Assembly: GCA_030550585.1 (NCBI GenBank)
Contig: JAUQPB010000001.1
Coordinates: forward strand, 192,001 to 256,000
Length of the DNA stretch: 64,000 nt
Direction: 5' to 3'
Source of the DNA: Thermoproteota archaeon
GTDB taxonomy: Archaea; Thermoproteota; Thermoprotei_A; Sulfolobales; Ignisphaeraceae
The stretch's first letter is position 1; the number at the start of each line of letters is the position of its first letter. The notes under the pieces were generated by a model that saw only the letters and a program-made list of their open reading frames with translations, did no database searches and was not told the origin of the DNA. Shown piece after piece: positions 1 to 64,000 of the stretch. A program made the position numbers and the translations under genes.

Positions 1-1
1 G

Positions 2-166
2 ACAGATCCAACAATGAATGTTGTGCTAGAGGATGCAACAGAGTATAAAGATGGTGGGGAGGAAGTTGTGGCAAAATATGGTAGAATATTGATTAGGGGA
101 AGCCAAATTCTATACATATGTGTTGACTATACCGAAGCAAAGCTTAGACAAGCAACATCGTCGTGA
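2..166 (+). CDS. Sm-like archaeal protein (SmAP/Lsm), 5'-truncated by window edge
   Basis: Own translation of frame 2: [15 protein letters not shown]...[14 protein letters not shown]. This has the Sm1 (D..MNxVL.DA.E) and Sm2 (IRG) motifs. Position upstream of MAT matches known crenarchaeal Sm2 synteny. Confidence 0.88.
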
Positions 167-173
167 GGGTACT

Positions 174-338
174 ATGAAAAGTTATAGAAAAACAGGGAAA
201 AGTTTAAGACTACCTAATTCATGTCCAATAAACTTCGAGTTTTCGTTAGATAACATTGAATGCAAACTGTGTAAATATTTTGACCAGTGTCTCAGGGCAT
301 TCACCAAGGCTGAGAAGCTTAGTAGGAGCATTAGGTAA
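174..338 (+). CDS. small Cys-rich hypothetical protein (54 aa)
   Basis: ATG at 174 follows GAGGGT just after the Sm stop. Pattern C-x12-CxxC-x5-C. Confidence 0.55.
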   Translation: MKSYRKTGKSLRLPNSCPINFEFSLDNIECKLCKYFDQCLRAFTKAEKLSRSIR

Positions 339-427
339 GCGTTATTGTATAAAATACTGAATAACCAATAAGATAAGATACATAAAAAATATAAGGTTTA
401 AGATATTTAAAAGCTGTGGGAAGGACA

Positions 428-1642
428 ATGGCAAACATAGAGGTATCAGAACACAGATGGATAGGTATAGAGAATCTAAATGTTGAAATCGTAGAGAGAA
501 AGGGTGTGGGCCACCCAGACTATATAGCTGATAGCATAGGCGAAGCTGTAAGTAGAGAGCTTAGCAAATACTATCTAAAAAGATTCGGGCTTGTTCTACA
601 CCATAACGTGGATAAGGTTCTTGTAGTAGGAGGACAGGCACACCCTGTTTTTGGAGGTGGCGAAGTACTACAACCAATATATGTAATTGTATCGGGAAGA
701 GCCACAACATATGTAAAAACAAAGGATGGTCTAGAATTCATACCTGTTGGAACAATAGTGATGAGAGCTGCCAGAAATTGGATTAAGGAGAACTTCAGGT
801 TTCTAGACCCAGAAGAGCATGTCATAATAGACTATAAAATTGGTCAAGGAAGCGCCGATCTAGTAGGGCTTTTCGAATATGGGCTAAAGAGAATTCCTTT
901 AGCAAACGACACTAGCTTTGGTGTGGGATATGCACCGCTATCAACGCTTGAAAGGATTGTGTACGATGTTGAGAGGTTTCTGAATTCTCAGAATCTCAAA
1001 AATATGATGCCTGTTGTTGGCGAAGATGTTAAGGTTATGGGGCTTAGAATAAATAAAAAGATAACGCTGACAATAGCTGTTGCAATGATCTCTAGATTTG
1101 TAAAGGATAAGGGAGAGTACCTGGCATTAAAGGAGGAGATAAGAGAGAAGGTGCTTGACTATCTAGCCAAAAAGGTTCACAATTACGATATTGAGGTATT
1201 TATAAATGCTGCTGACAAGCCGGAGGAGGGAATATTCTATTTGACGGTCACAGGAACCTCTGCTGAACATGGTGATGACGGTGCAACTGGAAGAGGCAAT
1301 AGAGTAAATGGATTAATAACTCCAATGAGGCCCATGAGCCTAGAGGCAACTGCTGGCAAGAATCCTATTAGTCATGTCGGCAAGATCTATAATGTCGCAT
1401 CAACAATGATAGCAAATAAGATTTATGAAGAGGTGAAGGGTGTTAGAGAAGTTTATGTCAGTATGCTGAGCCAGATTGGAAGACCTATAAACGATCCGCT
1501 GGTTGTTGATATAAAGATCTTTCCAGAAGATAGGCTAACAGAAAATATGGTCAGCGAGGCAAAGAACATTGCTAATGAGGTTCTTGAAAACATTGAGAAG
1601 ATATCGAATTATATAATAGAGAACAAGGTTAGTCTATTTTAA
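428..1642 (+). CDS. mat: S-adenosylmethionine synthetase (archaeal type)
   Basis: [47 protein letters not shown] and [13 protein letters not shown] motifs. The ORF may start at GTG 416. Confidence 0.96.
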
Positions 1643-1650
1643 ACAAATAC

Positions 1651-3636
1651 TCAGCTATTTAATAAGCTCAGTCTATACTCTTTAATGATGTCAGCAAGCT
1701 TTTTAGGATCTAAGTATTCCTTCTCCCGTTTCTTATTCAAATAGTCTAGCAACTTGTTATAGGCATTTCTTACAGCCTCTTGCAAAAGCTTTTTATCGAA
1801 AACCACCACATTATCTGTGACTAAGACTGGTGCTATATTTTCACAGACAATCCCAAGCTCCAAATCGAAGATGTCTGTTGAGAGCGTCTGTGGACATGTC
1901 TTCATTATTAGTATTGTCGGTCTTCTAATGTTTTTCAATTTGGACAAATCTATAATGTCTCTGTCCATGTACATAACATAGATCCCTTCTACAGTTACTT
2001 GATATTCTTCGCTGAAGCTTTTGGCAATGGGAATGGCCATAAACTTGTTATTTGCAATCCCCATTAAAATTTCTTCGAATGCCTTCTTAGATTCGTTCAA
2101 TTTTTCACGTTCTTTCTCAAGAGACTCTACATATGTTTGCAACTGTCTTAGTTTCTCTTTGAATTCATTAACAATTCTATCCCTCATAATTTCGGGCTCT
2201 AGCCTCTCACTAGTCCTGAACCTGCTCTCAAATTCTATTTCACTTAATCTATTCTCCAACTCTATTACACGCCTTCTGAGAATCTCCTTCTCTTTTTGAA
2301 TTTCATTCAGCTTCTCTTCAACTATCTTAACCCTATCCACACAGTTACTATATGTATTTTGAGATGGTGTTACCGTATCTTGGTTGAGTGTTGTATAGTA
2401 AGTGTTTTTAAGGTGCTCCTCAATAGCATATTCAATTGCTTCATTGACTGTCTTACCCCTCAGCAACTGTAGCTTAACATCATCTATCTCTACATCCAGC
2501 CCCAGCTCAATAATCTTCCTCTCAACCTCTACAAACTTTTTCTCAAATGATTTATAAGCCCTTAGCGCAGCTGCAAGTGCATCCCTCTCATGCGAGGTTC
2601 TGATCTCCACATTTAGACCGCGCTTAGTAGCCCACTGAATTAGATACTCCTTTTCTTCGACACTTAGAGATCTATTGGGTATGTAAAGGGGTAGTCCAAG
2701 AATCGAAGAAATCTTTTTGACAGTGTCTGGAGGCGGATTCTTATCTGTTGCTATGAGAACCGGTGTACCAATTGAGTATACCTTGCTTACCACAGCCACT
2801 TTGTCAAGTTCTTTAGATGAATAGGTGTAGCAGGTTCTAAGTGACAGATCTATTACAGCTATGCCAGTTTCAATCCCAGGGTCAACACCTACTATTACAT
2901 ATCTTTTGCTATAACCTTCATTCTCAAACTCTATTGTTGTATACTCAGGCTTTATAGCAATCCTTATATCATTTCCGTGGAATGGCTTTACAAATCTGCG
3001 CACTGTTGAAACATCTGCATAGGCTATGATTGTAGCGCTGTCTAATCCTCCTTTTCCTCTTCTCAAGACTATATCATAAGCTATCTGAGCCTCATCAAGC
3101 CTCTTTCTAATCTCCTTCATTGCAGTAAAGATTGCTGTTCTCATCGCTCTTGCAAATATATTTGCCCTACTACCACCTGACCCAGGCGATCTAGTTCTTG
3201 AAATAACTATCTTCGTTCGTGCACCAACACCTCTAATCACCGTGCCAATGCCATTTAAAGCTAGAAGGGCACAGAGATAAGCGGTTTGAAGAGGCTTTGG
3301 CTTTGTTGATAAACTTAGACCTAGTTTCAGTACCTGTTTCGATAAATCAACAAATTTGTTTTCTTCCAAGGTAACCTGATATATTGTTGTAGTTGGCGGA
3401 AACAACTCAAGAATTCTAGCAAGTTCTTTCCTCACTGGAGCTATCTCAAAAATATTATCAACACCAACCCTATCTACTTTATAGTCCCATGCAATCCTGA
3501 TCAAACCTTTCAAAGGTGTTTCAACAGATTCGTAAACTACATTACTGTTATCATCAATCACCACTACAGCATATATAGGCGGATTTGTTCGTGATAATGG
3601 GCTTCCCTTAACAATGTCTATGCCCATTACCTTCAT
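1651..3636 (-). CDS. DUF460/COG2433 protein (RNase H-like domains plus coiled coil)
   Basis: MGIDI N-terminus, IVGVDPGIETGIAVIDL, SHERDALAAA, long C-terminal coiled coil. Confidence 0.85.
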   Translation of the reverse strand: MKVMGIDIVKGSPLSRTNPPIYAVVVIDDNSNVVYESVETPLKGLIRIAWDYKVDRVGVDNIFEIAPVRKELARILELFPPTTTIYQVTLEENKFVDLSKQVLKLGLSLSTKPKPLQTAYLCALLALNGIGTVIRGVGARTKIVISRTRSPGSGGSRANIFARAMRTAIFTAMKEIRKRLDEAQIAYDIVLRRGKGGLDSATIIAYADVSTVRRFVKPFHGNDIRIAIKPEYTTIEFENEGYSKRYVIVGVDPGIETGIAVIDLSLRTCYTYSSKELDKVAVVSKVYSIGTPVLIATDKNPPPDTVKKISSILGLPLYIPNRSLSVEEKEYLIQWATKRGLNVEIRTSHERDALAAALRAYKSFEKKFVEVERKIIELGLDVEIDDVKLQLLRGKTVNEAIEYAIEEHLKNTYYTTLNQDTVTPSQNTYSNCVDRVKIVEEKLNEIQKEKEILRRRVIELENRLSEIEFESRFRTSERLEPEIMRDRIVNEFKEKLRQLQTYVESLEKEREKLNESKKAFEEILMGIANNKFMAIPIAKSFSEEYQVTVEGIYVMYMDRDIIDLSKLKNIRRPTILIMKTCPQTLSTDIFDLELGIVCENIAPVLVTDNVVVFDKKLLQEAVRNAYNKLLDYLNKKREKEYLDPKKLADIIKEYRLSLLNS

Positions 3637-3749
3637 AATAACACTTCAACTAGCCATCCTTCCCTATGTAGTAAGGGTTCCAACTATCCAATATATATTG
3701 TATAAGGGTTTAAAAATGTAAGTTATACTGAACAAGATATAGCCATTGG

Positions 3750-4625
3750 CTACTGCCTTTTCTCTAAAACATACTTGAAAACCTCGTCTAGGTCAACATC
3801 CAATCTAAATTTTTTCTTAAAGAAAGACACTATATGTTGCAGATCTTTCCTCAAGACTTCTAGGGCCCTAGGATCTACTGTTGTGATGTACTGTGGCCAA
3901 TCTATTATATAGCTTTTTCCATTATCTATATCAACAATTACATTATATTCGCTTAAATCGCCGTGAACAAGACCTGCCTTCCAATAAGCGTTTTTTACTA
4001 TGTCAACTATTTGATAGAATATCTCAGCAGGGTCTTCAAGATCTTTTACCTCAAATAGGTTTACACCGTCTATATACTCTATTACAACGCTGTGAAGAGC
4101 GTTGCCATAGAATTTGGGGATCCCTTGAATATCGAATTTGTTTAGTATACTTAATGCCTCAGCCTCTCTACGACCAGACACAATACTTCTTATAACCCAG
4201 GTAGAGCCACCTAAATTTTCGCCATATGACCTCGCTTTAGACACATTCCTAAACTCTTTTCCAATTTTATGAAACTTTACCGCAACAAGAGAGTTGCTAG
4301 TTGATATTGCTTGGTAAAGCTCGCTCTCCTTACCCTCACCAATTTTGTCGCCAAAAGCACTAAGAACATTCTTTAGAACAAGCCGGTGTATCGCAAGACA
4401 GTCTAGACCTAGGAATCTCAGCCTATAGGCTTCAGATGTTGGATGTCGCTCGATAAGCTTCAGCTTAGTGAGCTTCTGAATCCTAGCAACAATCTCTTTT
4501 TGTGTAAATTTTCTATTGAGTCTATTTACAATTAATTCCATTGGTATAAACTCGAATTTCTTTATATAGCGAACGAAAATATCTAATAGTGTATAATCTT
4601 CTTCGACGAGGCTTTTGCATATCAC
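3750..4625 (-). CDS. rio2: RIO2-type serine/threonine kinase
   Basis: N-terminal wHTH, IGEGKES, VKFH, VHGDLSEYNV, IIDWPQ. Confidence 0.92.
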   Translation of the reverse strand: MICKSLVEEDYTLLDIFVRYIKKFEFIPMELIVNRLNRKFTQKEIVARIQKLTKLKLIERHPTSEAYRLRFLGLDCLAIHRLVLKNVLSAFGDKIGEGKESELYQAISTSNSLVAVKFHKIGKEFRNVSKARSYGENLGGSTWVIRSIVSGRREAEALSILNKFDIQGIPKFYGNALHSVVIEYIDGVNLFEVKDLEDPAEIFYQIVDIVKNAYWKAGLVHGDLSEYNVIVDIDNGKSYIIDWPQYITTVDPRALEVLRKDLQHIVSFFKKKFRLDVDLDEVFKYVLEKRQ

Positions 4626-4646
4626 ACCCAGCTTCGTCTAACAACA

Positions 4647-4725
4647 CCTCAGGAGCATACTGATCCGTGGCGGCCGCGATTCTCTTCATCCAGTTGCGTC
4701 AAGAGCGCGGGACTCTTCATCACTA
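4647..4725 (-). ncRNA. box C/D sRNA candidate
   Basis: Minus strand reads GTGATGA-AGAGTCCCGCGCTC-TTGA-cgcaac-TGGATGA-AGAGAATCGCGGCCGCCA-CGGA, with an alternative box D CTGA at 4649-4652. GC-rich patch in an AT-rich intergenic gap. Confidence 0.6.
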
Positions 4726-4789
4726 TTAGACTAGCCTAACATACTTTTTAAGTTTGTTAGACAAAAACTGTGTTTGGGACCCTAGATAT

Positions 4790-5260
4790 ATGCCTAATAA
4801 GCTCAAACTTCCTCCAAGAATAAAGATTATGGAGGCCTTAGGCTGTTTGGCAGACAAAAGGATTAGAGAAATAGACGATAACAAAGCTATTGTATCGTCA
4901 TCTGATGGTAGTAGGGAATACCATGTTTATGTGGATGTAAAGAAGGGGATTGTTTACAGCGATGATAATGGCACAAAATTTAGGGGGTATATAGGCTATC
5001 CCATAATAGCTTTTCTTATGTTAAAAGGTTATCTGGCATATGATGAAAGGATAGCCAAAGCGTTAGCTGGGATCCCATGGAAAAAACTTAACGAGTCTTA
5101 CAAAAGCTATCAAGTTGTCGAGAATATCGTAAAGGATATTGCAAAAAAGAATGGGGTCTCGCCAGAGTCCATAGATGAATTTGTTGACAATGTTTTGAGG
5201 CAGTTATCCAGATTCTCGCTAGTATACAGTGAAAATCTTGGAAATGTTTTTAACAAGTGA
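4790..5260 (+). CDS. conserved archaeal hypothetical protein
   Basis: PPRIKIMEALG, VSSSDG, SDDNGT and GYIGYPIIAFLM look like a conserved family. ATG 4790 is preferred over TTG 4754. Confidence 0.75.
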   Translation: MPNKLKLPPRIKIMEALGCLADKRIREIDDNKAIVSSSDGSREYHVYVDVKKGIVYSDDNGTKFRGYIGYPIIAFLMLKGYLAYDERIAKALAGIPWKKLNESYKSYQVVENIVKDIAKKNGVSPESIDEFVDNVLRQLSRFSLVYSENLGNVFNK

Positions 5261-5331
5261 GATATTTCAACATGTCAACCATTAGCAACATATCATAAAT
5301 TTTAATATTGGTGTAAATAATTGATTATATT

Positions 5332-5985
5332 GTGAGAGTTGGGATGAGCATAAAAAGTATTTTCTATGGTGTCGCCTCATGCCGAAGAGGCGTTAAACCC
5401 CTTTTCGAACCCGCACATGCTTTAAAGGCCTTGCTTTTGCTCTATGAAAAGGAGCCTATCGGCAGAAATCTCCTGTCTAAAATGCTAGGTATAGGTGTTG
5501 CCTCTACCCGAACTTTAATTAAGAGACTTAAACAATATGATTTGATATTTGTTGATAATGTTGGTGGATGCCTCCTTACAGAGAAAGGTAAGAATATCGT
5601 TACAAAGATAAGAGGTGTTGTTCGCAAAATAGAGGACATATCAATGATAATAGCAAAAGACTTTATGTTGGGCCCCCATTCATGGATTGCCGTAATAGAA
5701 GATGGTGTTGAGTTGGCTAAGAAATATGGGATAATAGCTATTAGAGATAGATTAATTAGCTATGGCGCAAAAGCTGCACTAATAATTTTTGTTGAGGATT
5801 CTGCATACATACCCCCCGACAAATCCTTGAATGAAAGCAGGTACCACACTCTAAGATTTCTCAAGGAATTCTTGTCTCTTAAATATGGAGATGCATCAAT
5901 AATTTCATTTGCAGACGACCCTTTGACAGCAGAGAAAGCATTGCTAAACACAATAATCGACGTGTTCTTAGATATCCCTATGTAG
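5332..5985 (+). CDS. winged-helix transcription regulator-like protein (DUF4443-like)
   Basis: PIGRNLLSKMLGIGVASTRTLIKRLK...GCLLTEKG wHTH. C-terminal RD...GA..A motif. Confidence 0.7.
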   Translation: MRVGMSIKSIFYGVASCRRGVKPLFEPAHALKALLLLYEKEPIGRNLLSKMLGIGVASTRTLIKRLKQYDLIFVDNVGGCLLTEKGKNIVTKIRGVVRKIEDISMIIAKDFMLGPHSWIAVIEDGVELAKKYGIIAIRDRLISYGAKAALIIFVEDSAYIPPDKSLNESRYHTLRFLKEFLSLKYGDASIISFADDPLTAEKALLNTIIDVFLDIPM

Positions 5986-6076
5986 AGTGGTCTGGAGTTG
6001 AATTATCCAATTAATTTATTGTTAGCATAAATAGTTAAATCTATGGAGTTTTCACTACAACTGTGGTGACACCTAA

Positions 6077-7384
6077 TTGAGCTCAAATAATAGGGGATCA
6101 TCTAGAATACCAGGTTTTTATAACCTCTCCCTAGATGAGAGACTAAATATTGTTGCCAATTGGGCTGGTTTAACTAAAGATGAAATCGATTTACTGAGAA
6201 ATTTTGGAAATCTCGGAGCTAAACTAGCCGATGCTATGATAGAAAATGTTGTAGGTGCAATGTCGTATCCTTTTGCTATCGCCCCCAACTTTAGGATCAA
6301 TGGAAAGGACTATCTGATTCCAATGGTTATCGAAGAGCCAAGCGTTGTTGCAGCAGCAAGCAACGCTGCCAAAATGCTTCGAGAGGCCAATGATGGTGAT
6401 GGTATAAGGGCTCTCTCTGACAAACAGATGATGATAGGACAGATACATCTAATGAAAGTTCCATCGCCACGCTTTGTAGCAATGGAGATTATGCGAAGAA
6501 AAGATGAGATACTTGAACTTGCCAATTCCACTAACAAAACTCTTGTTAGTATCGGTGGAGGTGCTAAGGATGTTAGTGTAAGGGTCATCGAAACTAGGAG
6601 GGGGCCTGTAGTTGTCGTCCACCTACTGGTTGATGTAATTGATGCTATGGGTGCTAATACCGTTAATACAATGGCTGAAGCTGTGGCACCATATCTCGAA
6701 AAACTCACAGGTGGAGAGGCAAGATTGAGAATAGTGTCTAACTACGCAATTTACAGGCTTGCAAGGGCATGGGTAAGAATAGACGTGGACAAAATCGGTG
6801 GAAGAGAAGTTGCAGAGAAAATAGTTGATGCAAGTGCTATTGCTGAGGCAGACGTTTTCAGGGCTGTAACACATAACAAAGGGATAATGAATGGTATAAT
6901 AGCTGTTGCTCTTGCAACAGCACAGGATCACAGAGCAATTGAAGCTGGTGTACACGCATATGCCGCAAGAGATGGTGCGTATAAACCTCTTAGCATATGG
7001 GACATAGATTCCCAAGGTTATTTAGTAGGCGTGTTAGAAATACCCTTACAAGTTGGCACAATAGGCGGTTCTGTGAAAACCCATCCAATAGCTCAAATAG
7101 CTCTGAAGATCCTTGGAATTAAATCAGCAAAAGAGTTGGCAGAAATCATGGCAGCTGTTGGCTTGGCACAGAACTTTGCAGCTCTCAGAGCACTTGTTAC
7201 TACAGGTATTCAGGCAGGGCATATGAAGCTCCATGCCAGGAATTTAGCCATTGCTGCAGGAGCTCAAGGAGATCTCATAGAGCTTGTAGCAGAGGAGATG
7301 ATAAGAGAAGGTAAGATAACATTCGATAAAGCAAAAGAGCTTGTTGAGAAATATAGAAGCTTGAGATCTGGCACAAACATTTAG
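6077..7384 (+). CDS. mvaA: HMG-CoA reductase, class II (degradative/MvaA-like)
   Basis: ENVVG, EEPSVVAA, DAMGANTVN, THNKGIMNG, GLAQNFAALRAL and GIQAGHMKLH are class II signatures. Confidence 0.93.
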   Translation: MSSNNRGSSRIPGFYNLSLDERLNIVANWAGLTKDEIDLLRNFGNLGAKLADAMIENVVGAMSYPFAIAPNFRINGKDYLIPMVIEEPSVVAAASNAAKMLREANDGDGIRALSDKQMMIGQIHLMKVPSPRFVAMEIMRRKDEILELANSTNKTLVSIGGGAKDVSVRVIETRRGPVVVVHLLVDVIDAMGANTVNTMAEAVAPYLEKLTGGEARLRIVSNYAIYRLARAWVRIDVDKIGGREVAEKIVDASAIAEADVFRAVTHNKGIMNGIIAVALATAQDHRAIEAGVHAYAARDGAYKPLSIWDIDSQGYLVGVLEIPLQVGTIGGSVKTHPIAQIALKILGIKSAKELAEIMAAVGLAQNFAALRALVTTGIQAGHMKLHARNLAIAAGAQGDLIELVAEEMIREGKITFDKAKELVEKYRSLRSGTNI

Positions 7385-7401
7385 AGTGAATTGATTGAAA
7401 A

Positions 7402-7499
<98 letters not shown>

Positions 7500-7790
7500 T
7501 CGCATGTATCATATCTGTTTGCTGTAAAATACTTACACGAATGCAATTTTAAGCTTTTCACCAGACCAGGAATATCTTAATAGTCGTTGCAAATATCCAT
7601 GCAATTCGGCTATGTATTATCTTCGGATACCTGCTTCAACATTTTAGATTTGTGTCTAAGCATATCTTCCAATGGGTATGGGGATTACTCAAAAAGAATG
7701 TGAAAATAGGTGTTATGCCCTATTAGCAAGATTAAAATGTTTTTGAATAGTTTATCTTTTCGTGTTTTGCTCACAGCATATACTGCAACG

Positions 7791-10007
7791 TTATAGTGAA
7801 ATGAATTCGTCTGGGCTTGGAGGCTCTGGCTTCAGACCCTTTCTCTGTCTAATTTTCCTCACAATGTCAAGTAGCATAGAGTCTGGTACAGGTGCCCAGC
7901 GACTGAATTCTGTGCCCCAGAATGCTTTTCCAGCGCTTGCACTTCTAAGCTCGTTTGCTAGATCAGCAGACTCAGCAACTGGTATTTCTGCCAGCATCTT
8001 AACTAGGTTACCCACCATGTGAGTAACATTTATTATTCTGCCTCTCCTCTTCGTTATAACTGATGATATTGGCCCTAGATAGTCCATTGGGAACTTTATT
8101 TCTATTTTCTGAAGAGGCTCTAGTAGAGTTGGTCTCGATGTCAATATTGCTGCGTATATCGGATTCCTAACTGCCGGGTATATTTGTGCGGGTCCTCTGT
8201 GTGCAGGGTCTTCGTGAATTACAGCATCATGTAGAATTACCTTCAATCCTCTTACAGGCTCCATAGCTAAGGGACCTTCTTTCATAGCCAATCTAAATCC
8301 TTGTATAATAGTATCTCTAACCTCTCTGAGGTACTGTATTCCTGATGTCATGTCGATAAACACATCTATGTTTTCATCTATGGCCCATATCCTTCTCGCT
8401 TCATCGTAATCCCAGCCAGCCTGATCCCTCAGTATCCTAGCCCTCTTGTGTGTATCCATATCCTCTGTAATAACACCTTCTTGTATAAGCTTAATAGTCT
8501 CTTCATTTAATGGCTCTATGCTTATGTAAAACCTATTATGCTTGTTTGGAGACTTGCCTTCGAAAACCTTGCTTTTCTCTCTAGCGGTCTCTCTATACAC
8601 TATTGTCGGAGGTGATGTGTCAACATCTAATCCGAACCTTTCTTTGAGAAGTGTCAACACTATTTCAAGGTGTAGATGACCCATACCCGAGATTAGATAT
8701 TCTCCTGTTTCCTCATTTATTTTAACAACGAGATTCGGATCTTCTATACTCATCTTCTTTAGCGCGTCAATTAGCTTTGTTAAATCGCTTGTCTTCTTGG
8801 GCTCAACAGCCATTGTAACAACGGGCTCTGATATATACCTCATCCTCTCGAAAGGTGTCATAACATCCCTCAGCTTTGGATCAACAACAGTTTCACCTGC
8901 CCTTGCTTGATCAAGTCCTAGTATAGCAGCTACATTACCAGCTGGAATTCTGTCTACAACCTCTCTATACGGTCCCATGTATATACCTACTTGCAGAACC
9001 TTTTGAACAATTCTACTATTTATTAGATAAAGCTCTTGGCCATTGTATACAGTGCCTGAAAACACCCTTCCAGTTGCTACAAAGCCTGCATGTGGATCCC
9101 AACGCATGTCACATACAAAGAATACTACAGGGCCGTCAGGATCGGCCGCCATCATAGCCTTTCCAATGTCGGTGTTTATATCTCCTCTCCAAATCTTCGG
9201 TATTCTGTATGCCTGCGCCTCTCTTGGGTTAGGAACAAATTTTACAACCATATCTAGAAGTGCTTCGTGAAGTGGAATCTTCTTTTTGAGCTCCTCTAGC
9301 CCTTCTTTATCTCCCTTTGAGTAAACTTCTATCAAATCATCTATTTTTACACCCTTCTTCTTGCTTAATGGGACTGTTAGACCTATTGCATCTTTTGCGC
9401 TTCCGAATGCTACCATGCCTTGTGCAGGATCTAGAATCCACTTCTTTTTGAATTCAGGCTCTGCATATGTCTCAATTAGATTGTTTACCTCCTTTATGAT
9501 CTCTACAAACCTCTGTTTAATGTCATCCGGCCTCATTCTCAACTCTTTTATCAATCTATCTACCTTGTTGATGAATAGCAGAGGTCTTACCCTCTCCTCT
9601 AATGCTTGTCTAAGAACAGTTTCCGTCTGTGTCATAACCCCCTCTACAGCATCGACAACAACTATTGCTCCATCAATCATTCTAAGGCTTCTAGTTACCT
9701 TTCCAGTGAAATCGACGTGGCCAGGCGTATCAACTAGGTTTATAACGTATGGTCTTCCCTCAAATTCGTGGTACAAACTTATATTAGCTGCTTTGACTGT
9801 CATCTGCCTTTTTTGCTCAATGTCTAAAAAGTCCATTGCAAGGAGTTGACCAGCTAGTCTAGGGGATATTAGCCCAGCAGCAGCTAACAGACTATCTGTT
9901 GTTGTTGTTTTTCCGTGATCTACATGTGCAATTATACCAACATTTCTGATTTGCTCTGGGTTGTTCATTATCTTTAGTATTTGGTCAACGCTTTTCACAA
10001 ATCTCAT
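7791..10007 (-). CDS. fusA: translation elongation factor aEF-2
   Basis: [27 protein letters not shown], diphthamide loop [11 protein letters not shown]. Confidence 0.98.
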
Positions 10008-10120
10008 TTTTATTACCCTACCTTATCCAAGTCTCTATCTATTCCAAGGCTTATTAATTTTTTATATCCTGATACAATTAAGTATAGCTGGCCAGAACCT
10101 ATTAAGCTTTATACCATAGG

Positions 10121-10843
10121 TTAACCGGTCTTACCCTCTGAGAAATAGTCTATGATGGATTTTCCCTGCTCCTTCTTCTGATCCTTAAAACCTTTGTATA
10201 GAGCGTGTATCACCTGATAGATCTCTGCAGCTCTTTTTTCGCTAAGCCCCTCAATCTTCGTTAAATCAGATAGCGATGCTGTGCAGAAGTTGTATATGGA
10301 TCCAAACCTCTCCAGTATTCTCACAGCTGTTTTTGGGCCTACATGCGGAAACGCTTGTAGTATATACAACTGCCATTCTGTTGTATCAGAAGATAGCGAT
10401 TTTTGAGTGGGTTTTTTGATGTTTACCATAGTATTCCTCGATCTTCTCTCCCTCACAGCAACTCTTTTAATTATCTCGGCCGTTTCTTCCTCATCCCTAG
10501 AACTAAGCATTATTATGCCGATGTCAAGAGCTAGTGTTATATATGCGCCGATAATGGCGCTTCTCCTAACATTGGAAAGCCTTGCAGCTTCTTTCAAACT
10601 GCCCTCTATTATCATGATGGCTTTCTCAAACTCGTTTACAAGCCTTGTAGCTTGGTCGAACAGCCTTCCATCAACTAGAGATTTTATGAAATCTGAAGCA
10701 GTTTTTCTCTCTATGCCAATACTGTTGGAAATTACATAGTCGCCAACAGAAAGAAATTTGAATATGACTGTAACGCCTTTGCCAAGCAGAATTTGAGGCA
10801 CTTTCGAATTCTTCTCCCGCTCATCAACATATACCACAACCAT
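10121..10843 (-). CDS. xpf: crenarchaeal XPF (ERCC4) structure-specific endonuclease
   Basis: VDERE, GDY, ERKT..DF..S..DGRLFDQ, tandem HhH, C-terminal PIP box QGKSIIDYF. Confidence 0.93.
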   Translation of the reverse strand: MVVVYVDEREKNSKVPQILLGKGVTVIFKFLSVGDYVISNSIGIERKTASDFIKSLVDGRLFDQATRLVNEFEKAIMIIEGSLKEAARLSNVRRSAIIGAYITLALDIGIIMLSSRDEEETAEIIKRVAVRERRSRNTMVNIKKPTQKSLSSDTTEWQLYILQAFPHVGPKTAVRILERFGSIYNFCTASLSDLTKIEGLSEKRAAEIYQVIHALYKGFKDQKKEQGKSIIDYFSEGKTG

Positions 10844-10854
10844 TTGCAGCCACC

Positions 10855-11955
10855 TCAGCTACGCTCCTCAACAAATTCTAGAACACCTATCTCGCTTACA
10901 CTGTTTAATATCTTGATTAGATTCTCAATCACATGCTTAACGTTAAATGTTCTTAATATAGCACCCCCAGCTACCTTATGGCCTCCCCCACCACCGCCAT
11001 AGACTTCTACCAACTTCTTCAGAATGTTGCTATAAATATCAATGTCTAACGCATTTACAACCTCATCCTTACCCCTGTATACGACCCTCACCGCTTTTAG
11101 ATCCTCATCCTCAGTTAAAACAAATGATATGTCATAGCCTATCGATATCAGACTTGACGCACAATCTGATTCATATGCCCCAACATTAGATATGGCGACA
11201 AAGACTTCGCTACCCTTTATCCTTATCTTGAAGCCTCTATGCCTAAGTACACACTTTATTCTTGCAATTCTATTTGACGGAGGTTTCTCAACAGCTGTAA
11301 GCTTCATAGCCTCCTCATAATCTGCTCCCAGATCCATCATCTTTGCTACAGCATGGAAAGTGTTTCTAGCAACTCTTTGAAACCTCTTTGTATCCCACAA
11401 AACCCCTGCTAGAAGGATCGTAGCCAGCTCATTTAAATTATCAAGTCTCTGATCATGGTTTACAATAATTTCGAAAACTATTTCTGCAGTTGAGCTATAA
11501 TGCTGTTCATCCCCAAAAAACAGTATCCTCTTGTTTTTATCTGAAGCCTGGATATCTCGATATTGATGATGGTCAATAACAATGATGTTGTCACATCTAA
11601 TAACATAGTCTTTGATTATTCTGAGCTGCTCCCATGAAGCTGTATCCACTATTATACAGGTGTCGCACGGCTCCCTACTCTCTAACTGATGATATTTCTT
11701 AATCACATTGATCGGTATATCCATTCCCTGGCAGAATTCGTATATGCGCTTGCATTCAAGCCCTATCCCTTCTGGCACTAGAATTTCCACAAATGCGTTT
11801 CTATTTATGCTATTAACCAGTTTATGTAACGCACATGCAGATGAAAGGGCATCGGGATCGGCATTAACGTGAGTTACTATGACAACTCTCTTTGCATTCT
11901 CTATCATTTTCTTCATAGCATCTAAATCTTGATAAAAATTGTTCTGCTGCATCAA
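10855..11955 (-). CDS. DHH family phosphoesterase
   Basis: THVNADPDA, IIVDT, IDHH, GGGGGGH..AGG. The true start may be ATG 11916. Confidence 0.9.
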   Translation of the reverse strand: MMQQNNFYQDLDAMKKMIENAKRVVIVTHVNADPDALSSACALHKLVNSINRNAFVEILVPEGIGLECKRIYEFCQGMDIPINVIKKYHQLESREPCDTCIIVDTASWEQLRIIKDYVIRCDNIIVIDHHQYRDIQASDKNKRILFFGDEQHYSSTAEIVFEIIVNHDQRLDNLNELATILLAGVLWDTKRFQRVARNTFHAVAKMMDLGADYEEAMKLTAVEKPPSNRIARIKCVLRHRGFKIRIKGSEVFVAISNVGAYESDCASSLISIGYDISFVLTEDEDLKAVRVVYRGKDEVVNALDIDIYSNILKKLVEVYGGGGGGHKVAGGAILRTFNVKHVIENLIKILNSVSEIGVLEFVEERS

Positions 11956-12226
11956 AAGCCTTACTCACCGCAGTGTCTATTATTGCTTCTAGACTTGGCT
12001 TACTAATAAAATATGCCTTTGCATCTACATCAATAGATATCGTTAAAGTATCGTCAAGCTTAACACTTATTGCAATGCCGTAGTCCGTTGCTCTTGTTCC
12101 TAATACAGTATTCAGATAATTGATAATGGTATTTTCTATGATGTTGGCAAGCTCTGACAATACATTGAAATCGATTTTATTTAGATCCAGATTAAGTGGC
12201 TTTACCTTTCTCATCTTTAACTTCAA
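11864..12226 (-). CDS. DUF3194-like small conserved protein
   Basis: Size, the helix-strand-strand-helix pattern and position between prefoldin beta and DHH match the conserved archaeal superoperon. Confidence 0.65.
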   Translation of the reverse strand: MKLKMRKVKPLNLDLNKIDFNVLSELANIIENTIINYLNTVLGTRATDYGIAISVKLDDTLTISIDVDAKAYFISKPSLEAIIDTAVSKAFDAAEQFLSRFRCYEENDRECKESCHSNSR

Positions 12227-12260
12227 TCACAAGATTGATTGTCTAGATACTCAAATTACT

Positions 12261-12632
12261 TTACTGTTTTCTGTAAAGCGTTGAGGCATATTGTTGAAGC
12301 TTTGACTGCACTTCACTTAGTTGTTGTCTAATTAAAGCTTCTTGCCTGCTAAGAGTTTTCAATCTCAATTCTAACAGCTCCTTTCTTTCATTTAGCTCCT
12401 TTTCTGCATCAGCCTTAGTGATTTTTATTAGAAGATGACCGGCACTTCTATACATTTCAACATTGTCTGGGACATTCTTCAGAACATCTAATGCTCTGTT
12501 TACCTCCCTAAGCTCTTGTTCTATAACACTTTTTTCAGCTAACAACTGATTTAACTGAGTTTGTAGCTGTTGATATTTAACAACCTGTTGCTGTACTTCG
12601 GGTGGCAGAGTCTCAGCCAATCTCAACACCAT
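12261..12632 (-). CDS. pfdB: prefoldin beta subunit
   Basis: LPPEVQ, coiled coils flanking the MYRSAGHLLIK hairpin. Confidence 0.93.
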   Translation of the reverse strand: MVLRLAETLPPEVQQQVVKYQQLQTQLNQLLAEKSVIEQELREVNRALDVLKNVPDNVEMYRSAGHLLIKITKADAEKELNERKELLELRLKTLSRQEALIRQQLSEVQSKLQQYASTLYRKQ

Positions 12633-12684
12633 CTAGATGCATTATTTGTAGTATCAGTTTTGTATAGCTCGAATATATTAATTT

Positions 12685-12957
12685 TTAAGATCTATAACCT
12701 TCAAGTATATTCATTGTTTCGATTGAAGCATTTATTAAATATAGAATAGAATTTATAAATGCCCTAGCATGACTTAATGTATCAGCCTCTACCTCTAAAT
12801 ATAGGGAGCAGGAATTATCCATCCTTATTAACGGCTTTATCCTACCCACATTAGCAGGGCTAACCACCTCAGCAAAAATGCTGTTATAGAGCACCTCAAC
12901 AATATTGCAATTACCCTCAGATTTTATTGCCAACCTAGCTTTTACACCGAAAAACAA
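12685..12957 (-). CDS. pcc1: KEOPS complex subunit Pcc1
   Basis: LYLEVEADTLSHARAFINSIL motif. Located between Brix and prefoldin. Confidence 0.8.
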   Translation of the reverse strand: MFFGVKARLAIKSEGNCNIVEVLYNSIFAEVVSPANVGRIKPLIRMDNSCSLYLEVEADTLSHARAFINSILYLINASIETMNILEGYRS

Positions 12958-13101
12958 GTTCTATACACCACTAAAACTTCGATCTACATTTCCTCATTTC
13001 TGTTGCCACATCTTAATATCTCTATATCTCTCCTAAATAGAAAGAGAGATGCTTACATTATTTAAATTCATTTTCATAACCATAGATAAACGAACATTTT
13101 A

Positions 13102-13674
13102 TTAGCTTGAATCATTAGATCTAGAACATATTCTAATCACCAAATATCTTGTGCCACTATTACAACTGTTAAAGGTGACCTCTACGCCCATCCTACCCCT
13201 AGTCTTAAAATGTTCTATATCAACACATATGCTGTTTCTTTGTACCCTTTGCTCACTTTGAAATGCACTAATGTTGAATGCTTTGAGTATACATTCTAGC
13301 GTATCGGACGGAAACTCTGATTCTAATAGAGCACTGCCTCTCTTGATTATAGATGTCTCCACTTGGTGTATGCCTTTATATGCCTCATCTATGGAATAAC
13401 CACAAATTCTTAGTGTACATATCTTTACCAACTCCATTGATGCAACAGCTACTTTGTATACGTCTATGAAGCCTGGATTGCCTTTTCTATTCCTAACAAC
13501 CAGTATTTTATCTGCATTGATGTCTACAGCTTGAAGAGCCAGCAACTTGAAAGTCTGCTTTCCTCTGTTAACCTTTACTGCATTTGGTACTACTTTAGAT
13601 AATGCTTTAATAAATCGTCTGGTGTTTCTTGTTGGCCTATGAGATGATGTTATTAAAATTTTTGTGTTTTTCAT
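13102..13674 (-). CDS. Brix-domain ribosome biogenesis protein (Imp4-like)
   Basis: ILITSSHRPTRNTRRFIKAL, NRGK, RKGNPG. Confidence 0.85.
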   Translation of the reverse strand: MKNTKILITSSHRPTRNTRRFIKALSKVVPNAVKVNRGKQTFKLLALQAVDINADKILVVRNRKGNPGFIDVYKVAVASMELVKICTLRICGYSIDEAYKGIHQVETSIIKRGSALLESEFPSDTLECILKAFNISAFQSEQRVQRNSICVDIEHFKTRGRMGVEVTFNSCNSGTRYLVIRICSRSNDSS

Positions 13675-13710
13675 TATGCTATACAGGCCCTAAATACACA
13701 TAATCATTCT

Positions 13711-13941
13711 TTATTTTTCTATTGTCCAGGGGGTATATGCTGCACCAGCCCATTTGCTATGACATTTTGGACATTCCCAAATACCGAAGGCTATTCTTCT
13801 AAATGTTGTTATTGCTCCGCAATATGGGCATTGATATTCTGCGTATCTTCTTTCCATAACCTCCTTCCACTTCTTTCTTATGCTTGCGCCATATCTAGCC
13901 CCAAATCTCCCTGCTATACCAACAACCTTCAGCCTGCCCAT
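13711..13941 (-). CDS. rpl37ae: 50S ribosomal protein L37Ae
   Basis: AGRFGARYG, CPYC...GIWECPKC...AGAAY. Confidence 0.96.
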   Translation of the reverse strand: MGRLKVVGIAGRFGARYGASIRKKWKEVMERRYAEYQCPYCGAITTFRRIAFGIWECPKCHSKWAGAAYTPWTIEK

Positions 13942-14021
13942 GTTGTCTTTGCACCTATACCCAATTTCGTATTCTTAATAGAAATGTTTTTGCTGAGGAA
14001 ATAAAAGCATTCATTCTGTAG

Positions 14022-14849
14022 CTACGTAATGAATTTTCTAATTGTTTCTATCAATTCTTTTCCTTTGTTGAGAGAAATTTCTATTGCTTGCTCCAGCTCC
14101 TTCTCTGTAAAAGCTCCCAACCCCCTTTTCTGCATACCAACAATATTACCATCTTCGCTCACAGCTATAGCCAAACTGGCACTCGCGAGTGCCTCCTCCT
14201 CAGCAGTTGGATCAACTACTAGTACATCGCCTATCTTGTATATGGTTACAGTGGCTACAAGCTTGTTCATTGGTAGTAGTCCAGCAGTTTTACTTCTATC
14301 AATCTTCACATTGCCGCTTGCCTGATCAACCTCATAGTAAGGTATTTTAGTATTTGCAAGTGCAAGAATCGATGCAATCATAGCTGCATCGATAAGATTG
14401 CCATCATGATCTAGCACATATATGTCGAGCCATACAACCCACACTTTTCTTCCAGGAATTAAAGCTAGTTTATCAAGTGCTACTGCCCTTGGCTCTCTAA
14501 TGGATCTGTCGATGACTCTTGCAAGCTCGATAGCATTTTCATCTGGTGGCCCTGGCTCAAAGGTTGGTGATGCTGCTGGAATATACTCTGCATTGACTAT
14601 CAGCACACCCTCCTCCGGGTTGTCTGGAAATGGCTGGCCAACCTCTAGCTTCACTCCTGCCAAGACTTGCGTATAGCCAAGTTTAACAAGCACTGAGGAA
14701 TCTGCATTGGGAGAAACATTTTTCACAACATCGATCTGTCTATAGCTTAGCAAAGGCCTCTTATCAATGTGATTACCCTTTGCCAACACATTCAGTATTG
14801 CATTCATCTTTATCTTTGGAATAATTGGTGTCTCAGGCGTTGATGACAT
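14022..14849 (-). CDS. rrp42: exosome component Rrp42
   Basis: RNase PH fold, PFPDNPEEG, FEPGPPDENAIELARVIDR, DHDGNLIDA. Confidence 0.95.
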   Translation of the reverse strand: MSSTPETPIIPKIKMNAILNVLAKGNHIDKRPLLSYRQIDVVKNVSPNADSSVLVKLGYTQVLAGVKLEVGQPFPDNPEEGVLIVNAEYIPAASPTFEPGPPDENAIELARVIDRSIREPRAVALDKLALIPGRKVWVVWLDIYVLDHDGNLIDAAMIASILALANTKIPYYEVDQASGNVKIDRSKTAGLLPMNKLVATVTIYKIGDVLVVDPTAEEEALASASLAIAVSEDGNIVGMQKRGLGAFTEKELEQAIEISLNKGKELIETIRKFIT

Positions 14850-14862
14850 GCCTATTCACCCT

Positions 14863-15588
14863 CTACTCTTCTATCTCAACATACTTCTTTTTTAAAGCCT
14901 CTTTCTGCAAATTGTAAATCCTATTTATACCGTCGAGAGCCAATTTCAAGGCTTTTTTAAACTCTTCGGGGGTTAAAACACCGTTTAGCTGAATCATGGT
15001 TATCTTCCCAATTGAAGGCATAGCGGCAACAGGCATGTCTGCTTCGCCATACATGTCCTCAACCTCATTAAGATCTAAAACAATAACCCCATCAACCTTC
15101 CCCACCGCAACAGCTGCCACAAGGTCTAGCATGGGTATCCCGGCATCTGCTAGAGCGAGAGAGGCTGCTGTTATTCCCGCTGTTCTGGTACCTCCTTCAG
15201 CATTTAGTACCTCGACAAAGATGTCAATGGCTGTTCTAGGGAACTGAGAACTGACTATTGCAGGTTCCAAAGCCTCTCTAATAACTTTTGAAAGCTCTAT
15301 TTCACGTCTGCTAGGAGCAGGACTTTTTCTTTCGCCCATTGTCGAAAACGAGAGCATTCTATACCGACATCTTATTATAGCTCTATCAACCTGCTCCTCA
15401 TGCCTTGGAACAACCTCACGAGGTCCATAGACAGCTGCCAGAACCTTCGTATTGCCTATTTCGACTATCGCAGACCCATCAGCATTCCTTAGAACCCCCA
15501 CCTCCATTTTTATTGGTCTTAGATCTGAAGGTGTTCTACCATCTACTCTCTTTCCTTCTATAATTAACTGAGGCTTGTTAGCTTTCAT
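14863..15588 (-). CDS. rrp41: exosome exonuclease Rrp41
   Basis: DGR...[31 protein letters not shown]. Confidence 0.96.
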
Positions 15589-16318
15589 ACTTTATCAACC
15601 CCCTCTTTACTTTCTCATTTATAATAAACTCTTTTATTCTTTCAGTCAAGCCTGCTGTGTGAGCCTCTGCCTCAATCTTCTTTAGAGCGAGTATTGCAAT
15701 GTATTCCAACTCTGCATCAGGGCATCTAAGCAATACCCTACCATTCACCCCAACAACAAAATCGCATTTTGTTTGCTCCATGAGCATTGATATCATAGAC
15801 CTCTTCTTTCCTATAACCCTACCAATCTTGCTTGGCTCTATCTCGACGAGAGACCCGCTAATAACCTTGCCAAGCCCTTTGTCTTGAACCGTCAGCAGTG
15901 GCTGTCTTGTTCTGTCGAATTGAGCTACTTTGGCTATCACAACATCCCCTATGTCAAGATACTTCCGAATGTTATCTGTTGCAGGATTAAATGGCTTTCC
16001 TATATAGTCTGACGCATTTAACACGGCTAGATATGGCGATTTTATATCAATTAACCATGACGATAGGGTAACATCGTATACAATTCCTATTACAATATCC
16101 CCCTCTTTTGGCATGTAACGCCCTTTCAAAGGGATTATCCTTATCTTCTTTTTTTCATTCTCTTCAACATCCTGCAAAGATACTGTTGTAACAACATATG
16201 TATTTTCATTTAACCTATATAAAGATGTTCCTACGCCTGCTCCTTCAATAGACATGTTCTTGTCTAGGACTATTTGATCTCCTGGAAGCCTAATTGTTCT
16301 CTGAACAGAGCTAGACAA
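15578..16318 (-). CDS. rrp4: exosome RNA-binding protein Rrp4
   Basis: [16 protein letters not shown] (S1) and KH-like GRVIGKK...GVNG. TTG 16318 overlapping the SBDS stop is preferred as start. Confidence 0.93.
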
Positions 16319-17009
16319 CGCTAAGCACCTTAACAGACGCATTACCCTTTGTAAGCTCGTTTACCTTGTCTATAAGCTCGCTCTGCATCCCGGCAGGTAT
16401 TTCAATCTGGACTATTAGAGAGCCGTCTGCTAGCCAATTACTCTTCTTAACCTCTCCCAGCTTCATAATCTGACCAGCTACTTTTGATGCATATTCAGCT
16501 GGAACAGAAATTTCTACAAGAGCCTTAGCAATTCTTATTGGAATAACCTTGGAAATCGCCTTTACTATTTCGGGAACCTGCTCCTCAACAGATTTGTAGA
16601 GGTCGATGCTAACCCTCGCCTCCTCCATAGCTTTTTCAATACGTGATGGGGGTATCGGGGTCTTCGTCTTCGGGTCTATTGCCGACTTAGCTATGTGGTA
16701 AACTATCTGCTTTCTTTTCATCTCCAATAGCTTTCTTCTCTGCTCTGTTGTCAGCTGGAGCTCTCCATGTTTAACTATCTCAGCCGATATTTTATACACA
16801 TCCTCAGTGCCAAAAACCTCTTGAAGTTCTGATGGAGATGCTTTCAACCCCTTTTTTGCGTCCTTATATATGTAATCCCCTACAACAACCTCTTCAATGC
16901 TTATTTTCTCCCCTTCCTTAAACCTATAGGCCTTTTCAGGATCTACAAGAACCTCAAACCTCTTCCCCTTAACAACAAGCCTTGCAATCACATACTCCTT
17001 TTTGCTCAA
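16311..17009 (-). CDS. ribosome maturation factor SBDS/Sdo1
   Basis: [36 protein letters not shown]. Confidence 0.95.
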
Positions 17010-17737
17010 GTAGTTACACCCGCTTTCTCTAAGAAACTCTGCACCTCTTCTGAACCAAGTTTTCTAAAGACCTTTGAACTTACATCGGCTACACCAATCT
17101 CCACTCTCTCAACCTTTAAAGGCTCTTCAAGAGATGCCCTCAACGCTCTCAACCCCAGAATTATCATCTCCTCAACACTTAGCTTGGTGTTGTAATGTTT
17201 TTCTAGATAACTCGCAACTGTTTGCTCTCCCGCACCTGCTGCAACACCATAGTACTTGAAATACAACCCGCTTGGTTCGGTTTTGATAAGCTCAATACCC
17301 TTTCTGTCAATTCCACCAAATATTATGGAAACTCCAAAAGGTCTCACACCACCTTGTTGAGTATATGCCTGCTTTATATCGCATATCGTTCTAGCTAAGA
17401 GCTCGACATCTATCGGTTCATCAAATGTCAGCCTATGCCTTACTGCTAAAAGCCTTGCATAATCTATTAAAACCCTTCCATCATGGCCAAGCCCAGAGAA
17501 GGTGGCCCCAATATGTGAGTCAACTATGAAAACCTTTTCAAGATCCATTACATCGTGAAGTGGTGCAACCCTTCTTCTTTCAGCTATTAACACAACTCCA
17601 TACTCTGACTTTATACCCAGCGATGTCCAGCCTCTTCTGACAGCCTCAGCTGCATACTCAACTTGATAGAGTTTTCCATCAGGCGAAAATATTGTTAATG
17701 CCCTATCATAGCCCATTGCCGCGGGCATGAATGACAT
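17006..17737 (-). CDS. psmA: proteasome alpha subunit
   Basis: [32 protein letters not shown]. Confidence 0.97.
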
Positions 17738-17804
17738 GATTACATCTCACCAAATTTCTTTACAAATATGATAAGAGAACTGAGTTAAAAAATTAATCTT
17801 GGGT

Positions 17805-17872
17805 CTTCAGTGGGTAGTCCTTTCTATCATTAGTATTTATCAACATAGGAGCAGTCGGGGGACTCATCATCT
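17805..17872 (-). ncRNA. box C/D sRNA candidate
   Basis: Minus strand reads ATGATGA-GTCCCCCGACTGCTCCTATG-TTGA-...-ATGATAG-AAAGGACTACCCA-CTGA. The D guide contains GGACTACCC, antisense to conserved 16S GGGUAGUCC. Confidence 0.65.
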
Positions 17873-18059
17873 CATACTTTACATAGGCTTTACCGATATA
17901 ATAAGTGTTAATAAATATCTATATATTTCATCTTTAGAATTGGTTTTAGTATACAATTTGTACCGGCTTAAAAGTTTCGGAAATGTTAAATGTGAAGTAA
18001 ACCACAACATTTTTATACAGCTCATTAGATACTCATATCAGACAGTGGTGTGAGTTTTC

Positions 18060-19301
18060 ATGAGTATCAATAACATTGTCGAAAGTGTTATAAACAGAAT
18101 TTCTGTATTTAAGAATAGAAGCGTTCTAGACAGATCTTATATTCCTGACCAGCTCCCCCATAGAGAGCGTCAGCTAGCCATGCTAGCAGAGCTTTTTAGA
18201 CCTGCTATTACATCGCCTGGTACAGTCTCGATAACGGCTCTTTTAGTAGGAGATGTTGGTGTTGGCAAAACAGTTACATCATATGTGTTTGGCAGAGAAC
18301 TAACTAAAGTTGCTGAAAAGAAAGGCATAAAATTAAGATATGTTCATGTGAATTGCCATAGCGCTAGAACCTTGTATGGCGTTGTGCAGAGTATTGCAGC
18401 TGCCTTTAGTTTAGCCATACCATTTAGGGGGCTGTCGCCAAGAGAAATGATGCTGATTATTCTTAATCATATGAAAAAGAATGATATGTATGCGGTTATA
18501 GCTTTAGATGAATTTGGCTATTTCATACGTGTTGCAGGAAACGATGCAATATACTTTTTGGTGAGGCTATATGACGAATATCCAGAGGCTGAAAAAAGAC
18601 TTCACTACATATTCATTACAAGAAACCTTGATGTACTAGGAGCCTTGGATCCCGCTACAGAAAGTTATATAACTAAGCACATAATCAAGTTTGAGCCTTA
18701 TAAGGCAAGCGAATTATTTGATATTCTAAAACAGCGAAGAGATTTGGCATTCTATGAGAATACAGTTGACGATAGTATCCTGAAGTTTATAGCTGATTCT
18801 GAAGGTTATGACAGGGGAGGAAAAGGAAATGCCAGAGCTGCAATAGAAATACTTTTGAGAGCAGGTATTGCAGCTGATTATGAGGGCTCACAAAAAGTCA
18901 CTATAGAGCATGTTAGAAAAGCTATTGGCGAGATAAACGAGGAGCTACTTGTTGAGATTTCCGACAATCTCCAATTCCTCCATCTACACGAATTGATAGT
19001 ACTAAAAGCTATTGTGAGGAAGCTGAGAAGTAGTAGTGAAGCCTATGTAAAAATGGGTGATGTGGAAGAAGAGTATAGGTATCTATGCCAATTGTATAAT
19101 ATTAAACCTAGAAAACACACCCAAGTCTACGAATATGTAAGATCCTTGAAGAACATGGGAATAATATATGCTAGAACATCTAGCAAAGGTATAAGAGGGA
19201 GAACAACCTTGATATCATTGCCAGTGCCTCTAGACCCCTTCGAAAAAAGATTAGATGAATTGATAGACAGGAGAATTGTAGAAGGCGAAACAAACAGCTA
19301 A
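18060..19301 (+). CDS. cdc6: Orc1/Cdc6 protein (probably Cdc6-2 orthologue)
   Basis: YIPDQLPHRE, GDVGVGKT, HVNC, LDE, GNARAA, C-terminal wHTH with GIRGRTT. Linkage to rfc/gins/mcm matches Sulfolobus cdc6-2. Confidence 0.92.
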   Translation: MSINNIVESVINRISVFKNRSVLDRSYIPDQLPHRERQLAMLAELFRPAITSPGTVSITALLVGDVGVGKTVTSYVFGRELTKVAEKKGIKLRYVHVNCHSARTLYGVVQSIAAAFSLAIPFRGLSPREMMLIILNHMKKNDMYAVIALDEFGYFIRVAGNDAIYFLVRLYDEYPEAEKRLHYIFITRNLDVLGALDPATESYITKHIIKFEPYKASELFDILKQRRDLAFYENTVDDSILKFIADSEGYDRGGKGNARAAIEILLRAGIAADYEGSQKVTIEHVRKAIGEINEELLVEISDNLQFLHLHELIVLKAIVRKLRSSSEAYVKMGDVEEEYRYLCQLYNIKPRKHTQVYEYVRSLKNMGIIYARTSSKGIRGRTTLISLPVPLDPFEKRLDELIDRRIVEGETNS

Positions 19302-19344
19302 CGCTATAAATACCCTCCTTGTTTTTAATGGGGATTTGTAACCG

Positions 19345-19644
19345 ATGGAATTACTCCAAAGATCTACAACATTACCTGAGAAAATCAAAAGGAAGATTGA
19401 TGTATTTGGAAGGCCATGTGTGTGGAATATTATAGCAATTCTAAGTACAATAGATGCAAAAACAATTAACATAACATCTTTGATATCAAAACTTAATAGC
19501 AACTATAGCTATGTTGTAAGATGCGTTGAATTAATGAAGTCTTTTGACATGATTACTGAGATTAAAATGGGTAGGGTAAGATTGATAAAATTGAATGAAG
19601 ATAATGAATATGTGAAGACCATTCTTAATGTTTTGTATAAATGA
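19345..19644 (+). CDS. small winged-helix DNA-binding protein
   Basis: INITSLISKLNSNYSYVVRCVELMKSFDMITEIKMGRVRLIKLN is a wHTH pattern. Confidence 0.7.
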   Translation: MELLQRSTTLPEKIKRKIDVFGRPCVWNIIAILSTIDAKTINITSLISKLNSNYSYVVRCVELMKSFDMITEIKMGRVRLIKLNEDNEYVKTILNVLYK

Positions 19645-19684
19645 TTATATTACGTAAACGATGTTTAAAGCGGTTGTTGTCTTA

Positions 19685-21121
19685 TCAACTCTTTTTTGAA
19701 AAGGATAGCAGATCCCTTTTTTCTTTTTTATCCTCAGGCTTCGGCTTTGATTTCTTATGTTTATCCCCCTCACCATGGGTTACAGAACCTAACTCTCTTT
19801 TAGCCTCTTTCTCCATAATCTCCTTATACTTTTTGTAATAACTCATTACATTCGTCTTGTTAGACCCTGCCAACAGTTCAATCATTTTCTCGGATAGCCC
19901 CAAACCAATAGCGATTCTAGCAGCATAATCTGGATTTGTCAGAAATATCACTCTTAGTATTGGTATTACATCGCTTTTTGCAGCTGAAGTTGAGATATGA
20001 AGGTTTTGAGAAATTATCTTTGCTAGATCCTCCCTAACCTCTCTAACCTCTTTTAGTTTAGACATCAGTGATATTCTTTGTGGGAAGTTGTATTTCGTCC
20101 ATCTGAACTTGTCTTTGGGATTGTTTTTAGCGGCTACTGCTATACCTGCTGTCATAAGGTCTATACTGTATGTTAACAGATCCCAGTCTCCTGATCTAAC
20201 AATTCTTCCAAGATATGTGTCAGCCTTGCTAAGAAATTCGTATGCTCTTGCAACATCACCTAAATTAGTGTATTGCAAAGGTATATTCTCTTCAAGCCAG
20301 AGCCTTAGCTGCTCATAATCCAGCTGGGATTGGTTTAATGCATTTTTTGCTTGCCAGGCATACGATGCTGAAAATATCGCTCTAAGTGTTTCAAATGGAT
20401 CTCTCTCCTTATCTCTTGGCCTAAGCAGAGCCTTGGCTCTTTCAAGACTTACTTCCCCAAAGCCTTCGCCAACAGCTTGAAGGTCGTTTATGGCTGCTCT
20501 CGCATCACCCTCTGCCCTCTCTACGATGTATTCTAAGGCTTTTTCATCACATTTCAACTTCTCTGCCGAGCATATTCGCAGAAGAAGCTTTATCAAATCT
20601 CTTTTCTCTAGTTTTCTAAACTGGATAAACTCCGCTAGCTCGCGTAAAGGCCTTAGTTTTTGATCCCATGGGTTATTAGCTGTCATTATTATGGGTGTTT
20701 TAGTTACCTCAACAAGATGTTTAATAGCGTCGAGAGCACCTGCATCTTCCTTTGTTGCTATTCCATCAACCTCATCTAAAAGTATTATCTTCTTTTTCTC
20801 AGACCCAAAGAGACTTTGTATTGTTGAGGATCTAACCGCAATTCTCTCTATGTCCTCTTTCCTCCTAAAGTCGCTTGCATTCATTTCAAGAAGCTCGTAT
20901 CCAAACTCATTCGCTATTGCCTCTACAAGCGATGTTTTACCACAGCCTGGAGGACCGTACAGCAATAGAGCTTTTTTCTGCACATTGGGCCATTTCTTGA
21001 ACCATTCCAAAACCTTTTCCTTTGCCTCCTCTTGATTAACAACATCATCCAGTTTCTTAGGTCTGTACTTTATGACCCAAGGTATTCTATCTCTTTCTTG
21101 TGACACTCCCTCCAGCCTCAA
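19685..21121 (-). CDS. rfcL: replication factor C large subunit
   Basis: PWVIKYRP, GPPGCGKT, EMNASD, LDEVD, GDARAAINDLQ, C-terminal PIP-like DLLSF. Confidence 0.96.
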   Translation of the reverse strand: MRLEGVSQERDRIPWVIKYRPKKLDDVVNQEEAKEKVLEWFKKWPNVQKKALLLYGPPGCGKTSLVEAIANEFGYELLEMNASDFRRKEDIERIAVRSSTIQSLFGSEKKKIILLDEVDGIATKEDAGALDAIKHLVEVTKTPIIMTANNPWDQKLRPLRELAEFIQFRKLEKRDLIKLLLRICSAEKLKCDEKALEYIVERAEGDARAAINDLQAVGEGFGEVSLERAKALLRPRDKERDPFETLRAIFSASYAWQAKNALNQSQLDYEQLRLWLEENIPLQYTNLGDVARAYEFLSKADTYLGRIVRSGDWDLLTYSIDLMTAGIAVAAKNNPKDKFRWTKYNFPQRISLMSKLKEVREVREDLAKIISQNLHISTSAAKSDVIPILRVIFLTNPDYAARIAIGLGLSEKMIELLAGSNKTNVMSYYKKYKEIMEKEAKRELGSVTHGEGDKHKKSKPKPEDKKEKRDLLSFSKKS

Positions 21122-21131
21122 AACTATTCAT

Positions 21132-22103
21132 CTATTTCTTCCCAAGTAGGCTAAGTCTGGCGAGCAAAGCCGTCAACTGTATCTCGTCATCTGCTCCCTC
21201 AACAATTCTGAAATGTATTTCACCTATGTAATCGGCTATCATAACCCTTAAATCTTCAGGTATCTTTAGATCAGCTGAAAAAAGCTCTCTATGCATTTGC
21301 TTCAAAACATCTACTCCACTAAGACCATATATAACCATAAGCTCTCTCAACTTGTCTCTAGCCTCGATAAATCTGCCTGATAGAGCCAGATTCAGAATCT
21401 CTCTTATCTCTTTTGGATGGGCTAGCCCAACAACCTTATAAACATTAGCCACTGTGACCTCGCCTAGAGCTGCTGCAGCCTGTAGAATATTTATAGCCTT
21501 TCTTAGATCACCCCCACTAATCTCATATATAGCCTCTAGACCGTCATCATGACATACCACATTCTCTTGTCCGCATATCCATTTCAGCCTACTCACAACA
21601 TCCTCTTTCTTAAGCTGTACAAATCTAAACGAAGCGCATCGCGATTGTATCGGATCAATTATTTTACTTGCATAATTTGCTATTAGTATGAAACGTGTTG
21701 TTTCTACATACATCTCCATAATTCTCCTCAAGGCCTGCTGGGCATCAGCAGTCATGTTATCAGCCTCATCAAGTATGACAATCTTAAATGGAACCTCACC
21801 TGTTATCTTGCTTCTTGCAAATTCCTTGACTTTACTTCTTATAACAGTAATCCCCCTCTCATCACTTGCATTAAGTTCTAAGACATATCTTCTCCAATCT
21901 TCTCCATACAAATCGTGTGCTAAAGCCAAAGCCGCAGTAGTTTTTCCAGTGCCAGGAGGACCTGCAAAGAGTAGGTGGGGCATATTCTTCTCTTCAACGA
22001 ATTTCATAAGCCTTGTAACAATTTCTTCTTGGTTAACCATCTCCTTTAGCGACTTTGGTCTATACTTCTCAACCCATAGCATTTCAGCAATTTTTGCACT
22101 CAA
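21132..22103 (-). CDS. rfcS: replication factor C small subunit
   Basis: [38 protein letters not shown]. Confidence 0.97.
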
Positions 22104-22270
22104 TTAGCCTCCACCCATACACTAAATTATTTTCTTAGCGTTTTAAAGAATACTAATACTTTTTGTCTCTTTATCCAAGGTACATCATTTTTCACATTTG
22201 CTTGTAAACCCTAAAGCTAAACAGATTATAAATTAGATAAGTCCATATAATTACTAACTGGTGCCAAACC

Positions 22271-22804
22271 ATCGCAACAGAGTTTTCGCTACTAGACATA
22301 GTATATTATTCAACCCCAGTTAAGGTAATGGTTCTAAGAAGTGTGCCTTACAACCCGTTACTTGGATCCGCACTACAAAAAGGATCCGAGGAAAAAGTGC
22401 CTAGATGGATTGCTCAAATTCTTGAAGAAAAAGGGTTTGTTGAAATACTCGAGAAGCCCTACAGCCCCCAAGAGCTGACTAGAATAAGGTTTTCTCATAC
22501 ACAACAAAGAGCTACATTGAGTAAATTAGATGACTTCTTCTACATAAACACTGTTACAGCGATAAATAAACTTGGGGAAAAGGCTAAGAAGGAAACCGAT
22601 ATAGAGTTGCTAAGAATAGTTGATAGAGCTAAGGAAGACTTCAATGAAATTTCAAATATAAGACTCTCACATATAGTAAGAGCAATACAATTCCAAAGTC
22701 TTGATACAATATCAAAATCGCTTACCGTTGAAGAAAAAATTCTTTCAATGCTTATACAAAAAATAATGTCGACATGGCTGAAGAAATATGTTTTGATTAG
22801 GTGA
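22271..22804 (+). CDS. gins23: GINS complex subunit Gins23 (start uncertain: ATC 22271 or ATG 22328)
   Basis: G.E..VPRWIA..L...G, LSKLDDFFY, R..HIV, LTVEE. Directly upstream of mcm. Confidence 0.85.
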   Translation: MATEFSLLDIVYYSTPVKVMVLRSVPYNPLLGSALQKGSEEKVPRWIAQILEEKGFVEILEKPYSPQELTRIRFSHTQQRATLSKLDDFFYINTVTAINKLGEKAKKETDIELLRIVDRAKEDFNEISNIRLSHIVRAIQFQSLDTISKSLTVEEKILSMLIQKIMSTWLKKYVLIR

Positions 22805-22810
22805 TTTAAC

Positions 22811-24874
22811 ATGGGCGAGCAGGTTCCAGAAACTACAACAATTGTTTTTGATATTGTTCAAGCAATCGAGGAGTTTATAAAGAGCTATAAGATTGAAGGA
22901 AAGGCTAAGTATAGAGAGCTCATTAGAAGGATGATTCTTGAAAATAGATATGATGTGGAGATAGACTTCAGCGACATTATGAGCTTCAATCCAAAGCTTG
23001 CGGAGAAGATAATAAGGGATCCTGAAAACGCTATAAAAAGATTCTCCGAAGTACTAAAAAGTATTGTTGCATACGAGGCTCCAGAATATCTCGATAAGAT
23101 ATATGAGGTTGTGCCACGGTTCAAGAACCTGCCAATAACTTTTAAAATACGTGACATAAGAAGCAATCTAATAAATAATTTAATTGCTGTTGAAGGCATA
23201 GTTGTAAGGGCGTCTCCCCCAAAGCAAAAAATTGTTGAAGCTGTTTTCCAACACGAATGTGGTAACGAGGTTATAGTGCCTGTTGTTGGTGATGTTGTTG
23301 AAAAGCCTGTTCAGTGCCCCTATTGCCATAGATCAACAGGTGCCTGGAGACTTCTTGAAGAAAAATCTAGGTTCAGAGATTTCCAGAGGCTGGTAATACA
23401 AGAGAAGCCAGAGGAAATACCAGCAGGCAGAATGCCTAGATCCATAGAGGTTGATGTATTTGATAACCTAGTTGATGTTACAAGACCTGGCGACAGAGTT
23501 GTCGTTGTTGGTATTCTAAAGCTTAGGAGCTCTGGAACTAAAAAAGTGAAAAGCTTATACGACACATATATTGAGGCAAACAATATTATTGTATCCCAAA
23601 GAATGCTTGAAGAAATAGAGATTACTAGAGAAGATGAGGAGAAGATAAAAGAGCTTGCAAAAGATCCTTTGATAAGAAGAAAGATAATAGCATCCATAGC
23701 ACCTGCAATCTACGGACTCTGGGATATAAAAGAGGCTATAGCACTTCTACTATTTGGTGGGGTACCCAAAACCCTGCCAGATGGCACGAGAATACGCGGA
23801 GACATCCACGTGCTGATGATAGGCGATCCGGGTACCGCAAAATCTCAGTTACTTCAGTATGTTGCACGCATAGCCCCCAGAGCCATATATACAACAGGTA
23901 AAGGTGCTACAGCTGCAGGTCTAACAGCAGCTGTTGTAAGGGATAAGCAGACTGGTGAGTACTATCTAGAGGCAGGCGCACTTGTGCTAGCTGATGGGGG
24001 AATAGCATGCATAGATGAAATTGATAAGATGAGAGAAGAGGATAGAGTAGCCATTCACGAGGCTATGGAACAGCAAACAATATCTATAGCTAAAGCTGGT
24101 ATAGTAGCTAGATTAAACTCGAGAACCTCTGTTCTAGCTGCTGGAAACCCAAGATACGGCAGATATCTGGTAAATAGGTCTATAGCAGAAAACGTTAACT
24201 TACCTCCAACAATATTATCAAGATTTGATTTGATATTTGTCATAAGAGATGTGCCAAATACTGAAAGAGATGCTAGGCTGGCTAGACACATAGCAGAGGT
24301 GCACGCTGCAGAGGATGTGGTAAAACCATTGATAGACATTGATATAATTAGAAAATATATTGCCTATGCTAGAAAGTATGTAAGGCCTGTCCTAAGTGAA
24401 GAAGCTAGGAAAATGCTTGAAGAATTTTTTGTAGAAATGAGAAGAAAGAGTCTTGAAACACCCGATTCACCCATATCAATAACTGCTAGACAGCTAGAAG
24501 CTTTAATACGTCTAGCTGAAGCCCATGCAAAAATGGCTCTAAAACCTGTTGTCACAGAAGAAGATGCTGCAGAAGCAATAAGACTTATGAAGAGTATGCT
24601 GGAAAGCGTTGGCATTGATGTTGAAAGTGGCGAAATAGATATCGACGTTATTATGACTGGCAAGACAAAGTCGCAGAGAGAGAAGATGCTGATTATAGAA
24701 AACATCATAAGGGCCCTTGCAAAGGAAGAAGGATGTGCAAAGGTGAAAACCATAGTTGCGAAGGCTAGGGAAGAGAACATCGAGGATAAACTCGTTGAAG
24801 AGGTATTAATAAGAATGAGAAGAGAGGGTTTAATATATGAGGTAAAAGACGGTTGCTATGCACCAGTTGTATAG
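22811..24874 (+). CDS. mcm: MCM replicative helicase
   Basis: Zn motif HEC...CPYC, GDPGTAKSQ, IDEIDKM, HEAMEQQ, SRFD, ITARQLE. No intein. Confidence 0.98.
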   Translation: MGEQVPETTTIVFDIVQAIEEFIKSYKIEGKAKYRELIRRMILENRYDVEIDFSDIMSFNPKLAEKIIRDPENAIKRFSEVLKSIVAYEAPEYLDKIYEVVPRFKNLPITFKIRDIRSNLINNLIAVEGIVVRASPPKQKIVEAVFQHECGNEVIVPVVGDVVEKPVQCPYCHRSTGAWRLLEEKSRFRDFQRLVIQEKPEEIPAGRMPRSIEVDVFDNLVDVTRPGDRVVVVGILKLRSSGTKKVKSLYDTYIEANNIIVSQRMLEEIEITREDEEKIKELAKDPLIRRKIIASIAPAIYGLWDIKEAIALLLFGGVPKTLPDGTRIRGDIHVLMIGDPGTAKSQLLQYVARIAPRAIYTTGKGATAAGLTAAVVRDKQTGEYYLEAGALVLADGGIACIDEIDKMREEDRVAIHEAMEQQTISIAKAGIVARLNSRTSVLAAGNPRYGRYLVNRSIAENVNLPPTILSRFDLIFVIRDVPNTERDARLARHIAEVHAAEDVVKPLIDIDIIRKYIAYARKYVRPVLSEEARKMLEEFFVEMRRKSLETPDSPISITARQLEALIRLAEAHAKMALKPVVTEEDAAEAIRLMKSMLESVGIDVESGEIDIDVIMTGKTKSQREKMLIIENIIRALAKEEGCAKVKTIVAKAREENIEDKLVEEVLIRMRREGLIYEVKDGCYAPVV

Positions 24875-25002
24875 CTTTAGAATGCAGACGATATAACGAA
24901 TGACGATACAACAATGATAAATACACAAAGCTTATAATACCACACAACAAGTACTCAGATAAACATAGCCAGAATCAGCACATAAATGTAAGGTAGTAAG
25001 AG

Positions 25003-25269
25003 ATGTCTGTGTGCCGAAAATATGTTGTAAAGGTTGGGGAAAAAGAAATTGAGCTTGACGAAAAGGTTGTAAAAGTTTTGAATGTCTATGTAAGAACAGA
25101 AATGAGTCTAGAAAAGCTTGCAGAAGAGCTCGGCCTAGACGGGTGGGCAGAGGCATACGAATTTGTTAAAAAGGTTCCAGCATGGATTGCCTGGACACCT
25201 TCAATACTATGGAAACGCGAAATGGAAAAATGCGAAGGAGCTAATGAGATAAGAATCATAAAGATTTAG
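25003..25269 (+). CDS. conserved crenarchaeal hypothetical protein, HTH-like
   Basis: SLEKLAEELGLDGWAEAYEFVKKVPAWI resembles a family recalled from Thermoprotei. Confidence 0.7.
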   Translation: MSVCRKYVVKVGEKEIELDEKVVKVLNVYVRTEMSLEKLAEELGLDGWAEAYEFVKKVPAWIAWTPSILWKREMEKCEGANEIRIIKI

Positions 25270-25321
25270 CTGTACAACTTATTAAAGCAAAAACGGTTCC
25301 TTTAAATATATACATATATGT

Positions 25322-25416
<95 letters not shown>

Positions 25417-25624
25417 CTAAACCAATTCTAATACATTAAGTGAGAATGGATTGTAAGGATGATTTTTATGGCCACACATTTAAAAGGCTTTTGATTAATA
25501 ATTTCTGTGTAAGACTGATGTAACTCCGTTTGGCGTATTACTGAGGAGCCTTTGTGGTATTACTGTGGTAATAATTCAAATATTCATTGCATCAATATTT
25601 CTTGTACAAAGAGGTTTGATCGCC

Positions 25625-25816
25625 TTGCCTGTTGTGTATAAATGTGCAAATTGTGGAGAGACTCTATACAAGTTTGTTAGGGCGGGTCAAGACTACTATG
25701 GAATTCCCTCGCTATCGGAATTGAAGGTTAGGATAGGTAATAAATGTCCAAAATGTGGTAAAGAATTGCATAACAGCATTGACCTAGTCGATATAGTGAT
25801 TTCGGCAAGAAAATAG
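25625..25816 (+). CDS. small Zn-ribbon protein (conserved crenarchaeal)
   Basis: TTG start after GAGGT. MPVVYKCANCG...GIPS...CPKCG. Confidence 0.75.
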   Translation: MPVVYKCANCGETLYKFVRAGQDYYGIPSLSELKVRIGNKCPKCGKELHNSIDLVDIVISARK

Positions 25817-25867
25817 TGTTTAGTTGATTAGCCGCCATAGCAATTACATAGCAAATGATAATCTAAT

Positions 25868-27256
25868 TTAATAACTCAAGATTTTTCTTTCTAAGAATTT
25901 TTTGAGCCATGCCATATACGATTTGTCTCCATCAATATCCACATCGCGTATCGATGAAACCCTCGTAACCTCAGCTACTCTTAATGATGAAGGAGATACC
26001 TGCTCTAGAACCTCTTTTATAATGTCCTCAGGACCTTTCCTTCTTTTTCTTATACATACAAGCCTTCCATTTTCGTCGATCCAAGGACCAATTACAGCAT
26101 TTTTATTCTTCATCAGAAAACTTATTGCATTTGGATCGTAGGCTGGGGGCCCAATGTGATATTCATATTCTCTACATTCGTAGAGTTCTATAATGGTTAT
26201 GGCCCTAGATAGAGTTGGATCAACCCATGAATCGATGTATGTACATCTAAAGCCATATTCATTTAAGGTATTTCTAATTGAGCTGTGTATTCTTCTGATT
26301 TGCCCCCATACAACATCTGGAATTTTCTTGGTGACATCGAATTTTATTGCTATATAGCATAGTCCTTCATTAAATATTCTATTCCTTAATAATTCCTGAT
26401 TATATTCCTCAGAAACCTCGTCTTTCTTAATCTCAAAAAATTTTTCAGATGGGTTTTCCAGAAAGAGCCTGGCAAGTAGCTTAAACATTGCAAAGCTCTT
26501 TATAGAGAGTGCCGATGCAGCATTTCTTTTTGCGTCGACAGGATCTACAACAACTAGAACATCATTTTTGAATCTACTTCTACACTCTTTCTCACTAGCA
26601 TAGTAGCCCTCTATATCTATACATGTCTTGTAAGCTCTCCATGATAATGATGCCTTTAGCGTATCGATGAAAGAACCGTACTTTATTATCAACAGCTCGG
26701 TCAGATAACCAGAAAAACCTTGTGTCTTTATTTCTGCCCCATATATATTCCATACTTTGAGAAAGTACTTGAGAAGCCTAACCTCATCCTTGCACTCCTC
26801 ACATAATTTCGTCCTAACATACTCGGTGTGAAACGGTGTTCTATCAACAGCCGAAATTATTTCACTTGGCTTCGAAATTTTGAATGCGGGCACAATGTTT
26901 ATCTCATAACCACCAACATGAGTTACTATGTATGGATGAGAAGCATACTCAACAACTACTCTATATCCTTTTTCCTGCAAACACTGCGAAGCTATCTCAA
27001 CAAAATTCTTGTTTATCCAGTCAACAGTATAGTAACTTGGATCAAACAGTATGAAAATGTCTATATCTACATCATCTTTAAGAAACGTGTCCTTTGCTAC
27101 AGATCCTTGTAATGTAACTTCGAAATGCTCTAAACCTTTTTTGTTAAAGCATTTGTAGATAAAGTTCTGAACTTCATCATATATTCTGAACACCGTATCT
27201 CTTATTCTATCGTCAGGTTTTATCAGAGTAAGGACTTTTTTGAGTATCTCCTTCAA
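25868..27256 (-). CDS. cca: CCA-adding enzyme (class I)
   Basis: GSVAKDTFL..DVDIDIF, YASHPY, SAVDRTPFH, YGAE, GFSGYL.ELL. Confidence 0.96.
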   Translation of the reverse strand: MKEILKKVLTLIKPDDRIRDTVFRIYDEVQNFIYKCFNKKGLEHFEVTLQGSVAKDTFLKDDVDIDIFILFDPSYYTVDWINKNFVEIASQCLQEKGYRVVVEYASHPYIVTHVGGYEINIVPAFKISKPSEIISAVDRTPFHTEYVRTKLCEECKDEVRLLKYFLKVWNIYGAEIKTQGFSGYLTELLIIKYGSFIDTLKASLSWRAYKTCIDIEGYYASEKECRSRFKNDVLVVVDPVDAKRNAASALSIKSFAMFKLLARLFLENPSEKFFEIKKDEVSEEYNQELLRNRIFNEGLCYIAIKFDVTKKIPDVVWGQIRRIHSSIRNTLNEYGFRCTYIDSWVDPTLSRAITIIELYECREYEYHIGPPAYDPNAISFLMKNKNAVIGPWIDENGRLVCIRKRRKGPEDIIKEVLEQVSPSSLRVAEVTRVSSIRDVDIDGDKSYMAWLKKFLERKILSY

Positions 27257-27275
27257 TATTGAAATCCCGTTTTAC

Positions 27276-27857
27276 CTACAGTAGTAGTCTTGCCACATGA
27301 ATATCGGAGTATATGGGTCCTCTAGGCGTAAGAATGCTTCTCTTGATTTTGATTTGTGTAATGGTTGATGACCCGAAGACATAGTCTTTGTATTCATCGA
27401 AGTATTTCTGCAATTTTTCAACACCTCTATAGCTTTTCAGCCTAGCAATTGTTATATGTGGCGAAAATTCGTGTTGATCTTTGTGCACATCTTTTAAACC
27501 TCTCCTAACTATTTCTGAATCAATATACTTTCTGATGTTCGCCAAGGTTTCGAACCCTTCTACAATCCCTACCCAGAGAACCCTTGGTCTATAAACATTT
27601 GGAAACGCACCAAAGCCTGCAACCTTTATTTTAAAAGGTTTGAACATCTTAGAAACATTATCAAGCAATTCCTTAATTTGCTCAAGAGAAGCCATGGATA
27701 TCTCGCCAAGAAATCTAATAGTTAAATGTATATTCTCATCCTCAACAAACTTAGCATCTATTCCAAGAGTTTCCAACTGCTTTTTCCACTTGATAATATT
27801 GCTCAAGGTCTCTGTATCCTCTATCTCTATCGCTATGAAAGCTCTTAAACCATTCAT
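27276..27857 (-). CDS. thpR: RNA 2',3'-cyclic phosphodiesterase / 2'-5' RNA ligase
   Basis: RAFIAI, two 2H motifs HLTI and PHITI, GAFP..PRVLW, TPRGPIY. Confidence 0.93.
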   Translation of the reverse strand: MNGLRAFIAIEIEDTETLSNIIKWKKQLETLGIDAKFVEDENIHLTIRFLGEISMASLEQIKELLDNVSKMFKPFKIKVAGFGAFPNVYRPRVLWVGIVEGFETLANIRKYIDSEIVRRGLKDVHKDQHEFSPHITIARLKSYRGVEKLQKYFDEYKDYVFGSSTITQIKIKRSILTPRGPIYSDIHVARLLL

Positions 27858-27957
27858 TTACTTTGCCCATGGATAATTCAATAACTAAAAGGAATTAAAG
27901 CTTATATACACCACGAATACATTCAGATCTGTACCAGTATCGCAAAGGTTGAAGAAT

Positions 27958-28140
27958 ATGCCATGCTCACTACAGGTAAAGGTTAAAGATCCAACATCTC
28001 ATCTAGAGGTTACATTAGCACCCGAAAAAGTTTATGTGATTAGAAATCACATGGGGAAAGTGATTAAAATAGGTCTTTTCAAAAGCCCTAAAACAGGTCA
28101 GATGTTTAGAGCGTTGCTACCAGAGAGCTATACATGCTAA
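27958..28140 (+). CDS. creN7: Cren7 chromatin protein (divergent)
   Basis: VKVKDP...EV.L.PEKV...IKIGLFKSPKTG..FRA.LP..Y aligns with the Cren7 consensus. Confidence 0.82.
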   Translation: MPCSLQVKVKDPTSHLEVTLAPEKVYVIRNHMGKVIKIGLFKSPKTGQMFRALLPESYTC

Positions 28141-28186
28141 AAAAGAATAGAAGAGTGTGTGTTCATACACATTAAGCAGAGATTCA

Positions 28187-28609
28187 CTATTCTTTGAATT
28201 CTCCTTCAACCTCTTCAGGAGGTAAGGGCACCTCCTTAATTCTCTCCTCAACCTCTTCCCCTAGTTCTGACAGTAATATTCTTATCTCCTTAACCGCTGG
28301 TTTGGCTATTTTCTTTACACCTCTATGACCAGGCAAATAGACTGCTCTAACAATATTCACTTCCTCCAATCGTTTTACATGCGTACTTATATTGGCCTTG
28401 CTTTGCCCTAGCTTGTCTGCCAAATCCTCTATCCCCATATCCCCTTTAAAGGTAAGTCCAATTATCCTTAGTCTTGTTAGAGACGCTAAAGCGCTTGCCA
28501 CTTTTTCAATAAATTCTTCCCCAGCCACATACATAACATCTCCTTCAATCCATATACCTCTTCTTATTTTAGTGACATCAACCTTTTCTTCATCAACATG
28601 TGTTCCCAT
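28187..28609 (-). CDS. ArsR-family transcriptional regulator
   Basis: SALASLTRLRII, DLADKLGQSKANISTHVKRLEE, PGHRGVKK. Confidence 0.85.
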   Translation of the reverse strand: MGTHVDEEKVDVTKIRRGIWIEGDVMYVAGEEFIEKVASALASLTRLRIIGLTFKGDMGIEDLADKLGQSKANISTHVKRLEEVNIVRAVYLPGHRGVKKIAKPAVKEIRILLSELGEEVEERIKEVPLPPEEVEGEFKE

Positions 28610-28757
28610 TATCGCATACACCACCAAGCAAATTTCTAGCTATGTATCTATATACTGCTTTACACAGATTTAAACATTTTGTCTTGAAAACCGAAAAAAT
28701 CATAAATTAAATTTGCCAGCATATCAAATATGATTATTGACTTCTTTCACAAAGGCT

Positions 28758-30728
28758 TCAAATATCTTTATACCAATCTTCAGGAAGCCCAAGCTGAGTT
28801 GCTATCATTTTTGTTGCTCTTAAGACCCATTCTCTAATTGTATCGTCTCTGTTACTTGCAAACTTTTTGTTCCATTCCTCTACATTAAGTTCTGTAGCAA
28901 GAGTTGCAATTACATCCTTTGCTCTCTCGCTTTCAACAACCCTTGGCTTTGCATTTGCCTTTATAGCATACATGGCTATTCTTTGATATAGTGTCTTGCT
29001 ATACTGGTCTAGATCTATCTTCACGCCTAATAACTCGTACAGTTTTGGCAATATCTTTTCGGCCCATCCCCTGTGGAATCTACAAAGTCCTGCATTTGAG
29101 ATTTCTAGTTCTTTAACGGCCCTTGTAGCAGCTACTTTGGCAAATTCTTCAGGTTCTGTAAATGTTGATGTATAGTTTGTCCAATACTTTCCTGTTACAG
29201 CTAATGGCAAGAGGAAGCCAGGTGTCCAGTAATAGTTTGGTGTCATGTACCCATCTTCGCCATATGGTTGATAGACTACGAGATCCTCGAATCTAAGCCC
29301 AGTTCTCTTCACCCTATCACTAAACATCATATCTAGTTGTTTGCATGCAAATCTAACACCTTTTGCTACGATCTTCAAAACGTCTGTTGAACCCTCTACC
29401 AACCCTTTCAAAATCTTTTCAGCTAGATACGCATTTACAGCCCATTCATCGATGTTCATAAGCATTGGATCCATATTAGGCTTTCTATCAAGTCCTACTT
29501 CCTCTGGCTTCAAAAGACCTTTGTAGACAGCTTCTAATAGCCATGCGACCACATGTCCTATGCCAATGGCGTCAAAGCCTAGCTGGTCTGCCAAGTCAAC
29601 TAAATTCCTTGTTAACTCAATCTTAAATACTCCTATGGATGGCCCTAGAGCGTTTGTTGGCTCATAGTCTAGTTTCTTCCCTCTCCATATCTTCTTGCAT
29701 GAGGCTGGGCATGGTTCTCCGCATGTGGCCCAAGTCTTTGCCATGTCAAAGGACTCTGTCTTCACTGGTTTCCAGAAATTTTCGAGGATAAGGTCAACAA
29801 GCTTCTTTCTCACAGACTTGTGAAGGTAAATGCTGTTAAAGTTGAATAGAGGCAACAACTCTCTATAGTGCGGATAGTTAACGCCAAATGTTCCTCCCGC
29901 ACCTATGCTCGGGTCGTATCGATATTTGACTGTGGCCTCATTAACAGCTTGTATAAAATCTTTTGCTAGCAGTGTCTTCATCGTTGAATAGAGTTCGGTA
30001 ACTTCTGTCAGTTGCTTAGGTAATTGTGGTTTATAGGATCCTCCAGCAACAATAGCCACAACATTGTGTGCTTGTGCTAAAACTGATCCTCCTCCACCTC
30101 TGGCGGCAAATTCCTCAGCACCATCGACAAATCTCTTTTTAACAAAGTCTACATCAATTGAGACTAGAGCTCCATAGACAGTTTTGAAGGCTGCTGGCCC
30201 AACAACTATTGGTCTTGCCTTCATAGATGATATTTCATTCCAAAAAGTGTCTATAAGATATTTCTCTAGGGCATAGGCGCCTATATAGCCGTCATACCCC
30301 TTGTATATCTCTTCCAATTTACTCAATGGAATTTTCCTTATGGCTACCTCTGCAACTCCTTTTTCATCTCCTTTAACAAATATTATAGCAGGTTCATCAC
30401 TTTTACCCTCAACAGATATTGCATTAACACCACATCCAATGAATCTATAGCCGGCACCACCCATTTCAGATACATGTATCGTTTTGCTTTCAGGACTCCT
30501 AAATACAGCAACAATTCTATGAGTGCCAAATAGCTTGCTTCCAGCAAATGGACCTGTGCCTATGACTACAGCATTACTTGGATCGAAAACGTCTTTGCTC
30601 CATGTAGCCAGTTCTTCATGGATTTTTATGCCAACATCTATTGGACCTAGAACCTCTCCGAGCCTATATTCATGTATGGACCACTTGCCACTTGACACAT
30701 CTATTCTCAGCACTCTGTAACTGGACAT
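28758..30728 (-). CDS. gor: tungsten aldehyde:ferredoxin oxidoreductase family, probably glyceraldehyde-3-phosphate:ferredoxin oxidoreductase (GAPOR)
   Basis: SEMGGAG, AARGGGGS, GGTFGVNY, TCGEPCPASCKK, DYEP, GFDAI, CRFHRGW. Confidence 0.87.
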   Translation of the reverse strand: MSSYRVLRIDVSSGKWSIHEYRLGEVLGPIDVGIKIHEELATWSKDVFDPSNAVVIGTGPFAGSKLFGTHRIVAVFRSPESKTIHVSEMGGAGYRFIGCGVNAISVEGKSDEPAIIFVKGDEKGVAEVAIRKIPLSKLEEIYKGYDGYIGAYALEKYLIDTFWNEISSMKARPIVVGPAAFKTVYGALVSIDVDFVKKRFVDGAEEFAARGGGGSVLAQAHNVVAIVAGGSYKPQLPKQLTEVTELYSTMKTLLAKDFIQAVNEATVKYRYDPSIGAGGTFGVNYPHYRELLPLFNFNSIYLHKSVRKKLVDLILENFWKPVKTESFDMAKTWATCGEPCPASCKKIWRGKKLDYEPTNALGPSIGVFKIELTRNLVDLADQLGFDAIGIGHVVAWLLEAVYKGLLKPEEVGLDRKPNMDPMLMNIDEWAVNAYLAEKILKGLVEGSTDVLKIVAKGVRFACKQLDMMFSDRVKRTGLRFEDLVVYQPYGEDGYMTPNYYWTPGFLLPLAVTGKYWTNYTSTFTEPEEFAKVAATRAVKELEISNAGLCRFHRGWAEKILPKLYELLGVKIDLDQYSKTLYQRIAMYAIKANAKPRVVESERAKDVIATLATELNVEEWNKKFASNRDDTIREWVLRATKMIATQLGLPEDWYKDI

Positions 30729-30920
30729 TGTTTCACACCAAATTTCTATGATAGCCTTCTGCTGAGCCTAGGTTAAATTGTTTTAAGCTAGTACCATATT
30801 ATCTAGTTATAATGAGTTTGATGATATATCTCAGTAATATTTTATTTGCTGACAATGATTTGTTTAACATATTTTATCTTCTCAGCCAAATTCGTATATG
30901 CCTAATCACAAGGAGATGCC

Positions 30921-31184
30921 ATGTTGAAAATAAAAGATGCTATTAACAAAATCTTGTGGAGCGAGAAAGACATTGAGAGGTACTATATCGTCATAGTTGA
31001 TAGAGCTGAGGTTTCAGGAACCAAGAAAATACCTTTATCCAGGGTTGCAAGAGTGGACAATAACTACATCTATGTTGCAGATGCTCTAGGAGAAGAACAT
31101 CCAATACCACTTCACAGAGTTATTAAGATCATCAAAGATGATGAAATTGTTTTTGAAAGGAATACTAGGAAGCCGAAGAGCTAA
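30921..31184 (+). CDS. DUF504 / RNA-repair-associated small protein
   Basis: IKDAINKILW...IPLHRVIKI...VFER. Confidence 0.8.
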   Translation: MLKIKDAINKILWSEKDIERYYIVIVDRAEVSGTKKIPLSRVARVDNNYIYVADALGEEHPIPLHRVIKIIKDDEIVFERNTRKPKS

Positions 31185-31237
31185 CTCTAAGATTTTTAAG
31201 ATTCTGCAACACATTTTGAGTGTGTGGCTGTGCTTGT

Positions 31238-32677
31238 ATGGAGCTAATTAGCGACAATATTAGAAAAAGTACAAAAGCAACAACTTTTGAGGTTATCGAC
31301 AGGTTCTTGCCAAGCGATTTAGCAGGATTTATAATCACCCAGAACATTCTTGGTGATGGCGATGAAACAACATTAGCGTTAGCAACAAAAATTGTATCAG
31401 CTTTGTATAGAGGTGTGCAAAAAAAGCTAATAGTGTTTAGAGATAGAGAGAACTACCAGCGGGCTCTAAGGTCCATAGCAGTAAATTTCAAGCAACTGGT
31501 TCTACATATAGTATCAGAGATGAAGTTACTAGATTTGGATTTAGTGCTGATATCGATTGTAATCGACGATGATATATCAGCCCTATCAGTCATATACAAG
31601 CAGAGTCTTGCAAGCGATGTATTTGATTACATAAAGCAAAATCAAAACAATGTGGCTGTGATTATATCAAACAAAAACGTTGATGTTGATGTAATACTAA
31701 ATAAGAGCCTCGGCTTCCTTAACAAACATGGGAAAAAGTATTATAGAGAGATTGCGAAGCACATTCAATTCAGTAACATATACACAATCATATTAGCTCT
31801 CGATACAGACAACGTTATAAAGATTAAACTTAGAGAAGATTATGGAAAAGAATCATCACTAACCATACCAATCAACATACCAACATGGAGTGTCAACGAC
31901 TTACCAGAGAGGATTAGAGAAGATCTTCGTACACTCATCATAGATCCGATAATTGCTCATGCCAATTATGCTCCACGCGGAATTATAATAGTTGGTCCCC
32001 CAGGCGTTGGAAAAAGTGTTACTGCAGAAGCTCTGGCAAATGCTCTTGGAAAAAGAGTTGTGAGGATAAATCCTGGTGTATACAGATCGATGTGGTATGG
32101 CATGACAGAAAAAATCCTTTCATCAATATTCTCCTCACTAAGAAGAAGAAAAGACATAGTTGTGTTAATCGATGATGCTGATTTTCTCGTCAGCAGATTT
32201 AATGCTATACACGAGGCTTTTATAGCTGAGATGAATATTTGGCTAAACATATTGCAAGAAAGACAAAGACCACTTATAATAATGACAACAAATACGCCAG
32301 AGGTTATGGATCCAGCGTTAATAAGGCCAGGGAGACTAGACATAGCCATATTCATGGGCTATCCAGACAGAAAAATGAGGGAGAGCATAATATTGAACTT
32401 ATGCAGAATTTACAATATCAAGGTGGCAAATGAGACTTTGATTAATGATATTGCATATAGAACAAAATGGTTTAATGCAGCAGAACTCGACTCGCTAGTC
32501 AGAATCGCGGCAAGTAAAGGAAAGGGCGTTATAACTGAAGACTCGGTTGAATGGGCTTTAAAGAAGTTCCACATAAACTATAGTGAGAGGAGACTAATTC
32601 AGGACAGTATCGAAAGCTATGCATCGAAGATGTCAAATGTTGTGATATCCTATATACCAAAAGAACATGAAATATAG
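31238..32677 (+). CDS. AAA+ ATPase (classic clade) with uncharacterised N-terminal domain
   Basis: GPPGVGKS, VLIDDAD, TTN.P..MDPALIRPGRLD. Confidence 0.85.
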   Translation: MELISDNIRKSTKATTFEVIDRFLPSDLAGFIITQNILGDGDETTLALATKIVSALYRGVQKKLIVFRDRENYQRALRSIAVNFKQLVLHIVSEMKLLDLDLVLISIVIDDDISALSVIYKQSLASDVFDYIKQNQNNVAVIISNKNVDVDVILNKSLGFLNKHGKKYYREIAKHIQFSNIYTIILALDTDNVIKIKLREDYGKESSLTIPINIPTWSVNDLPERIREDLRTLIIDPIIAHANYAPRGIIIVGPPGVGKSVTAEALANALGKRVVRINPGVYRSMWYGMTEKILSSIFSSLRRRKDIVVLIDDADFLVSRFNAIHEAFIAEMNIWLNILQERQRPLIIMTTNTPEVMDPALIRPGRLDIAIFMGYPDRKMRESIILNLCRIYNIKVANETLINDIAYRTKWFNAAELDSLVRIAASKGKGVITEDSVEWALKKFHINYSERRLIQDSIESYASKMSNVVISYIPKEHEI

Positions 32678-32701
32678 CAATGCAAATCAAATTACCAAAA
32701 T

Positions 32702-32992
32702 TCATTCAAAACTATCACTAACCTTAACCTGTATTTCCTGGGGCAAGATATTTAATAGCGAGTCACTAGGCTTCTTCTCGATGACAGCAACAAAAACCAT
32801 TGCATCCCCAACATCAACACTATATGCATACCCCTTTTTGATATAGCCACTTTCACCACCCACTATAGAGGATACTATTGCTTTTTCTTTATTTTTCAAT
32901 CCTTTAAATCTGATATAATTGTTAAGCGATATTATGAGAGATGCTACTATCAGGAGCATTGTTGAAATTAAGATGATAGTTGTTGACGTCAT
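32702..32992 (-). CDS. small membrane-anchored hypothetical protein
   Basis: Hydrophobic N-terminal helix. GGTG upstream of the ATG. Confidence 0.6.
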   Translation of the reverse strand: MTSTTIILISTMLLIVASLIISLNNYIRFKGLKNKEKAIVSSIVGGESGYIKKGYAYSVDVGDAMVFVAVIEKKPSDSLLNILPQEIQVKVSDSFE

Positions 32993-33234
32993 TTTACTGG
33001 TGGCACCATAAGTATATATTGAAAGTTTTTAACTTATAAAATGGAAGAGAATATAATAGAGTATTACATAGGATCATCGAAAAATATTACCACATCTGTA
33101 TAATACCACTGTATTCCCTAACCTCATCAATTCCACAACTAGTGAACACCCGGTGTTACTGCTTCTAGTGAAACAGGGGTTCTTCCTGTACATGAATTGA
33201 AGATATTAGTTTCGGCCACCACACTCTCTGATAA

Positions 33235-34884
<1,650 letters not shown>

Positions 34885-34923
34885 TTCCGATCTTGCCAAA
34901 GTTTCCGAATTCGTTGGCAATTT

Positions 34924-34984
34924 TAGTGATGAAACTTACAAGGTGTGAGCCTCTATGCGATGATCGATGAACCCGCGACTGAAC
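34924..34984 (+). ncRNA. box C/D sRNA candidate
   Basis: GTGATGA-AACTTACAAGGT-GTGA-...-GCGATGA-TCGATGAACCCGCGA-CTGA. The D guide TGAACCCGCG is antisense to a tRNA T-arm sequence CGCGGGUUCA. Confidence 0.65.
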
Positions 34985-35006
34985 CAATTATACAGGTGGA
35001 TCAGTC

Positions 35007-36041
35007 TTGACATTAGAGGAGACAAACCTTAGTGCTGAAGAAATACTTGACGAGATTCGTATAGATAAGATATCAGAAAACTCGTTATTCATAGCTAAAA
35101 AATATGGTTATGCACCATACATGATCGAAAGATATATATCAATGCTTGGATATGAAGAGGCTCTAAAGTTGGTTGAGTCTTTCGAGAAATTCAAGAAAAG
35201 ACCTACAATATTATGCAATTATCTGAAGTATGACTGCGACAAACTGATAAAAAATCTTGAAAATCTGGGTTTTAGCGTGAAAAACCTTGAATGGTGCGAC
35301 TACTGCTTCTATATAGATTCTGCACCAGAATCACCTTCTATCGGATCTACACACGAATATCTAAAAGGTTATTACTATGTGTATAGGGATCCTGCATCAC
35401 TAATACCACCACTTATGTTGAACCCGGAAAAAGGTTCAACTGTACTCGATATGTGTGCAGCACCTGGCGGAAAAGCAATCCATATTTTACTGCTGATGGA
35501 AGATGAGGGGCTTCTCATAGCTAATGACATTTCGAGGAGAAGAAGCATTTCAATGCTTTCACACTTTGTTAGAATGGGGTTCAAGTCCTATGTTATAATA
35601 AATGAGGATGGCTTTGAACTTCCTAGAAAAATTGGTTTGGAAAAATTTGATTACATCCTTCTAGACGCTCCTTGTAGCGCCGAGGGAGGCATAATGTTTG
35701 ACCCTAGTAGAAAGACTAAGACTTCTCAACAGGTTCTAGCCCAGCTTGTCAAAAGGGAGATAGAGCTTCTCTATGCCGCTACAAAGCTTGTTAAAAGAGG
35801 TGGTAGAATAGTCTATACTACCTGTAGTATCGCGCCAGAGGAAAACGAGTATGTCATTACAAAGGTTCTGCAATTTAATAGTGAGATAGATGTTGAGGTT
35901 CCACGCTTTAACATATGGTCAAATGGTATAACAAGATTCTCTGATTTGATATTTGATGATAGGGTTGCAAGATGTGTTAGAATTTGGCCTCATAGACATG
36001 GCATGGAGGGTTACTTCATATGCTCTCTTGTTAAAAAATGA
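35007..36041 (+). CDS. RsmB/NOP2 (NSUN) family RNA m5C methyltransferase
   Basis: VLDMCAAPGGK, ILLDAPCS, YTTCSIAPEENE. Confidence 0.93.
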   Translation: MTLEETNLSAEEILDEIRIDKISENSLFIAKKYGYAPYMIERYISMLGYEEALKLVESFEKFKKRPTILCNYLKYDCDKLIKNLENLGFSVKNLEWCDYCFYIDSAPESPSIGSTHEYLKGYYYVYRDPASLIPPLMLNPEKGSTVLDMCAAPGGKAIHILLLMEDEGLLIANDISRRRSISMLSHFVRMGFKSYVIINEDGFELPRKIGLEKFDYILLDAPCSAEGGIMFDPSRKTKTSQQVLAQLVKREIELLYAATKLVKRGGRIVYTTCSIAPEENEYVITKVLQFNSEIDVEVPRFNIWSNGITRFSDLIFDDRVARCVRIWPHRHGMEGYFICSLVKK

Positions 36042-36128
36042 GTCAAATTCAAGATAAGATTTATATACTTGGAATTGGAAAGGTTGTATAATACTTTAAA
36101 ATAATTATGAAATGTATGGCGACGTAGT

Positions 36129-37481
36129 ATGAAGTTCGATGTTGTTGTTGTTGGCGGTGGTGTTGGAGGTCTTTACGCATCTTACGCCCTTGCTAAAAAA
36201 GGTTTTAAGGTTGCATTAATCGAGATGAAGGACGAAAAAAACATTGGAGACAAGGTTTGTGGAGATGCCATCGGCGAGCACCACTTTATTGAACTGGGGC
36301 TTGAGCCGCCTGTGCCAGGTTTTGATAAAGATCATGAGTATGATGGTGTTGTGCTATTCTCTCCAGATGAGCAACATAAAATTTTTGTTGAGGGAAGAGG
36401 TTACTCCATCAACAGGAAAAACTTTGGGTTGAAACTATATAGGATGGCTATAAACAATGGAGTTGAAGCGTATCTAGAACACTTCTTTGTCAAGCCAATA
36501 GTTAGTGGCTCAAAAGTTGATGGGATTGTGGCGAAGGATAAAAATGGATTTGAAAAGGAGTTCGAGGCAAAGGTTGTAATTGATGCAACAGGCGTTGCCT
36601 CTGCTGTTAGGAGGAGCCTGCCACGCGAGTGGTGGGTGTCTGTGGAAATACCTAAAGAAGATTATAATATTACATATAGAGAGGTTGTTGTGGGAGATAT
36701 TGATCTGGACAACAAATATGCATATATATACTTGAATGTTGATGTTGCACCTGGAGGCTATTGGTGGCTGTTCCCAAAGGGAGGGGGTGTCTACAATATA
36801 GGGCTTGGAGTTCAGTGGAAGGAGGGCGCACCAAATCCGAGAACACAGTATGTCAAATACATCATGAATAAGCTTGGAAATAGAGTATCAGAGGTTATTC
36901 ATAGCGGAGGTGGCCTTGTCCCAACAAGAAGACCAATACCGTGTATGGTGTGGAATGGGTTTGTGGTTATAGGTGATGCAGCTGCAACTGCCAATCCTGT
37001 GCATGGCGGTGGGATAGGCTCGGCAATGCTAAGCGCCAAGACGGTAGCTGAAGCAATTACTGAGGCGTTGGATAAAGGCGATGCAACTATGGAAAACCTT
37101 TGGAGCTATCACATCAAATTCCATAAGGTTTATGGAGCAAAGCAGGCCTCATTAGACATTCTAAGGATGTTCCTTCAGAGAATGAGTAATAGCGACCTGA
37201 ATTTTGTATTTAGATCGAATCTTGTTAACGGTTCTGAGGTATATGACATGGGTTCTAAAGGCGATTTAAGCATCTCTATCATAAATAGAGTGAAGAGCTT
37301 TTTAACGTTAGCGTCGAGACCATCATTTCTAGCAAAACTGTATAGGCTAAAACAGTTTATGGATAGAGCAAAGGAGCTCTACCTTAACTACCCATCATCG
37401 CCAAGCGGATACCTCAACTGGTTAGCAGAAGAGCAGAGGCTTTTCGATGAATATAGAAAGTGGCTAGCAGAAAAGATGTGA
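36129..37481 (+). CDS. digeranylgeranylglycerophospholipid (geranylgeranyl) reductase
   Basis: GGGVGG FAD motif, KVCGDA, PGGYWWLFPKG, GDAA..ANP.HGGG. Confidence 0.9.
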   Translation: MKFDVVVVGGGVGGLYASYALAKKGFKVALIEMKDEKNIGDKVCGDAIGEHHFIELGLEPPVPGFDKDHEYDGVVLFSPDEQHKIFVEGRGYSINRKNFGLKLYRMAINNGVEAYLEHFFVKPIVSGSKVDGIVAKDKNGFEKEFEAKVVIDATGVASAVRRSLPREWWVSVEIPKEDYNITYREVVVGDIDLDNKYAYIYLNVDVAPGGYWWLFPKGGGVYNIGLGVQWKEGAPNPRTQYVKYIMNKLGNRVSEVIHSGGGLVPTRRPIPCMVWNGFVVIGDAAATANPVHGGGIGSAMLSAKTVAEAITEALDKGDATMENLWSYHIKFHKVYGAKQASLDILRMFLQRMSNSDLNFVFRSNLVNGSEVYDMGSKGDLSISIINRVKSFLTLASRPSFLAKLYRLKQFMDRAKELYLNYPSSPSGYLNWLAEEQRLFDEYRKWLAEKM

Positions 37482-37544
37482 TATCTCATTTTATCTCACT
37501 ACACCATGTTTTAATGGTGTACTTGCATAGGTGTCCATGTCTAG

Positions 37545-38378
37545 ATGAATCTCAAGAGCGTTAAGGCATGGTTAAGCATAATAAGAATTGGAAACAGCAT
37601 AGCACTTGGGATAGCTGCAGTTGTGGGTTACATTGTTGGTGGAGGTATGAATGTCTATGAAGCTGCCAAGACATTTCTCGCAGCGTTTTTCATTGGTGGC
37701 GGAGGTAATATAATAAATGATTACTTTGATAGAGAGGTTGACGCTATTAATAAACCTTGGAGGCCAATACCATCTGGATTAATAAAGCCTTTTGAGGCAT
37801 ATGTGGCCGCATTAATGTTTTTCTTAATAGGTTTTGCCATAGCGCTGTCCTCTTCATATTTCGCGGGGATTGTAGCTCTTCTTGCAATAGTACTTGTTTA
37901 CTTCTATTCCTATAGTCTCAAACGTGTTCTTCTAGTAGGCAACATATCAATCGCATTTTTAACTGCATTAAGCATAGTATATGGCTCTCTATTCAGCTCT
38001 GTAAATATTCATGTTTTTTTAGCAGCCACCTACGCCTTCTTGTTCAACTTGGGCAGAGAGTTTCTAAAGGGTATAGAAGATGTTGAAGGTGATAAAAGAT
38101 TTGGTATAAAGACTTTGGCAACAGTATATGGAGTTGTAGTAGCCTTCAAAGCCTCGGCACTGATCTACGGTGTTCTGCTTGCAGTAAGTTTGCTACCAAT
38201 AGCCATACTCAGATACAGCATTGTATACACGTTACTAGCGCTCGTAGTAGACGCTGTTATCATATATTCAATTCTAAATGCAAAAACTCTTAGACCTGCT
38301 GATGCACTAAGATCAACCCGCGTTCTGAAGATTGCTGCTTTTGCTGGACTTTTTGCATTTCTTTTCCACAGCATATAG
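37545..38378 (+). CDS. digeranylgeranylglyceryl phosphate synthase (UbiA family)
   Basis: NDYFDREVDAINKPWRPIPSG, RE..KGIEDVEGD, multiple TM helices. Confidence 0.9.
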   Translation: MNLKSVKAWLSIIRIGNSIALGIAAVVGYIVGGGMNVYEAAKTFLAAFFIGGGGNIINDYFDREVDAINKPWRPIPSGLIKPFEAYVAALMFFLIGFAIALSSSYFAGIVALLAIVLVYFYSYSLKRVLLVGNISIAFLTALSIVYGSLFSSVNIHVFLAATYAFLFNLGREFLKGIEDVEGDKRFGIKTLATVYGVVVAFKASALIYGVLLAVSLLPIAILRYSIVYTLLALVVDAVIIYSILNAKTLRPADALRSTRVLKIAAFAGLFAFLFHSI

Positions 38379-38426
38379 CTTAAGCCTCTAGCATAGAGAG
38401 AGTCAAGGCTTTGCCAATTGAAGGTT

Positions 38427-38960
38427 TTACAGTAGATCCTCTTTCACATTGCTGACAGCATTTATGTAAAGTCCTAGCATATAGAGTAGATCTGATAATC
38501 TGTTTAGATATATATACGTTGTTTTATCGAGCACCCCATCTCTAAGCAGTTTAACAGCCCTACGCTCAACCCTCCTACAAACAGCCCTTAGAAAATGTAT
38601 AAGCGCTGAGCTAAGAGACGAACCTGGAACAACAAATTTTGTTGGAAGAGCAACCCTATCGGAAAAATCGTTTATCAGCTTCTCAATCGAGGCTAGATCA
38701 TTATCATCTATCGGAGAAGCCATTCTACCCATAGAAGCCACATAACTTGCTATAAACATGAGCTTTCTCTGTATCCTGTCCAACAATTCAACTATATCAA
38801 GAACTTTGGATTCGCTCAAATATGCCTTTACCACACCCATTAATGAAACAAGCTCATCTAGTTCGCCTATGAATTCAATCACCGGTGAGTCCTTGGAAAC
38901 ACGCTGGCCAACAACATCTGTATAGCCATCATCTCCTCTATGAGCATATTTAAAAACCAT
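38427..38960 (-). CDS. ATP:cob(I)alamin adenosyltransferase (PduO type)
   Basis: RGDDGYT, G..DEL, FVVPG, RAVCRRVER, YLNRLSD. ATG 38960 preferred. Confidence 0.9.
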   Translation of the reverse strand: MVFKYAHRGDDGYTDVVGQRVSKDSPVIEFIGELDELVSLMGVVKAYLSESKVLDIVELLDRIQRKLMFIASYVASMGRMASPIDDNDLASIEKLINDFSDRVALPTKFVVPGSSLSSALIHFLRAVCRRVERRAVKLLRDGVLDKTTYIYLNRLSDLLYMLGLYINAVSNVKEDLL

Positions 38961-39186
38961 GTCAATTCGCCTAGTAGCGACTTTATTGCTAAAAATCCAT
39001 ACTTTATAAACATTTCTATAGTGAAAAACGATATTGTTTATCACATCCTAGATCGCCGCATATAGTGTTTTTAGCAACTATGATTGCATGCAATTATTTT
39101 TAGCTCTACCATCATCTATACATTATGTACTAAACATGGTACATAAGACAATCTGCAGAGTCTCCATGTTTACGTCGTAGTTATGT

Positions 39187-39501
39187 CTATTTTTCAGCAT
39201 TTGACGCTAAGTATCTATCCAAGTAACTGATTTCTTCGTTTACATATCTATAGAGTAGATCTCCTATGCTATACCCACAGTAGTTGCATTTCCAATGTTT
39301 TATCAAATCGATTTCGTTAACCATTGCCATAACTGTGTAGGAGTTTTTCTTGAAGCATACAGGACACTCAATCTCTAGTTCAAGGTAGACCCACTTCTCT
39401 ATCAGGTCTAGCCAGAGAAGCTTTATAGGAGAGATCTCGAAGAAATATTGTGGAATTTCTATCTCGTAATCGTCCATGCCGCAACACTGTGGTGGTAACA
39501 A
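39187..39501 (-). CDS. hypothetical Zn-finger protein
   Basis: CPVC...CNYC pair. Confidence 0.55.
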   Translation of the reverse strand: MLPPQCCGMDDYEIEIPQYFFEISPIKLLWLDLIEKWVYLELEIECPVCFKKNSYTVMAMVNEIDLIKHWKCNYCGYSIGDLLYRYVNEEISYLDRYLASNAEK

Positions 39502-39540
39502 AATACACGCTATATTTTTGTTTAGATATCTGGGGGTTAA

Positions 39541-40558
39541 ATGTCTCTAAGCAAATATCTTATTACAAGTTCTACCATTGCTTTTTTGTACACTATCTCT
39601 AGAAAAGGAAATTTTTCTGAGCACATTAGAGCATTAGAGATTGTCAACATCGATGATGTGCAAAGACTCTGTTTCTTGCTTAGAAAATACATTGAATCGC
39701 TGTCATCATTGAAAATGGAGAGGTGTTTGGCTACACCATTAATTGGTGTAGCACCATTTCTTGCAAGAAAATATGGTTTAAAGCTCATCACAAACCAAAT
39801 TATGGTTATTGCTAAAAGACCTCTACCTACAGACCCTCATTGCATAAACTGCCTAGCTTTTGATTCTAGTACATGGATAACAAAAATCTTTAGAGTCTTG
39901 AGCAAATGTCTTAAAGTTAGTGAAATACCGATAAGATTTGCTGTATACTATGACCCTGTTGATCAGTGGCCATTGCTGTTAAATTATATACCCATTATAA
40001 TATCGCTTGATTTCAACTCTTTAATGAGTATTAACAGATGTAGGGAAACACACATAGCTCAATTCACAAATTATAGGCTATTCAAAGGTTTGCTACACGA
40101 TGTTGAATCTGTTGAGAGCGTGGTTATAACCCCTCATAAAATAGATGAAAGCTACTTTCAAAACGGAGACTGCAGCCCTATCACATGTTTGGATCCTTCC
40201 AAAAATACACACTACTCTTATGACTCGGAATACAATTTTTTTCGAGGAACATTTCCCAAGGAATAGCAAAGAAAATGACAACATCGACACGCTAATCATG
40301 GAGTTTTGGAGTTCTCGCATATTCTTTGAAGAGATGAACAGAAAGCTAATGTATATCTGGTCTTTTAAACCAATGCAACATGTTATCACACAAATGGTAG
40401 ATAAAATTAAAGGTATTCGAGTAAAGGAAATCAAAATTGTATTACCACACAAATCCGTTGCCGAGCTCGGGGCTACACATAACGATAGAATCTGGTTATC
40501 AAGCATAATAAAAAACATTATAATGAGCTCCAAACCCAAGGTAATGCTAGTCTCATAG
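39541..40558 (+). pseudogene. hypothetical gene apparently split by a one-base frameshift at a T7 run (ORFs 39541-40266 and 40145-40558)
   Basis: Removing one T from 40236-40242 fuses the two overlapping ORFs into one 338-aa frame (...YNFFEEHFPR...). Confidence 0.45.
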
Positions 40559-40559
40559 C

Positions 40560-40612
40560 TATCAGTGAGGTTCAAAATCATCATGTTATCAGAGCTGAGC
40601 GCCTCATCACAA
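40560..40612 (-). ncRNA. box C/D sRNA
   Basis: Minus strand reads GTGATGA-GGCGCTCAGCT-CTGA-taac-ATGATGA-TTTTGAACCTCA-CTGA. All four boxes are perfect with 11-12 nt guides. Confidence 0.85.
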
Positions 40613-40741
40613 AACTTTAGTATTGCCCCACGCCTTTGTTTCAACATGTATAGCCTAAAATGTTTTTAAATACTATAAGATATCTTATCTCTTGGAATGA
40701 TTTGTGACAGGCTAAACTAAGTCTCTAAAGCATTTGTCGCG

Positions 40742-41641
40742 GTGATTATAATGATTTCCATGGCTTATATGGGACTACGAGAAATACTCAATAGCCTAGA
40801 CGATCCAAAAAATCTAATCTTTTTGGAACCTCTTGTGAAAGATGTTGTAGAGTATTACATGGAGCAGTTGCTTAGGGATGGTCTCATCAAATCTTGTGGA
40901 GATGGATATCACATAGATATTGAAGCTATTGAAAAACTTGTAGATTCTAATCCACAGATGGAGTATCTGCAAACAAGTCAATATCATCATATTGGATTCG
41001 CTGTGCCAAGTTTCCTCGAGTTTGCGTATAGAATACGCCACAAAGATAAGGTTATTGTGCAGGAGCCGGGGCTTACATCAGCATTTGTATTCTATGTCAG
41101 GAATCTTTTAAACTATTTGTGCAAGATGAAACCCGAGATTATTTTCATTGTTGACACAATACTAGATAAAATCGTCGATAAAAATGGCGAGCTTCTATAT
41201 GGATACAAGGACATGTACATGATAGAATCATACATGTTCTTATCAGATGCATGTAGCAATGTATTGCTGTATGTGAAAGACTTGAGAAAAACTGAAAAAT
41301 TGATTGCGAAGATCCTAAATGAGTCGGACAATATCGGTATCGCAATAGATATTGAAGGCGTGACTAAAAAAGGTATGCCAGCTAATATTGTGGATATAAT
41401 TAAGAGCAGAGTTAAGAGGCCAGCCATAGGAACTGTCATACCTATGCAAGCACAAAAATATGTAGGCGACGGTGAGAAGAGATCTCTGCAAAAGCTATTC
41501 AGCATATATGGAGATGATATGATCGTTATACTGGCAAACACAAGACCAATCACAGAGCCTCTCGCAGAGAAACTAGAGCCAGATTCAATACGCAGATTTA
41601 TAAACTATATAGAGGAGATCCTCAGTCAAGCGAGGTTTTAG
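40742..41641 (+). CDS. hypothetical protein, possibly divergent URO-D/MetE-like barrel
   Basis: Long ORF. Spacing of AVPSFLEFA, KPEIIFIVD and IGTVIP loosely recalls MetE-family strands. No Zn ligands recognised. Confidence 0.5.
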   Translation: MIIMISMAYMGLREILNSLDDPKNLIFLEPLVKDVVEYYMEQLLRDGLIKSCGDGYHIDIEAIEKLVDSNPQMEYLQTSQYHHIGFAVPSFLEFAYRIRHKDKVIVQEPGLTSAFVFYVRNLLNYLCKMKPEIIFIVDTILDKIVDKNGELLYGYKDMYMIESYMFLSDACSNVLLYVKDLRKTEKLIAKILNESDNIGIAIDIEGVTKKGMPANIVDIIKSRVKRPAIGTVIPMQAQKYVGDGEKRSLQKLFSIYGDDMIVILANTRPITEPLAEKLEPDSIRRFINYIEEILSQARF

Positions 41642-41646
41642 AAACT

Positions 41647-41907
41647 ATGAAAAAGGTTATTGTAAAACCTATTGGGTTCAAAGATCTGCAAGATAGGTAT
41701 ATGGAGATTTTGCTAGATGAAAACTCAACCATTTCTCAGCTTGTCAACAAATTTCTTCAGGTAATGAGCGTGTCTGAAATGAATGGAGATGAAATTATAG
41801 TGATGTGCAATAACAAACAGCTCTACCCCGATGATAAAGTCCCTGAAGATTGCCAAACAATTGAGTTATTCCCATTTGCTAGTGGGGGTAAAACACTTTT
41901 ATATTAA
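41647..41907 (+). CDS. MoaD/ThiS (ubiquitin-like, SAMP/Urm1-type) protein
   Basis: Beta-grasp pattern ending IELFPFASGG plus KTLLY. Confidence 0.75.
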   Translation: MKKVIVKPIGFKDLQDRYMEILLDENSTISQLVNKFLQVMSVSEMNGDEIIVMCNNKQLYPDDKVPEDCQTIELFPFASGGKTLLY

Positions 41908-41928
41908 TGACTTGCACCGTGGTTAGAT

Positions 41929-42744
41929 ATGTCCAACCAGATCAACGTAGATCTTAAAAAAGTTCTTGGAAAAACAGGTGTGAAGGTTTCTCCAATAGGT
42001 TTTGGAACCCTTAATATAAGGGATTTCATAAACGCTGAGAAAGCGATGTTGAAAGCGGTTGAATATGGCATAAACATATTCGAAGTCTCAGAAACATATG
42101 CAAATGGGCTGGCTTTAGACTATTTTGGAAGATTTCTTGCTAAGATTAAAAGAGAGGATGTTTTCATAGTATTTAGAGCCTCGCCACTAATTCTAGCTGA
42201 TCCAGACAGTTTTGAGACAAAATTCAACAAGTTTCTTCAAAAAATGAACACCTCATATGTCGATGCCTTAATGATCGGCTGGTACGAAGATGCAATACCG
42301 TTGGAGACACAGCTAACATCTTTAGAGAGGGCTGCTGAGAGAGGCTATGCTAAGTTTATCGGGGTAAGCGGTTTTAAAGTCAAGCAGATTGCCAGAGTTT
42401 TGAACATGCCAAAGAAGTATGAAATTTCTTTGATTCAGAACAGATATAATGTGATGGACAAGCGCATAGAAAAAGATGTGCTACCATTTGCCATGAAAAA
42501 CAACATCGCTGTGCTAGCCTGTTCAGCTCTTGACGGAGGTCAGGCGATTCGACAGCCAGTAGTTATGCGTATTGCAAGCAAGTATAATGCAACTGGGGCC
42601 CAAATCGCTCTAAGCTATGTTATTTCAAACCCGAATGTCGTTGCTCTTGTAAAAAGCGAGAATATAGATCATGTAGTTGAGGATGTCACAGCCTCCAAGA
42701 CCGTGTTGAAAGAAGAAGATTTAAGTGCTCTAAGGTCAATGTAG
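41929..42744 (+). CDS. aldo/keto reductase family protein
   Basis: LGKTGVKVSPIGFGT, E.Y..G, IGVSGF, QNRYN, AQIAL. Confidence 0.88.
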   Translation: MSNQINVDLKKVLGKTGVKVSPIGFGTLNIRDFINAEKAMLKAVEYGINIFEVSETYANGLALDYFGRFLAKIKREDVFIVFRASPLILADPDSFETKFNKFLQKMNTSYVDALMIGWYEDAIPLETQLTSLERAAERGYAKFIGVSGFKVKQIARVLNMPKKYEISLIQNRYNVMDKRIEKDVLPFAMKNNIAVLACSALDGGQAIRQPVVMRIASKYNATGAQIALSYVISNPNVVALVKSENIDHVVEDVTASKTVLKEEDLSALRSM

Positions 42745-42761
42745 TGGTAGAGTGATGAGAT

Positions 42762-43670
42762 TTGAACAGAGATGGAGATACTATTAGAGAGCCGCAAGCC
42801 GCTGCATGGGGTTTTTACCCATTCAATAAGAGCCAGCTTATAAAAGAATTGGAAAGAGCTTTCACAAACACTAGATTTGGTCCAGGGGCTCTTCCAAGCA
42901 AAAAACAAGGTGGATTAACAATCATTGGCGGTGTTGTGCCACATGCTGGCTATAGCTATTCGGCTTCCTGTGCAGCATGGTTCTACAAGGAGCTTGCCGA
43001 AAATAAGCCGACTATAGAAACTGTTATTCTTCTTGGAACAAATCATACAGGTTTTGGAAAGACGATAACAACATCAACTTATTACATCACGTGGGCAACA
43101 CCGCTTGGAGCTGTGAATATTGATGTCGAGTTCATCAATAAATTGAAGAAGGAGTACCCACCTCTAGATGATGATGCACTTGCCCATACTAGAGAACACT
43201 CATTAGAAGTTCAACTCCCATTCCTACAGTATGTATACGGGGACAAGTTCAGAATAGTGCCCATAGTAGTAAAGGATCTTACTCATCAAGAGGCTAGAGA
43301 TTTTGCCGAGGCATTGAAAAGAGTTGTAGATGATCTAAAAAGAGATGCTATAGTTATAGCATCATCTGACTTCACACACCACGGCTCTATATATGGTTAT
43401 GTTCTTTTCAATTCAAACATATCTCAAAGTGTTAGAGAATTGGATAAGAGGTTTATAGACGCTATAACAGAGCTTGATACAAGAAGGTTCCTCAAATTGA
43501 TAGAAGATTACAATGCAACTGTATGCGGATTTGGAGCAATAGCTATTGCTATGGAGTATACAAAGCTATTGAATGGAAAGGCAAAGCTATTGAAGTATTA
43601 TCACTCAGCTGATGTTACAGGAGACGAAGATGTTGTTGTTGGATATGCATCAATATTGTTCTACAAATAA
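42762..43670 (+). CDS. MEMO1 family / AmmeMemoRadiSam protein B
   Basis: REP.AA..FYP, PHAGYSYS, GTNHTG, EHSLEVQLPFLQ, ASSDFTH, CG.GAI, VVGY. Confidence 0.92.
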   Translation: MNRDGDTIREPQAAAWGFYPFNKSQLIKELERAFTNTRFGPGALPSKKQGGLTIIGGVVPHAGYSYSASCAAWFYKELAENKPTIETVILLGTNHTGFGKTITTSTYYITWATPLGAVNIDVEFINKLKKEYPPLDDDALAHTREHSLEVQLPFLQYVYGDKFRIVPIVVKDLTHQEARDFAEALKRVVDDLKRDAIVIASSDFTHHGSIYGYVLFNSNISQSVRELDKRFIDAITELDTRRFLKLIEDYNATVCGFGAIAIAMEYTKLLNGKAKLLKYYHSADVTGDEDVVVGYASILFYK

Positions 43671-43673
43671 GAA

Positions 43674-44372
43674 TTACTTTATGTAACATCTATTATCAAT
43701 TCTTTTTATTTCTAGAGAATCAATATAAACATCTATATTGGATAGAAAATCGTTTAAAAATCTTACAGAAACGATTGGAACCCCCTCGAAAACCCATGTT
43801 GATGAAGTATAAAGCGTTATTACTATGGGTATGAAAAGCTTTGTTTTGCGAATTGCAGGAACCTCAGAGGTCACCCACTCACAGTATTTAACCAGTTTGT
43901 CTATTCTAGCCATATGCTCTCTAACAATCTTAGAGACAGAGGATTTTCCAATACGACGCCTCCAATGCTTACACTCAATAATGTACCCCATCTTCTTAAC
44001 CATATCAAGAGCTAGCACATCTATCTGGAACTGCGATATCCTTTTATGTGTATAGCCAGATACATAATCAAGTCCAGCAGACTTTAGCCTTGCCGCTATG
44101 TAATCTTCAAATTCTTTCCACTCTATATAGCTGGCAAACCTCATAACATCTACAGTCATTTTTTCTTCTATCAGCAAGAGAAGTTCAACTGGGTTCACTA
44201 AGTTAATTCGGCTGTTGCTAACAGATATGCATCCTCTTTTCAAACCTTCTACAAAAATCTCCTCTACAAGATTTCTGTCCATAGGCCTCAGAAGCTTTAC
44301 AAACTCTGGTTCAAGTGCTTTATATCTAAACAAGTGTTCTAGCACATCACCAACTGTTATGTAGCTTACCAT
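43674..44372 (-). CDS. PD-(D/E)XK nuclease (Mrr/NERD-like)
   Basis: WKEFE, QIDVLA...IIECKHW. Confidence 0.8.
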   Translation of the reverse strand: MVSYITVGDVLEHLFRYKALEPEFVKLLRPMDRNLVEEIFVEGLKRGCISVSNSRINLVNPVELLLLIEEKMTVDVMRFASYIEWKEFEDYIAARLKSAGLDYVSGYTHKRISQFQIDVLALDMVKKMGYIIECKHWRRRIGKSSVSKIVREHMARIDKLVKYCEWVTSEVPAIRKTKLFIPIVITLYTSSTWVFEGVPIVSVRFLNDFLSNIDVYIDSLEIKRIDNRCYIK

Positions 44373-44376
44373 CTTA

Positions 44377-45399
44377 TCACATTTCCCCTTTCTCTACAAC
44401 CTCTACCCCAGTTGATTCAATACCTGTAGCAACTATTGTGGCACCCAAAGCCTCGGCAACTCTCTTCAATATGTTTGCATGTTCCTCATCTCTTGCAAGA
44501 GCTATAAACGCGCCTCCACCACCAGCACCAGATGTCTTTGCTCCTAGGGCTCCAGCACCCCTAAGGGTGTTTACTATTGTGTGATGCTCTAGGCTAACAA
44601 CACCTAGCGAATCTAAAAGCCCATGGTTCAAGTTCATAAGAATTCCAATTCTTTCAGCATCTCCTTGTAGAATACTACTGCGAGCCTCTTCAACGATACT
44701 GCCAATAGCATCTACAATCTTGCTTGCGCTTATAGAGCTCTTCAAAAGTTTCTTCACATTCGATACTAGAACAGCTGTTGTCGACTTTTTTGGCGTATAT
44801 CCAACAATAAGATTCATTTTTGTTGGCGTTGGCAGAGGCTCTGCCTTGGGGGTAGCAGGATCTATATATCTAATGCCACCAAAAGTTATGGTGTAGGTGT
44901 CCATCGGGCTTGCCACTCCCTGAACAATTTGCTCTGTTCTCCATGAAAGCTTTGCTATAAGGCTTTTCTCAATCTCTGTTGTTGAAAGATATGTTGATAG
45001 ACATAATGTGGTTGTGGCAACAGATACCGCTGCTGATGTTCCTAACCCTACGCCTGTTGGAACAGGACTCTTTAGGTACATTATAAAGCCTCTTCTTCTA
45101 CCTGGTTTAACCTCATCCTCGCACAATCCAATAGCTGTTGCAATATAGCTGACAAATCTTTTTGCAACATCGTTGTCTACCTCAGTTTTGCTAAAAAGAT
45201 TGTCTTCTCTGTTAAACTCTATTTTTCTTATGGGTAGCAACACATTGTTGAATTCTACAACAATTTTCTGCTCATGAACATCCATAGCCTCGACAAGAAT
45301 GTGTAATGGTAGTGTAAATGCTATTGCAGGCTTTCCATAGACTACAGCATGCTCGCCAAACAATGTTGCCTTCAGCGGCACTTTGATAAGCATTTTCAA
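44377..45399 (-). CDS. mvk: mevalonate kinase
   Basis: LFGEHAVVYG, PTGVGLGTSAA, QGVASPMD, GAKTSGAGGGG. Confidence 0.92.
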   Translation of the reverse strand: MKMLIKVPLKATLFGEHAVVYGKPAIAFTLPLHILVEAMDVHEQKIVVEFNNVLLPIRKIEFNREDNLFSKTEVDNDVAKRFVSYIATAIGLCEDEVKPGRRRGFIMYLKSPVPTGVGLGTSAAVSVATTTLCLSTYLSTTEIEKSLIAKLSWRTEQIVQGVASPMDTYTITFGGIRYIDPATPKAEPLPTPTKMNLIVGYTPKKSTTAVLVSNVKKLLKSSISASKIVDAIGSIVEEARSSILQGDAERIGILMNLNHGLLDSLGVVSLEHHTIVNTLRGAGALGAKTSGAGGGGAFIALARDEEHANILKRVAEALGATIVATGIESTGVEVVEKGEM

Positions 45400-45442
45400 A
45401 TGTTTTGCACCAGTCGATTTGGGTTAAAGCCGGTTTTGATCA

Positions 45443-45497
45443 TGTCAGAGGAGGTTCATAACATCATCGCATCAGTGTGGGCAACAGATCATCATTG
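45443..45497 (-). ncRNA. box C/D sRNA whose box C overlaps the thrS stop codon
   Basis: Minus strand reads ATGATGA-TCTGTTGCCCACA-CTGA-tgcg-ATGATGT-TATGAACCTCCT-CTGA. Confidence 0.82.
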
Positions 45498-47354
45498 TGA
45501 TTTCACTGGCTGTAGATAGCTTAGCGACGGTCTCTTACTCACATATATAGGCATGGCCATGTCTATTTTTGGGTATCCTTCTAATTCCTTCTCAAGCATT
45601 TTAATAAGCTCTTCTACATTCATGCTCTTTTGGACTCCTGTAGCTCTTATTCTGACATTCACTGTACCCGTACTCACTTCTCTTTCACCAACTACAATCA
45701 CATATGGTATCCACTCAACCCCTGCATCACGAATCTTTTTACCAAGGCTCTCATCTCTGTCGTCGACGTCTACCCTGATACCATATGACAACAGTTTTTG
45801 TGCAATCTGTGTGGCATACTCCAGATACTCTTTTGACACGGGGATTACCCTTACTTGTATTGGTGAAAGCCAGAGTGGTAGTGTTGGAGGTACACCCTCC
45901 TTCTCCTTCTTTGCTATGGTATCGAAAACCATGTATATATATCTCTCTACAGATCCTATGATGGCTGTGTGTATTATAACAGGATACTTCTCATTTCCAT
46001 TCTCATCAACGTATTTGATGTTGAATCTCTTCGCATTTCCAACATCTATTTGCCACGTGGCTATTTCTCTTGGTCTGTTAAGCTCGTCGATAATCACATA
46101 CTCAACATTTATGACCCAGTAGTACATCCCTGCTGGATATACTGTTACCAGAACCGGCCTGCCCTCGCTTTTGACTAGCTCCACAATGTAGTCAAAGTTT
46201 GTTTTGAGGAAATCCTCTGTGATGTTATATATCGCTAGATACTCCCTTCCAATCTTCTTTGCCTCCTCAACGATCTTGCTCCTCACTAGAAGAGCTATTT
46301 TCTTTGCCTCCTCAAGATCTTTGGTCAATATGTGCAGATCTGGCATGTGAAATCTTCTCAATCTGAATCCTAGTACCAGCTCACCGCTTTGCTCATATCT
46401 GTAGCTGTCAGCCACTTCAAACATGCCCAGCGGCAAGTCTTTATAGCTTAGAACCCAGTCTTTTAATATGGAGAACTGCTGATAGCATGCAGCAAATCTT
46501 AGAATGAATCTGTCTGTATCCATTCTGACCTCGTACATTCTCTCGCCAAACAACTCAGCATGTTGCCTCACAGGCTCCGCCACTAGACTAAACATGTTTG
46601 TTCCCTTAACTCTGAAGACCGGTATACCGAGACTGCTTGCGGTTTTCCATGAGTACTGAGATACAGCCTCGAATATCACAGTTGCATGTGGTTCAAACCT
46701 CATGTGACCTCTATCCGATAGCTCCTCCCATTCAAAACCAAATTTCTTGAGGTATTGATATACCCTGCCCTGGCCACCCTCAGCCTCTTTTCTAAAAACC
46801 TCTTTCTCAACAAGAACTTTGAATTCATCGTCTTTGAATTCGTACTCCTCAGGCTTTACAAGTTTACCATCAGGTGTTAGAATATAATATTTTTTCTCTA
46901 TAGTCCTCCTAGCACCCTCTTCAACAGGTTTTATTGTCTTTGACAACTCGCTTAGGGGATGGCCATAGCAGTGAAGCTTAAACTCCTTGTACCAGCCAAA
47001 GGCCGCTCTATAAACTTTTTCAACTCCAATGGACGATCTAAGCCTATCTGCTAAGGCATTTAGAATCTTTTTTGCGGCCCCAGGTGGAGCTAGAGATTGT
47101 GATAGATGTGCATATGGATAGACAAGAATAGCTTGTGCATTAACATTCTTGTAAACGTTTAAGATTTCGTTTGCAGCCTTTTCAACAACTACTTCAATGT
47201 TTTTCTCGTCACCTTCTTCAACACTTGTAAACACAACGAGAACATTTTCAAGATGCTTCTCTGCAATATCATCCGACAACTCATCGGCGTTTTCAACAGC
47301 TTTTTCTTTTGCTTTGAACCAAAAATCCTTAGCGTGTATAAGCAGTAGACGCAA
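45492..47354 (-). CDS. thrS: threonyl-tRNA synthetase (archaeal type with N-terminal editing domain)
   Basis: MRLLLIH, YPYAHLS, GHPLSELS, FAAC, RYEQSGE..G..RLRRF.MPD.H, HTA..GS.ER. Confidence 0.97.
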   Translation of the reverse strand: MRLLLIHAKDFWFKAKEKAVENADELSDDIAEKHLENVLVVFTSVEEGDEKNIEVVVEKAANEILNVYKNVNAQAILVYPYAHLSQSLAPPGAAKKILNALADRLRSSIGVEKVYRAAFGWYKEFKLHCYGHPLSELSKTIKPVEEGARRTIEKKYYILTPDGKLVKPEEYEFKDDEFKVLVEKEVFRKEAEGGQGRVYQYLKKFGFEWEELSDRGHMRFEPHATVIFEAVSQYSWKTASSLGIPVFRVKGTNMFSLVAEPVRQHAELFGERMYEVRMDTDRFILRFAACYQQFSILKDWVLSYKDLPLGMFEVADSYRYEQSGELVLGFRLRRFHMPDLHILTKDLEEAKKIALLVRSKIVEEAKKIGREYLAIYNITEDFLKTNFDYIVELVKSEGRPVLVTVYPAGMYYWVINVEYVIIDELNRPREIATWQIDVGNAKRFNIKYVDENGNEKYPVIIHTAIIGSVERYIYMVFDTIAKKEKEGVPPTLPLWLSPIQVRVIPVSKEYLEYATQIAQKLLSYGIRVDVDDRDESLGKKIRDAGVEWIPYVIVVGEREVSTGTVNVRIRATGVQKSMNVEELIKMLEKELEGYPKIDMAMPIYVSKRPSLSYLQPVKSQ

Positions 47355-47501
47355 GTATGTTGCACCACATTGTTTAGGTGGGTGTATGCTAGCTTAAGCA
47401 ACTCTTCTAGACTCAATATAAGGTTTTTTGGAGATTCTGTTTCGGGCTAGACTCTAACAATATATTAGCTTTTTTCGAATGTATAAAACTCAGAAATTTG
47501 G

Positions 47502-48467
47502 GTGAAAATAGTGGTAACAGAAGAGAAGAAGGTGAAGAGCCTAGAGGAGCTTGGCATATCATCGACCATACTGAAAAAGCTTCAGGAAATGGGGATAACC
47601 ACCGTAGAGGCCTTGGCAGCTGCTAACCCGCAAGAGCTTAGCCAAAACCTTGCCATACCCCTTCCAACAATACAGAAGCTGGTCTCCCAGGCTAGAGCAG
47701 CTCTTGGACTTGGATTCAAAACTGCTTTAGAGATAAAGAAAGAGAGAATGAGCCTACCGAAGATAACCACTGGAAGCAAGAATCTAGATAATCTACTCGG
47801 TGGGGGTGTGGAGGTGAAGACAATAACAGAGTTCTTCGGAGAGTTTGGAAGTGGCAAAACCCAGTTGTGCCACCAGCTAGCAGTGAATGTGCAGCTACCG
47901 CTTGAGAAAGGCGGCTTAGGTAAAAAGGCTATATATATAGATACTGAGGGGACGTTCAGATGGGAGAGAATAGAGGCTATGGCCAGAGGGCTTGGCCTTG
48001 ACCCGGATAAGACCATGGAGAACATACTCTATGTCAGAGCTGTTAACAGCGACCACCAAATGGCTGTTGTTGAAGAGCTGAAGGATTTGATACCAAAAGA
48101 GGACATTGGGCTTGTAGTTGTAGACTCCGTAACAGGTCACTTCAGAGCTGAGTATCCAGGCCGAGAAAACCTTGCTGTTAGACAGCAAAAACTCAATAGA
48201 CATCTGCATCAGTTAATGTCGTTGGCAGAGCTATTCGATGTTGCTGTTGTTATAACCAACCAGGTTATGGCAAGACCAGATGTATTCTATGGAGATCCAA
48301 CAACTGCTATAGGAGGCCATGTGCTATATCATGCGCCTGGAATCAGAGTCCAGCTGAAGAAGAGTAGGGGCAATAGAAGAATAGCTAGAATAGTTGATGC
48401 ACCCCACCTACCAGAGAGCGAAGCTGTTTTCGCAATAACTGAGGTTGGTGTGAGAGACCCAGAATAA
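47502..48467 (+). CDS. radA: DNA recombinase RadA
   Basis: [34 protein letters not shown]. No intein. Confidence 0.98.
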
Positions 48468-48518
48468 ATCGCTTTGTCCAAGACCCATATAAGATCATGT
48501 ATAGTGTGAGATTCAACA

Positions 48519-49286
48519 TTGCAGACAGGTATTTTGGAGGAAATCGTCATAGCTTCTATCGCAATACTAACCTTTGTTGTTGCAGGCGTTTTTGATTGGA
48601 GGAATAGAGAAGTTGATCCAAGGATATGGATAGCACCAATAGTTGTGGGCATAATCTTCAATTTCTTCTACATTACCTTCCAAGCCTACGATAAAACAAT
48701 TCTGCTGTTCCAAATAGGCATTGCAGTATTTTTTGTTTTAACAATAGCTATTCTGGTTTTTGTTGTGAACTTGCTTGGTGGTGCAGACTTCATGGCTATA
48801 TCAACATTTGTTGCTTTATACCCATTCAACAGACTTGCTATAGCTAAGAGTGTTGTGCTTGGAAATAGATGTGTTTTTCTATTCAACTTGTTTCCACCTG
48901 TTCTATGGCTTCTAGCAATATATTCTATGATCATGCTATTCATCATTATAAGGAATGTTATACACAATCTGTTTGTATATAGGAGCATTAAGGAGATGAG
49001 AATTCCCATCCATAAAAAGGTTTTTTATATGGCGTTCAACAGGTTTATGACTGTTGATGAATATATGAGGAAGAGGTTCTATTACCCTGTCTATGTTCCG
49101 GGGGTTGTTGACAGAGTTACTTTTGATATATATGAGGATGATGCTGATTGGAAAAAGAAGTTAGGGGTGCTACCCAAAGACACTATAATTGTTGTTTCGT
49201 GGGGGATACCAATGGTTTCCTTCCTGTCTATTTCAGCAACAATCTATATAGTGATGTATGTTCTGTTTTATCTATCTATTGCTTGA
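48519..49286 (+). CDS. A24 family prepilin/preflagellin peptidase (PibD/FlaK-like)
   Basis: DWRNREV, LGGAD, C-terminal V.WGIPM. Membrane helices. Confidence 0.85.
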   Translation: MQTGILEEIVIASIAILTFVVAGVFDWRNREVDPRIWIAPIVVGIIFNFFYITFQAYDKTILLFQIGIAVFFVLTIAILVFVVNLLGGADFMAISTFVALYPFNRLAIAKSVVLGNRCVFLFNLFPPVLWLLAIYSMIMLFIIIRNVIHNLFVYRSIKEMRIPIHKKVFYMAFNRFMTVDEYMRKRFYYPVYVPGVVDRVTFDIYEDDADWKKKLGVLPKDTIIVVSWGIPMVSFLSISATIYIVMYVLFYLSIA

Positions 49287-49364
49287 TTTGTGATAAAGCT
49301 TTAATAGTTGCTTTGACTATTGTTGCAAACTGAGAAATAGTTTGGCCTAGGGTGGCTACAGGTA

Positions 49365-49865
49365 GTGTTTAGTGGAAGAATGGTTTTGTGGGCTCCTTGG
49401 AGAGAATCCTATGTGGTACAGCAATATAGTGGTGAGTGCATATTTTGTAAAGCTGTAAACCAAGATGATCTGGCCAACTATGTTGTTTACAGATCCAAGC
49501 ATAGCATAGCTCTTCTCAACAAGTATCCTTATAACAATGGGCATGTGATGGTTGCCCCAATAAAGCATGTACCAAGTCTTGAGATGCTTTCCGACGATGA
49601 GTTGCTCGATCTTGCAAAAACTGTGTCAATTGTTTTAAAGGCTCTTAGAAAGTGTTATAATCCACATGGCTTTAATATTGGAGCCAACATTGGGAGGGCT
49701 GCTGGAGCAGGTATAGAGGGGCATCTACACATACACATAGTTCCTAGGTGGAACGGAGACACAAACTTCATGCCTGTTATAGCAAATACCAAGGTCATTC
49801 CAGAAGACCTCAACGTAAGCTGGAAGAAAATTAGAAGTTGCTTAGAGGATGTATCCTCAGATTAG
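49365..49865 (+). CDS. HIT family hydrolase (Ap4A phosphorylase-like)
   Basis: LWAPWR, CIFC, LNKYPYNNGH, HLHIHIVPRW. Confidence 0.92.
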   Translation: MFSGRMVLWAPWRESYVVQQYSGECIFCKAVNQDDLANYVVYRSKHSIALLNKYPYNNGHVMVAPIKHVPSLEMLSDDELLDLAKTVSIVLKALRKCYNPHGFNIGANIGRAAGAGIEGHLHIHIVPRWNGDTNFMPVIANTKVIPEDLNVSWKKIRSCLEDVSSD

Positions 49866-49906
49866 AGCCCATCATCACACATCAGATTTGCTACATAACA
49901 TCATCT
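49855..49906 (-). ncRNA. box C/D sRNA antisense to the HIT gene 3' end
   Basis: Minus strand reads ATGATGT-TATGTAGCAAAT-CTGA-tgt-GTGATGA-TGGGCTCTAAT-CTGA. Confidence 0.78.
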
Positions 49907-50039
49907 ATAGTTAACTGCATTTTCGTCCAACCTCTTCTAACAGTTCATTGATTAAAATTCTTATCTGATCCAAAGTATTTGAGCCTCTTTATAAAAAATT
50001 TATAAGGATATGCATGGGATATTATAACGGTGTATAGCT

Positions 50040-50672
50040 GTGGCCCAGACACAACAGCTATCAACTAGCGAAATTGTTAAGAAGACTTCAGCGGCATTAG
50101 TAAGTGTTGTGCTCTATGTAGTACTCTACGTACTAGTCTCAGCCCTCGCCCACTACCTGATGACCGAACTATTACCAAGATACGGAATAGCTGTTGCCAA
50201 TTACGAGGTCTATGTACAGATCCTGCTAGCACTTGCATTCGGCTATATGATAGTAAACGGTGTAGCAACATTCTTCTACTGGTCAACAAGAGCAAAATAC
50301 GATCATCCGACGGCGGCCGCTATTAGAAACGTTGTTAGAATTATTGGCGTTGGCGCAATGATCGCAGCAATAGCTGGTGGTGTCGCCGGGGGAGCAGCTG
50401 GAGTAGCACTAGGAGGCTTCCTAGGCATGGTAATAGGCTTTGCATCCCAGCAGGTACTCGGACAAGCAATTGCAGGACTCTTCCTACTAATCTCAAGACC
50501 CTTCAGAATAGGTGATGCTGTCGTCATAGCCGGTGAAGATGGTGTAGTAGACGATGTTGCAACACTATTCACAACAGTAATCAAAGCAGATGGAACAAAG
50601 GTTCTAATACCAAACAATTCAATAGTAGGAAGCAAAATATATCTAAAGCCAAAACAACAACCAAAACAATAA
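50040..50672 (+). CDS. short MscS-family mechanosensitive channel
   Basis: TM helices, GFASQQVLGQAIAG, RPFRIGD, G.V.D, IPN. Confidence 0.88.
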   Translation: MAQTQQLSTSEIVKKTSAALVSVVLYVVLYVLVSALAHYLMTELLPRYGIAVANYEVYVQILLALAFGYMIVNGVATFFYWSTRAKYDHPTAAAIRNVVRIIGVGAMIAAIAGGVAGGAAGVALGGFLGMVIGFASQQVLGQAIAGLFLLISRPFRIGDAVVIAGEDGVVDDVATLFTTVIKADGTKVLIPNNSIVGSKIYLKPKQQPKQ

Positions 50673-50796
50673 CAAAACATTTTTTAATCTTCTAATCCTC
50701 AAACCCATTCTCCATCAGAACAACTAAAATCCACTTCATAGAAAACACAACACTGAAATAACCCACAAAACAAGTAAAACTAGGATAAATCACTAA

Positions 50797-50874
50797 GGGC
50801 CCGTAGCCCAGCCAGGACAGGGCGCCGGCCTCCGGAGCCGGAGGTCCCGGGTTCAAATCCCGGCGGGCCCGCCA
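50797..50874 (+). tRNA. tRNA-Arg(CCG), CCA encoded; probable integration site
   Basis: GGGCCCG TA GCCC AGCCAGGACA GGGC G CCGGC CT CCG GA GCCGG AGGTC CCGGG TTCAAAT CCCGG CGGGCCC G CCA, followed by a T run. Confidence 0.97.
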
Positions 50875-50911
50875 GTTTTTAATCACTCAAGTAAAAAAGC
50901 TTATTAACTCT

Positions 50912-50951
50912 CCTAATGTTTCAGTTTCATGGTGCAGGCTGAAACATCAGG
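50912..50951. promoter_or_regulatory. inverted repeat over the integrase promoter/start (putative operator)
   Basis: CCTAATGTTTCAG-14 nt-CTGAAACATCAGG (12/13 complementary), just downstream of TATA-like TTATTAAC at 50901. Confidence 0.5.
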
Positions 50952-52236
50952 CGTGATAGCTTTGAGTGATGGTAGTTCTGAATGGTGGAATAGGATAAAT
51001 GTCTCAAAGATTGATGAAGACTCACGCTACAAGATTCTCTCCTATTTAGTCGAGAAATATGGGAGGAAGAAGGTAATGGAGGAAGCAGGTATTAGCCGTG
51101 TGACGCTGTGGAGATTGCTAAACCGGGTATCCCCGGTAGACCCAGAGTACATAGTCCCACTCCTCAAGCTCCTCACGCAGACAGAGTTTGAGAGTTTAGT
51201 ATCGGCGAAGAACAGACTCAGATCCCTCGGCATAATGAGAGACGATGGAACTGTAGACTACAGTCTGGTCTTGGAAATACTATCCATAGCTAGGAGCGAT
51301 GAATATCTTAAGAACGCTGTACTGAGGTTTGTCGTCCAAGAGTTTAAGGAAGATATTAGGAAAATGCTCGGGATAAGCTTCACAGGTATAAAGCTTGAGT
51401 GGAGTGAAGACTTCGAAAACTTTCTTGTGGAACGTAAGAAGCGTAGAAAGGTGAGAGACCCAGAGACCGTAAAGTACTACAGAAACCTCTTCAAGAGATA
51501 CCTAGAAGGAAAAGAACTCTCCGAAGAACTAATAGACTACATTGTTAGACACCAGAACAAATGGCTTAGGAACGTGTTCAGACACTACGTACAGTACCTA
51601 TACCATAAGAGAAGAATTCCCCCAGAAACCTTCGGCTGGATAATGGAGGTAGTCCCCTCAAGAGGGTATAGACTAGACGTAAGACCCTACCAGATCTCCA
51701 TAGAAGATGTTAGGAAGACCCTAGAGTTCTTGAAGGAGAACCACAAGACATACTACACAGTATACAGAGCAATGCTTGAGTCTGGAGCAAGGTTCGAACA
51801 CGTACTGGAGATGATAAGGACGTGGAACCCTAGAGAAACTGTAGTTATAGAGTCCATAGACCTAGAGGTGGAGAGGTTAGTGTGCTTCGATAGGTTCTGC
51901 AGGTACTACCTAGGTCTCAGAGGTCACCAGAAACCGTGTGAATGGATATACATGTCTAGAGGTACTATAGAGCTCTTGAAAACACTAGCACCCAAAGATA
52001 TTGATAGGAATAGTGTTAGAAGGTATGCCAGGAGGTATAGCCTAACCCTGCCGAAGATGTTTAGGAAAGTCTCATGGAGGATAATGGTTCAGACTATGCC
52101 TAGGGAGGTAGCGAGGTTTATCCAGAGCAGGTTCGGAGAACTAAGGGTAAGTGAGGCGAGGTACGAAGACCTCCTATCAGAGGCAGATGAACACTACCCA
52201 AAATACCTAGAAAAATTGGGAGAAGCTCAATTTTAG
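50929..52236 (+). CDS. int: tyrosine recombinase/integrase with N-terminal HTH
   Basis: HTH (EEAGISRVTLWRLL), then SGAR, KMFRK, FIQSR and terminal RY catalytic pattern. Intact ORF beside a tRNA. Confidence 0.88.
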   Translation: MVQAETSGVIALSDGSSEWWNRINVSKIDEDSRYKILSYLVEKYGRKKVMEEAGISRVTLWRLLNRVSPVDPEYIVPLLKLLTQTEFESLVSAKNRLRSLGIMRDDGTVDYSLVLEILSIARSDEYLKNAVLRFVVQEFKEDIRKMLGISFTGIKLEWSEDFENFLVERKKRRKVRDPETVKYYRNLFKRYLEGKELSEELIDYIVRHQNKWLRNVFRHYVQYLYHKRRIPPETFGWIMEVVPSRGYRLDVRPYQISIEDVRKTLEFLKENHKTYYTVYRAMLESGARFEHVLEMIRTWNPRETVVIESIDLEVERLVCFDRFCRYYLGLRGHQKPCEWIYMSRGTIELLKTLAPKDIDRNSVRRYARRYSLTLPKMFRKVSWRIMVQTMPREVARFIQSRFGELRVSEARYEDLLSEADEHYPKYLEKLGEAQF

Positions 52237-52237
52237 T

Positions 52238-52451
52238 ATGACCCCTCCCTACCCTAGGGTGCGAGGATCCGGGGAAGTTTAGAGCTACACTCTCGGTTCA
52301 GTCTGCGTCTGGTTTCAGGCGCATTACCGTTCCTGCATAGAGCTGAGCCCGGAGGTGTGGCTTTGTTTTCTCGATGCATAGTAGAGGATACATAGCTTAA
52401 ACCTTACCACACCATCCCCCGCCCTAAAGTGCGAGGCTTTCAGGTTGCAAT
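52238..52451 (-). mobile_element. non-autonomous IS200/IS605-family miniature element
   Basis: On the minus strand the left end GAAAGCCTCGCACTTTAGGGCGGGGGATG and right end GGATCCTCGCACCCTAGGGTAGGGAGGGGTCAT both resemble archaeal IS200/IS605 subterminal hairpins. No ORF lies between them. Confidence 0.65.
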
Positions 52452-52470
52452 ATAAATGTATTAATAACAT

Positions 52471-53115
52471 TCATAGGTCGCAGATAGACCCCTTCACAAC
52501 CACCAAAAGAAAACTCTTAATCTCTTCCAATCCATTGATGAGGTAAATACTAACACGAGACTTATCCTCCATTTGTAGAGCTAGTAGCGCTGGAAGAATA
52601 TACATGTCCAGAGAAGTAAATACACCATCCCCCTCAAGATATACCAACCCGGCAAGATTACCAGGAAACCACGGAGCAGACCACCGATACACCCCCAAAT
52701 CCACCCTAGTATCCAACTTTCTACCAAACGAGATAAGATCATCCACAGAATACTTCCATAACACACCACCAACCTCCCCCCTAAGATATCCGTACTCCAA
52801 CACGTCCTCAACCCTACCAACCTCCCTCACCCTCCTAACCACAACCTCGGGAATCTTCTGAACCATTATTCTCTTAGGAGAGAGATAATAACAAAAAACC
52901 GGATCGCAACTTGGAAACTGAGGAAGAACCCTAACCCCATCCAAAGAAAGGAATCTGGATGGGACGTACACCACCTCCCAACCATTAAAAACACGATAAA
53001 GAATTACATAGGTAGACAGAAAACCACCATGACCAAAGTACACATACGGAAACCACACCCCCCTGACCTCCCTAACCACCACACCCACCCACACCAACCC
53101 TATATACACCGACAA
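52471..53115 (-). CDS. hypothetical protein (mobile element orphan)
   Basis: 214-aa ORF with coding-like G/T strand bias. No motif recognised. Confidence 0.6.
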   Translation of the reverse strand: MSVYIGLVWVGVVVREVRGVWFPYVYFGHGGFLSTYVILYRVFNGWEVVYVPSRFLSLDGVRVLPQFPSCDPVFCYYLSPKRIMVQKIPEVVVRRVREVGRVEDVLEYGYLRGEVGGVLWKYSVDDLISFGRKLDTRVDLGVYRWSAPWFPGNLAGLVYLEGDGVFTSLDMYILPALLALQMEDKSRVSIYLINGLEEIKSFLLVVVKGSICDL

Positions 53116-53122
53116 CTACTGC

Positions 53123-53479
53123 CATGCCGTTATGAGATCCCCCGACATACTGTTATGAGACCCACATCACCCGCCACATCACCCGCCACGGGGCGGCTCA
53201 TGATTACATTTATTATTATGATCAAATAGTATATGTATAGCACACCGTTATGACACCCACAGTTTTCCCACCATCGATTCTTGATCAGGAAATAATTAAA
53301 ATAGTTGAAAACAGACAATACCATGCCGTTATGAGACCCCTAGATATATATACACAATAACAATATTTAGTGAATACTGACATGCCCTTATGAGACCTAC
53401 TGTCATCCGCTTACGAGACCCTACTGATGAACCATTGCCATGCCGTTATGAGACCTTTTGACATACAGTTATGAGACCC
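53123..53479. repeat. eight degenerate 18-bp direct repeats, consensus CATRCCGTTATGAGACCC (iteron-like)
   Basis: Copies start at 53123, 53146, 53241, 53322, 53381, 53404, 53439 and 53462, with AT-rich gaps. Tandem 12-mer ACATCACCCGCC x2 at 53164-53187. Confidence 0.9.
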
Positions 53480-54294
53480 TAGCGATGAGATACTACACCA
53501 CCCTCCACAACTTCATCCCCGAGAAAACCATACCTCTGATGAGGAACATAGCTATTGAGAGAACTGAACATATCCCTCATCGTGATGAAGGGAATATTGG
53601 AAACAGTAATCACGGTAATCCTCCCATTCCTATCACATCGAACAATAAATCTATCAGATAACTGACTCCAAGGAAAACGGAGAACCCCACTCTTATCGAT
53701 TTCGTAAAGCTTCATCCCGAGCTGATTACCAACAACCTGGAGTATGAGAACCCCACATACACTATAGTTCATGGACTGAAGAATATTTTCAAGAGATCTA
53801 ACTGTAACCCATCCATTCTTTAATGTCTTCAACCTCATCAACAACCTTTCGGGTATTGTTCCATTCTTACCCGTCAACCTTTTAAGATTCTCTACATCGT
53901 AAATATACGATATCTTATCAACATCTTTAGATTTTATAACAACCCTAGTATTCCCTCCACACTTCCTAACTACTATGAATTTCCTCTTTCTCATATCTCT
54001 ATGGAGATACTCTAGCAGATCCCTAGAAACAAGAACATCAATTATCCTGAAACCGCTAAGAACAATACCCGGATACCTATAGTAGACACCTCTCCCAGTC
54101 CTTATCTCCCGTCCAGAACCATACACCTCAAAATACACAAGATTGCGCAATTCTCTACTATAGCTTTCACCTAAATTACTAACAATAACATTACTAGTAC
54201 TAACACTTTTACTAAAACTTAAATTTCCACTACTAACACTAGTAATTCGGTTAGCAGAACTCTTAGCCCAGCCCTTTAACTTCCTCCTCCCCAA
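53479..54294 (-). CDS. basic hypothetical protein (candidate repeat-binding/replication protein)
   Basis: 271-aa Lys/Arg-rich ORF, TTG after GGAG. Its stop abuts the last repeat. Confidence 0.6.
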   Translation of the reverse strand: MGRRKLKGWAKSSANRITSVSSGNLSFSKSVSTSNVIVSNLGESYSRELRNLVYFEVYGSGREIRTGRGVYYRYPGIVLSGFRIIDVLVSRDLLEYLHRDMRKRKFIVVRKCGGNTRVVIKSKDVDKISYIYDVENLKRLTGKNGTIPERLLMRLKTLKNGWVTVRSLENILQSMNYSVCGVLILQVVGNQLGMKLYEIDKSGVLRFPWSQLSDRFIVRCDRNGRITVITVSNIPFITMRDMFSSLNSYVPHQRYGFLGDEVVEGGVVSHR

Positions 54295-54334
54295 CTCCTA
54301 AACCCCTCAGGTAAGAGCTAGGAGTATGAGATGG

Positions 54335-54535
54335 TTAGCCGTGTCTACCCTCAACTACTTGTATGTATATCCTTACCTTCAAGCCTCTGCGCTTTATTTC
54401 CTCCCAAACGGCGTTGAAGTCTCTCGGTAGGTAGATTATCCATCGGTCCCTACCTAGCTTCACTACCTCCCGAGCTGGAACGTATATGTCCCTTGGAAGT
54501 ATATGCAGGCGTGCTTCTTCAGCCATCGACTTCAC
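54335..54535 (-). CDS. small AbrB-like (swapped-hairpin) DNA-binding protein
   Basis: VVKLGRDRWIIYLPRD...KVRIYIQV pattern seen in crenarchaeal plasmid/virus regulators. Confidence 0.55.
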   Translation of the reverse strand: MKSMAEEARLHILPRDIYVPAREVVKLGRDRWIIYLPRDFNAVWEEIKRRGLKVRIYIQVVEGRHG

Positions 54536-54606
54536 CAGTGAATATATACTGTTAATTGATAATATGTATGTGGCTAACAGATCGACGATGACCCGGAGGA
54601 AGAACT

Positions 54607-55410
54607 ATGAGGTTGGCTAACGCTACCAGAAGTCTTATCCAAGTCATGGGGACCTCGGTAGTGGTGAGGAGAAGCAGACTCCGAAGGTACGCGAGGGAAG
54701 TCGGTAGGTCTGACTCCCTCCTTCGCCTAATACTACACAAGCTTGGGAAGAAGGGACTGGTCTACGTGCGCGGAGACCTCGTCGTTAACGTCCCCCTACT
54801 CATACTCCACTACTCTGTGGCACGTTATCTAAATCTCGGGAAAGAGGATGAAGCGGTAGCAGAGGTAGCCAAAAACCTGTTGGAGGTGGGTATAGATGAG
54901 GTAGTAGCAAAAGACCTGGTATTTAAAGTAGTTGTTCAGATGCTTCCTAAGTATAAGCAATTCGTCAATTCCATCTATCGGTACTATGAGTGCTGGCGCG
55001 AAATTGTAGATTCACTTAAAGAGAATGGAGAAATAGACCACGTGGTCAACCTCTTCCTAATATATCTAGGTTTCCTTATTTCTGAGTCGGTCTCTCTAAC
55101 CCGCATAGAGCTCCAAGGTGAAACACTCCTAAATGAAGAGTTCATCGGCACCAGACTCTTCCTACACTCCCTATCAAGGTACGTAAGAAGTAAGCACATT
55201 GAAGAGCTAAGTAAGGCAAAGGAGAAACTAGTTAAGGAAATAGAGAGGCTCAAAACAGATGAAGACAGACACACACGGTTTTACGCAACACTACTCCTCG
55301 AACACACACTCTCAACAGCTATGGACAAGATACTCCCAAAGCTCTACACCCCAATCACACTCATACTCTACAAAAAACAAGAACAACGTACGGGGCAAGA
55401 ACCCCAATGA
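54607..55410 (+). CDS. hypothetical protein with N-terminal wHTH-like region
   Basis: RRYAREVGRSDSLLRLILHKLGKKGLVYVRG. GGAGG upstream of the ATG. Confidence 0.6.
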   Translation: MRLANATRSLIQVMGTSVVVRRSRLRRYAREVGRSDSLLRLILHKLGKKGLVYVRGDLVVNVPLLILHYSVARYLNLGKEDEAVAEVAKNLLEVGIDEVVAKDLVFKVVVQMLPKYKQFVNSIYRYYECWREIVDSLKENGEIDHVVNLFLIYLGFLISESVSLTRIELQGETLLNEEFIGTRLFLHSLSRYVRSKHIEELSKAKEKLVKEIERLKTDEDRHTRFYATLLLEHTLSTAMDKILPKLYTPITLILYKKQEQRTGQEPQ

Positions 55411-55530
55411 TAGGTAGTGCGGTGGTGCCCCGACTCCTGCGGTCTGCGTTTGTTTGGGGATGGGTTCTCGTGATATCAGGGTTGATATGCTCCTGCTTTT
55501 AAACTGTCTCCCTATTATTTAGGTGGGTCT

Positions 55531-56799
55531 ATGTCTACTTCCGTAAGACAGCGTAGTTCGTTTGAGGAGGTAGTTGAGTTTAGTGTTGAGCGTCCAACTG
55601 TCTACGTTAAGCGGGGGTCTGGAGCTAAGGTAGCCGTTAACCTGTTTGGGGCCGGGGTCAAGGTCCTACTATCCTCTAGTTCGGACCCAGGGCTACACAC
55701 CGACATCAGACCTAGCGCTGGTGTCGTACCGCTCACCGCCTTAGTGACCGTACATGCGGGACCTACGGCAGAACTCGGAGTCCGTAGTGTGAGGATCTCA
55801 GCGCTAGATAGAGAGAGGAGGGTAGTGCTAGCTTCGGCCAGTCTCCAAGTGGTCGTGGTTGATGACAAGCTGTTAGACGTTGTTAAGAAAGTCGGTGAGT
55901 ATAGGTTGCTGTACAGAGAGAAAGGGACTCAGTACACTCTACTAAAGGTACTTTGGGACTGGAGAAATACGGTATTCACCTTCGCAGAGATCAAAGCGAT
56001 ATACGAAATGTTGGTGGCGAGAAGTCTATCCAAGGGAACAGTACACGAAGTTCTAAAGAGAATGCTTAGAAAGGGGCTAGTAATTCGCAGACCAGAGGGA
56101 TATGCATTCAATCCAAAGATCACTATGCACGAGGCGTTGAGAGCCATAGACATCAAGAGATCGTTAAACGGGAAGCGAGGAGCGATGAGTAGTCAGCAGA
56201 GGGAAGCCACTAACACAGTTGATGTGGATAGCCCGAAGACCCCTCACGAGGTTAGAGAGCTCATGGAGAGAGCTTCACAACTCGCTAAACAAGACTACTG
56301 GAAGGCTGTCGACCTAATCGCACATACATTGGTAGGGGCTCGGGAAACTGGGATCTGGTTCCTCTGGGTAAACGACCTCTTCATATACCGTGAGGAGAAG
56401 ACAGGGTTCTTCCACTACTTCAAGTCCCGCAGACTCTCGGAATTCCTAAAGGAGTTGGGGTTTGTGGAGGGACTCATGTTCAATCACACAAAACACTCTG
56501 CTAAAGACCTCATCCACGACCTCTATTGGTCGTACCCAAATGCTAGACGACTACACTACCTACTCAAGCAACATGGATGGTTTGAGTACCCAAACGACAT
56601 TCTCCTAATAGAGTTCTACTACGACTCGGGAAAAATCGCGTACATAGCGGTAAGAGAACTCAACAACGACACCGTACTATGGGGTTACGGCAACTCAGAG
56701 CACTCCGAGGAAGTAGAGAGGTTCCCAGTAATACCCGGCGAACACGTAGACAGAGAGAATGAGGAAACATACTTCTACAGACCGGCGGGGATATTCTAA
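55531..56799 (+). CDS. hypothetical protein: beta-rich N-terminal domain, wHTH, unknown C-terminal domain
   Basis: Alternating beta-strand pattern in residues ~12-110. FTFAEIKAIY...SKGTVHEVLKRMLRKGLV wHTH. Confidence 0.7.
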   Translation: MSTSVRQRSSFEEVVEFSVERPTVYVKRGSGAKVAVNLFGAGVKVLLSSSSDPGLHTDIRPSAGVVPLTALVTVHAGPTAELGVRSVRISALDRERRVVLASASLQVVVVDDKLLDVVKKVGEYRLLYREKGTQYTLLKVLWDWRNTVFTFAEIKAIYEMLVARSLSKGTVHEVLKRMLRKGLVIRRPEGYAFNPKITMHEALRAIDIKRSLNGKRGAMSSQQREATNTVDVDSPKTPHEVRELMERASQLAKQDYWKAVDLIAHTLVGARETGIWFLWVNDLFIYREEKTGFFHYFKSRRLSEFLKELGFVEGLMFNHTKHSAKDLIHDLYWSYPNARRLHYLLKQHGWFEYPNDILLIEFYYDSGKIAYIAVRELNNDTVLWGYGNSEHSEEVERFPVIPGEHVDRENEETYFYRPAGIF

Positions 56800-56910
56800 C
56801 AAAGACTCAGGTCTCCCCACTTCTATATGGAGAGCGAGTAGTTAGAGAAAACCTCTAAAAACAGTTCACTTCCCGAATAGACCTGCGAACAATCTTTAGT
56901 ACTCAAGTTT

Positions 56911-56930
56911 TTTATATTCTCTTAGAGAAT
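56911..56930 (+). promoter_or_regulatory. TATA box followed by palindromic operator candidate
   Basis: TTTATA at 56911 directly followed by ATTCTC-TTA-GAGAAT (56916-56930), upstream of the AbrB gene. Confidence 0.5.
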
Positions 56931-56954
56931 TCTGTAGTAGGTGCTATAGAGCTT

Positions 56955-57116
56955 ATGCCCGTTATGGCTCGCACCAGGATTGGTAGGTATTATAGGACGA
57001 CTATTCCCAGGGAGGTCCGCAAGCTACTGGAACTAAGGGAGAACGACGAGGTCGAGTGGGTCTTTGAGAACGGAGTAGTCTACGTTAGAAAAGCAGGGGG
57101 TGAACAACATGGTTAG
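56955..57116 (+). CDS. AbrB/MazE/SpoVT family DNA-binding protein (53 aa, below ORF-track cutoff)
   Basis: Own translation: MPVMARTRIGRYYRTTIPREVRKLLELRENDEVEWVFENGVVYVRKAGGEQHG. Confidence 0.85.
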   Translation: MPVMARTRIGRYYRTTIPREVRKLLELRENDEVEWVFENGVVYVRKAGGEQHG

Positions 57117-57312
57117 ATGTCCGTTCTGCGGATTTGAATCGAGCCTGGAGGATTTCAAGAAGCTAAGAGAACCCTGGAGATTCAGGTTCTACGAGGTTAA
57201 AATGCTGGAGTGTCCTAAGTGTAAAGGTGTGTTCAACTACTACGAGGGTTTTTCACCAAGAGGTAAGCGTTCCTCGTTCATGATTAAAATGAGACCGCGG
57301 GCTAGAGCATGA
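57109..57312 (+). CDS. small C4 Zn-finger protein
   Basis: CPFC...CPKC. Overlaps the AbrB stop and the methyltransferase start (ATGA). Confidence 0.78.
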   Translation: MVRCPFCGFESSLEDFKKLREPWRFRFYEVKMLECPKCKGVFNYYEGFSPRGKRSSFMIKMRPRARA

Positions 57313-60300
57313 GTAGTAGAATTCCTGTGCCTCAAATAGATATAGATGATGTAGTGAACTGCTTTAAGCAGAGTGTTAGAACAGCTAGAAATGAGGAGGA
57401 GGTTAGAGCAAGGGTTTCAGTAAGGTGCATTGAGGAGAAGATACTGAAGCCCCTGGGTATAACCCAGTACGGTCACTACGAATACACCCTTGTCTCGGGT
57501 GCTAGGGTAGACGCGCTGTACGGTCACGTGATAGTTGAGTACAAGGCTCCCGGTAAGCTCTCATCAGCATCCGACATAGCTAAAGCTAAGGAGCAAGTAA
57601 TTAGATACATCACTAAGGAGGCACCCAGTAAAGCTGAGTGGGATAGGTACCTGGGAGTCATAATAAGCGATAGAATAGCCTTCGTGAGGTACTATAAGCC
57701 CCAGGATACATGGATACTCAGAGGACCCTACGAGATCACCAGGGAAAGCGTTGTTAAGCTCATAGAGGCAATCAGAGGACTAAGGAGAAAAGCTCTCAAA
57801 GTAGACCCCCTACTCACCGACTTCGGTCCTCAGTCAGTAATAGCTAGAAGAGCCGTGAACACTCTCTATAGGAAGTTGCTGAACAGTAAAAACCCTAGAG
57901 CCAGGATGCTCTTCGAGGACTGGATGAGGCTCTTCAAGCAAGCAACTGGTTACGACCCCGAGAAACTCAAAGAGCTTCGTCAACTAGCCTCGGAGTACGG
58001 CATAGTAGGTAGTGTTAATTGCGATGCTCTGATATTCGCTATTCAAACGTACTACGCCTTCATAATGAAGCTACTAGCTGCAGAAGTCGTTTACCTATAC
58101 GGTGGTGGCAGGTTCTACAAATCCTACATCGCTGAGCTAGACGACAAGTACACAAGCGGTGGAGTTGAAGCCCTAAGGGGTGCCCTAGCAGAGCTCGAGA
58201 GCGGAGGTATCTTCAAGACCTTCGGTTACGAGAACTTCCTTGAGGGAGACTACTTCTCCTGGTACCTCGGTGAGCTGGATAAGGAGCTAGCCGACGTACT
58301 AGCTGAGATCGTCAGGAGGCTAGAAGACTACGAGCCTGCAACACCACAGCTGGAACCAGAGTACGCTAGAGACCTGCTGAAGAGGCTTTACCAAAACATT
58401 GTTCCCAGAGACATAAGACACAAGCTGGGAGAGTACTACACACCAGACTGGCTGGCGGACTTCCTCCTAGACGAGGCGGGACTCACACTCGAAAACCTGG
58501 AGAAAATGGGAGCTGAAGACCCGCTAAAACCATTTCAGATAAGGGTTCTCGACCCAGCCTGCGGGTCGGGGACCTTCCTCGTGAGGTACATTGCGAGGCT
58601 TAGAGCTTACGCTAGAGAGCACTACCTTGAGGATGTTCTCGTAGACTACTTGCTAAGCAACGTCGTAGGATACGACTTAAACCCTATAGCCGTGCTAACA
58701 GCTAGAACCAACTACTTGCTCATGATAGCTGACTTACCCAAGAGAGGGACAATAGAAATACCTGTGTACTTAGCCGACTCCCTCATGGTTGAGAGGAAGA
58801 CAACGCTCACCGGAAACGTCTACGTGCTCAAAACTGTTGTCGGAGAGTTCCAAGTACCCGTGAGGATCGTGGATAGTGGACTCCTACCGAGGATCCTATC
58901 GGAGGTAACCAGTACGCTGAAGAACAGGTACACACCCGATGACTTCAAGAATAGGATTAAGTACGTCTTCAAGGACATATCGAACAGCGAGCTAGAGGTA
59001 TTAACAGGGTTCTACGCTACCCTGCTAAAGCTCGAGGTAGAGGGGAAGAACGATGTCTGGGTTTCCATAATAAGAAACGCCTTCGCACCAATGCTCAAAG
59101 GCAAGTTCGACTACGTGGTGGGCAACCCACCGTGGGTGAACTGGGAAAACCTACCAGAAGAGTACAGAAAGATTAGCAAACTACTATGGTCTCAGTATGG
59201 GTTAATGGAGGCAAGAGGTAGAGGTTTAGGGAAGGTTAAAAGAGACTTAGCAATGCTGTTCCTAGCTAGGTGCTTTGACCTATACCTGAAGTCCGGTGGA
59301 AAACACGCTTTTCTAATGCCGTTCACAGTGTTCAAAACCCAAGCTGGTGCGGGATTCAGAAGGTTCCTAGCGACCAAAACAAGAGTGCATGTTGTACACG
59401 ACATGGTGTTAACAAAACCGTTTGAGGGAGCAGTGAACAGAACTTCAGCCATAGTTGTCGAAAAGATCTGCGAGCTAAAGGACATCAGCAATACAAAGAA
59501 ATGCCCTGACACGGTTAAACTGGTGGAGGAGAACAAGAAGATAAGGCACGTGGTATGGGTTAGCGAAAAACCCGTTCCAACCGATACGCCACTAGAAGAG
59601 GTCCTGAAAACCGTTGAGAGGTACAGAGCAGTAATGACGCCGTTAATGGAGAGAGATCCTTCGAGTCCCTGGATGCAGGTAACGGAAAGAGTGCTACCGC
59701 ACGTCAGGAAGCTAGTTGGCGAATCACAATACGAAGCACATGAGGGTGTGAATACGGCGTTAAACCAGGTTTACTTTGTAGAAATCAAGGAGAGACTACC
59801 CGATGGAAAGCTAGTGATAACGAATCCGCCAGAAGCTGGTCAAAAGAAGAGAATTAAGCAAGTAGAAGCCGTAGTTGAGCCAGACTACGTTTACCCGCTG
59901 ATCAGGGGACGGGATATAAAGAGGTGGTACGTGGACTTCAGGGACAGATACATCATTGTACCTCACGACCCAAAGACTGGAAAACCTCTACAGGAGCTGG
60001 TAGTAAAGACAGAATATCCACATACATACCAGTACTTCTCGATTTTCAGCAAGGAGCTAATGAACAGATCTATTCACAAGTTATGGGGCAAAGGAAACCC
60101 GTTCTACGCGGTATACGATATAGGTTCATACACTTTCGCTCCATACAAGGTCGTCTGGAAAGAAGTGTCGTCAAGGATGGGAGCTGGAGGATTCCATGTA
60201 GCGGTCATAGGGACTCTTAGTGGTAAATACCTGGGGGAAAAAGTAGTAGTGCCGGATCACACGGTTGTATTGGTACCGTTGAACGACGAGAAGGAGGCAC

Positions 60301-60974
60301 ACTACCTTAGTGCCATATTGAACTCCAGCATAGTAGCATTTGTTGGAACCTACATGCCTGTTAAGGGCTTAGAGAACCTGGCTATTCCCAAGTTCAACCC
60401 GAATAATCCTGTTCATGGAGAGCTCTACCAGCTCTCCATGAGAGCTCACAAGCTTGCCATGTGCGTTTACGCCGAAGTTGATCCTGATTATTGCGGAGAG
60501 TTCAGGAACCCGAAGGAGGAACTTGCACAAGTTGAGGAGCAGATAGATAGATTAGTTGCAGAGCTCTATGGTATGCCCGAGGACGCGCTACAGGACATCA
60601 GGAGGCTGTTAGCTATCTTAAAGGCTGAGGAGGCTCCAGAGGGAGATGAAGTAGAGGAAGAAGCATTGGAACCATCCATAGAGTTTCTCAAGACTGATGT
60701 AGCTGCTGGTCAAAGAGACTACGTAGAGTTCAACGTTGTAACTGTGGAGGAGTGTGATAAGGCGAGGATTACTCTGCAAGGCCCATGGGGCGTCAAAGAT
60801 CTCAGCTTAGGTGAGGGTAGACATAAACTAGAAGTAGTCCTTCCCGAGGGTGTCTACGAGGTTAAGTACACGTTTATCTGCGGAGAGCACAGTTACGAGG
60901 GCTCATTCAAGGTTACATCCTCTAAGTCTCTACCAACAGGTCCTAAGAGGCCTAGCACGCTGAAGCTCGGGTAG
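57309..60974 (+). CDS. Type IIG-like fused restriction endonuclease / N6-adenine DNA methyltransferase with extra C-terminal domain
   Basis: N-terminal PD-(D/E)XK (EE...RVDAL...IVEYK), GEYYTP, motif I VLDPACGSGTF, motif IV GNPPW, TaqI-like TRD region, then an acidic linker and a ~100-aa beta-rich tail. Confidence 0.9.
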   Translation: MSSRIPVPQIDIDDVVNCFKQSVRTARNEEEVRARVSVRCIEEKILKPLGITQYGHYEYTLVSGARVDALYGHVIVEYKAPGKLSSASDIAKAKEQVIRYITKEAPSKAEWDRYLGVIISDRIAFVRYYKPQDTWILRGPYEITRESVVKLIEAIRGLRRKALKVDPLLTDFGPQSVIARRAVNTLYRKLLNSKNPRARMLFEDWMRLFKQATGYDPEKLKELRQLASEYGIVGSVNCDALIFAIQTYYAFIMKLLAAEVVYLYGGGRFYKSYIAELDDKYTSGGVEALRGALAELESGGIFKTFGYENFLEGDYFSWYLGELDKELADVLAEIVRRLEDYEPATPQLEPEYARDLLKRLYQNIVPRDIRHKLGEYYTPDWLADFLLDEAGLTLENLEKMGAEDPLKPFQIRVLDPACGSGTFLVRYIARLRAYAREHYLEDVLVDYLLSNVVGYDLNPIAVLTARTNYLLMIADLPKRGTIEIPVYLADSLMVERKTTLTGNVYVLKTVVGEFQVPVRIVDSGLLPRILSEVTSTLKNRYTPDDFKNRIKYVFKDISNSELEVLTGFYATLLKLEVEGKNDVWVSIIRNAFAPMLKGKFDYVVGNPPWVNWENLPEEYRKISKLLWSQYGLMEARGRGLGKVKRDLAMLFLARCFDLYLKSGGKHAFLMPFTVFKTQAGAGFRRFLATKTRVHVVHDMVLTKPFEGAVNRTSAIVVEKICELKDISNTKKCPDTVKLVEENKKIRHVVWVSEKPVPTDTPLEEVLKTVERYRAVMTPLMERDPSSPWMQVTERVLPHVRKLVGESQYEAHEGVNTALNQVYFVEIKERLPDGKLVITNPPEAGQKKRIKQVEAVVEPDYVYPLIRGRDIKRWYVDFRDRYIIVPHDPKTGKPLQELVVKTEYPHTYQYFSIFSKELMNRSIHKLWGKGNPFYAVYDIGSYTFAPYKVVWKEVSSRMGAGGFHVAVIGTLSGKYLGEKVVVPDHTVVLVPLNDEKEAHYLSAILNSSIVAFVGTYMPVKGLENLAIPKFNPNNPVHGELYQLSMRAHKLAMCVYAEVDPDYCGEFRNPKEELAQVEEQIDRLVAELYGMPEDALQDIRRLLAILKAEEAPEGDEVEEEALEPSIEFLKTDVAAGQRDYVEFNVVTVEECDKARITLQGPWGVKDLSLGEGRHKLEVVLPEGVYEVKYTFICGEHSYEGSFKVTSSKSLPTGPKRPSTLKLG

Positions 60975-60978
60975 CCTT

Positions 60979-62412
60979 ATGAGCGACTTGTTCGCGAAGA
61001 TTAGGAGGGTTTTCGCGGAATACGCGGTCGACAAGAGCCTGCTTCAGGTAGCTGAAGTATCTAAGTTGCCCGGCTTCGTAGCAGAATACTTGATGACTGA
61101 GTTCTCCCAGATGTACCCAAGCGACTGGCAGGAGAGGCTGAGGGAGTTCATACGCCAGCACTACTTCGAGGCTAGCGAGAAGGAGTACGTAAAGCACCTA
61201 CTCGTCGAGAGGAGGAGGGTCTCACTAATCGATGAACTAGTGGTATGGGTAGACCTAGAGTCAGGTGAGCACAAGGGCATACTCCAGTCTATAGGGGAGC
61301 GTGACGTTAGGGTTCCAGCTGAGATAGCTAGGAGCTACCCAATGACCATGATCACGGGTATGTGGGGGCTGGTAGAGCTGGAGTACTCACCTGAGACTGC
61401 TAAGAGAGATTTAAACGGTAACTTGCTCGAGAACCCTGTAGTTGTTACGGATTTTAAACCTTTTCAAGCACCTGTCAGAGACCCTAAGTTACTTAGAGAC
61501 GCTAGGAGTTTCTTCACCTTTGATGAGTGGTTAGACGTGTTGATAAACACTATTGGTTACAACCATAATGTCTACCGAGATACGAGGAGGAAGCTGGTGC
61601 TGTTGTCCAGGCTCCTACCAATAGTCGAGGAGAACCTCCACCTAGCTGAGTTCGGTCCTAAGGCTACGGGTAAGACCTACGTTTTCAGGAACGTGAGTAG
61701 GTACTCCAGGATTATAGTCGGGGGCACGATATCTCCAGCAGCACTATTCTACAACCTTAGGACGGGTATGCCTGGTGAGCTTGCTGTGAGAGACTGTGTG
61801 GTGTTCGACGAGATATCTAAGGTCAGGTTTCCGAACCCGGACGAAGTCGTCGCTAAACTGAAGGACTTCATGGAGAGTAGTCAGTATGAGAGGGGGAAGC
61901 AGAGAGTAACCTCCGGTGCTTCAATAGTCATGCTAGGCAACGTCGAAGTCGAGGAGAGGGAGGGGACCTACATACCGGTAGAGGACCTAACTTACCTACT
62001 GCCCAAGCCCATGAGGGACTCAGCGTTGATCGACAGAATTAGTGGTGTTATACCTGGGTGGGAGCTGCCGAAGATAGGGCGGGCAAGGTACCATCTATCA
62101 CAGGGATACGGTATCGCGTTAGACTACTTCTCCGAGGTGCTACATGAGCTAAGGAAGGAGAGCCTCTTAGGTGAGGTAGGCAAGCACGTAGAGCTCTTCG
62201 GCAACGTGACGATTAGGGACGAGAGGGCCGTGAAGAAGATTGTAAGCGCCTTCACGAAGCTCCTCTTCCCAGACCTAGAGTTCGATAAGAGAGAGCTACA
62301 AGTAGTAGTCCAATACGCAGTAGAGCTGAGGCAGAGAGTTAGAGACTGGCTACACAAGCTATCACCGGGGGAGTTCCCTAGGGAAGCACTCTCCTTTAAG
62401 CTACGTGGATAA
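60979..62412 (+). CDS. brxL: BrxL-family AAA+ ATPase lacking the C-terminal Lon protease domain
   Basis: R..FT.DEW.D.L...IGY, L.RLLP.VE.N....E.GPKATGKT, A.LFYN, FDEI, LKDFMES, D.A..DRI...PGWE.PK, G...DY.SE, RD.RAV.K......KLLFP. The protein ends at 477 aa. Confidence 0.9.
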   Translation: MSDLFAKIRRVFAEYAVDKSLLQVAEVSKLPGFVAEYLMTEFSQMYPSDWQERLREFIRQHYFEASEKEYVKHLLVERRRVSLIDELVVWVDLESGEHKGILQSIGERDVRVPAEIARSYPMTMITGMWGLVELEYSPETAKRDLNGNLLENPVVVTDFKPFQAPVRDPKLLRDARSFFTFDEWLDVLINTIGYNHNVYRDTRRKLVLLSRLLPIVEENLHLAEFGPKATGKTYVFRNVSRYSRIIVGGTISPAALFYNLRTGMPGELAVRDCVVFDEISKVRFPNPDEVVAKLKDFMESSQYERGKQRVTSGASIVMLGNVEVEEREGTYIPVEDLTYLLPKPMRDSALIDRISGVIPGWELPKIGRARYHLSQGYGIALDYFSEVLHELRKESLLGEVGKHVELFGNVTIRDERAVKKIVSAFTKLLFPDLEFDKRELQVVVQYAVELRQRVRDWLHKLSPGEFPREALSFKLRG

Positions 62413-62498
62413 CCCTATCCCGCAGTCTTGATCGGTGGTGCGGATGAGAGTGAGAACGTTAAGAAGCTTTAAGATATCACGACTTAGAAAATAGATAA

Positions 62499-62522
62499 AG
62501 GGGTCGCTCCTCAACGATCCCC
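62499..62522. other. GC-rich hairpin downstream of the brxL-like gene
   Basis: GGGGTCG-CTCCTCAA-CGATCCCC. Confidence 0.35.
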
Positions 62523-62606
62523 ATCCCCTCCGTAGTTTACCCACTACACCATATTTTACTGAGTAAAGCCTATAAGCCTGCTAAGAGGGCGTAGCTTGGT
62601 GAAGCT

Positions 62607-63008
62607 ATGCCGATAGTCATGCGCCCACTAGATAGGATCGCAGAGAAGTGGAGGAGAAGGTCCTTGGCTGCCGCCGGGGACTACGCCGAGGGTGTTGCAG
62701 CATCTAGGAGACCGTGGCGGGAGCAGATACTGGCGTCAGCCGATAAGTGGGTGAGGGGAGTAGTAGAGGCCGTAGCTGTGAACTCGTACGCAAGGGGTGT
62801 GGCCGCTATCCCCAGTGAGCTCTGGAGGTCTAGAGCCCTAACCACCGGCGTCACCAGGTACGCTGAGGGGGTAGACAGGTCGGTAAGAGTTTACGAGGCA
62901 TTCAGGGCCCTCTCCGAGCTGATGCTACCCCCGCGTGCTCCGCGTGGAGACCCAAGGAACCTGGAGAGAGTAGTAGTGGTCGTCAAGGCGCTGAAGCGGG
63001 TGAAGTAG
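62607..63008 (+). CDS. small basic alpha-helical protein, candidate archaeal-virus nucleocapsid/structural protein
   Basis: GGTGA RBS. EKW.RR...A..DY..GV, W..GV, Y..GV repeats and LPPR.PRGDPRN.ERV match a virus-associated family recalled from memory, not verified. Confidence 0.55.
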   Translation: MPIVMRPLDRIAEKWRRRSLAAAGDYAEGVAASRRPWREQILASADKWVRGVVEAVAVNSYARGVAAIPSELWRSRALTTGVTRYAEGVDRSVRVYEAFRALSELMLPPRAPRGDPRNLERVVVVVKALKRVK

Positions 63009-63345
63009 CCTAGGTTTCCAACGACGTAATGCCGATAGATCAGTAACCGCAGAGGAAATAGTAGCCGAAGCCTTCGACTTAAAGCATTGTGTCAGGCTTT
63101 CGTAAATTTGCAGAAACCTAATACAATTATTATGCTAGGACTCGGCGATTGCGGTAGCCTTAAGAACCTAATAACCCCCTTCTCCTCAACGAGCTTTCCT
63201 GCATTTTCAACCACCTTTTCAAGTTACTGTTAAGCGTATTGGATGACGTAGTAATTCCGAGTATTTTATAGTAAATTTGAAGAAGGTATCTATTTTCAAA
63301 AAAGTTTAAAAAGCACTTAAAATAGTGATATGCCAAGGGGTTTAA

Positions 63346-64000
63346 ATGAGGAGAAATTCGGTTTTAGTCTTAGTTCTGCTGACCTTAGCCTTAGGCCTAA
63401 TGGTTTCCTCCGGATCAGCTCAGCTTAGGCGATCAACGCAACTGAGTCTCACGCCAGAAAACTTCACAGCTACTTCAGGCGGTAGCCTCACGTTTACAGC
63501 CACCCTGCTTTCAGATGGTAAACCCTTAGCTGGAAAAACCATTATCTTCTCGGCTACTCTCGGAACAGTTGATCCGCCTATGGGTGTGACAGATGCCAAC
63601 GGCAAAGTTTCGTTTGTCTACACGGCTCCGCAAACACCAGTTAGGATCTATGTGAAGATCACAGCCACCTTTGCCGGTGATTTGCTATACGAAGGCAGTA
63701 GTGCGGTCGCCTCAGGAGTCGTTGAGCCTGTGCCTTCGCCAATTCTTCCGTCGATATCCCTTGTAGGAGCCTCATTCACCATTCCTGAGACGCTAAAGGA
63801 TGATGTATCCTTGTATAGGAACTCCATTCCAAGCGATATCATGAAGACGCTGCCAACTGGTTTGCCATCAGAGGCCTTCCTGCTGGCAACTAATGAAAGC
63901 CTCTACTTGGTTTTTGCTGAGCAAAGTGATAAGGGCTTAGCCAAAGTGGAGGGTTGGCTTTTGCCGACGCACATTCAGCTTGCAGGTTTAAACATAGCTG
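63346..64000 (+). CDS. secreted/surface protein with Ig-like (Big-1/invasin-type) domain, 3'-truncated
   Basis: Own translation: MRRNSVLVLVLLTLALGLMVSSGSA signal peptide, then LTFTATL..DGKPLAGKTIIFS...G.TDANGKVSFVYTAP...ITATFAGD. Confidence 0.8.
   Translation, partial: MRRNSVLVLVLLTLALGLMVSSGSAQLRRSTQLSLTPENFTATSGGSLTFTATLLSDGKPLAGKTIIFSATLGTVDPPMGVTDANGKVSFVYTAPQTPVRIYVKITATFAGDLLYEGSSAVASGVVEPVPSPILPSISLVGASFTIPETLKDDVSLYRNSIPSDIMKTLPTGLPSEAFLLATNESLYLVFAEQSDKGLAKVEGWLLPTHIQLAGLNIA

What the first reader, a model, noticed from the sequence alone, without database searches (positions are those of the whole stretch)
56911..62412. Compact candidate defence operon: AbrB, Zn finger, Type IIG nuclease-methyltransferase and protease-less BrxL, with no PglZ or BrxC
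Seen: four co-oriented genes (8-nt overlap, 4-nt overlap, 4-nt gap) behind one TATA box and palindrome, inside a tRNA-integrated element. Established: BrxL is an MCM-related, dsDNA-binding AAA+ ring of BREX systems. There it accompanies the PglZ and BrxC core genes and a modification enzyme (PglX, or a PAPS-reductase-like protein in type 4). Type IIG enzymes normally work without an ATPase. Here the methyltransferase carries its own PD-(D/E)XK nuclease, BrxL has no Lon domain, and neither flank shows pglZ, brxA/B/C or a helicase. Inference: a minimal two-component R-M/BREX hybrid, in which a BrxL ring loads, moves or activates a self-modifying restriction enzyme.
Basis: partly seen in the sequence, partly recalled or inferred. 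Interest (0 to 1): 0.88.

Follow-up and report, generated by a model that had tools for sequence, protein, structure and literature searches.

The report
Restriction enzyme docked to BrxL ATPase
A hot-spring archaeon carries, on a mobile element, a single-chain restriction-and-methylation enzyme whose extra tail domain appears to dock a BrxL ring ATPase, a recurrent two-gene defence module that lacks the other BREX genes and could serve as a simple model for what BrxL does.

Summary
Four co-oriented genes lie at 56955-62412: AbrB, a Zn ribbon, a 1221-aa Type IIG nuclease-methyltransferase and a 477-aa Lon-less BrxL. They sit in a ~17-kb element integrated at tRNA-Arg. The genome (99.9% complete) shows no PglZ, DUF499/BrxC or BrxB. 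It holds a second, diverged Zn-IIG-BrxL copy on another contig. The conserved unit is IIG+BrxL. In a sample of 401 genomes of the phylum, 14 of the 25 with a full short BrxL have an IIG orthologue directly upstream, and none has a convincing PglZ. BrxL-linked IIGs carry a C-terminal tail: an acidic linker, an Ig-like sandwich and a short end peptide. Among 69 assessable metagenome loci, 42 have tail and BrxL, 27 have neither, and none is discordant. A complex model places the tail on BrxL's N-terminal region (ipSAE 0.82, best control 0.00). IIG-linked BrxLs form one clade beside type-4 BREX BrxL. Nine full-text searches found no paper describing this pairing. Best reading: a physically coupled, ATP-assisted Type IIG restriction system, a new variant between R-M and BREX. 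The coupling is inferred from comparison and modelling. What BrxL does (assembly, translocation or replication block) is untested.

The parts
50797..50874 (+). tRNA-Arg (CCG), the left attachment site of the integrated element
   Evidence: ARAGORN. A 29-nt exact repeat of its 3' end, within a ~41-nt partial copy, lies at window-equivalent 67949-67990, outside the window.
50929..52236 (+). Integrase of the element
   Evidence: PF16795 archaeal phage integrase, 95 bits.
56911..56918 (+). TATA-like box TTTATATT, 37-44 nt upstream of the AbrB start
   Evidence: Read from the sequence. Promoter function is inferred.
56916..56930 (.). Palindrome ATTCTCT-T-AGAGAAT overlapping the TATA-like box; candidate operator
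   Evidence: the repeat finder pair I3: 7-nt arms, 100% complementary. A TATA box followed by a different palindrome was read by eye upstream of the AbrB gene in the G080 orthologue. Function is inferred.
56955..57116 (+). AbrB/SpoVT-type small DNA-binding protein (53 aa), likely operon regulator; optional part
   Evidence: PF04014 39.2 bits and TIGR01439 31 bits. An AbrB gene stands in the same position in 4 of 18 genome loci.
57109..57312 (+). Zn-ribbon protein (67 aa, two CxxC pairs, basic C-terminus); optional part that goes with the IIG
   Evidence: 67% identical to the protein upstream of the second cassette. Found upstream of the IIG in 8 of 18 genome loci and 14 of 59 assessable metagenome loci, tail-less ones included.
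57309..60974 (+). Type IIG (MmeI/DrdV-like) nuclease-methyltransferase, 1221 aa
   Evidence: PDLC03630 over its whole length, 1228 bits; Eco57I and N6_Mtase.
57507..57545 (+). PD-(D/E)XK nuclease motif D68...E77-x-K79
   Evidence: D68 is invariant; E77 and K79 are kept in 14 of 14 BrxL-linked genome orthologues. The AF2 model of residues 1-340 (pLDDT 84.9) matches DrdV 7lo5 (Z 9.6, rmsd 10.4, 233 aligned) and BpuSI 3s1s (Z 9.1, rmsd 4.1, 137 aligned).
58551..58577 (+). Methyltransferase motif I (DPACGSGTF)
   Evidence: Invariant in alignment A2; located.
59124..59135 (+). Methyltransferase motif IV (NPPW)
   Evidence: Invariant in A2; located.
60624..60971 (+). BrxL-linked C-terminal tail of the IIG (residues ~1106-1221): acidic linker, 8-strand Ig-like sandwich, end peptide GPKRPSTLKLG
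   Evidence: It lies beyond the end of the PADLOC IIG profile. AF2 gives pLDDT above 90 across the sandwich and the fold is FN3/CARDB-like. It co-occurs with BrxL in 42 loci against 0 discordant. Predicted interface residues are 1119-1130, 1142-1146, 1187-1201 and 1209-1220.
60979..62412 (+). Short (Lon-less) BrxL AAA+ ATPase, 477 aa
   Evidence: TIGR02688 500.6 bits; BrxL_N plus BrxL_ATPase; aligns to 8emc residues 15-463 of 679.
61654..61677 (+). BrxL Walker A (GPKATGKT)
   Evidence: G226, P227, T230, G231 and K232 are invariant in 14 sequences; located.
61798..61812 (+). BrxL Walker B (VVFDE)
   Evidence: D277 and E278 are invariant. They align with the Walker B of 8emc.

Best explanation
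This is a mobile, two-component restriction-modification module: a Type IIG nuclease-methyltransferase and a short BrxL-family AAA+ ring ATPase. The IIG recognises its site, methylates host DNA and carries an N-terminal PD-(D/E)XK nuclease. The two proteins are physically coupled through a dedicated C-terminal tail on the IIG (acidic linker, Ig-like domain, short end peptide) that docks on BrxL's N-terminal region. AbrB and the Zn ribbon are optional regulators. It is not a BREX system, because PglZ, BrxC and BrxB were not found. The proposed mechanism is inferred. An ATP-driven BrxL ring on dsDNA tethers one or several IIG molecules. By assembling them or moving them along DNA it licenses or strengthens cleavage of unmodified foreign DNA. 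This would resemble the way the AAA+ ring of McrBC, or the motors of Type ISP and Type III enzymes, serve their nucleases. Shown here: the gene order, the domains, the conserved catalytic motifs, the recurrence, the strict tail-BrxL co-occurrence and the co-inheritance. Modelled only: binding. Inferred only: the role of ATP hydrolysis.
For: Anatomy and domains.

Second cassette: a diverged Zn-IIG-BrxL copy sits on contig C6 of the same genome, with identities of 67%, 65% and 57% for the three proteins.

Phylum sample of 401 genomes: 36 have a TIGR02688 match and 25 are over the cut-off. In 14 of those 25, and in 17 of the 36, an IIG orthologue lies directly upstream. PglZ hits in the sample are all 35 bits or less, cover only part of the profile, and fall in frames of about 230-550 aa. 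None lies near a cassette.

Flanks: they vary, and 10 of the 17 large flanking ORFs were scanned without finding PglZ or DUF499.

Metagenome loci (80 kept of 545 relatives): tail+BrxL 42, neither 27, discordant 0; 11 were not assessable. One tail-less IIG is followed at once by a BrxL C-terminal remnant (L118).

Catalytic motifs: the nuclease, methyltransferase, Walker A and Walker B motifs are conserved.

Trees: IIG-linked BrxLs (50 rows) form one clade with matching sub-clades in the IIG tree.

Complex model of BrxL with the tail: ipSAE median 0.82, best of 3 controls 0.00. The runs share at least 66% of contacts and partner pLDDT is at least 78. The tool's mark was reached by 58 of 80 solved complexes and 2 of 110 mismatched pairs; because my own alignments were used, these counts hold only roughly. 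Sequence search of the solved structures matched only BrxL alone and no IIG-BrxL complex.

Bacterial plasmid homologues of the IIG (~29% identity, ~1050 aa, no tail) stand alone in 3 of 3 inspected.
Against: There is no experiment on any member. Tail-less, BrxL-less orthologues are interspersed through the IIG tree; at least 14 label changes are forced by well-supported branches. They keep D-E-K in 24 of the 25 tail-less loci where the motif could be read, so the enzyme can persist without BrxL. Several cassettes are decaying: the IIG is broken in G011 and G224, and BrxL is split in G208. The complex score is a model's own confidence, obtained with my own unpaired alignments. The survey covers one archaeal phylum and the best 80 metagenome matches, which include near-duplicates. 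Transcript evidence is weak: only contigs of relatives in one metatranscriptome library. The trees are FastTree with midpoint roots.
Confidence: 0.65

Rival explanations
1. BrxL acts here as it is thought to act in BREX, as a non-nucleolytic effector. The IIG bound at unmethylated sites recruits the MCM-like ring through its tail, and the ring blocks replication of the invader. Cleavage by the IIG would be a separate or secondary layer.
For: BrxL's closest structural relatives are MCM helicases, and in Acinetobacter BREX only ATPase-site mutants lose restriction (abstract and passages of PMC10164562). The predicted docking suits recruitment as well as it suits activation. Tail-less IIGs keep the nuclease motif, so cleavage does not need BrxL.
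Against: The nuclease motif is kept in 14 of 14 BrxL-linked genome orthologues, so cleavage is retained alongside BrxL. No origin-binding or ORC-like partner (BrxC, BrxB) is present. In BREX, BrxL is reported as dispensable in some systems (passages of PMC12839542 and PMC12707154).
Confidence: 0.17
2. BrxL is a safety or turnover factor: an ATP-dependent remodeller that removes or restrains the IIG on DNA. It would prevent self-cleavage of sites left unmethylated after replication, or recycle a single-turnover enzyme.
For: Tethering by a flexible acidic linker and a conserved ATPase site fit a remodeller. That Type IIL enzymes methylate one strand only and turn over poorly is recalled knowledge, not a result of any call.
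Against: The tail and BrxL are lost together repeatedly while the nuclease motif stays. That would be hazardous if BrxL were needed for self-protection.
Confidence: 0.1
3. There is no joint function. BrxL is the replication or maintenance helicase of a mobile element, or a remnant of a decayed BREX locus, and only travels beside an ordinary Type IIG R-M gene.
For: The window copy sits in an integrated element. MCM-like ATPases occur on archaeal mobile elements (recalled). Short BrxL also occurs in unrelated contexts.
Against: The pair keeps its order and tight spacing: the gap is 30 nt or less in 39 of 42 metagenome loci. This holds across variable flanks, including housekeeping neighbours. 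It co-varies perfectly with an IIG tail domain, co-diversifies with the IIG and is modelled to bind it.
Confidence: 0.04

Closest known systems
Type IIG / IIL single-chain R-M enzymes (MmeI, DrdV, BpuSI)
   Same: One polypeptide carries an N-terminal PD-(D/E)XK nuclease, a helical connector, a gamma-class N6-adenine methyltransferase (NPPW) and a C-terminal recognition region. It matches a PADLOC IIG profile over its whole length. The fold of residues 1-340 is closest to DrdV and BpuSI. Bacterial homologues stand alone.
   Different: It carries an extra ~115-aa tail (acidic linker, Ig-like domain, end peptide) and is followed by a BrxL ATPase. Known members are described as working without an ATPase partner (recalled).
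BREX, especially type 4 (short BrxL) and type 1
   Same: It has a BrxL-family ATPase of the short form that type 4 BREX uses (section 19 of PMC12839542; Thermomicrobium roseum locus). Its methyltransferase belongs to the same broad Eco57I/MmeI-like group as PglX (weak PglX profile hits; the PglX-MmeI likeness is from passages of PMC11341690).
   Different: No PglZ, BrxC/DUF499 or BrxB was found. The methyltransferase keeps a nuclease domain, which PglX lacks. In the tree the IIG-linked BrxLs are a clade of their own, apart from the type 4 and type 1 BrxLs.
McrBC
   Same: Works-like comparison only: a ring AAA+ NTPase coupled to a PD-(D/E)XK nuclease by protein-protein contact. The McrBC mechanism is recalled. 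6hz4 appears among the nuclease-fold matches at Z 5.9.
   Different: McrBC attacks modified DNA, uses GTP and has no methyltransferase. Here methylation should protect. No homology between BrxL and McrB was tested.
Type ISP (LlaGI, LlaBIII) and Type III R-M
   Same: Works-like comparison only: nuclease, methyltransferase and ATP-driven communication along DNA in one system that marks asymmetric sites (recalled). The helical region 163-340 resembles that of LlaBIII 4xqk at Z 5.6.
   Different: Their motor is a fused or partnered SF2 helicase-like ATPase. Here it is a separate AAA+ ring of the MCM-like BrxL family.
Other non-BREX contexts of short BrxL seen here
   Same: The same TIGR02688-type BrxL stands next to a DNA-modification or DNA-processing partner without a PglZ hit. 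One context is a DUF1156 methyltransferase with a 1087-aa protein (G034, G070). Another is a vWA, tubulin-like, exonuclease and RecQ cluster on a Thermus oshimai plasmid.
   Different: The partners differ, and these BrxLs fall outside the IIG-linked clade.

Membership tests
Type IIG/IIL R-M enzyme | Nuclease and methyltransferase in one polypeptide, with an N-terminal PD-(D/E)XK nuclease | tested here: met
   D68...E77-x-K79 is kept in 14 of 14 BrxL-linked orthologues. The AF2 model of residues 1-340 (pLDDT 84.9) is closest to DrdV 7lo5 (Z 9.6, rmsd 10.4, 233 aligned) and BpuSI 3s1s (Z 9.1, rmsd 4.1, 137 aligned).
Type IIG/IIL R-M enzyme | Gamma-class N6-adenine methyltransferase motifs I and IV | tested here: met
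   DPACGSGTF (415-423) and NPPW (606-609) are invariant. Eco57I 61.3 bits, N6_Mtase 31.9 bits.
Type IIG/IIL R-M enzyme | Recognition domain in the same chain; whole-length likeness to catalogued IIG enzymes | tested here: met
   PDLC03630 REase_MTase_IIG at 1228 bits covers protein 16-1105 and profile 12-1099 of 1100. TaqI_C alone is below its cut-off (17.5 against 26.5 bits).
Type IIG/IIL R-M enzyme | Cuts at a fixed distance from an asymmetric site, methylates that site, and needs no ATP | not testable with these tools
   This needs a methylome and enzyme assays. The BrxL partner suggests ATP is involved, which would be a departure.
BrxL (short form, TIGR02688) | BrxL_N plus BrxL_ATPase architecture over the curated cut-off | tested here: met
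   TIGR02688 500.6 bits (cut-off 329.3); PF20442 90.3 bits; PF13337 379.2 bits.
BrxL (short form, TIGR02688) | Intact Walker A and Walker B | tested here: met
   GPKATGKT and VVFDE. K232, D277 and E278 are invariant in 14 sequences. They align with 8emc.
BrxL (long form, TIGR02653, BREX type 1) | C-terminal Lon-like domain | tested here: not met
   The protein ends at residue 477. TIGR02653 scores 287.9 bits against a cut-off of 628.25. The alignment to 8emc stops at residue 463 of 679.
BREX system | PglZ | tested here: not met
   No PF08665 match in the own genome at 99.92% completeness. In the 401-genome sample the hits are 35 bits or less and none is near a cassette.
BREX system | BrxC/PglY (DUF499-type ATPase) | tested here: not met
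   No PF04465 match in the own genome. None among the 10 large flanking ORFs scanned, of 17, around 11 orthologous loci. The family was not searched across all sampled genomes.
BREX system | BrxA and BrxB | tested here: inconclusive
   BrxB PF08747 has no match and its control rang. BrxA PF08849 has no match, but its control rang nowhere.
BREX system | PglX-type methyltransferase without a nuclease domain | tested here: not met
   The methyltransferase carries a conserved nuclease motif and fold. PglX equivalog models score 50 bits or less against cut-offs of 400 or more.

The most novel reading that the evidence does not exclude
The IIG-BrxL pair is an ATP-dependent restriction system built in trans. 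A BrxL ring, docked to the enzyme's tail, would move along DNA or gather several enzyme molecules. This would give a PglX/MmeI-like enzyme, of a kind recalled to mark only one strand, the long-range site communication it needs to spare newly replicated host DNA and still destroy invaders. On this reading the pair shows the minimal logic of BREX. BrxL would be recruited directly by the methyltransferase through a C-terminal docking region. [quoted passage not shown]
Probability: 0.25. Interest if true: 0.9.

Novelty: new variant of a known kind. Interest (0 to 1): 0.8.

Why it matters
What BrxL does is an open question in BREX biology. A 2025 review lists it among its questions for the future (PMC12707154, passages). 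Two papers state that BrxL is limited to BREX types 1 and 4 (PMC10164562 and PMC12839542, passages). Here BrxL recurs outside BREX, paired with one enzyme that has recognisable nuclease and methyltransferase activities, and with a predicted docking domain. That gives a two-protein system in which BrxL's partner, its ATP dependence and its effect on cleavage can be assayed directly. Nature has also supplied controls: tail-less, BrxL-less orthologues. The finding adds an ATPase-coupled branch to the Type IIG enzymes. It also shows that automated tools would probably split this module into an ordinary R-M gene and an orphan brxL; that is my expectation, as neither tool could be run here.

Tried and rejected

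Searches that gave little:
The phylum survey was done with the genome search instead.
- The original BREX paper, PMC4337064, is not held. What it says is known to me only through later papers.
- Foldseek against the PDB with the N-terminal model gave no match at E <= 0.001; the top hit was DrdV at E 0.026. VIA-align wide was used instead.
- The viral-contig scan found 4 BrxL relatives at 31-37% identity. Three were used as tree rows only; their contexts were not examined.

Trees: the treekit maximum-likelihood search did not finish in 288 s. I used FastTree, so support values are SH-like and roots are midpoints. Five partial IIG rows and two exact duplicates were dropped before the IIG tree. 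One BrxL row (L081) held an internal stop and was left in.

Transcription: 20 of 22 listed runs, from 9 studies, hold parts of the stretch. Contigs of one metatranscriptome library (X18), 90-99% alike, cover all 30 bins. One 257-nt contig spans the Zn-ribbon/IIG junction. These are relatives, contigs cannot show a single transcript, and DNA can be present in an RNA library. I count this as no more than a hint.

Ideas set aside:
- Decayed BREX locus: rejected because no PglZ, BrxC or BrxB was found anywhere in the genome.
- Zn ribbon as a Com-like translational regulator: the only hit is sub-threshold and in an orthologue (20.2 against 22.9 bits), so it stays a lead.
- The EYEK variant of the nuclease motif in one metagenome sub-clade: not taken as inactivation, because a lysine stays adjacent.
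- Tail related to the PglX C-terminal region: PglX entries are not among the rows listed for the tail fold search, which does not exclude a relationship.

Not done: DefenseFinder and PADLOC as whole pipelines could not be run. Supplements of papers were closed; Supplementary Data S1-S3 of PMC12839542 could list BrxL contexts that I could not see. Searches for the pairing in print found none.

Full report
OBSERVATION. AbrB lies at 56955-57116. The Zn ribbon lies at 57109-57312, overlapping AbrB by 8 nt if it starts at the ATG. The IIG lies at 57309-60974, with a 4-nt overlap. BrxL lies at 60979-62412, after a 4-nt gap. Upstream are a TATA-like TTTATATT (56911-56918) and a perfect 7+7 palindrome with a 1-nt spacer (56916-56930). 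That these are promoter and operator is inference. A TATA box followed by a different palindrome, read by eye, stands before the AbrB gene of an orthologous operon.

WHAT THE PROTEINS ARE. AbrB passes the PF04014 cut-off. The Zn ribbon has two CxxC pairs and only sub-threshold Zn-ribbon hits.

The 1221-aa protein matches a PADLOC Type IIG profile over its whole length (1228 bits, profile 12-1099 of 1100). It has methyltransferase motifs DPACGSGTF and NPPW and a nuclease motif D68...E77-x-K79. An AlphaFold2 model of residues 1-340 (pLDDT 84.9) is closest to the N-terminal parts of two solved single-chain R-M enzymes. These are DrdV (7lo5: Z 9.6, rmsd 10.4, 233 aligned) and BpuSI (3s1s: Z 9.1, rmsd 4.1, 137 aligned). 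Other restriction nuclease domains follow below them. Foldseek alone gave nothing significant.

The 477-aa protein is a short BrxL. It scores 500.6 bits on TIGR02688 (cut-off 329.3) and has BrxL_N plus BrxL_ATPase domains. It aligns to residues 15-463 of the 679-aa Acinetobacter BrxL structure and stops before the Lon-like domain. Walker A and B are intact and invariant among 14 relatives.

THE ELEMENT, AND THE ABSENCE OF A BREX CORE. The window is C4:192001-256000 of a 1.76-Mb, 7-contig genome rated 99.92% complete. tRNA-Arg(CCG) at 50797-50874 is followed by an integrase. GC rises from about 0.39 to 0.47-0.50. A partial copy of the tRNA 3' end lies at window-equivalent 67949-67990, where GC falls again and no tRNA is called. 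The element is therefore about 17 kb.

Beyond the window it holds only the rest of a 1283-aa Ig-like/CarboxypepD_reg protein. ABC-transporter genes follow outside the element. The genome has no match to PglZ, DUF499 or BrxB. BrxA also gave none, but its control rang nowhere.

A SECOND COPY. PF13337 finds a second BrxL on contig C6. There a Zn ribbon, a 1219-aa IIG and a 474-aa ORF (470 aa from the start used in the alignments) for BrxL stand in the same order. They are 67%, 65% and 57% identical to the window's proteins. In both trees the two copies fall in different sub-clades. They therefore look separately acquired rather than recently duplicated. Their tails are only 28% identical. The C6 copy lies among other defence-like genes.

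RECURRENCE IN GENOMES. In an even sample of 401 genomes of the phylum, 36 have a TIGR02688 match and 25 are over the cut-off, all in frames of about 440-510 aa. The three same-genus genomes have neither BrxL nor the IIG. The distribution is sporadic, as expected of mobile DNA.

In 14 of the 25, and in 17 of the 36 when fragments are counted, an IIG orthologue (47-71% identical) lies directly upstream on the same strand. PF08665 hits in the same sample are all 35 bits or less. They cover only part of the profile and fall in frames of about 230-550 aa. In the four cassette-bearing genomes that have one, the hit lies more than 100 kb away or on another contig. I read these as other alkaline-phosphatase-fold proteins, not PglZ; that reading is an inference.

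The flanks differ from locus to locus. They hold a HerA-like ATPase, a UvrD-type helicase, GmrSD, a STAND NTPase, and also PurL, pyruvate oxidoreductase and topoisomerase VI B. Ten of 17 large flanking ORFs were scanned and none was PglZ or DUF499.

The Zn ribbon stands upstream in 8 of 18 genome loci. An AbrB gene stands before it in 4 of 18. Pfam confirmed AbrB for the window and for the G080 copy.

THE TAIL. All 14 BrxL-linked genome IIGs extend about 115-140 aa beyond the end of the catalogued IIG profile. The extension has an acidic linker, a beta-rich module and a short conserved end peptide. The one full orthologue without BrxL (G003) lacks the tail and has VYE in place of EYK. Three bacterial plasmid homologues (~29% identity, ~1050 aa) have no such extension and no ATPase neighbour. 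The tail folds as an 8-strand sandwich with pLDDT above 90. It is of the FN3/CARDB/Ig kind, a generic fold.

RECURRENCE IN METAGENOMES. A scan with the IIG alignment found 545 relatives, and the best 80 were kept. Ten IIG frames run off their contig, and one has too little sequence downstream. Of the other 69, 42 have the tail and a BrxL start downstream. The gap is 30 nt or less in 39 of them, and 54, 372 and 1323 nt in the other three. The remaining 27 have neither tail nor BrxL, and none is discordant. One tail-less IIG is followed at once by a remnant of the BrxL C-terminus (L118), which looks like a deletion that took both.

On a FastTree of the IIG core with the tail cut off (71 rows), the tail label needs 15 changes, and at least 14 are forced by well-supported branches. 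I read this as repeated joint loss. The root is only a midpoint, and some rows are near-copies. Of the 25 tail-less loci where the nuclease motif could be read, 24 keep D-E-K. The enzyme evidently persists alone.

On a BrxL tree (66 rows), the 50 IIG-linked BrxLs form one clade, with one unplaced row nested at weak support. Its sister holds BrxLs with other partners. Outside these lie the type 4 BREX BrxLs, then the long type 1 BrxLs.

BINDING MODEL. BrxL (alignment A1) was folded with IIG residues 1095-1221 (alignment A2). The ipSAE scores were 0.84, 0.82 and 0.82; the three controls scored 0.00. The runs share at least 66% of contacts, and partner pLDDT is at least 78. The tool's mark was reached by 58 of 80 solved complexes and by 2 of 110 mismatched pairs. 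Because my own alignments were used, these counts hold only roughly. The contacts join the first strand of the sandwich (1119-1130) and the end peptide (1209-1220) to BrxL residues 2-15 and 37-45, with patches at 160-171, 195-198 and 368-383. Sequence search of the solved structures matched only BrxL alone and no IIG-BrxL complex, so a pass from memory is unlikely. It is still a model and not a measurement.

OTHER HOMES OF SHORT BrxL. Thermomicrobium roseum carries a textbook type 4 BREX. It has a PAPS reductase, DUF4007, a 1401-aa protein, PglZ, a 482-aa BrxL and a cysteine desulfurase. Two archaeal genomes pair BrxL with a DUF1156 methyltransferase and a 1087-aa protein without Pfam or PADLOC hits. 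One genus pairs it with an unknown 240-293-aa protein. A Thermus oshimai plasmid places it among vWA, tubulin-like, exonuclease and RecQ genes. Short BrxL thus looks like a module that serves several DNA-directed systems.

MECHANISM. Shown here: the gene order, the domains, the conserved catalytic motifs, the recurrence without BREX core genes, the strict tail-BrxL co-occurrence and the co-diversification. Modelled: docking of the tail on BrxL's N-terminal region. From the literature: BrxL is an ATP-dependent dsDNA-binding ring related to MCM. Its C-terminal domain, absent here, joins two rings tail to tail. Only ATPase-site mutants lose restriction (abstract and passages of PMC10164562; review passage).

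My inference is that the IIG recognises and methylates its site. On unmodified DNA, a BrxL ring tethered by the flexible acidic linker then gathers or moves IIG molecules so that cleavage is licensed or strengthened. I put about 0.65 on a physically coupled, ATP-assisted restriction module, and much less on any one mode of action. The rival readings are a replication block recruited by the IIG (0.17), a safety or turnover factor (0.10) and mere co-travel (0.04).

COMPARISON AND NOVELTY. The enzyme meets the tests for Type IIG that sequence and fold allow. The ATPase meets those for short BrxL. The locus fails the tests for BREX, with no PglZ or BrxC found and a methyltransferase that carries a nuclease. 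Two papers state that BrxL is limited to BREX types 1 and 4 (passages). PMC12839542 anchored its survey on BrxC and DUF499 (passages), which may be why this pair was not seen. Nine full-text searches found no paper describing an IIG-BrxL pair. I rate it a new variant of a known kind: known parts and known logic in an undescribed, recurrent architecture with its own docking domain.

CAVEATS. There are no experimental data. The genome survey covers one phylum, and the metagenome set holds only the best 80 matches. The trees are FastTree. The alignments for the complex were unpaired.

Noticed in passing
L003 (G000:C6:140000-159999): 1928-7237 (+) and 8096-11166 (-): The second IIG-BrxL cassette sits in a defence-like island. 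Just downstream of its BrxL lie a 290-aa ORF and a 729-aa protein with weak pAgo/PIWI profile hits (about 31 bits). On the other side are a 1018-aa DEAD helicase (BrxHI, SngC and DrmA profile hits) and a 746-aa PLD-domain protein (weak DrmC hit).
   Followed up: partly
L047 3872-12897 (G034) and L048 8606-17727 (G070): Another BrxL operon without a PglZ hit in those genomes. It holds a DUF1156-type methyltransferase (989-1002 aa), a 1087-1100-aa protein with no Pfam or PADLOC hit, a short BrxL, and proteins of 272-278 aa and 172-190 aa. All are conserved between the two genomes. It may be related to the DUF499-centred BREX-related systems of PMC12839542.
   Followed up: partly
L054-L059 (six genomes of one genus), e.g. 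L054 8780-11636: A short BrxL preceded by a fast-evolving 240-293-aa protein of no known family. In the one locus scanned (L054), a QueT transporter gene lies just upstream. No methyltransferase is adjacent.
   Followed up: partly
L067 (Thermus oshimai plasmid NC_019387.1) 5628-20750: A short BrxL embedded between vWA, tubulin-like and hypothetical genes on one side and a 3'-5' exonuclease and a 1716-aa RecQ-family helicase on the other. This is another non-BREX context.
   Followed up: no
Alignment A2 columns ~1020-1100 (window IIG residues ~920-1010; window about 60070-60340): The recognition region of the IIG orthologues comes in two alternative forms, one with a 15-column insert (GEPYKSKLEPYRKLP in L038). 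Very close relatives differ in form (G206 against G080; G067 against G181). This suggests cassette-like swapping of specificity segments.
   Followed up: no
L064 (G208) 7807-17425; L039 (G011) 6299-9968; L053 (G224) 2384-5682: Decaying cassettes. In G208 BrxL is split by about 5.4 kb of inserted DNA and the IIG tail is frameshifted. In G011 the IIG has a stop and a frame break while BrxL is intact. In G224 the IIG is in pieces.
   Followed up: partly
window 63346-64000, running on to L004 9198: The element's last gene encodes a 1283-aa protein with an apparent N-terminal hydrophobic signal-like stretch (read by eye) and Ig-like and CarboxypepD_reg domains. It lies just before the right attachment site.
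   Followed up: no
L042 6051-6272 (orthologue of window 57109-57312): The Zn-ribbon orthologue gives a sub-threshold hit to the Mu Com zinc ribbon (20.2 against 22.9 bits). Com is recalled as a translational activator of a DNA-modification gene. The Zn-ribbon gene overlaps the IIG start by 4 nt.
   Followed up: no
L039 4255-5652 and 13377-15608; L040 5497-7728 and 15432-16829: In two genomes the cassette is flanked by an extra 466-aa Eco57I-type methyltransferase with a TaqI_C domain and by a 744-aa DEAD helicase with an MrfA Zn-binding domain.
   Followed up: no
window 7404-7498 and 25322-25417: tRNA-Lys and tRNA-Pro are called at 95-96 nt, longer than usual and probably intron-bearing, as is common in this phylum (the intron reading is my inference).
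   Followed up: no
window 52471-56799: The element's other cargo is mostly unknown ORFs. Among them are a 422-aa protein with weak MarR/Penicillinase_R winged-helix hits and ORFs of 267, 271 and 214 aa with no family above cut-off (the 214-aa ORF has one sub-threshold Imm_superinfect hit).
   Followed up: no
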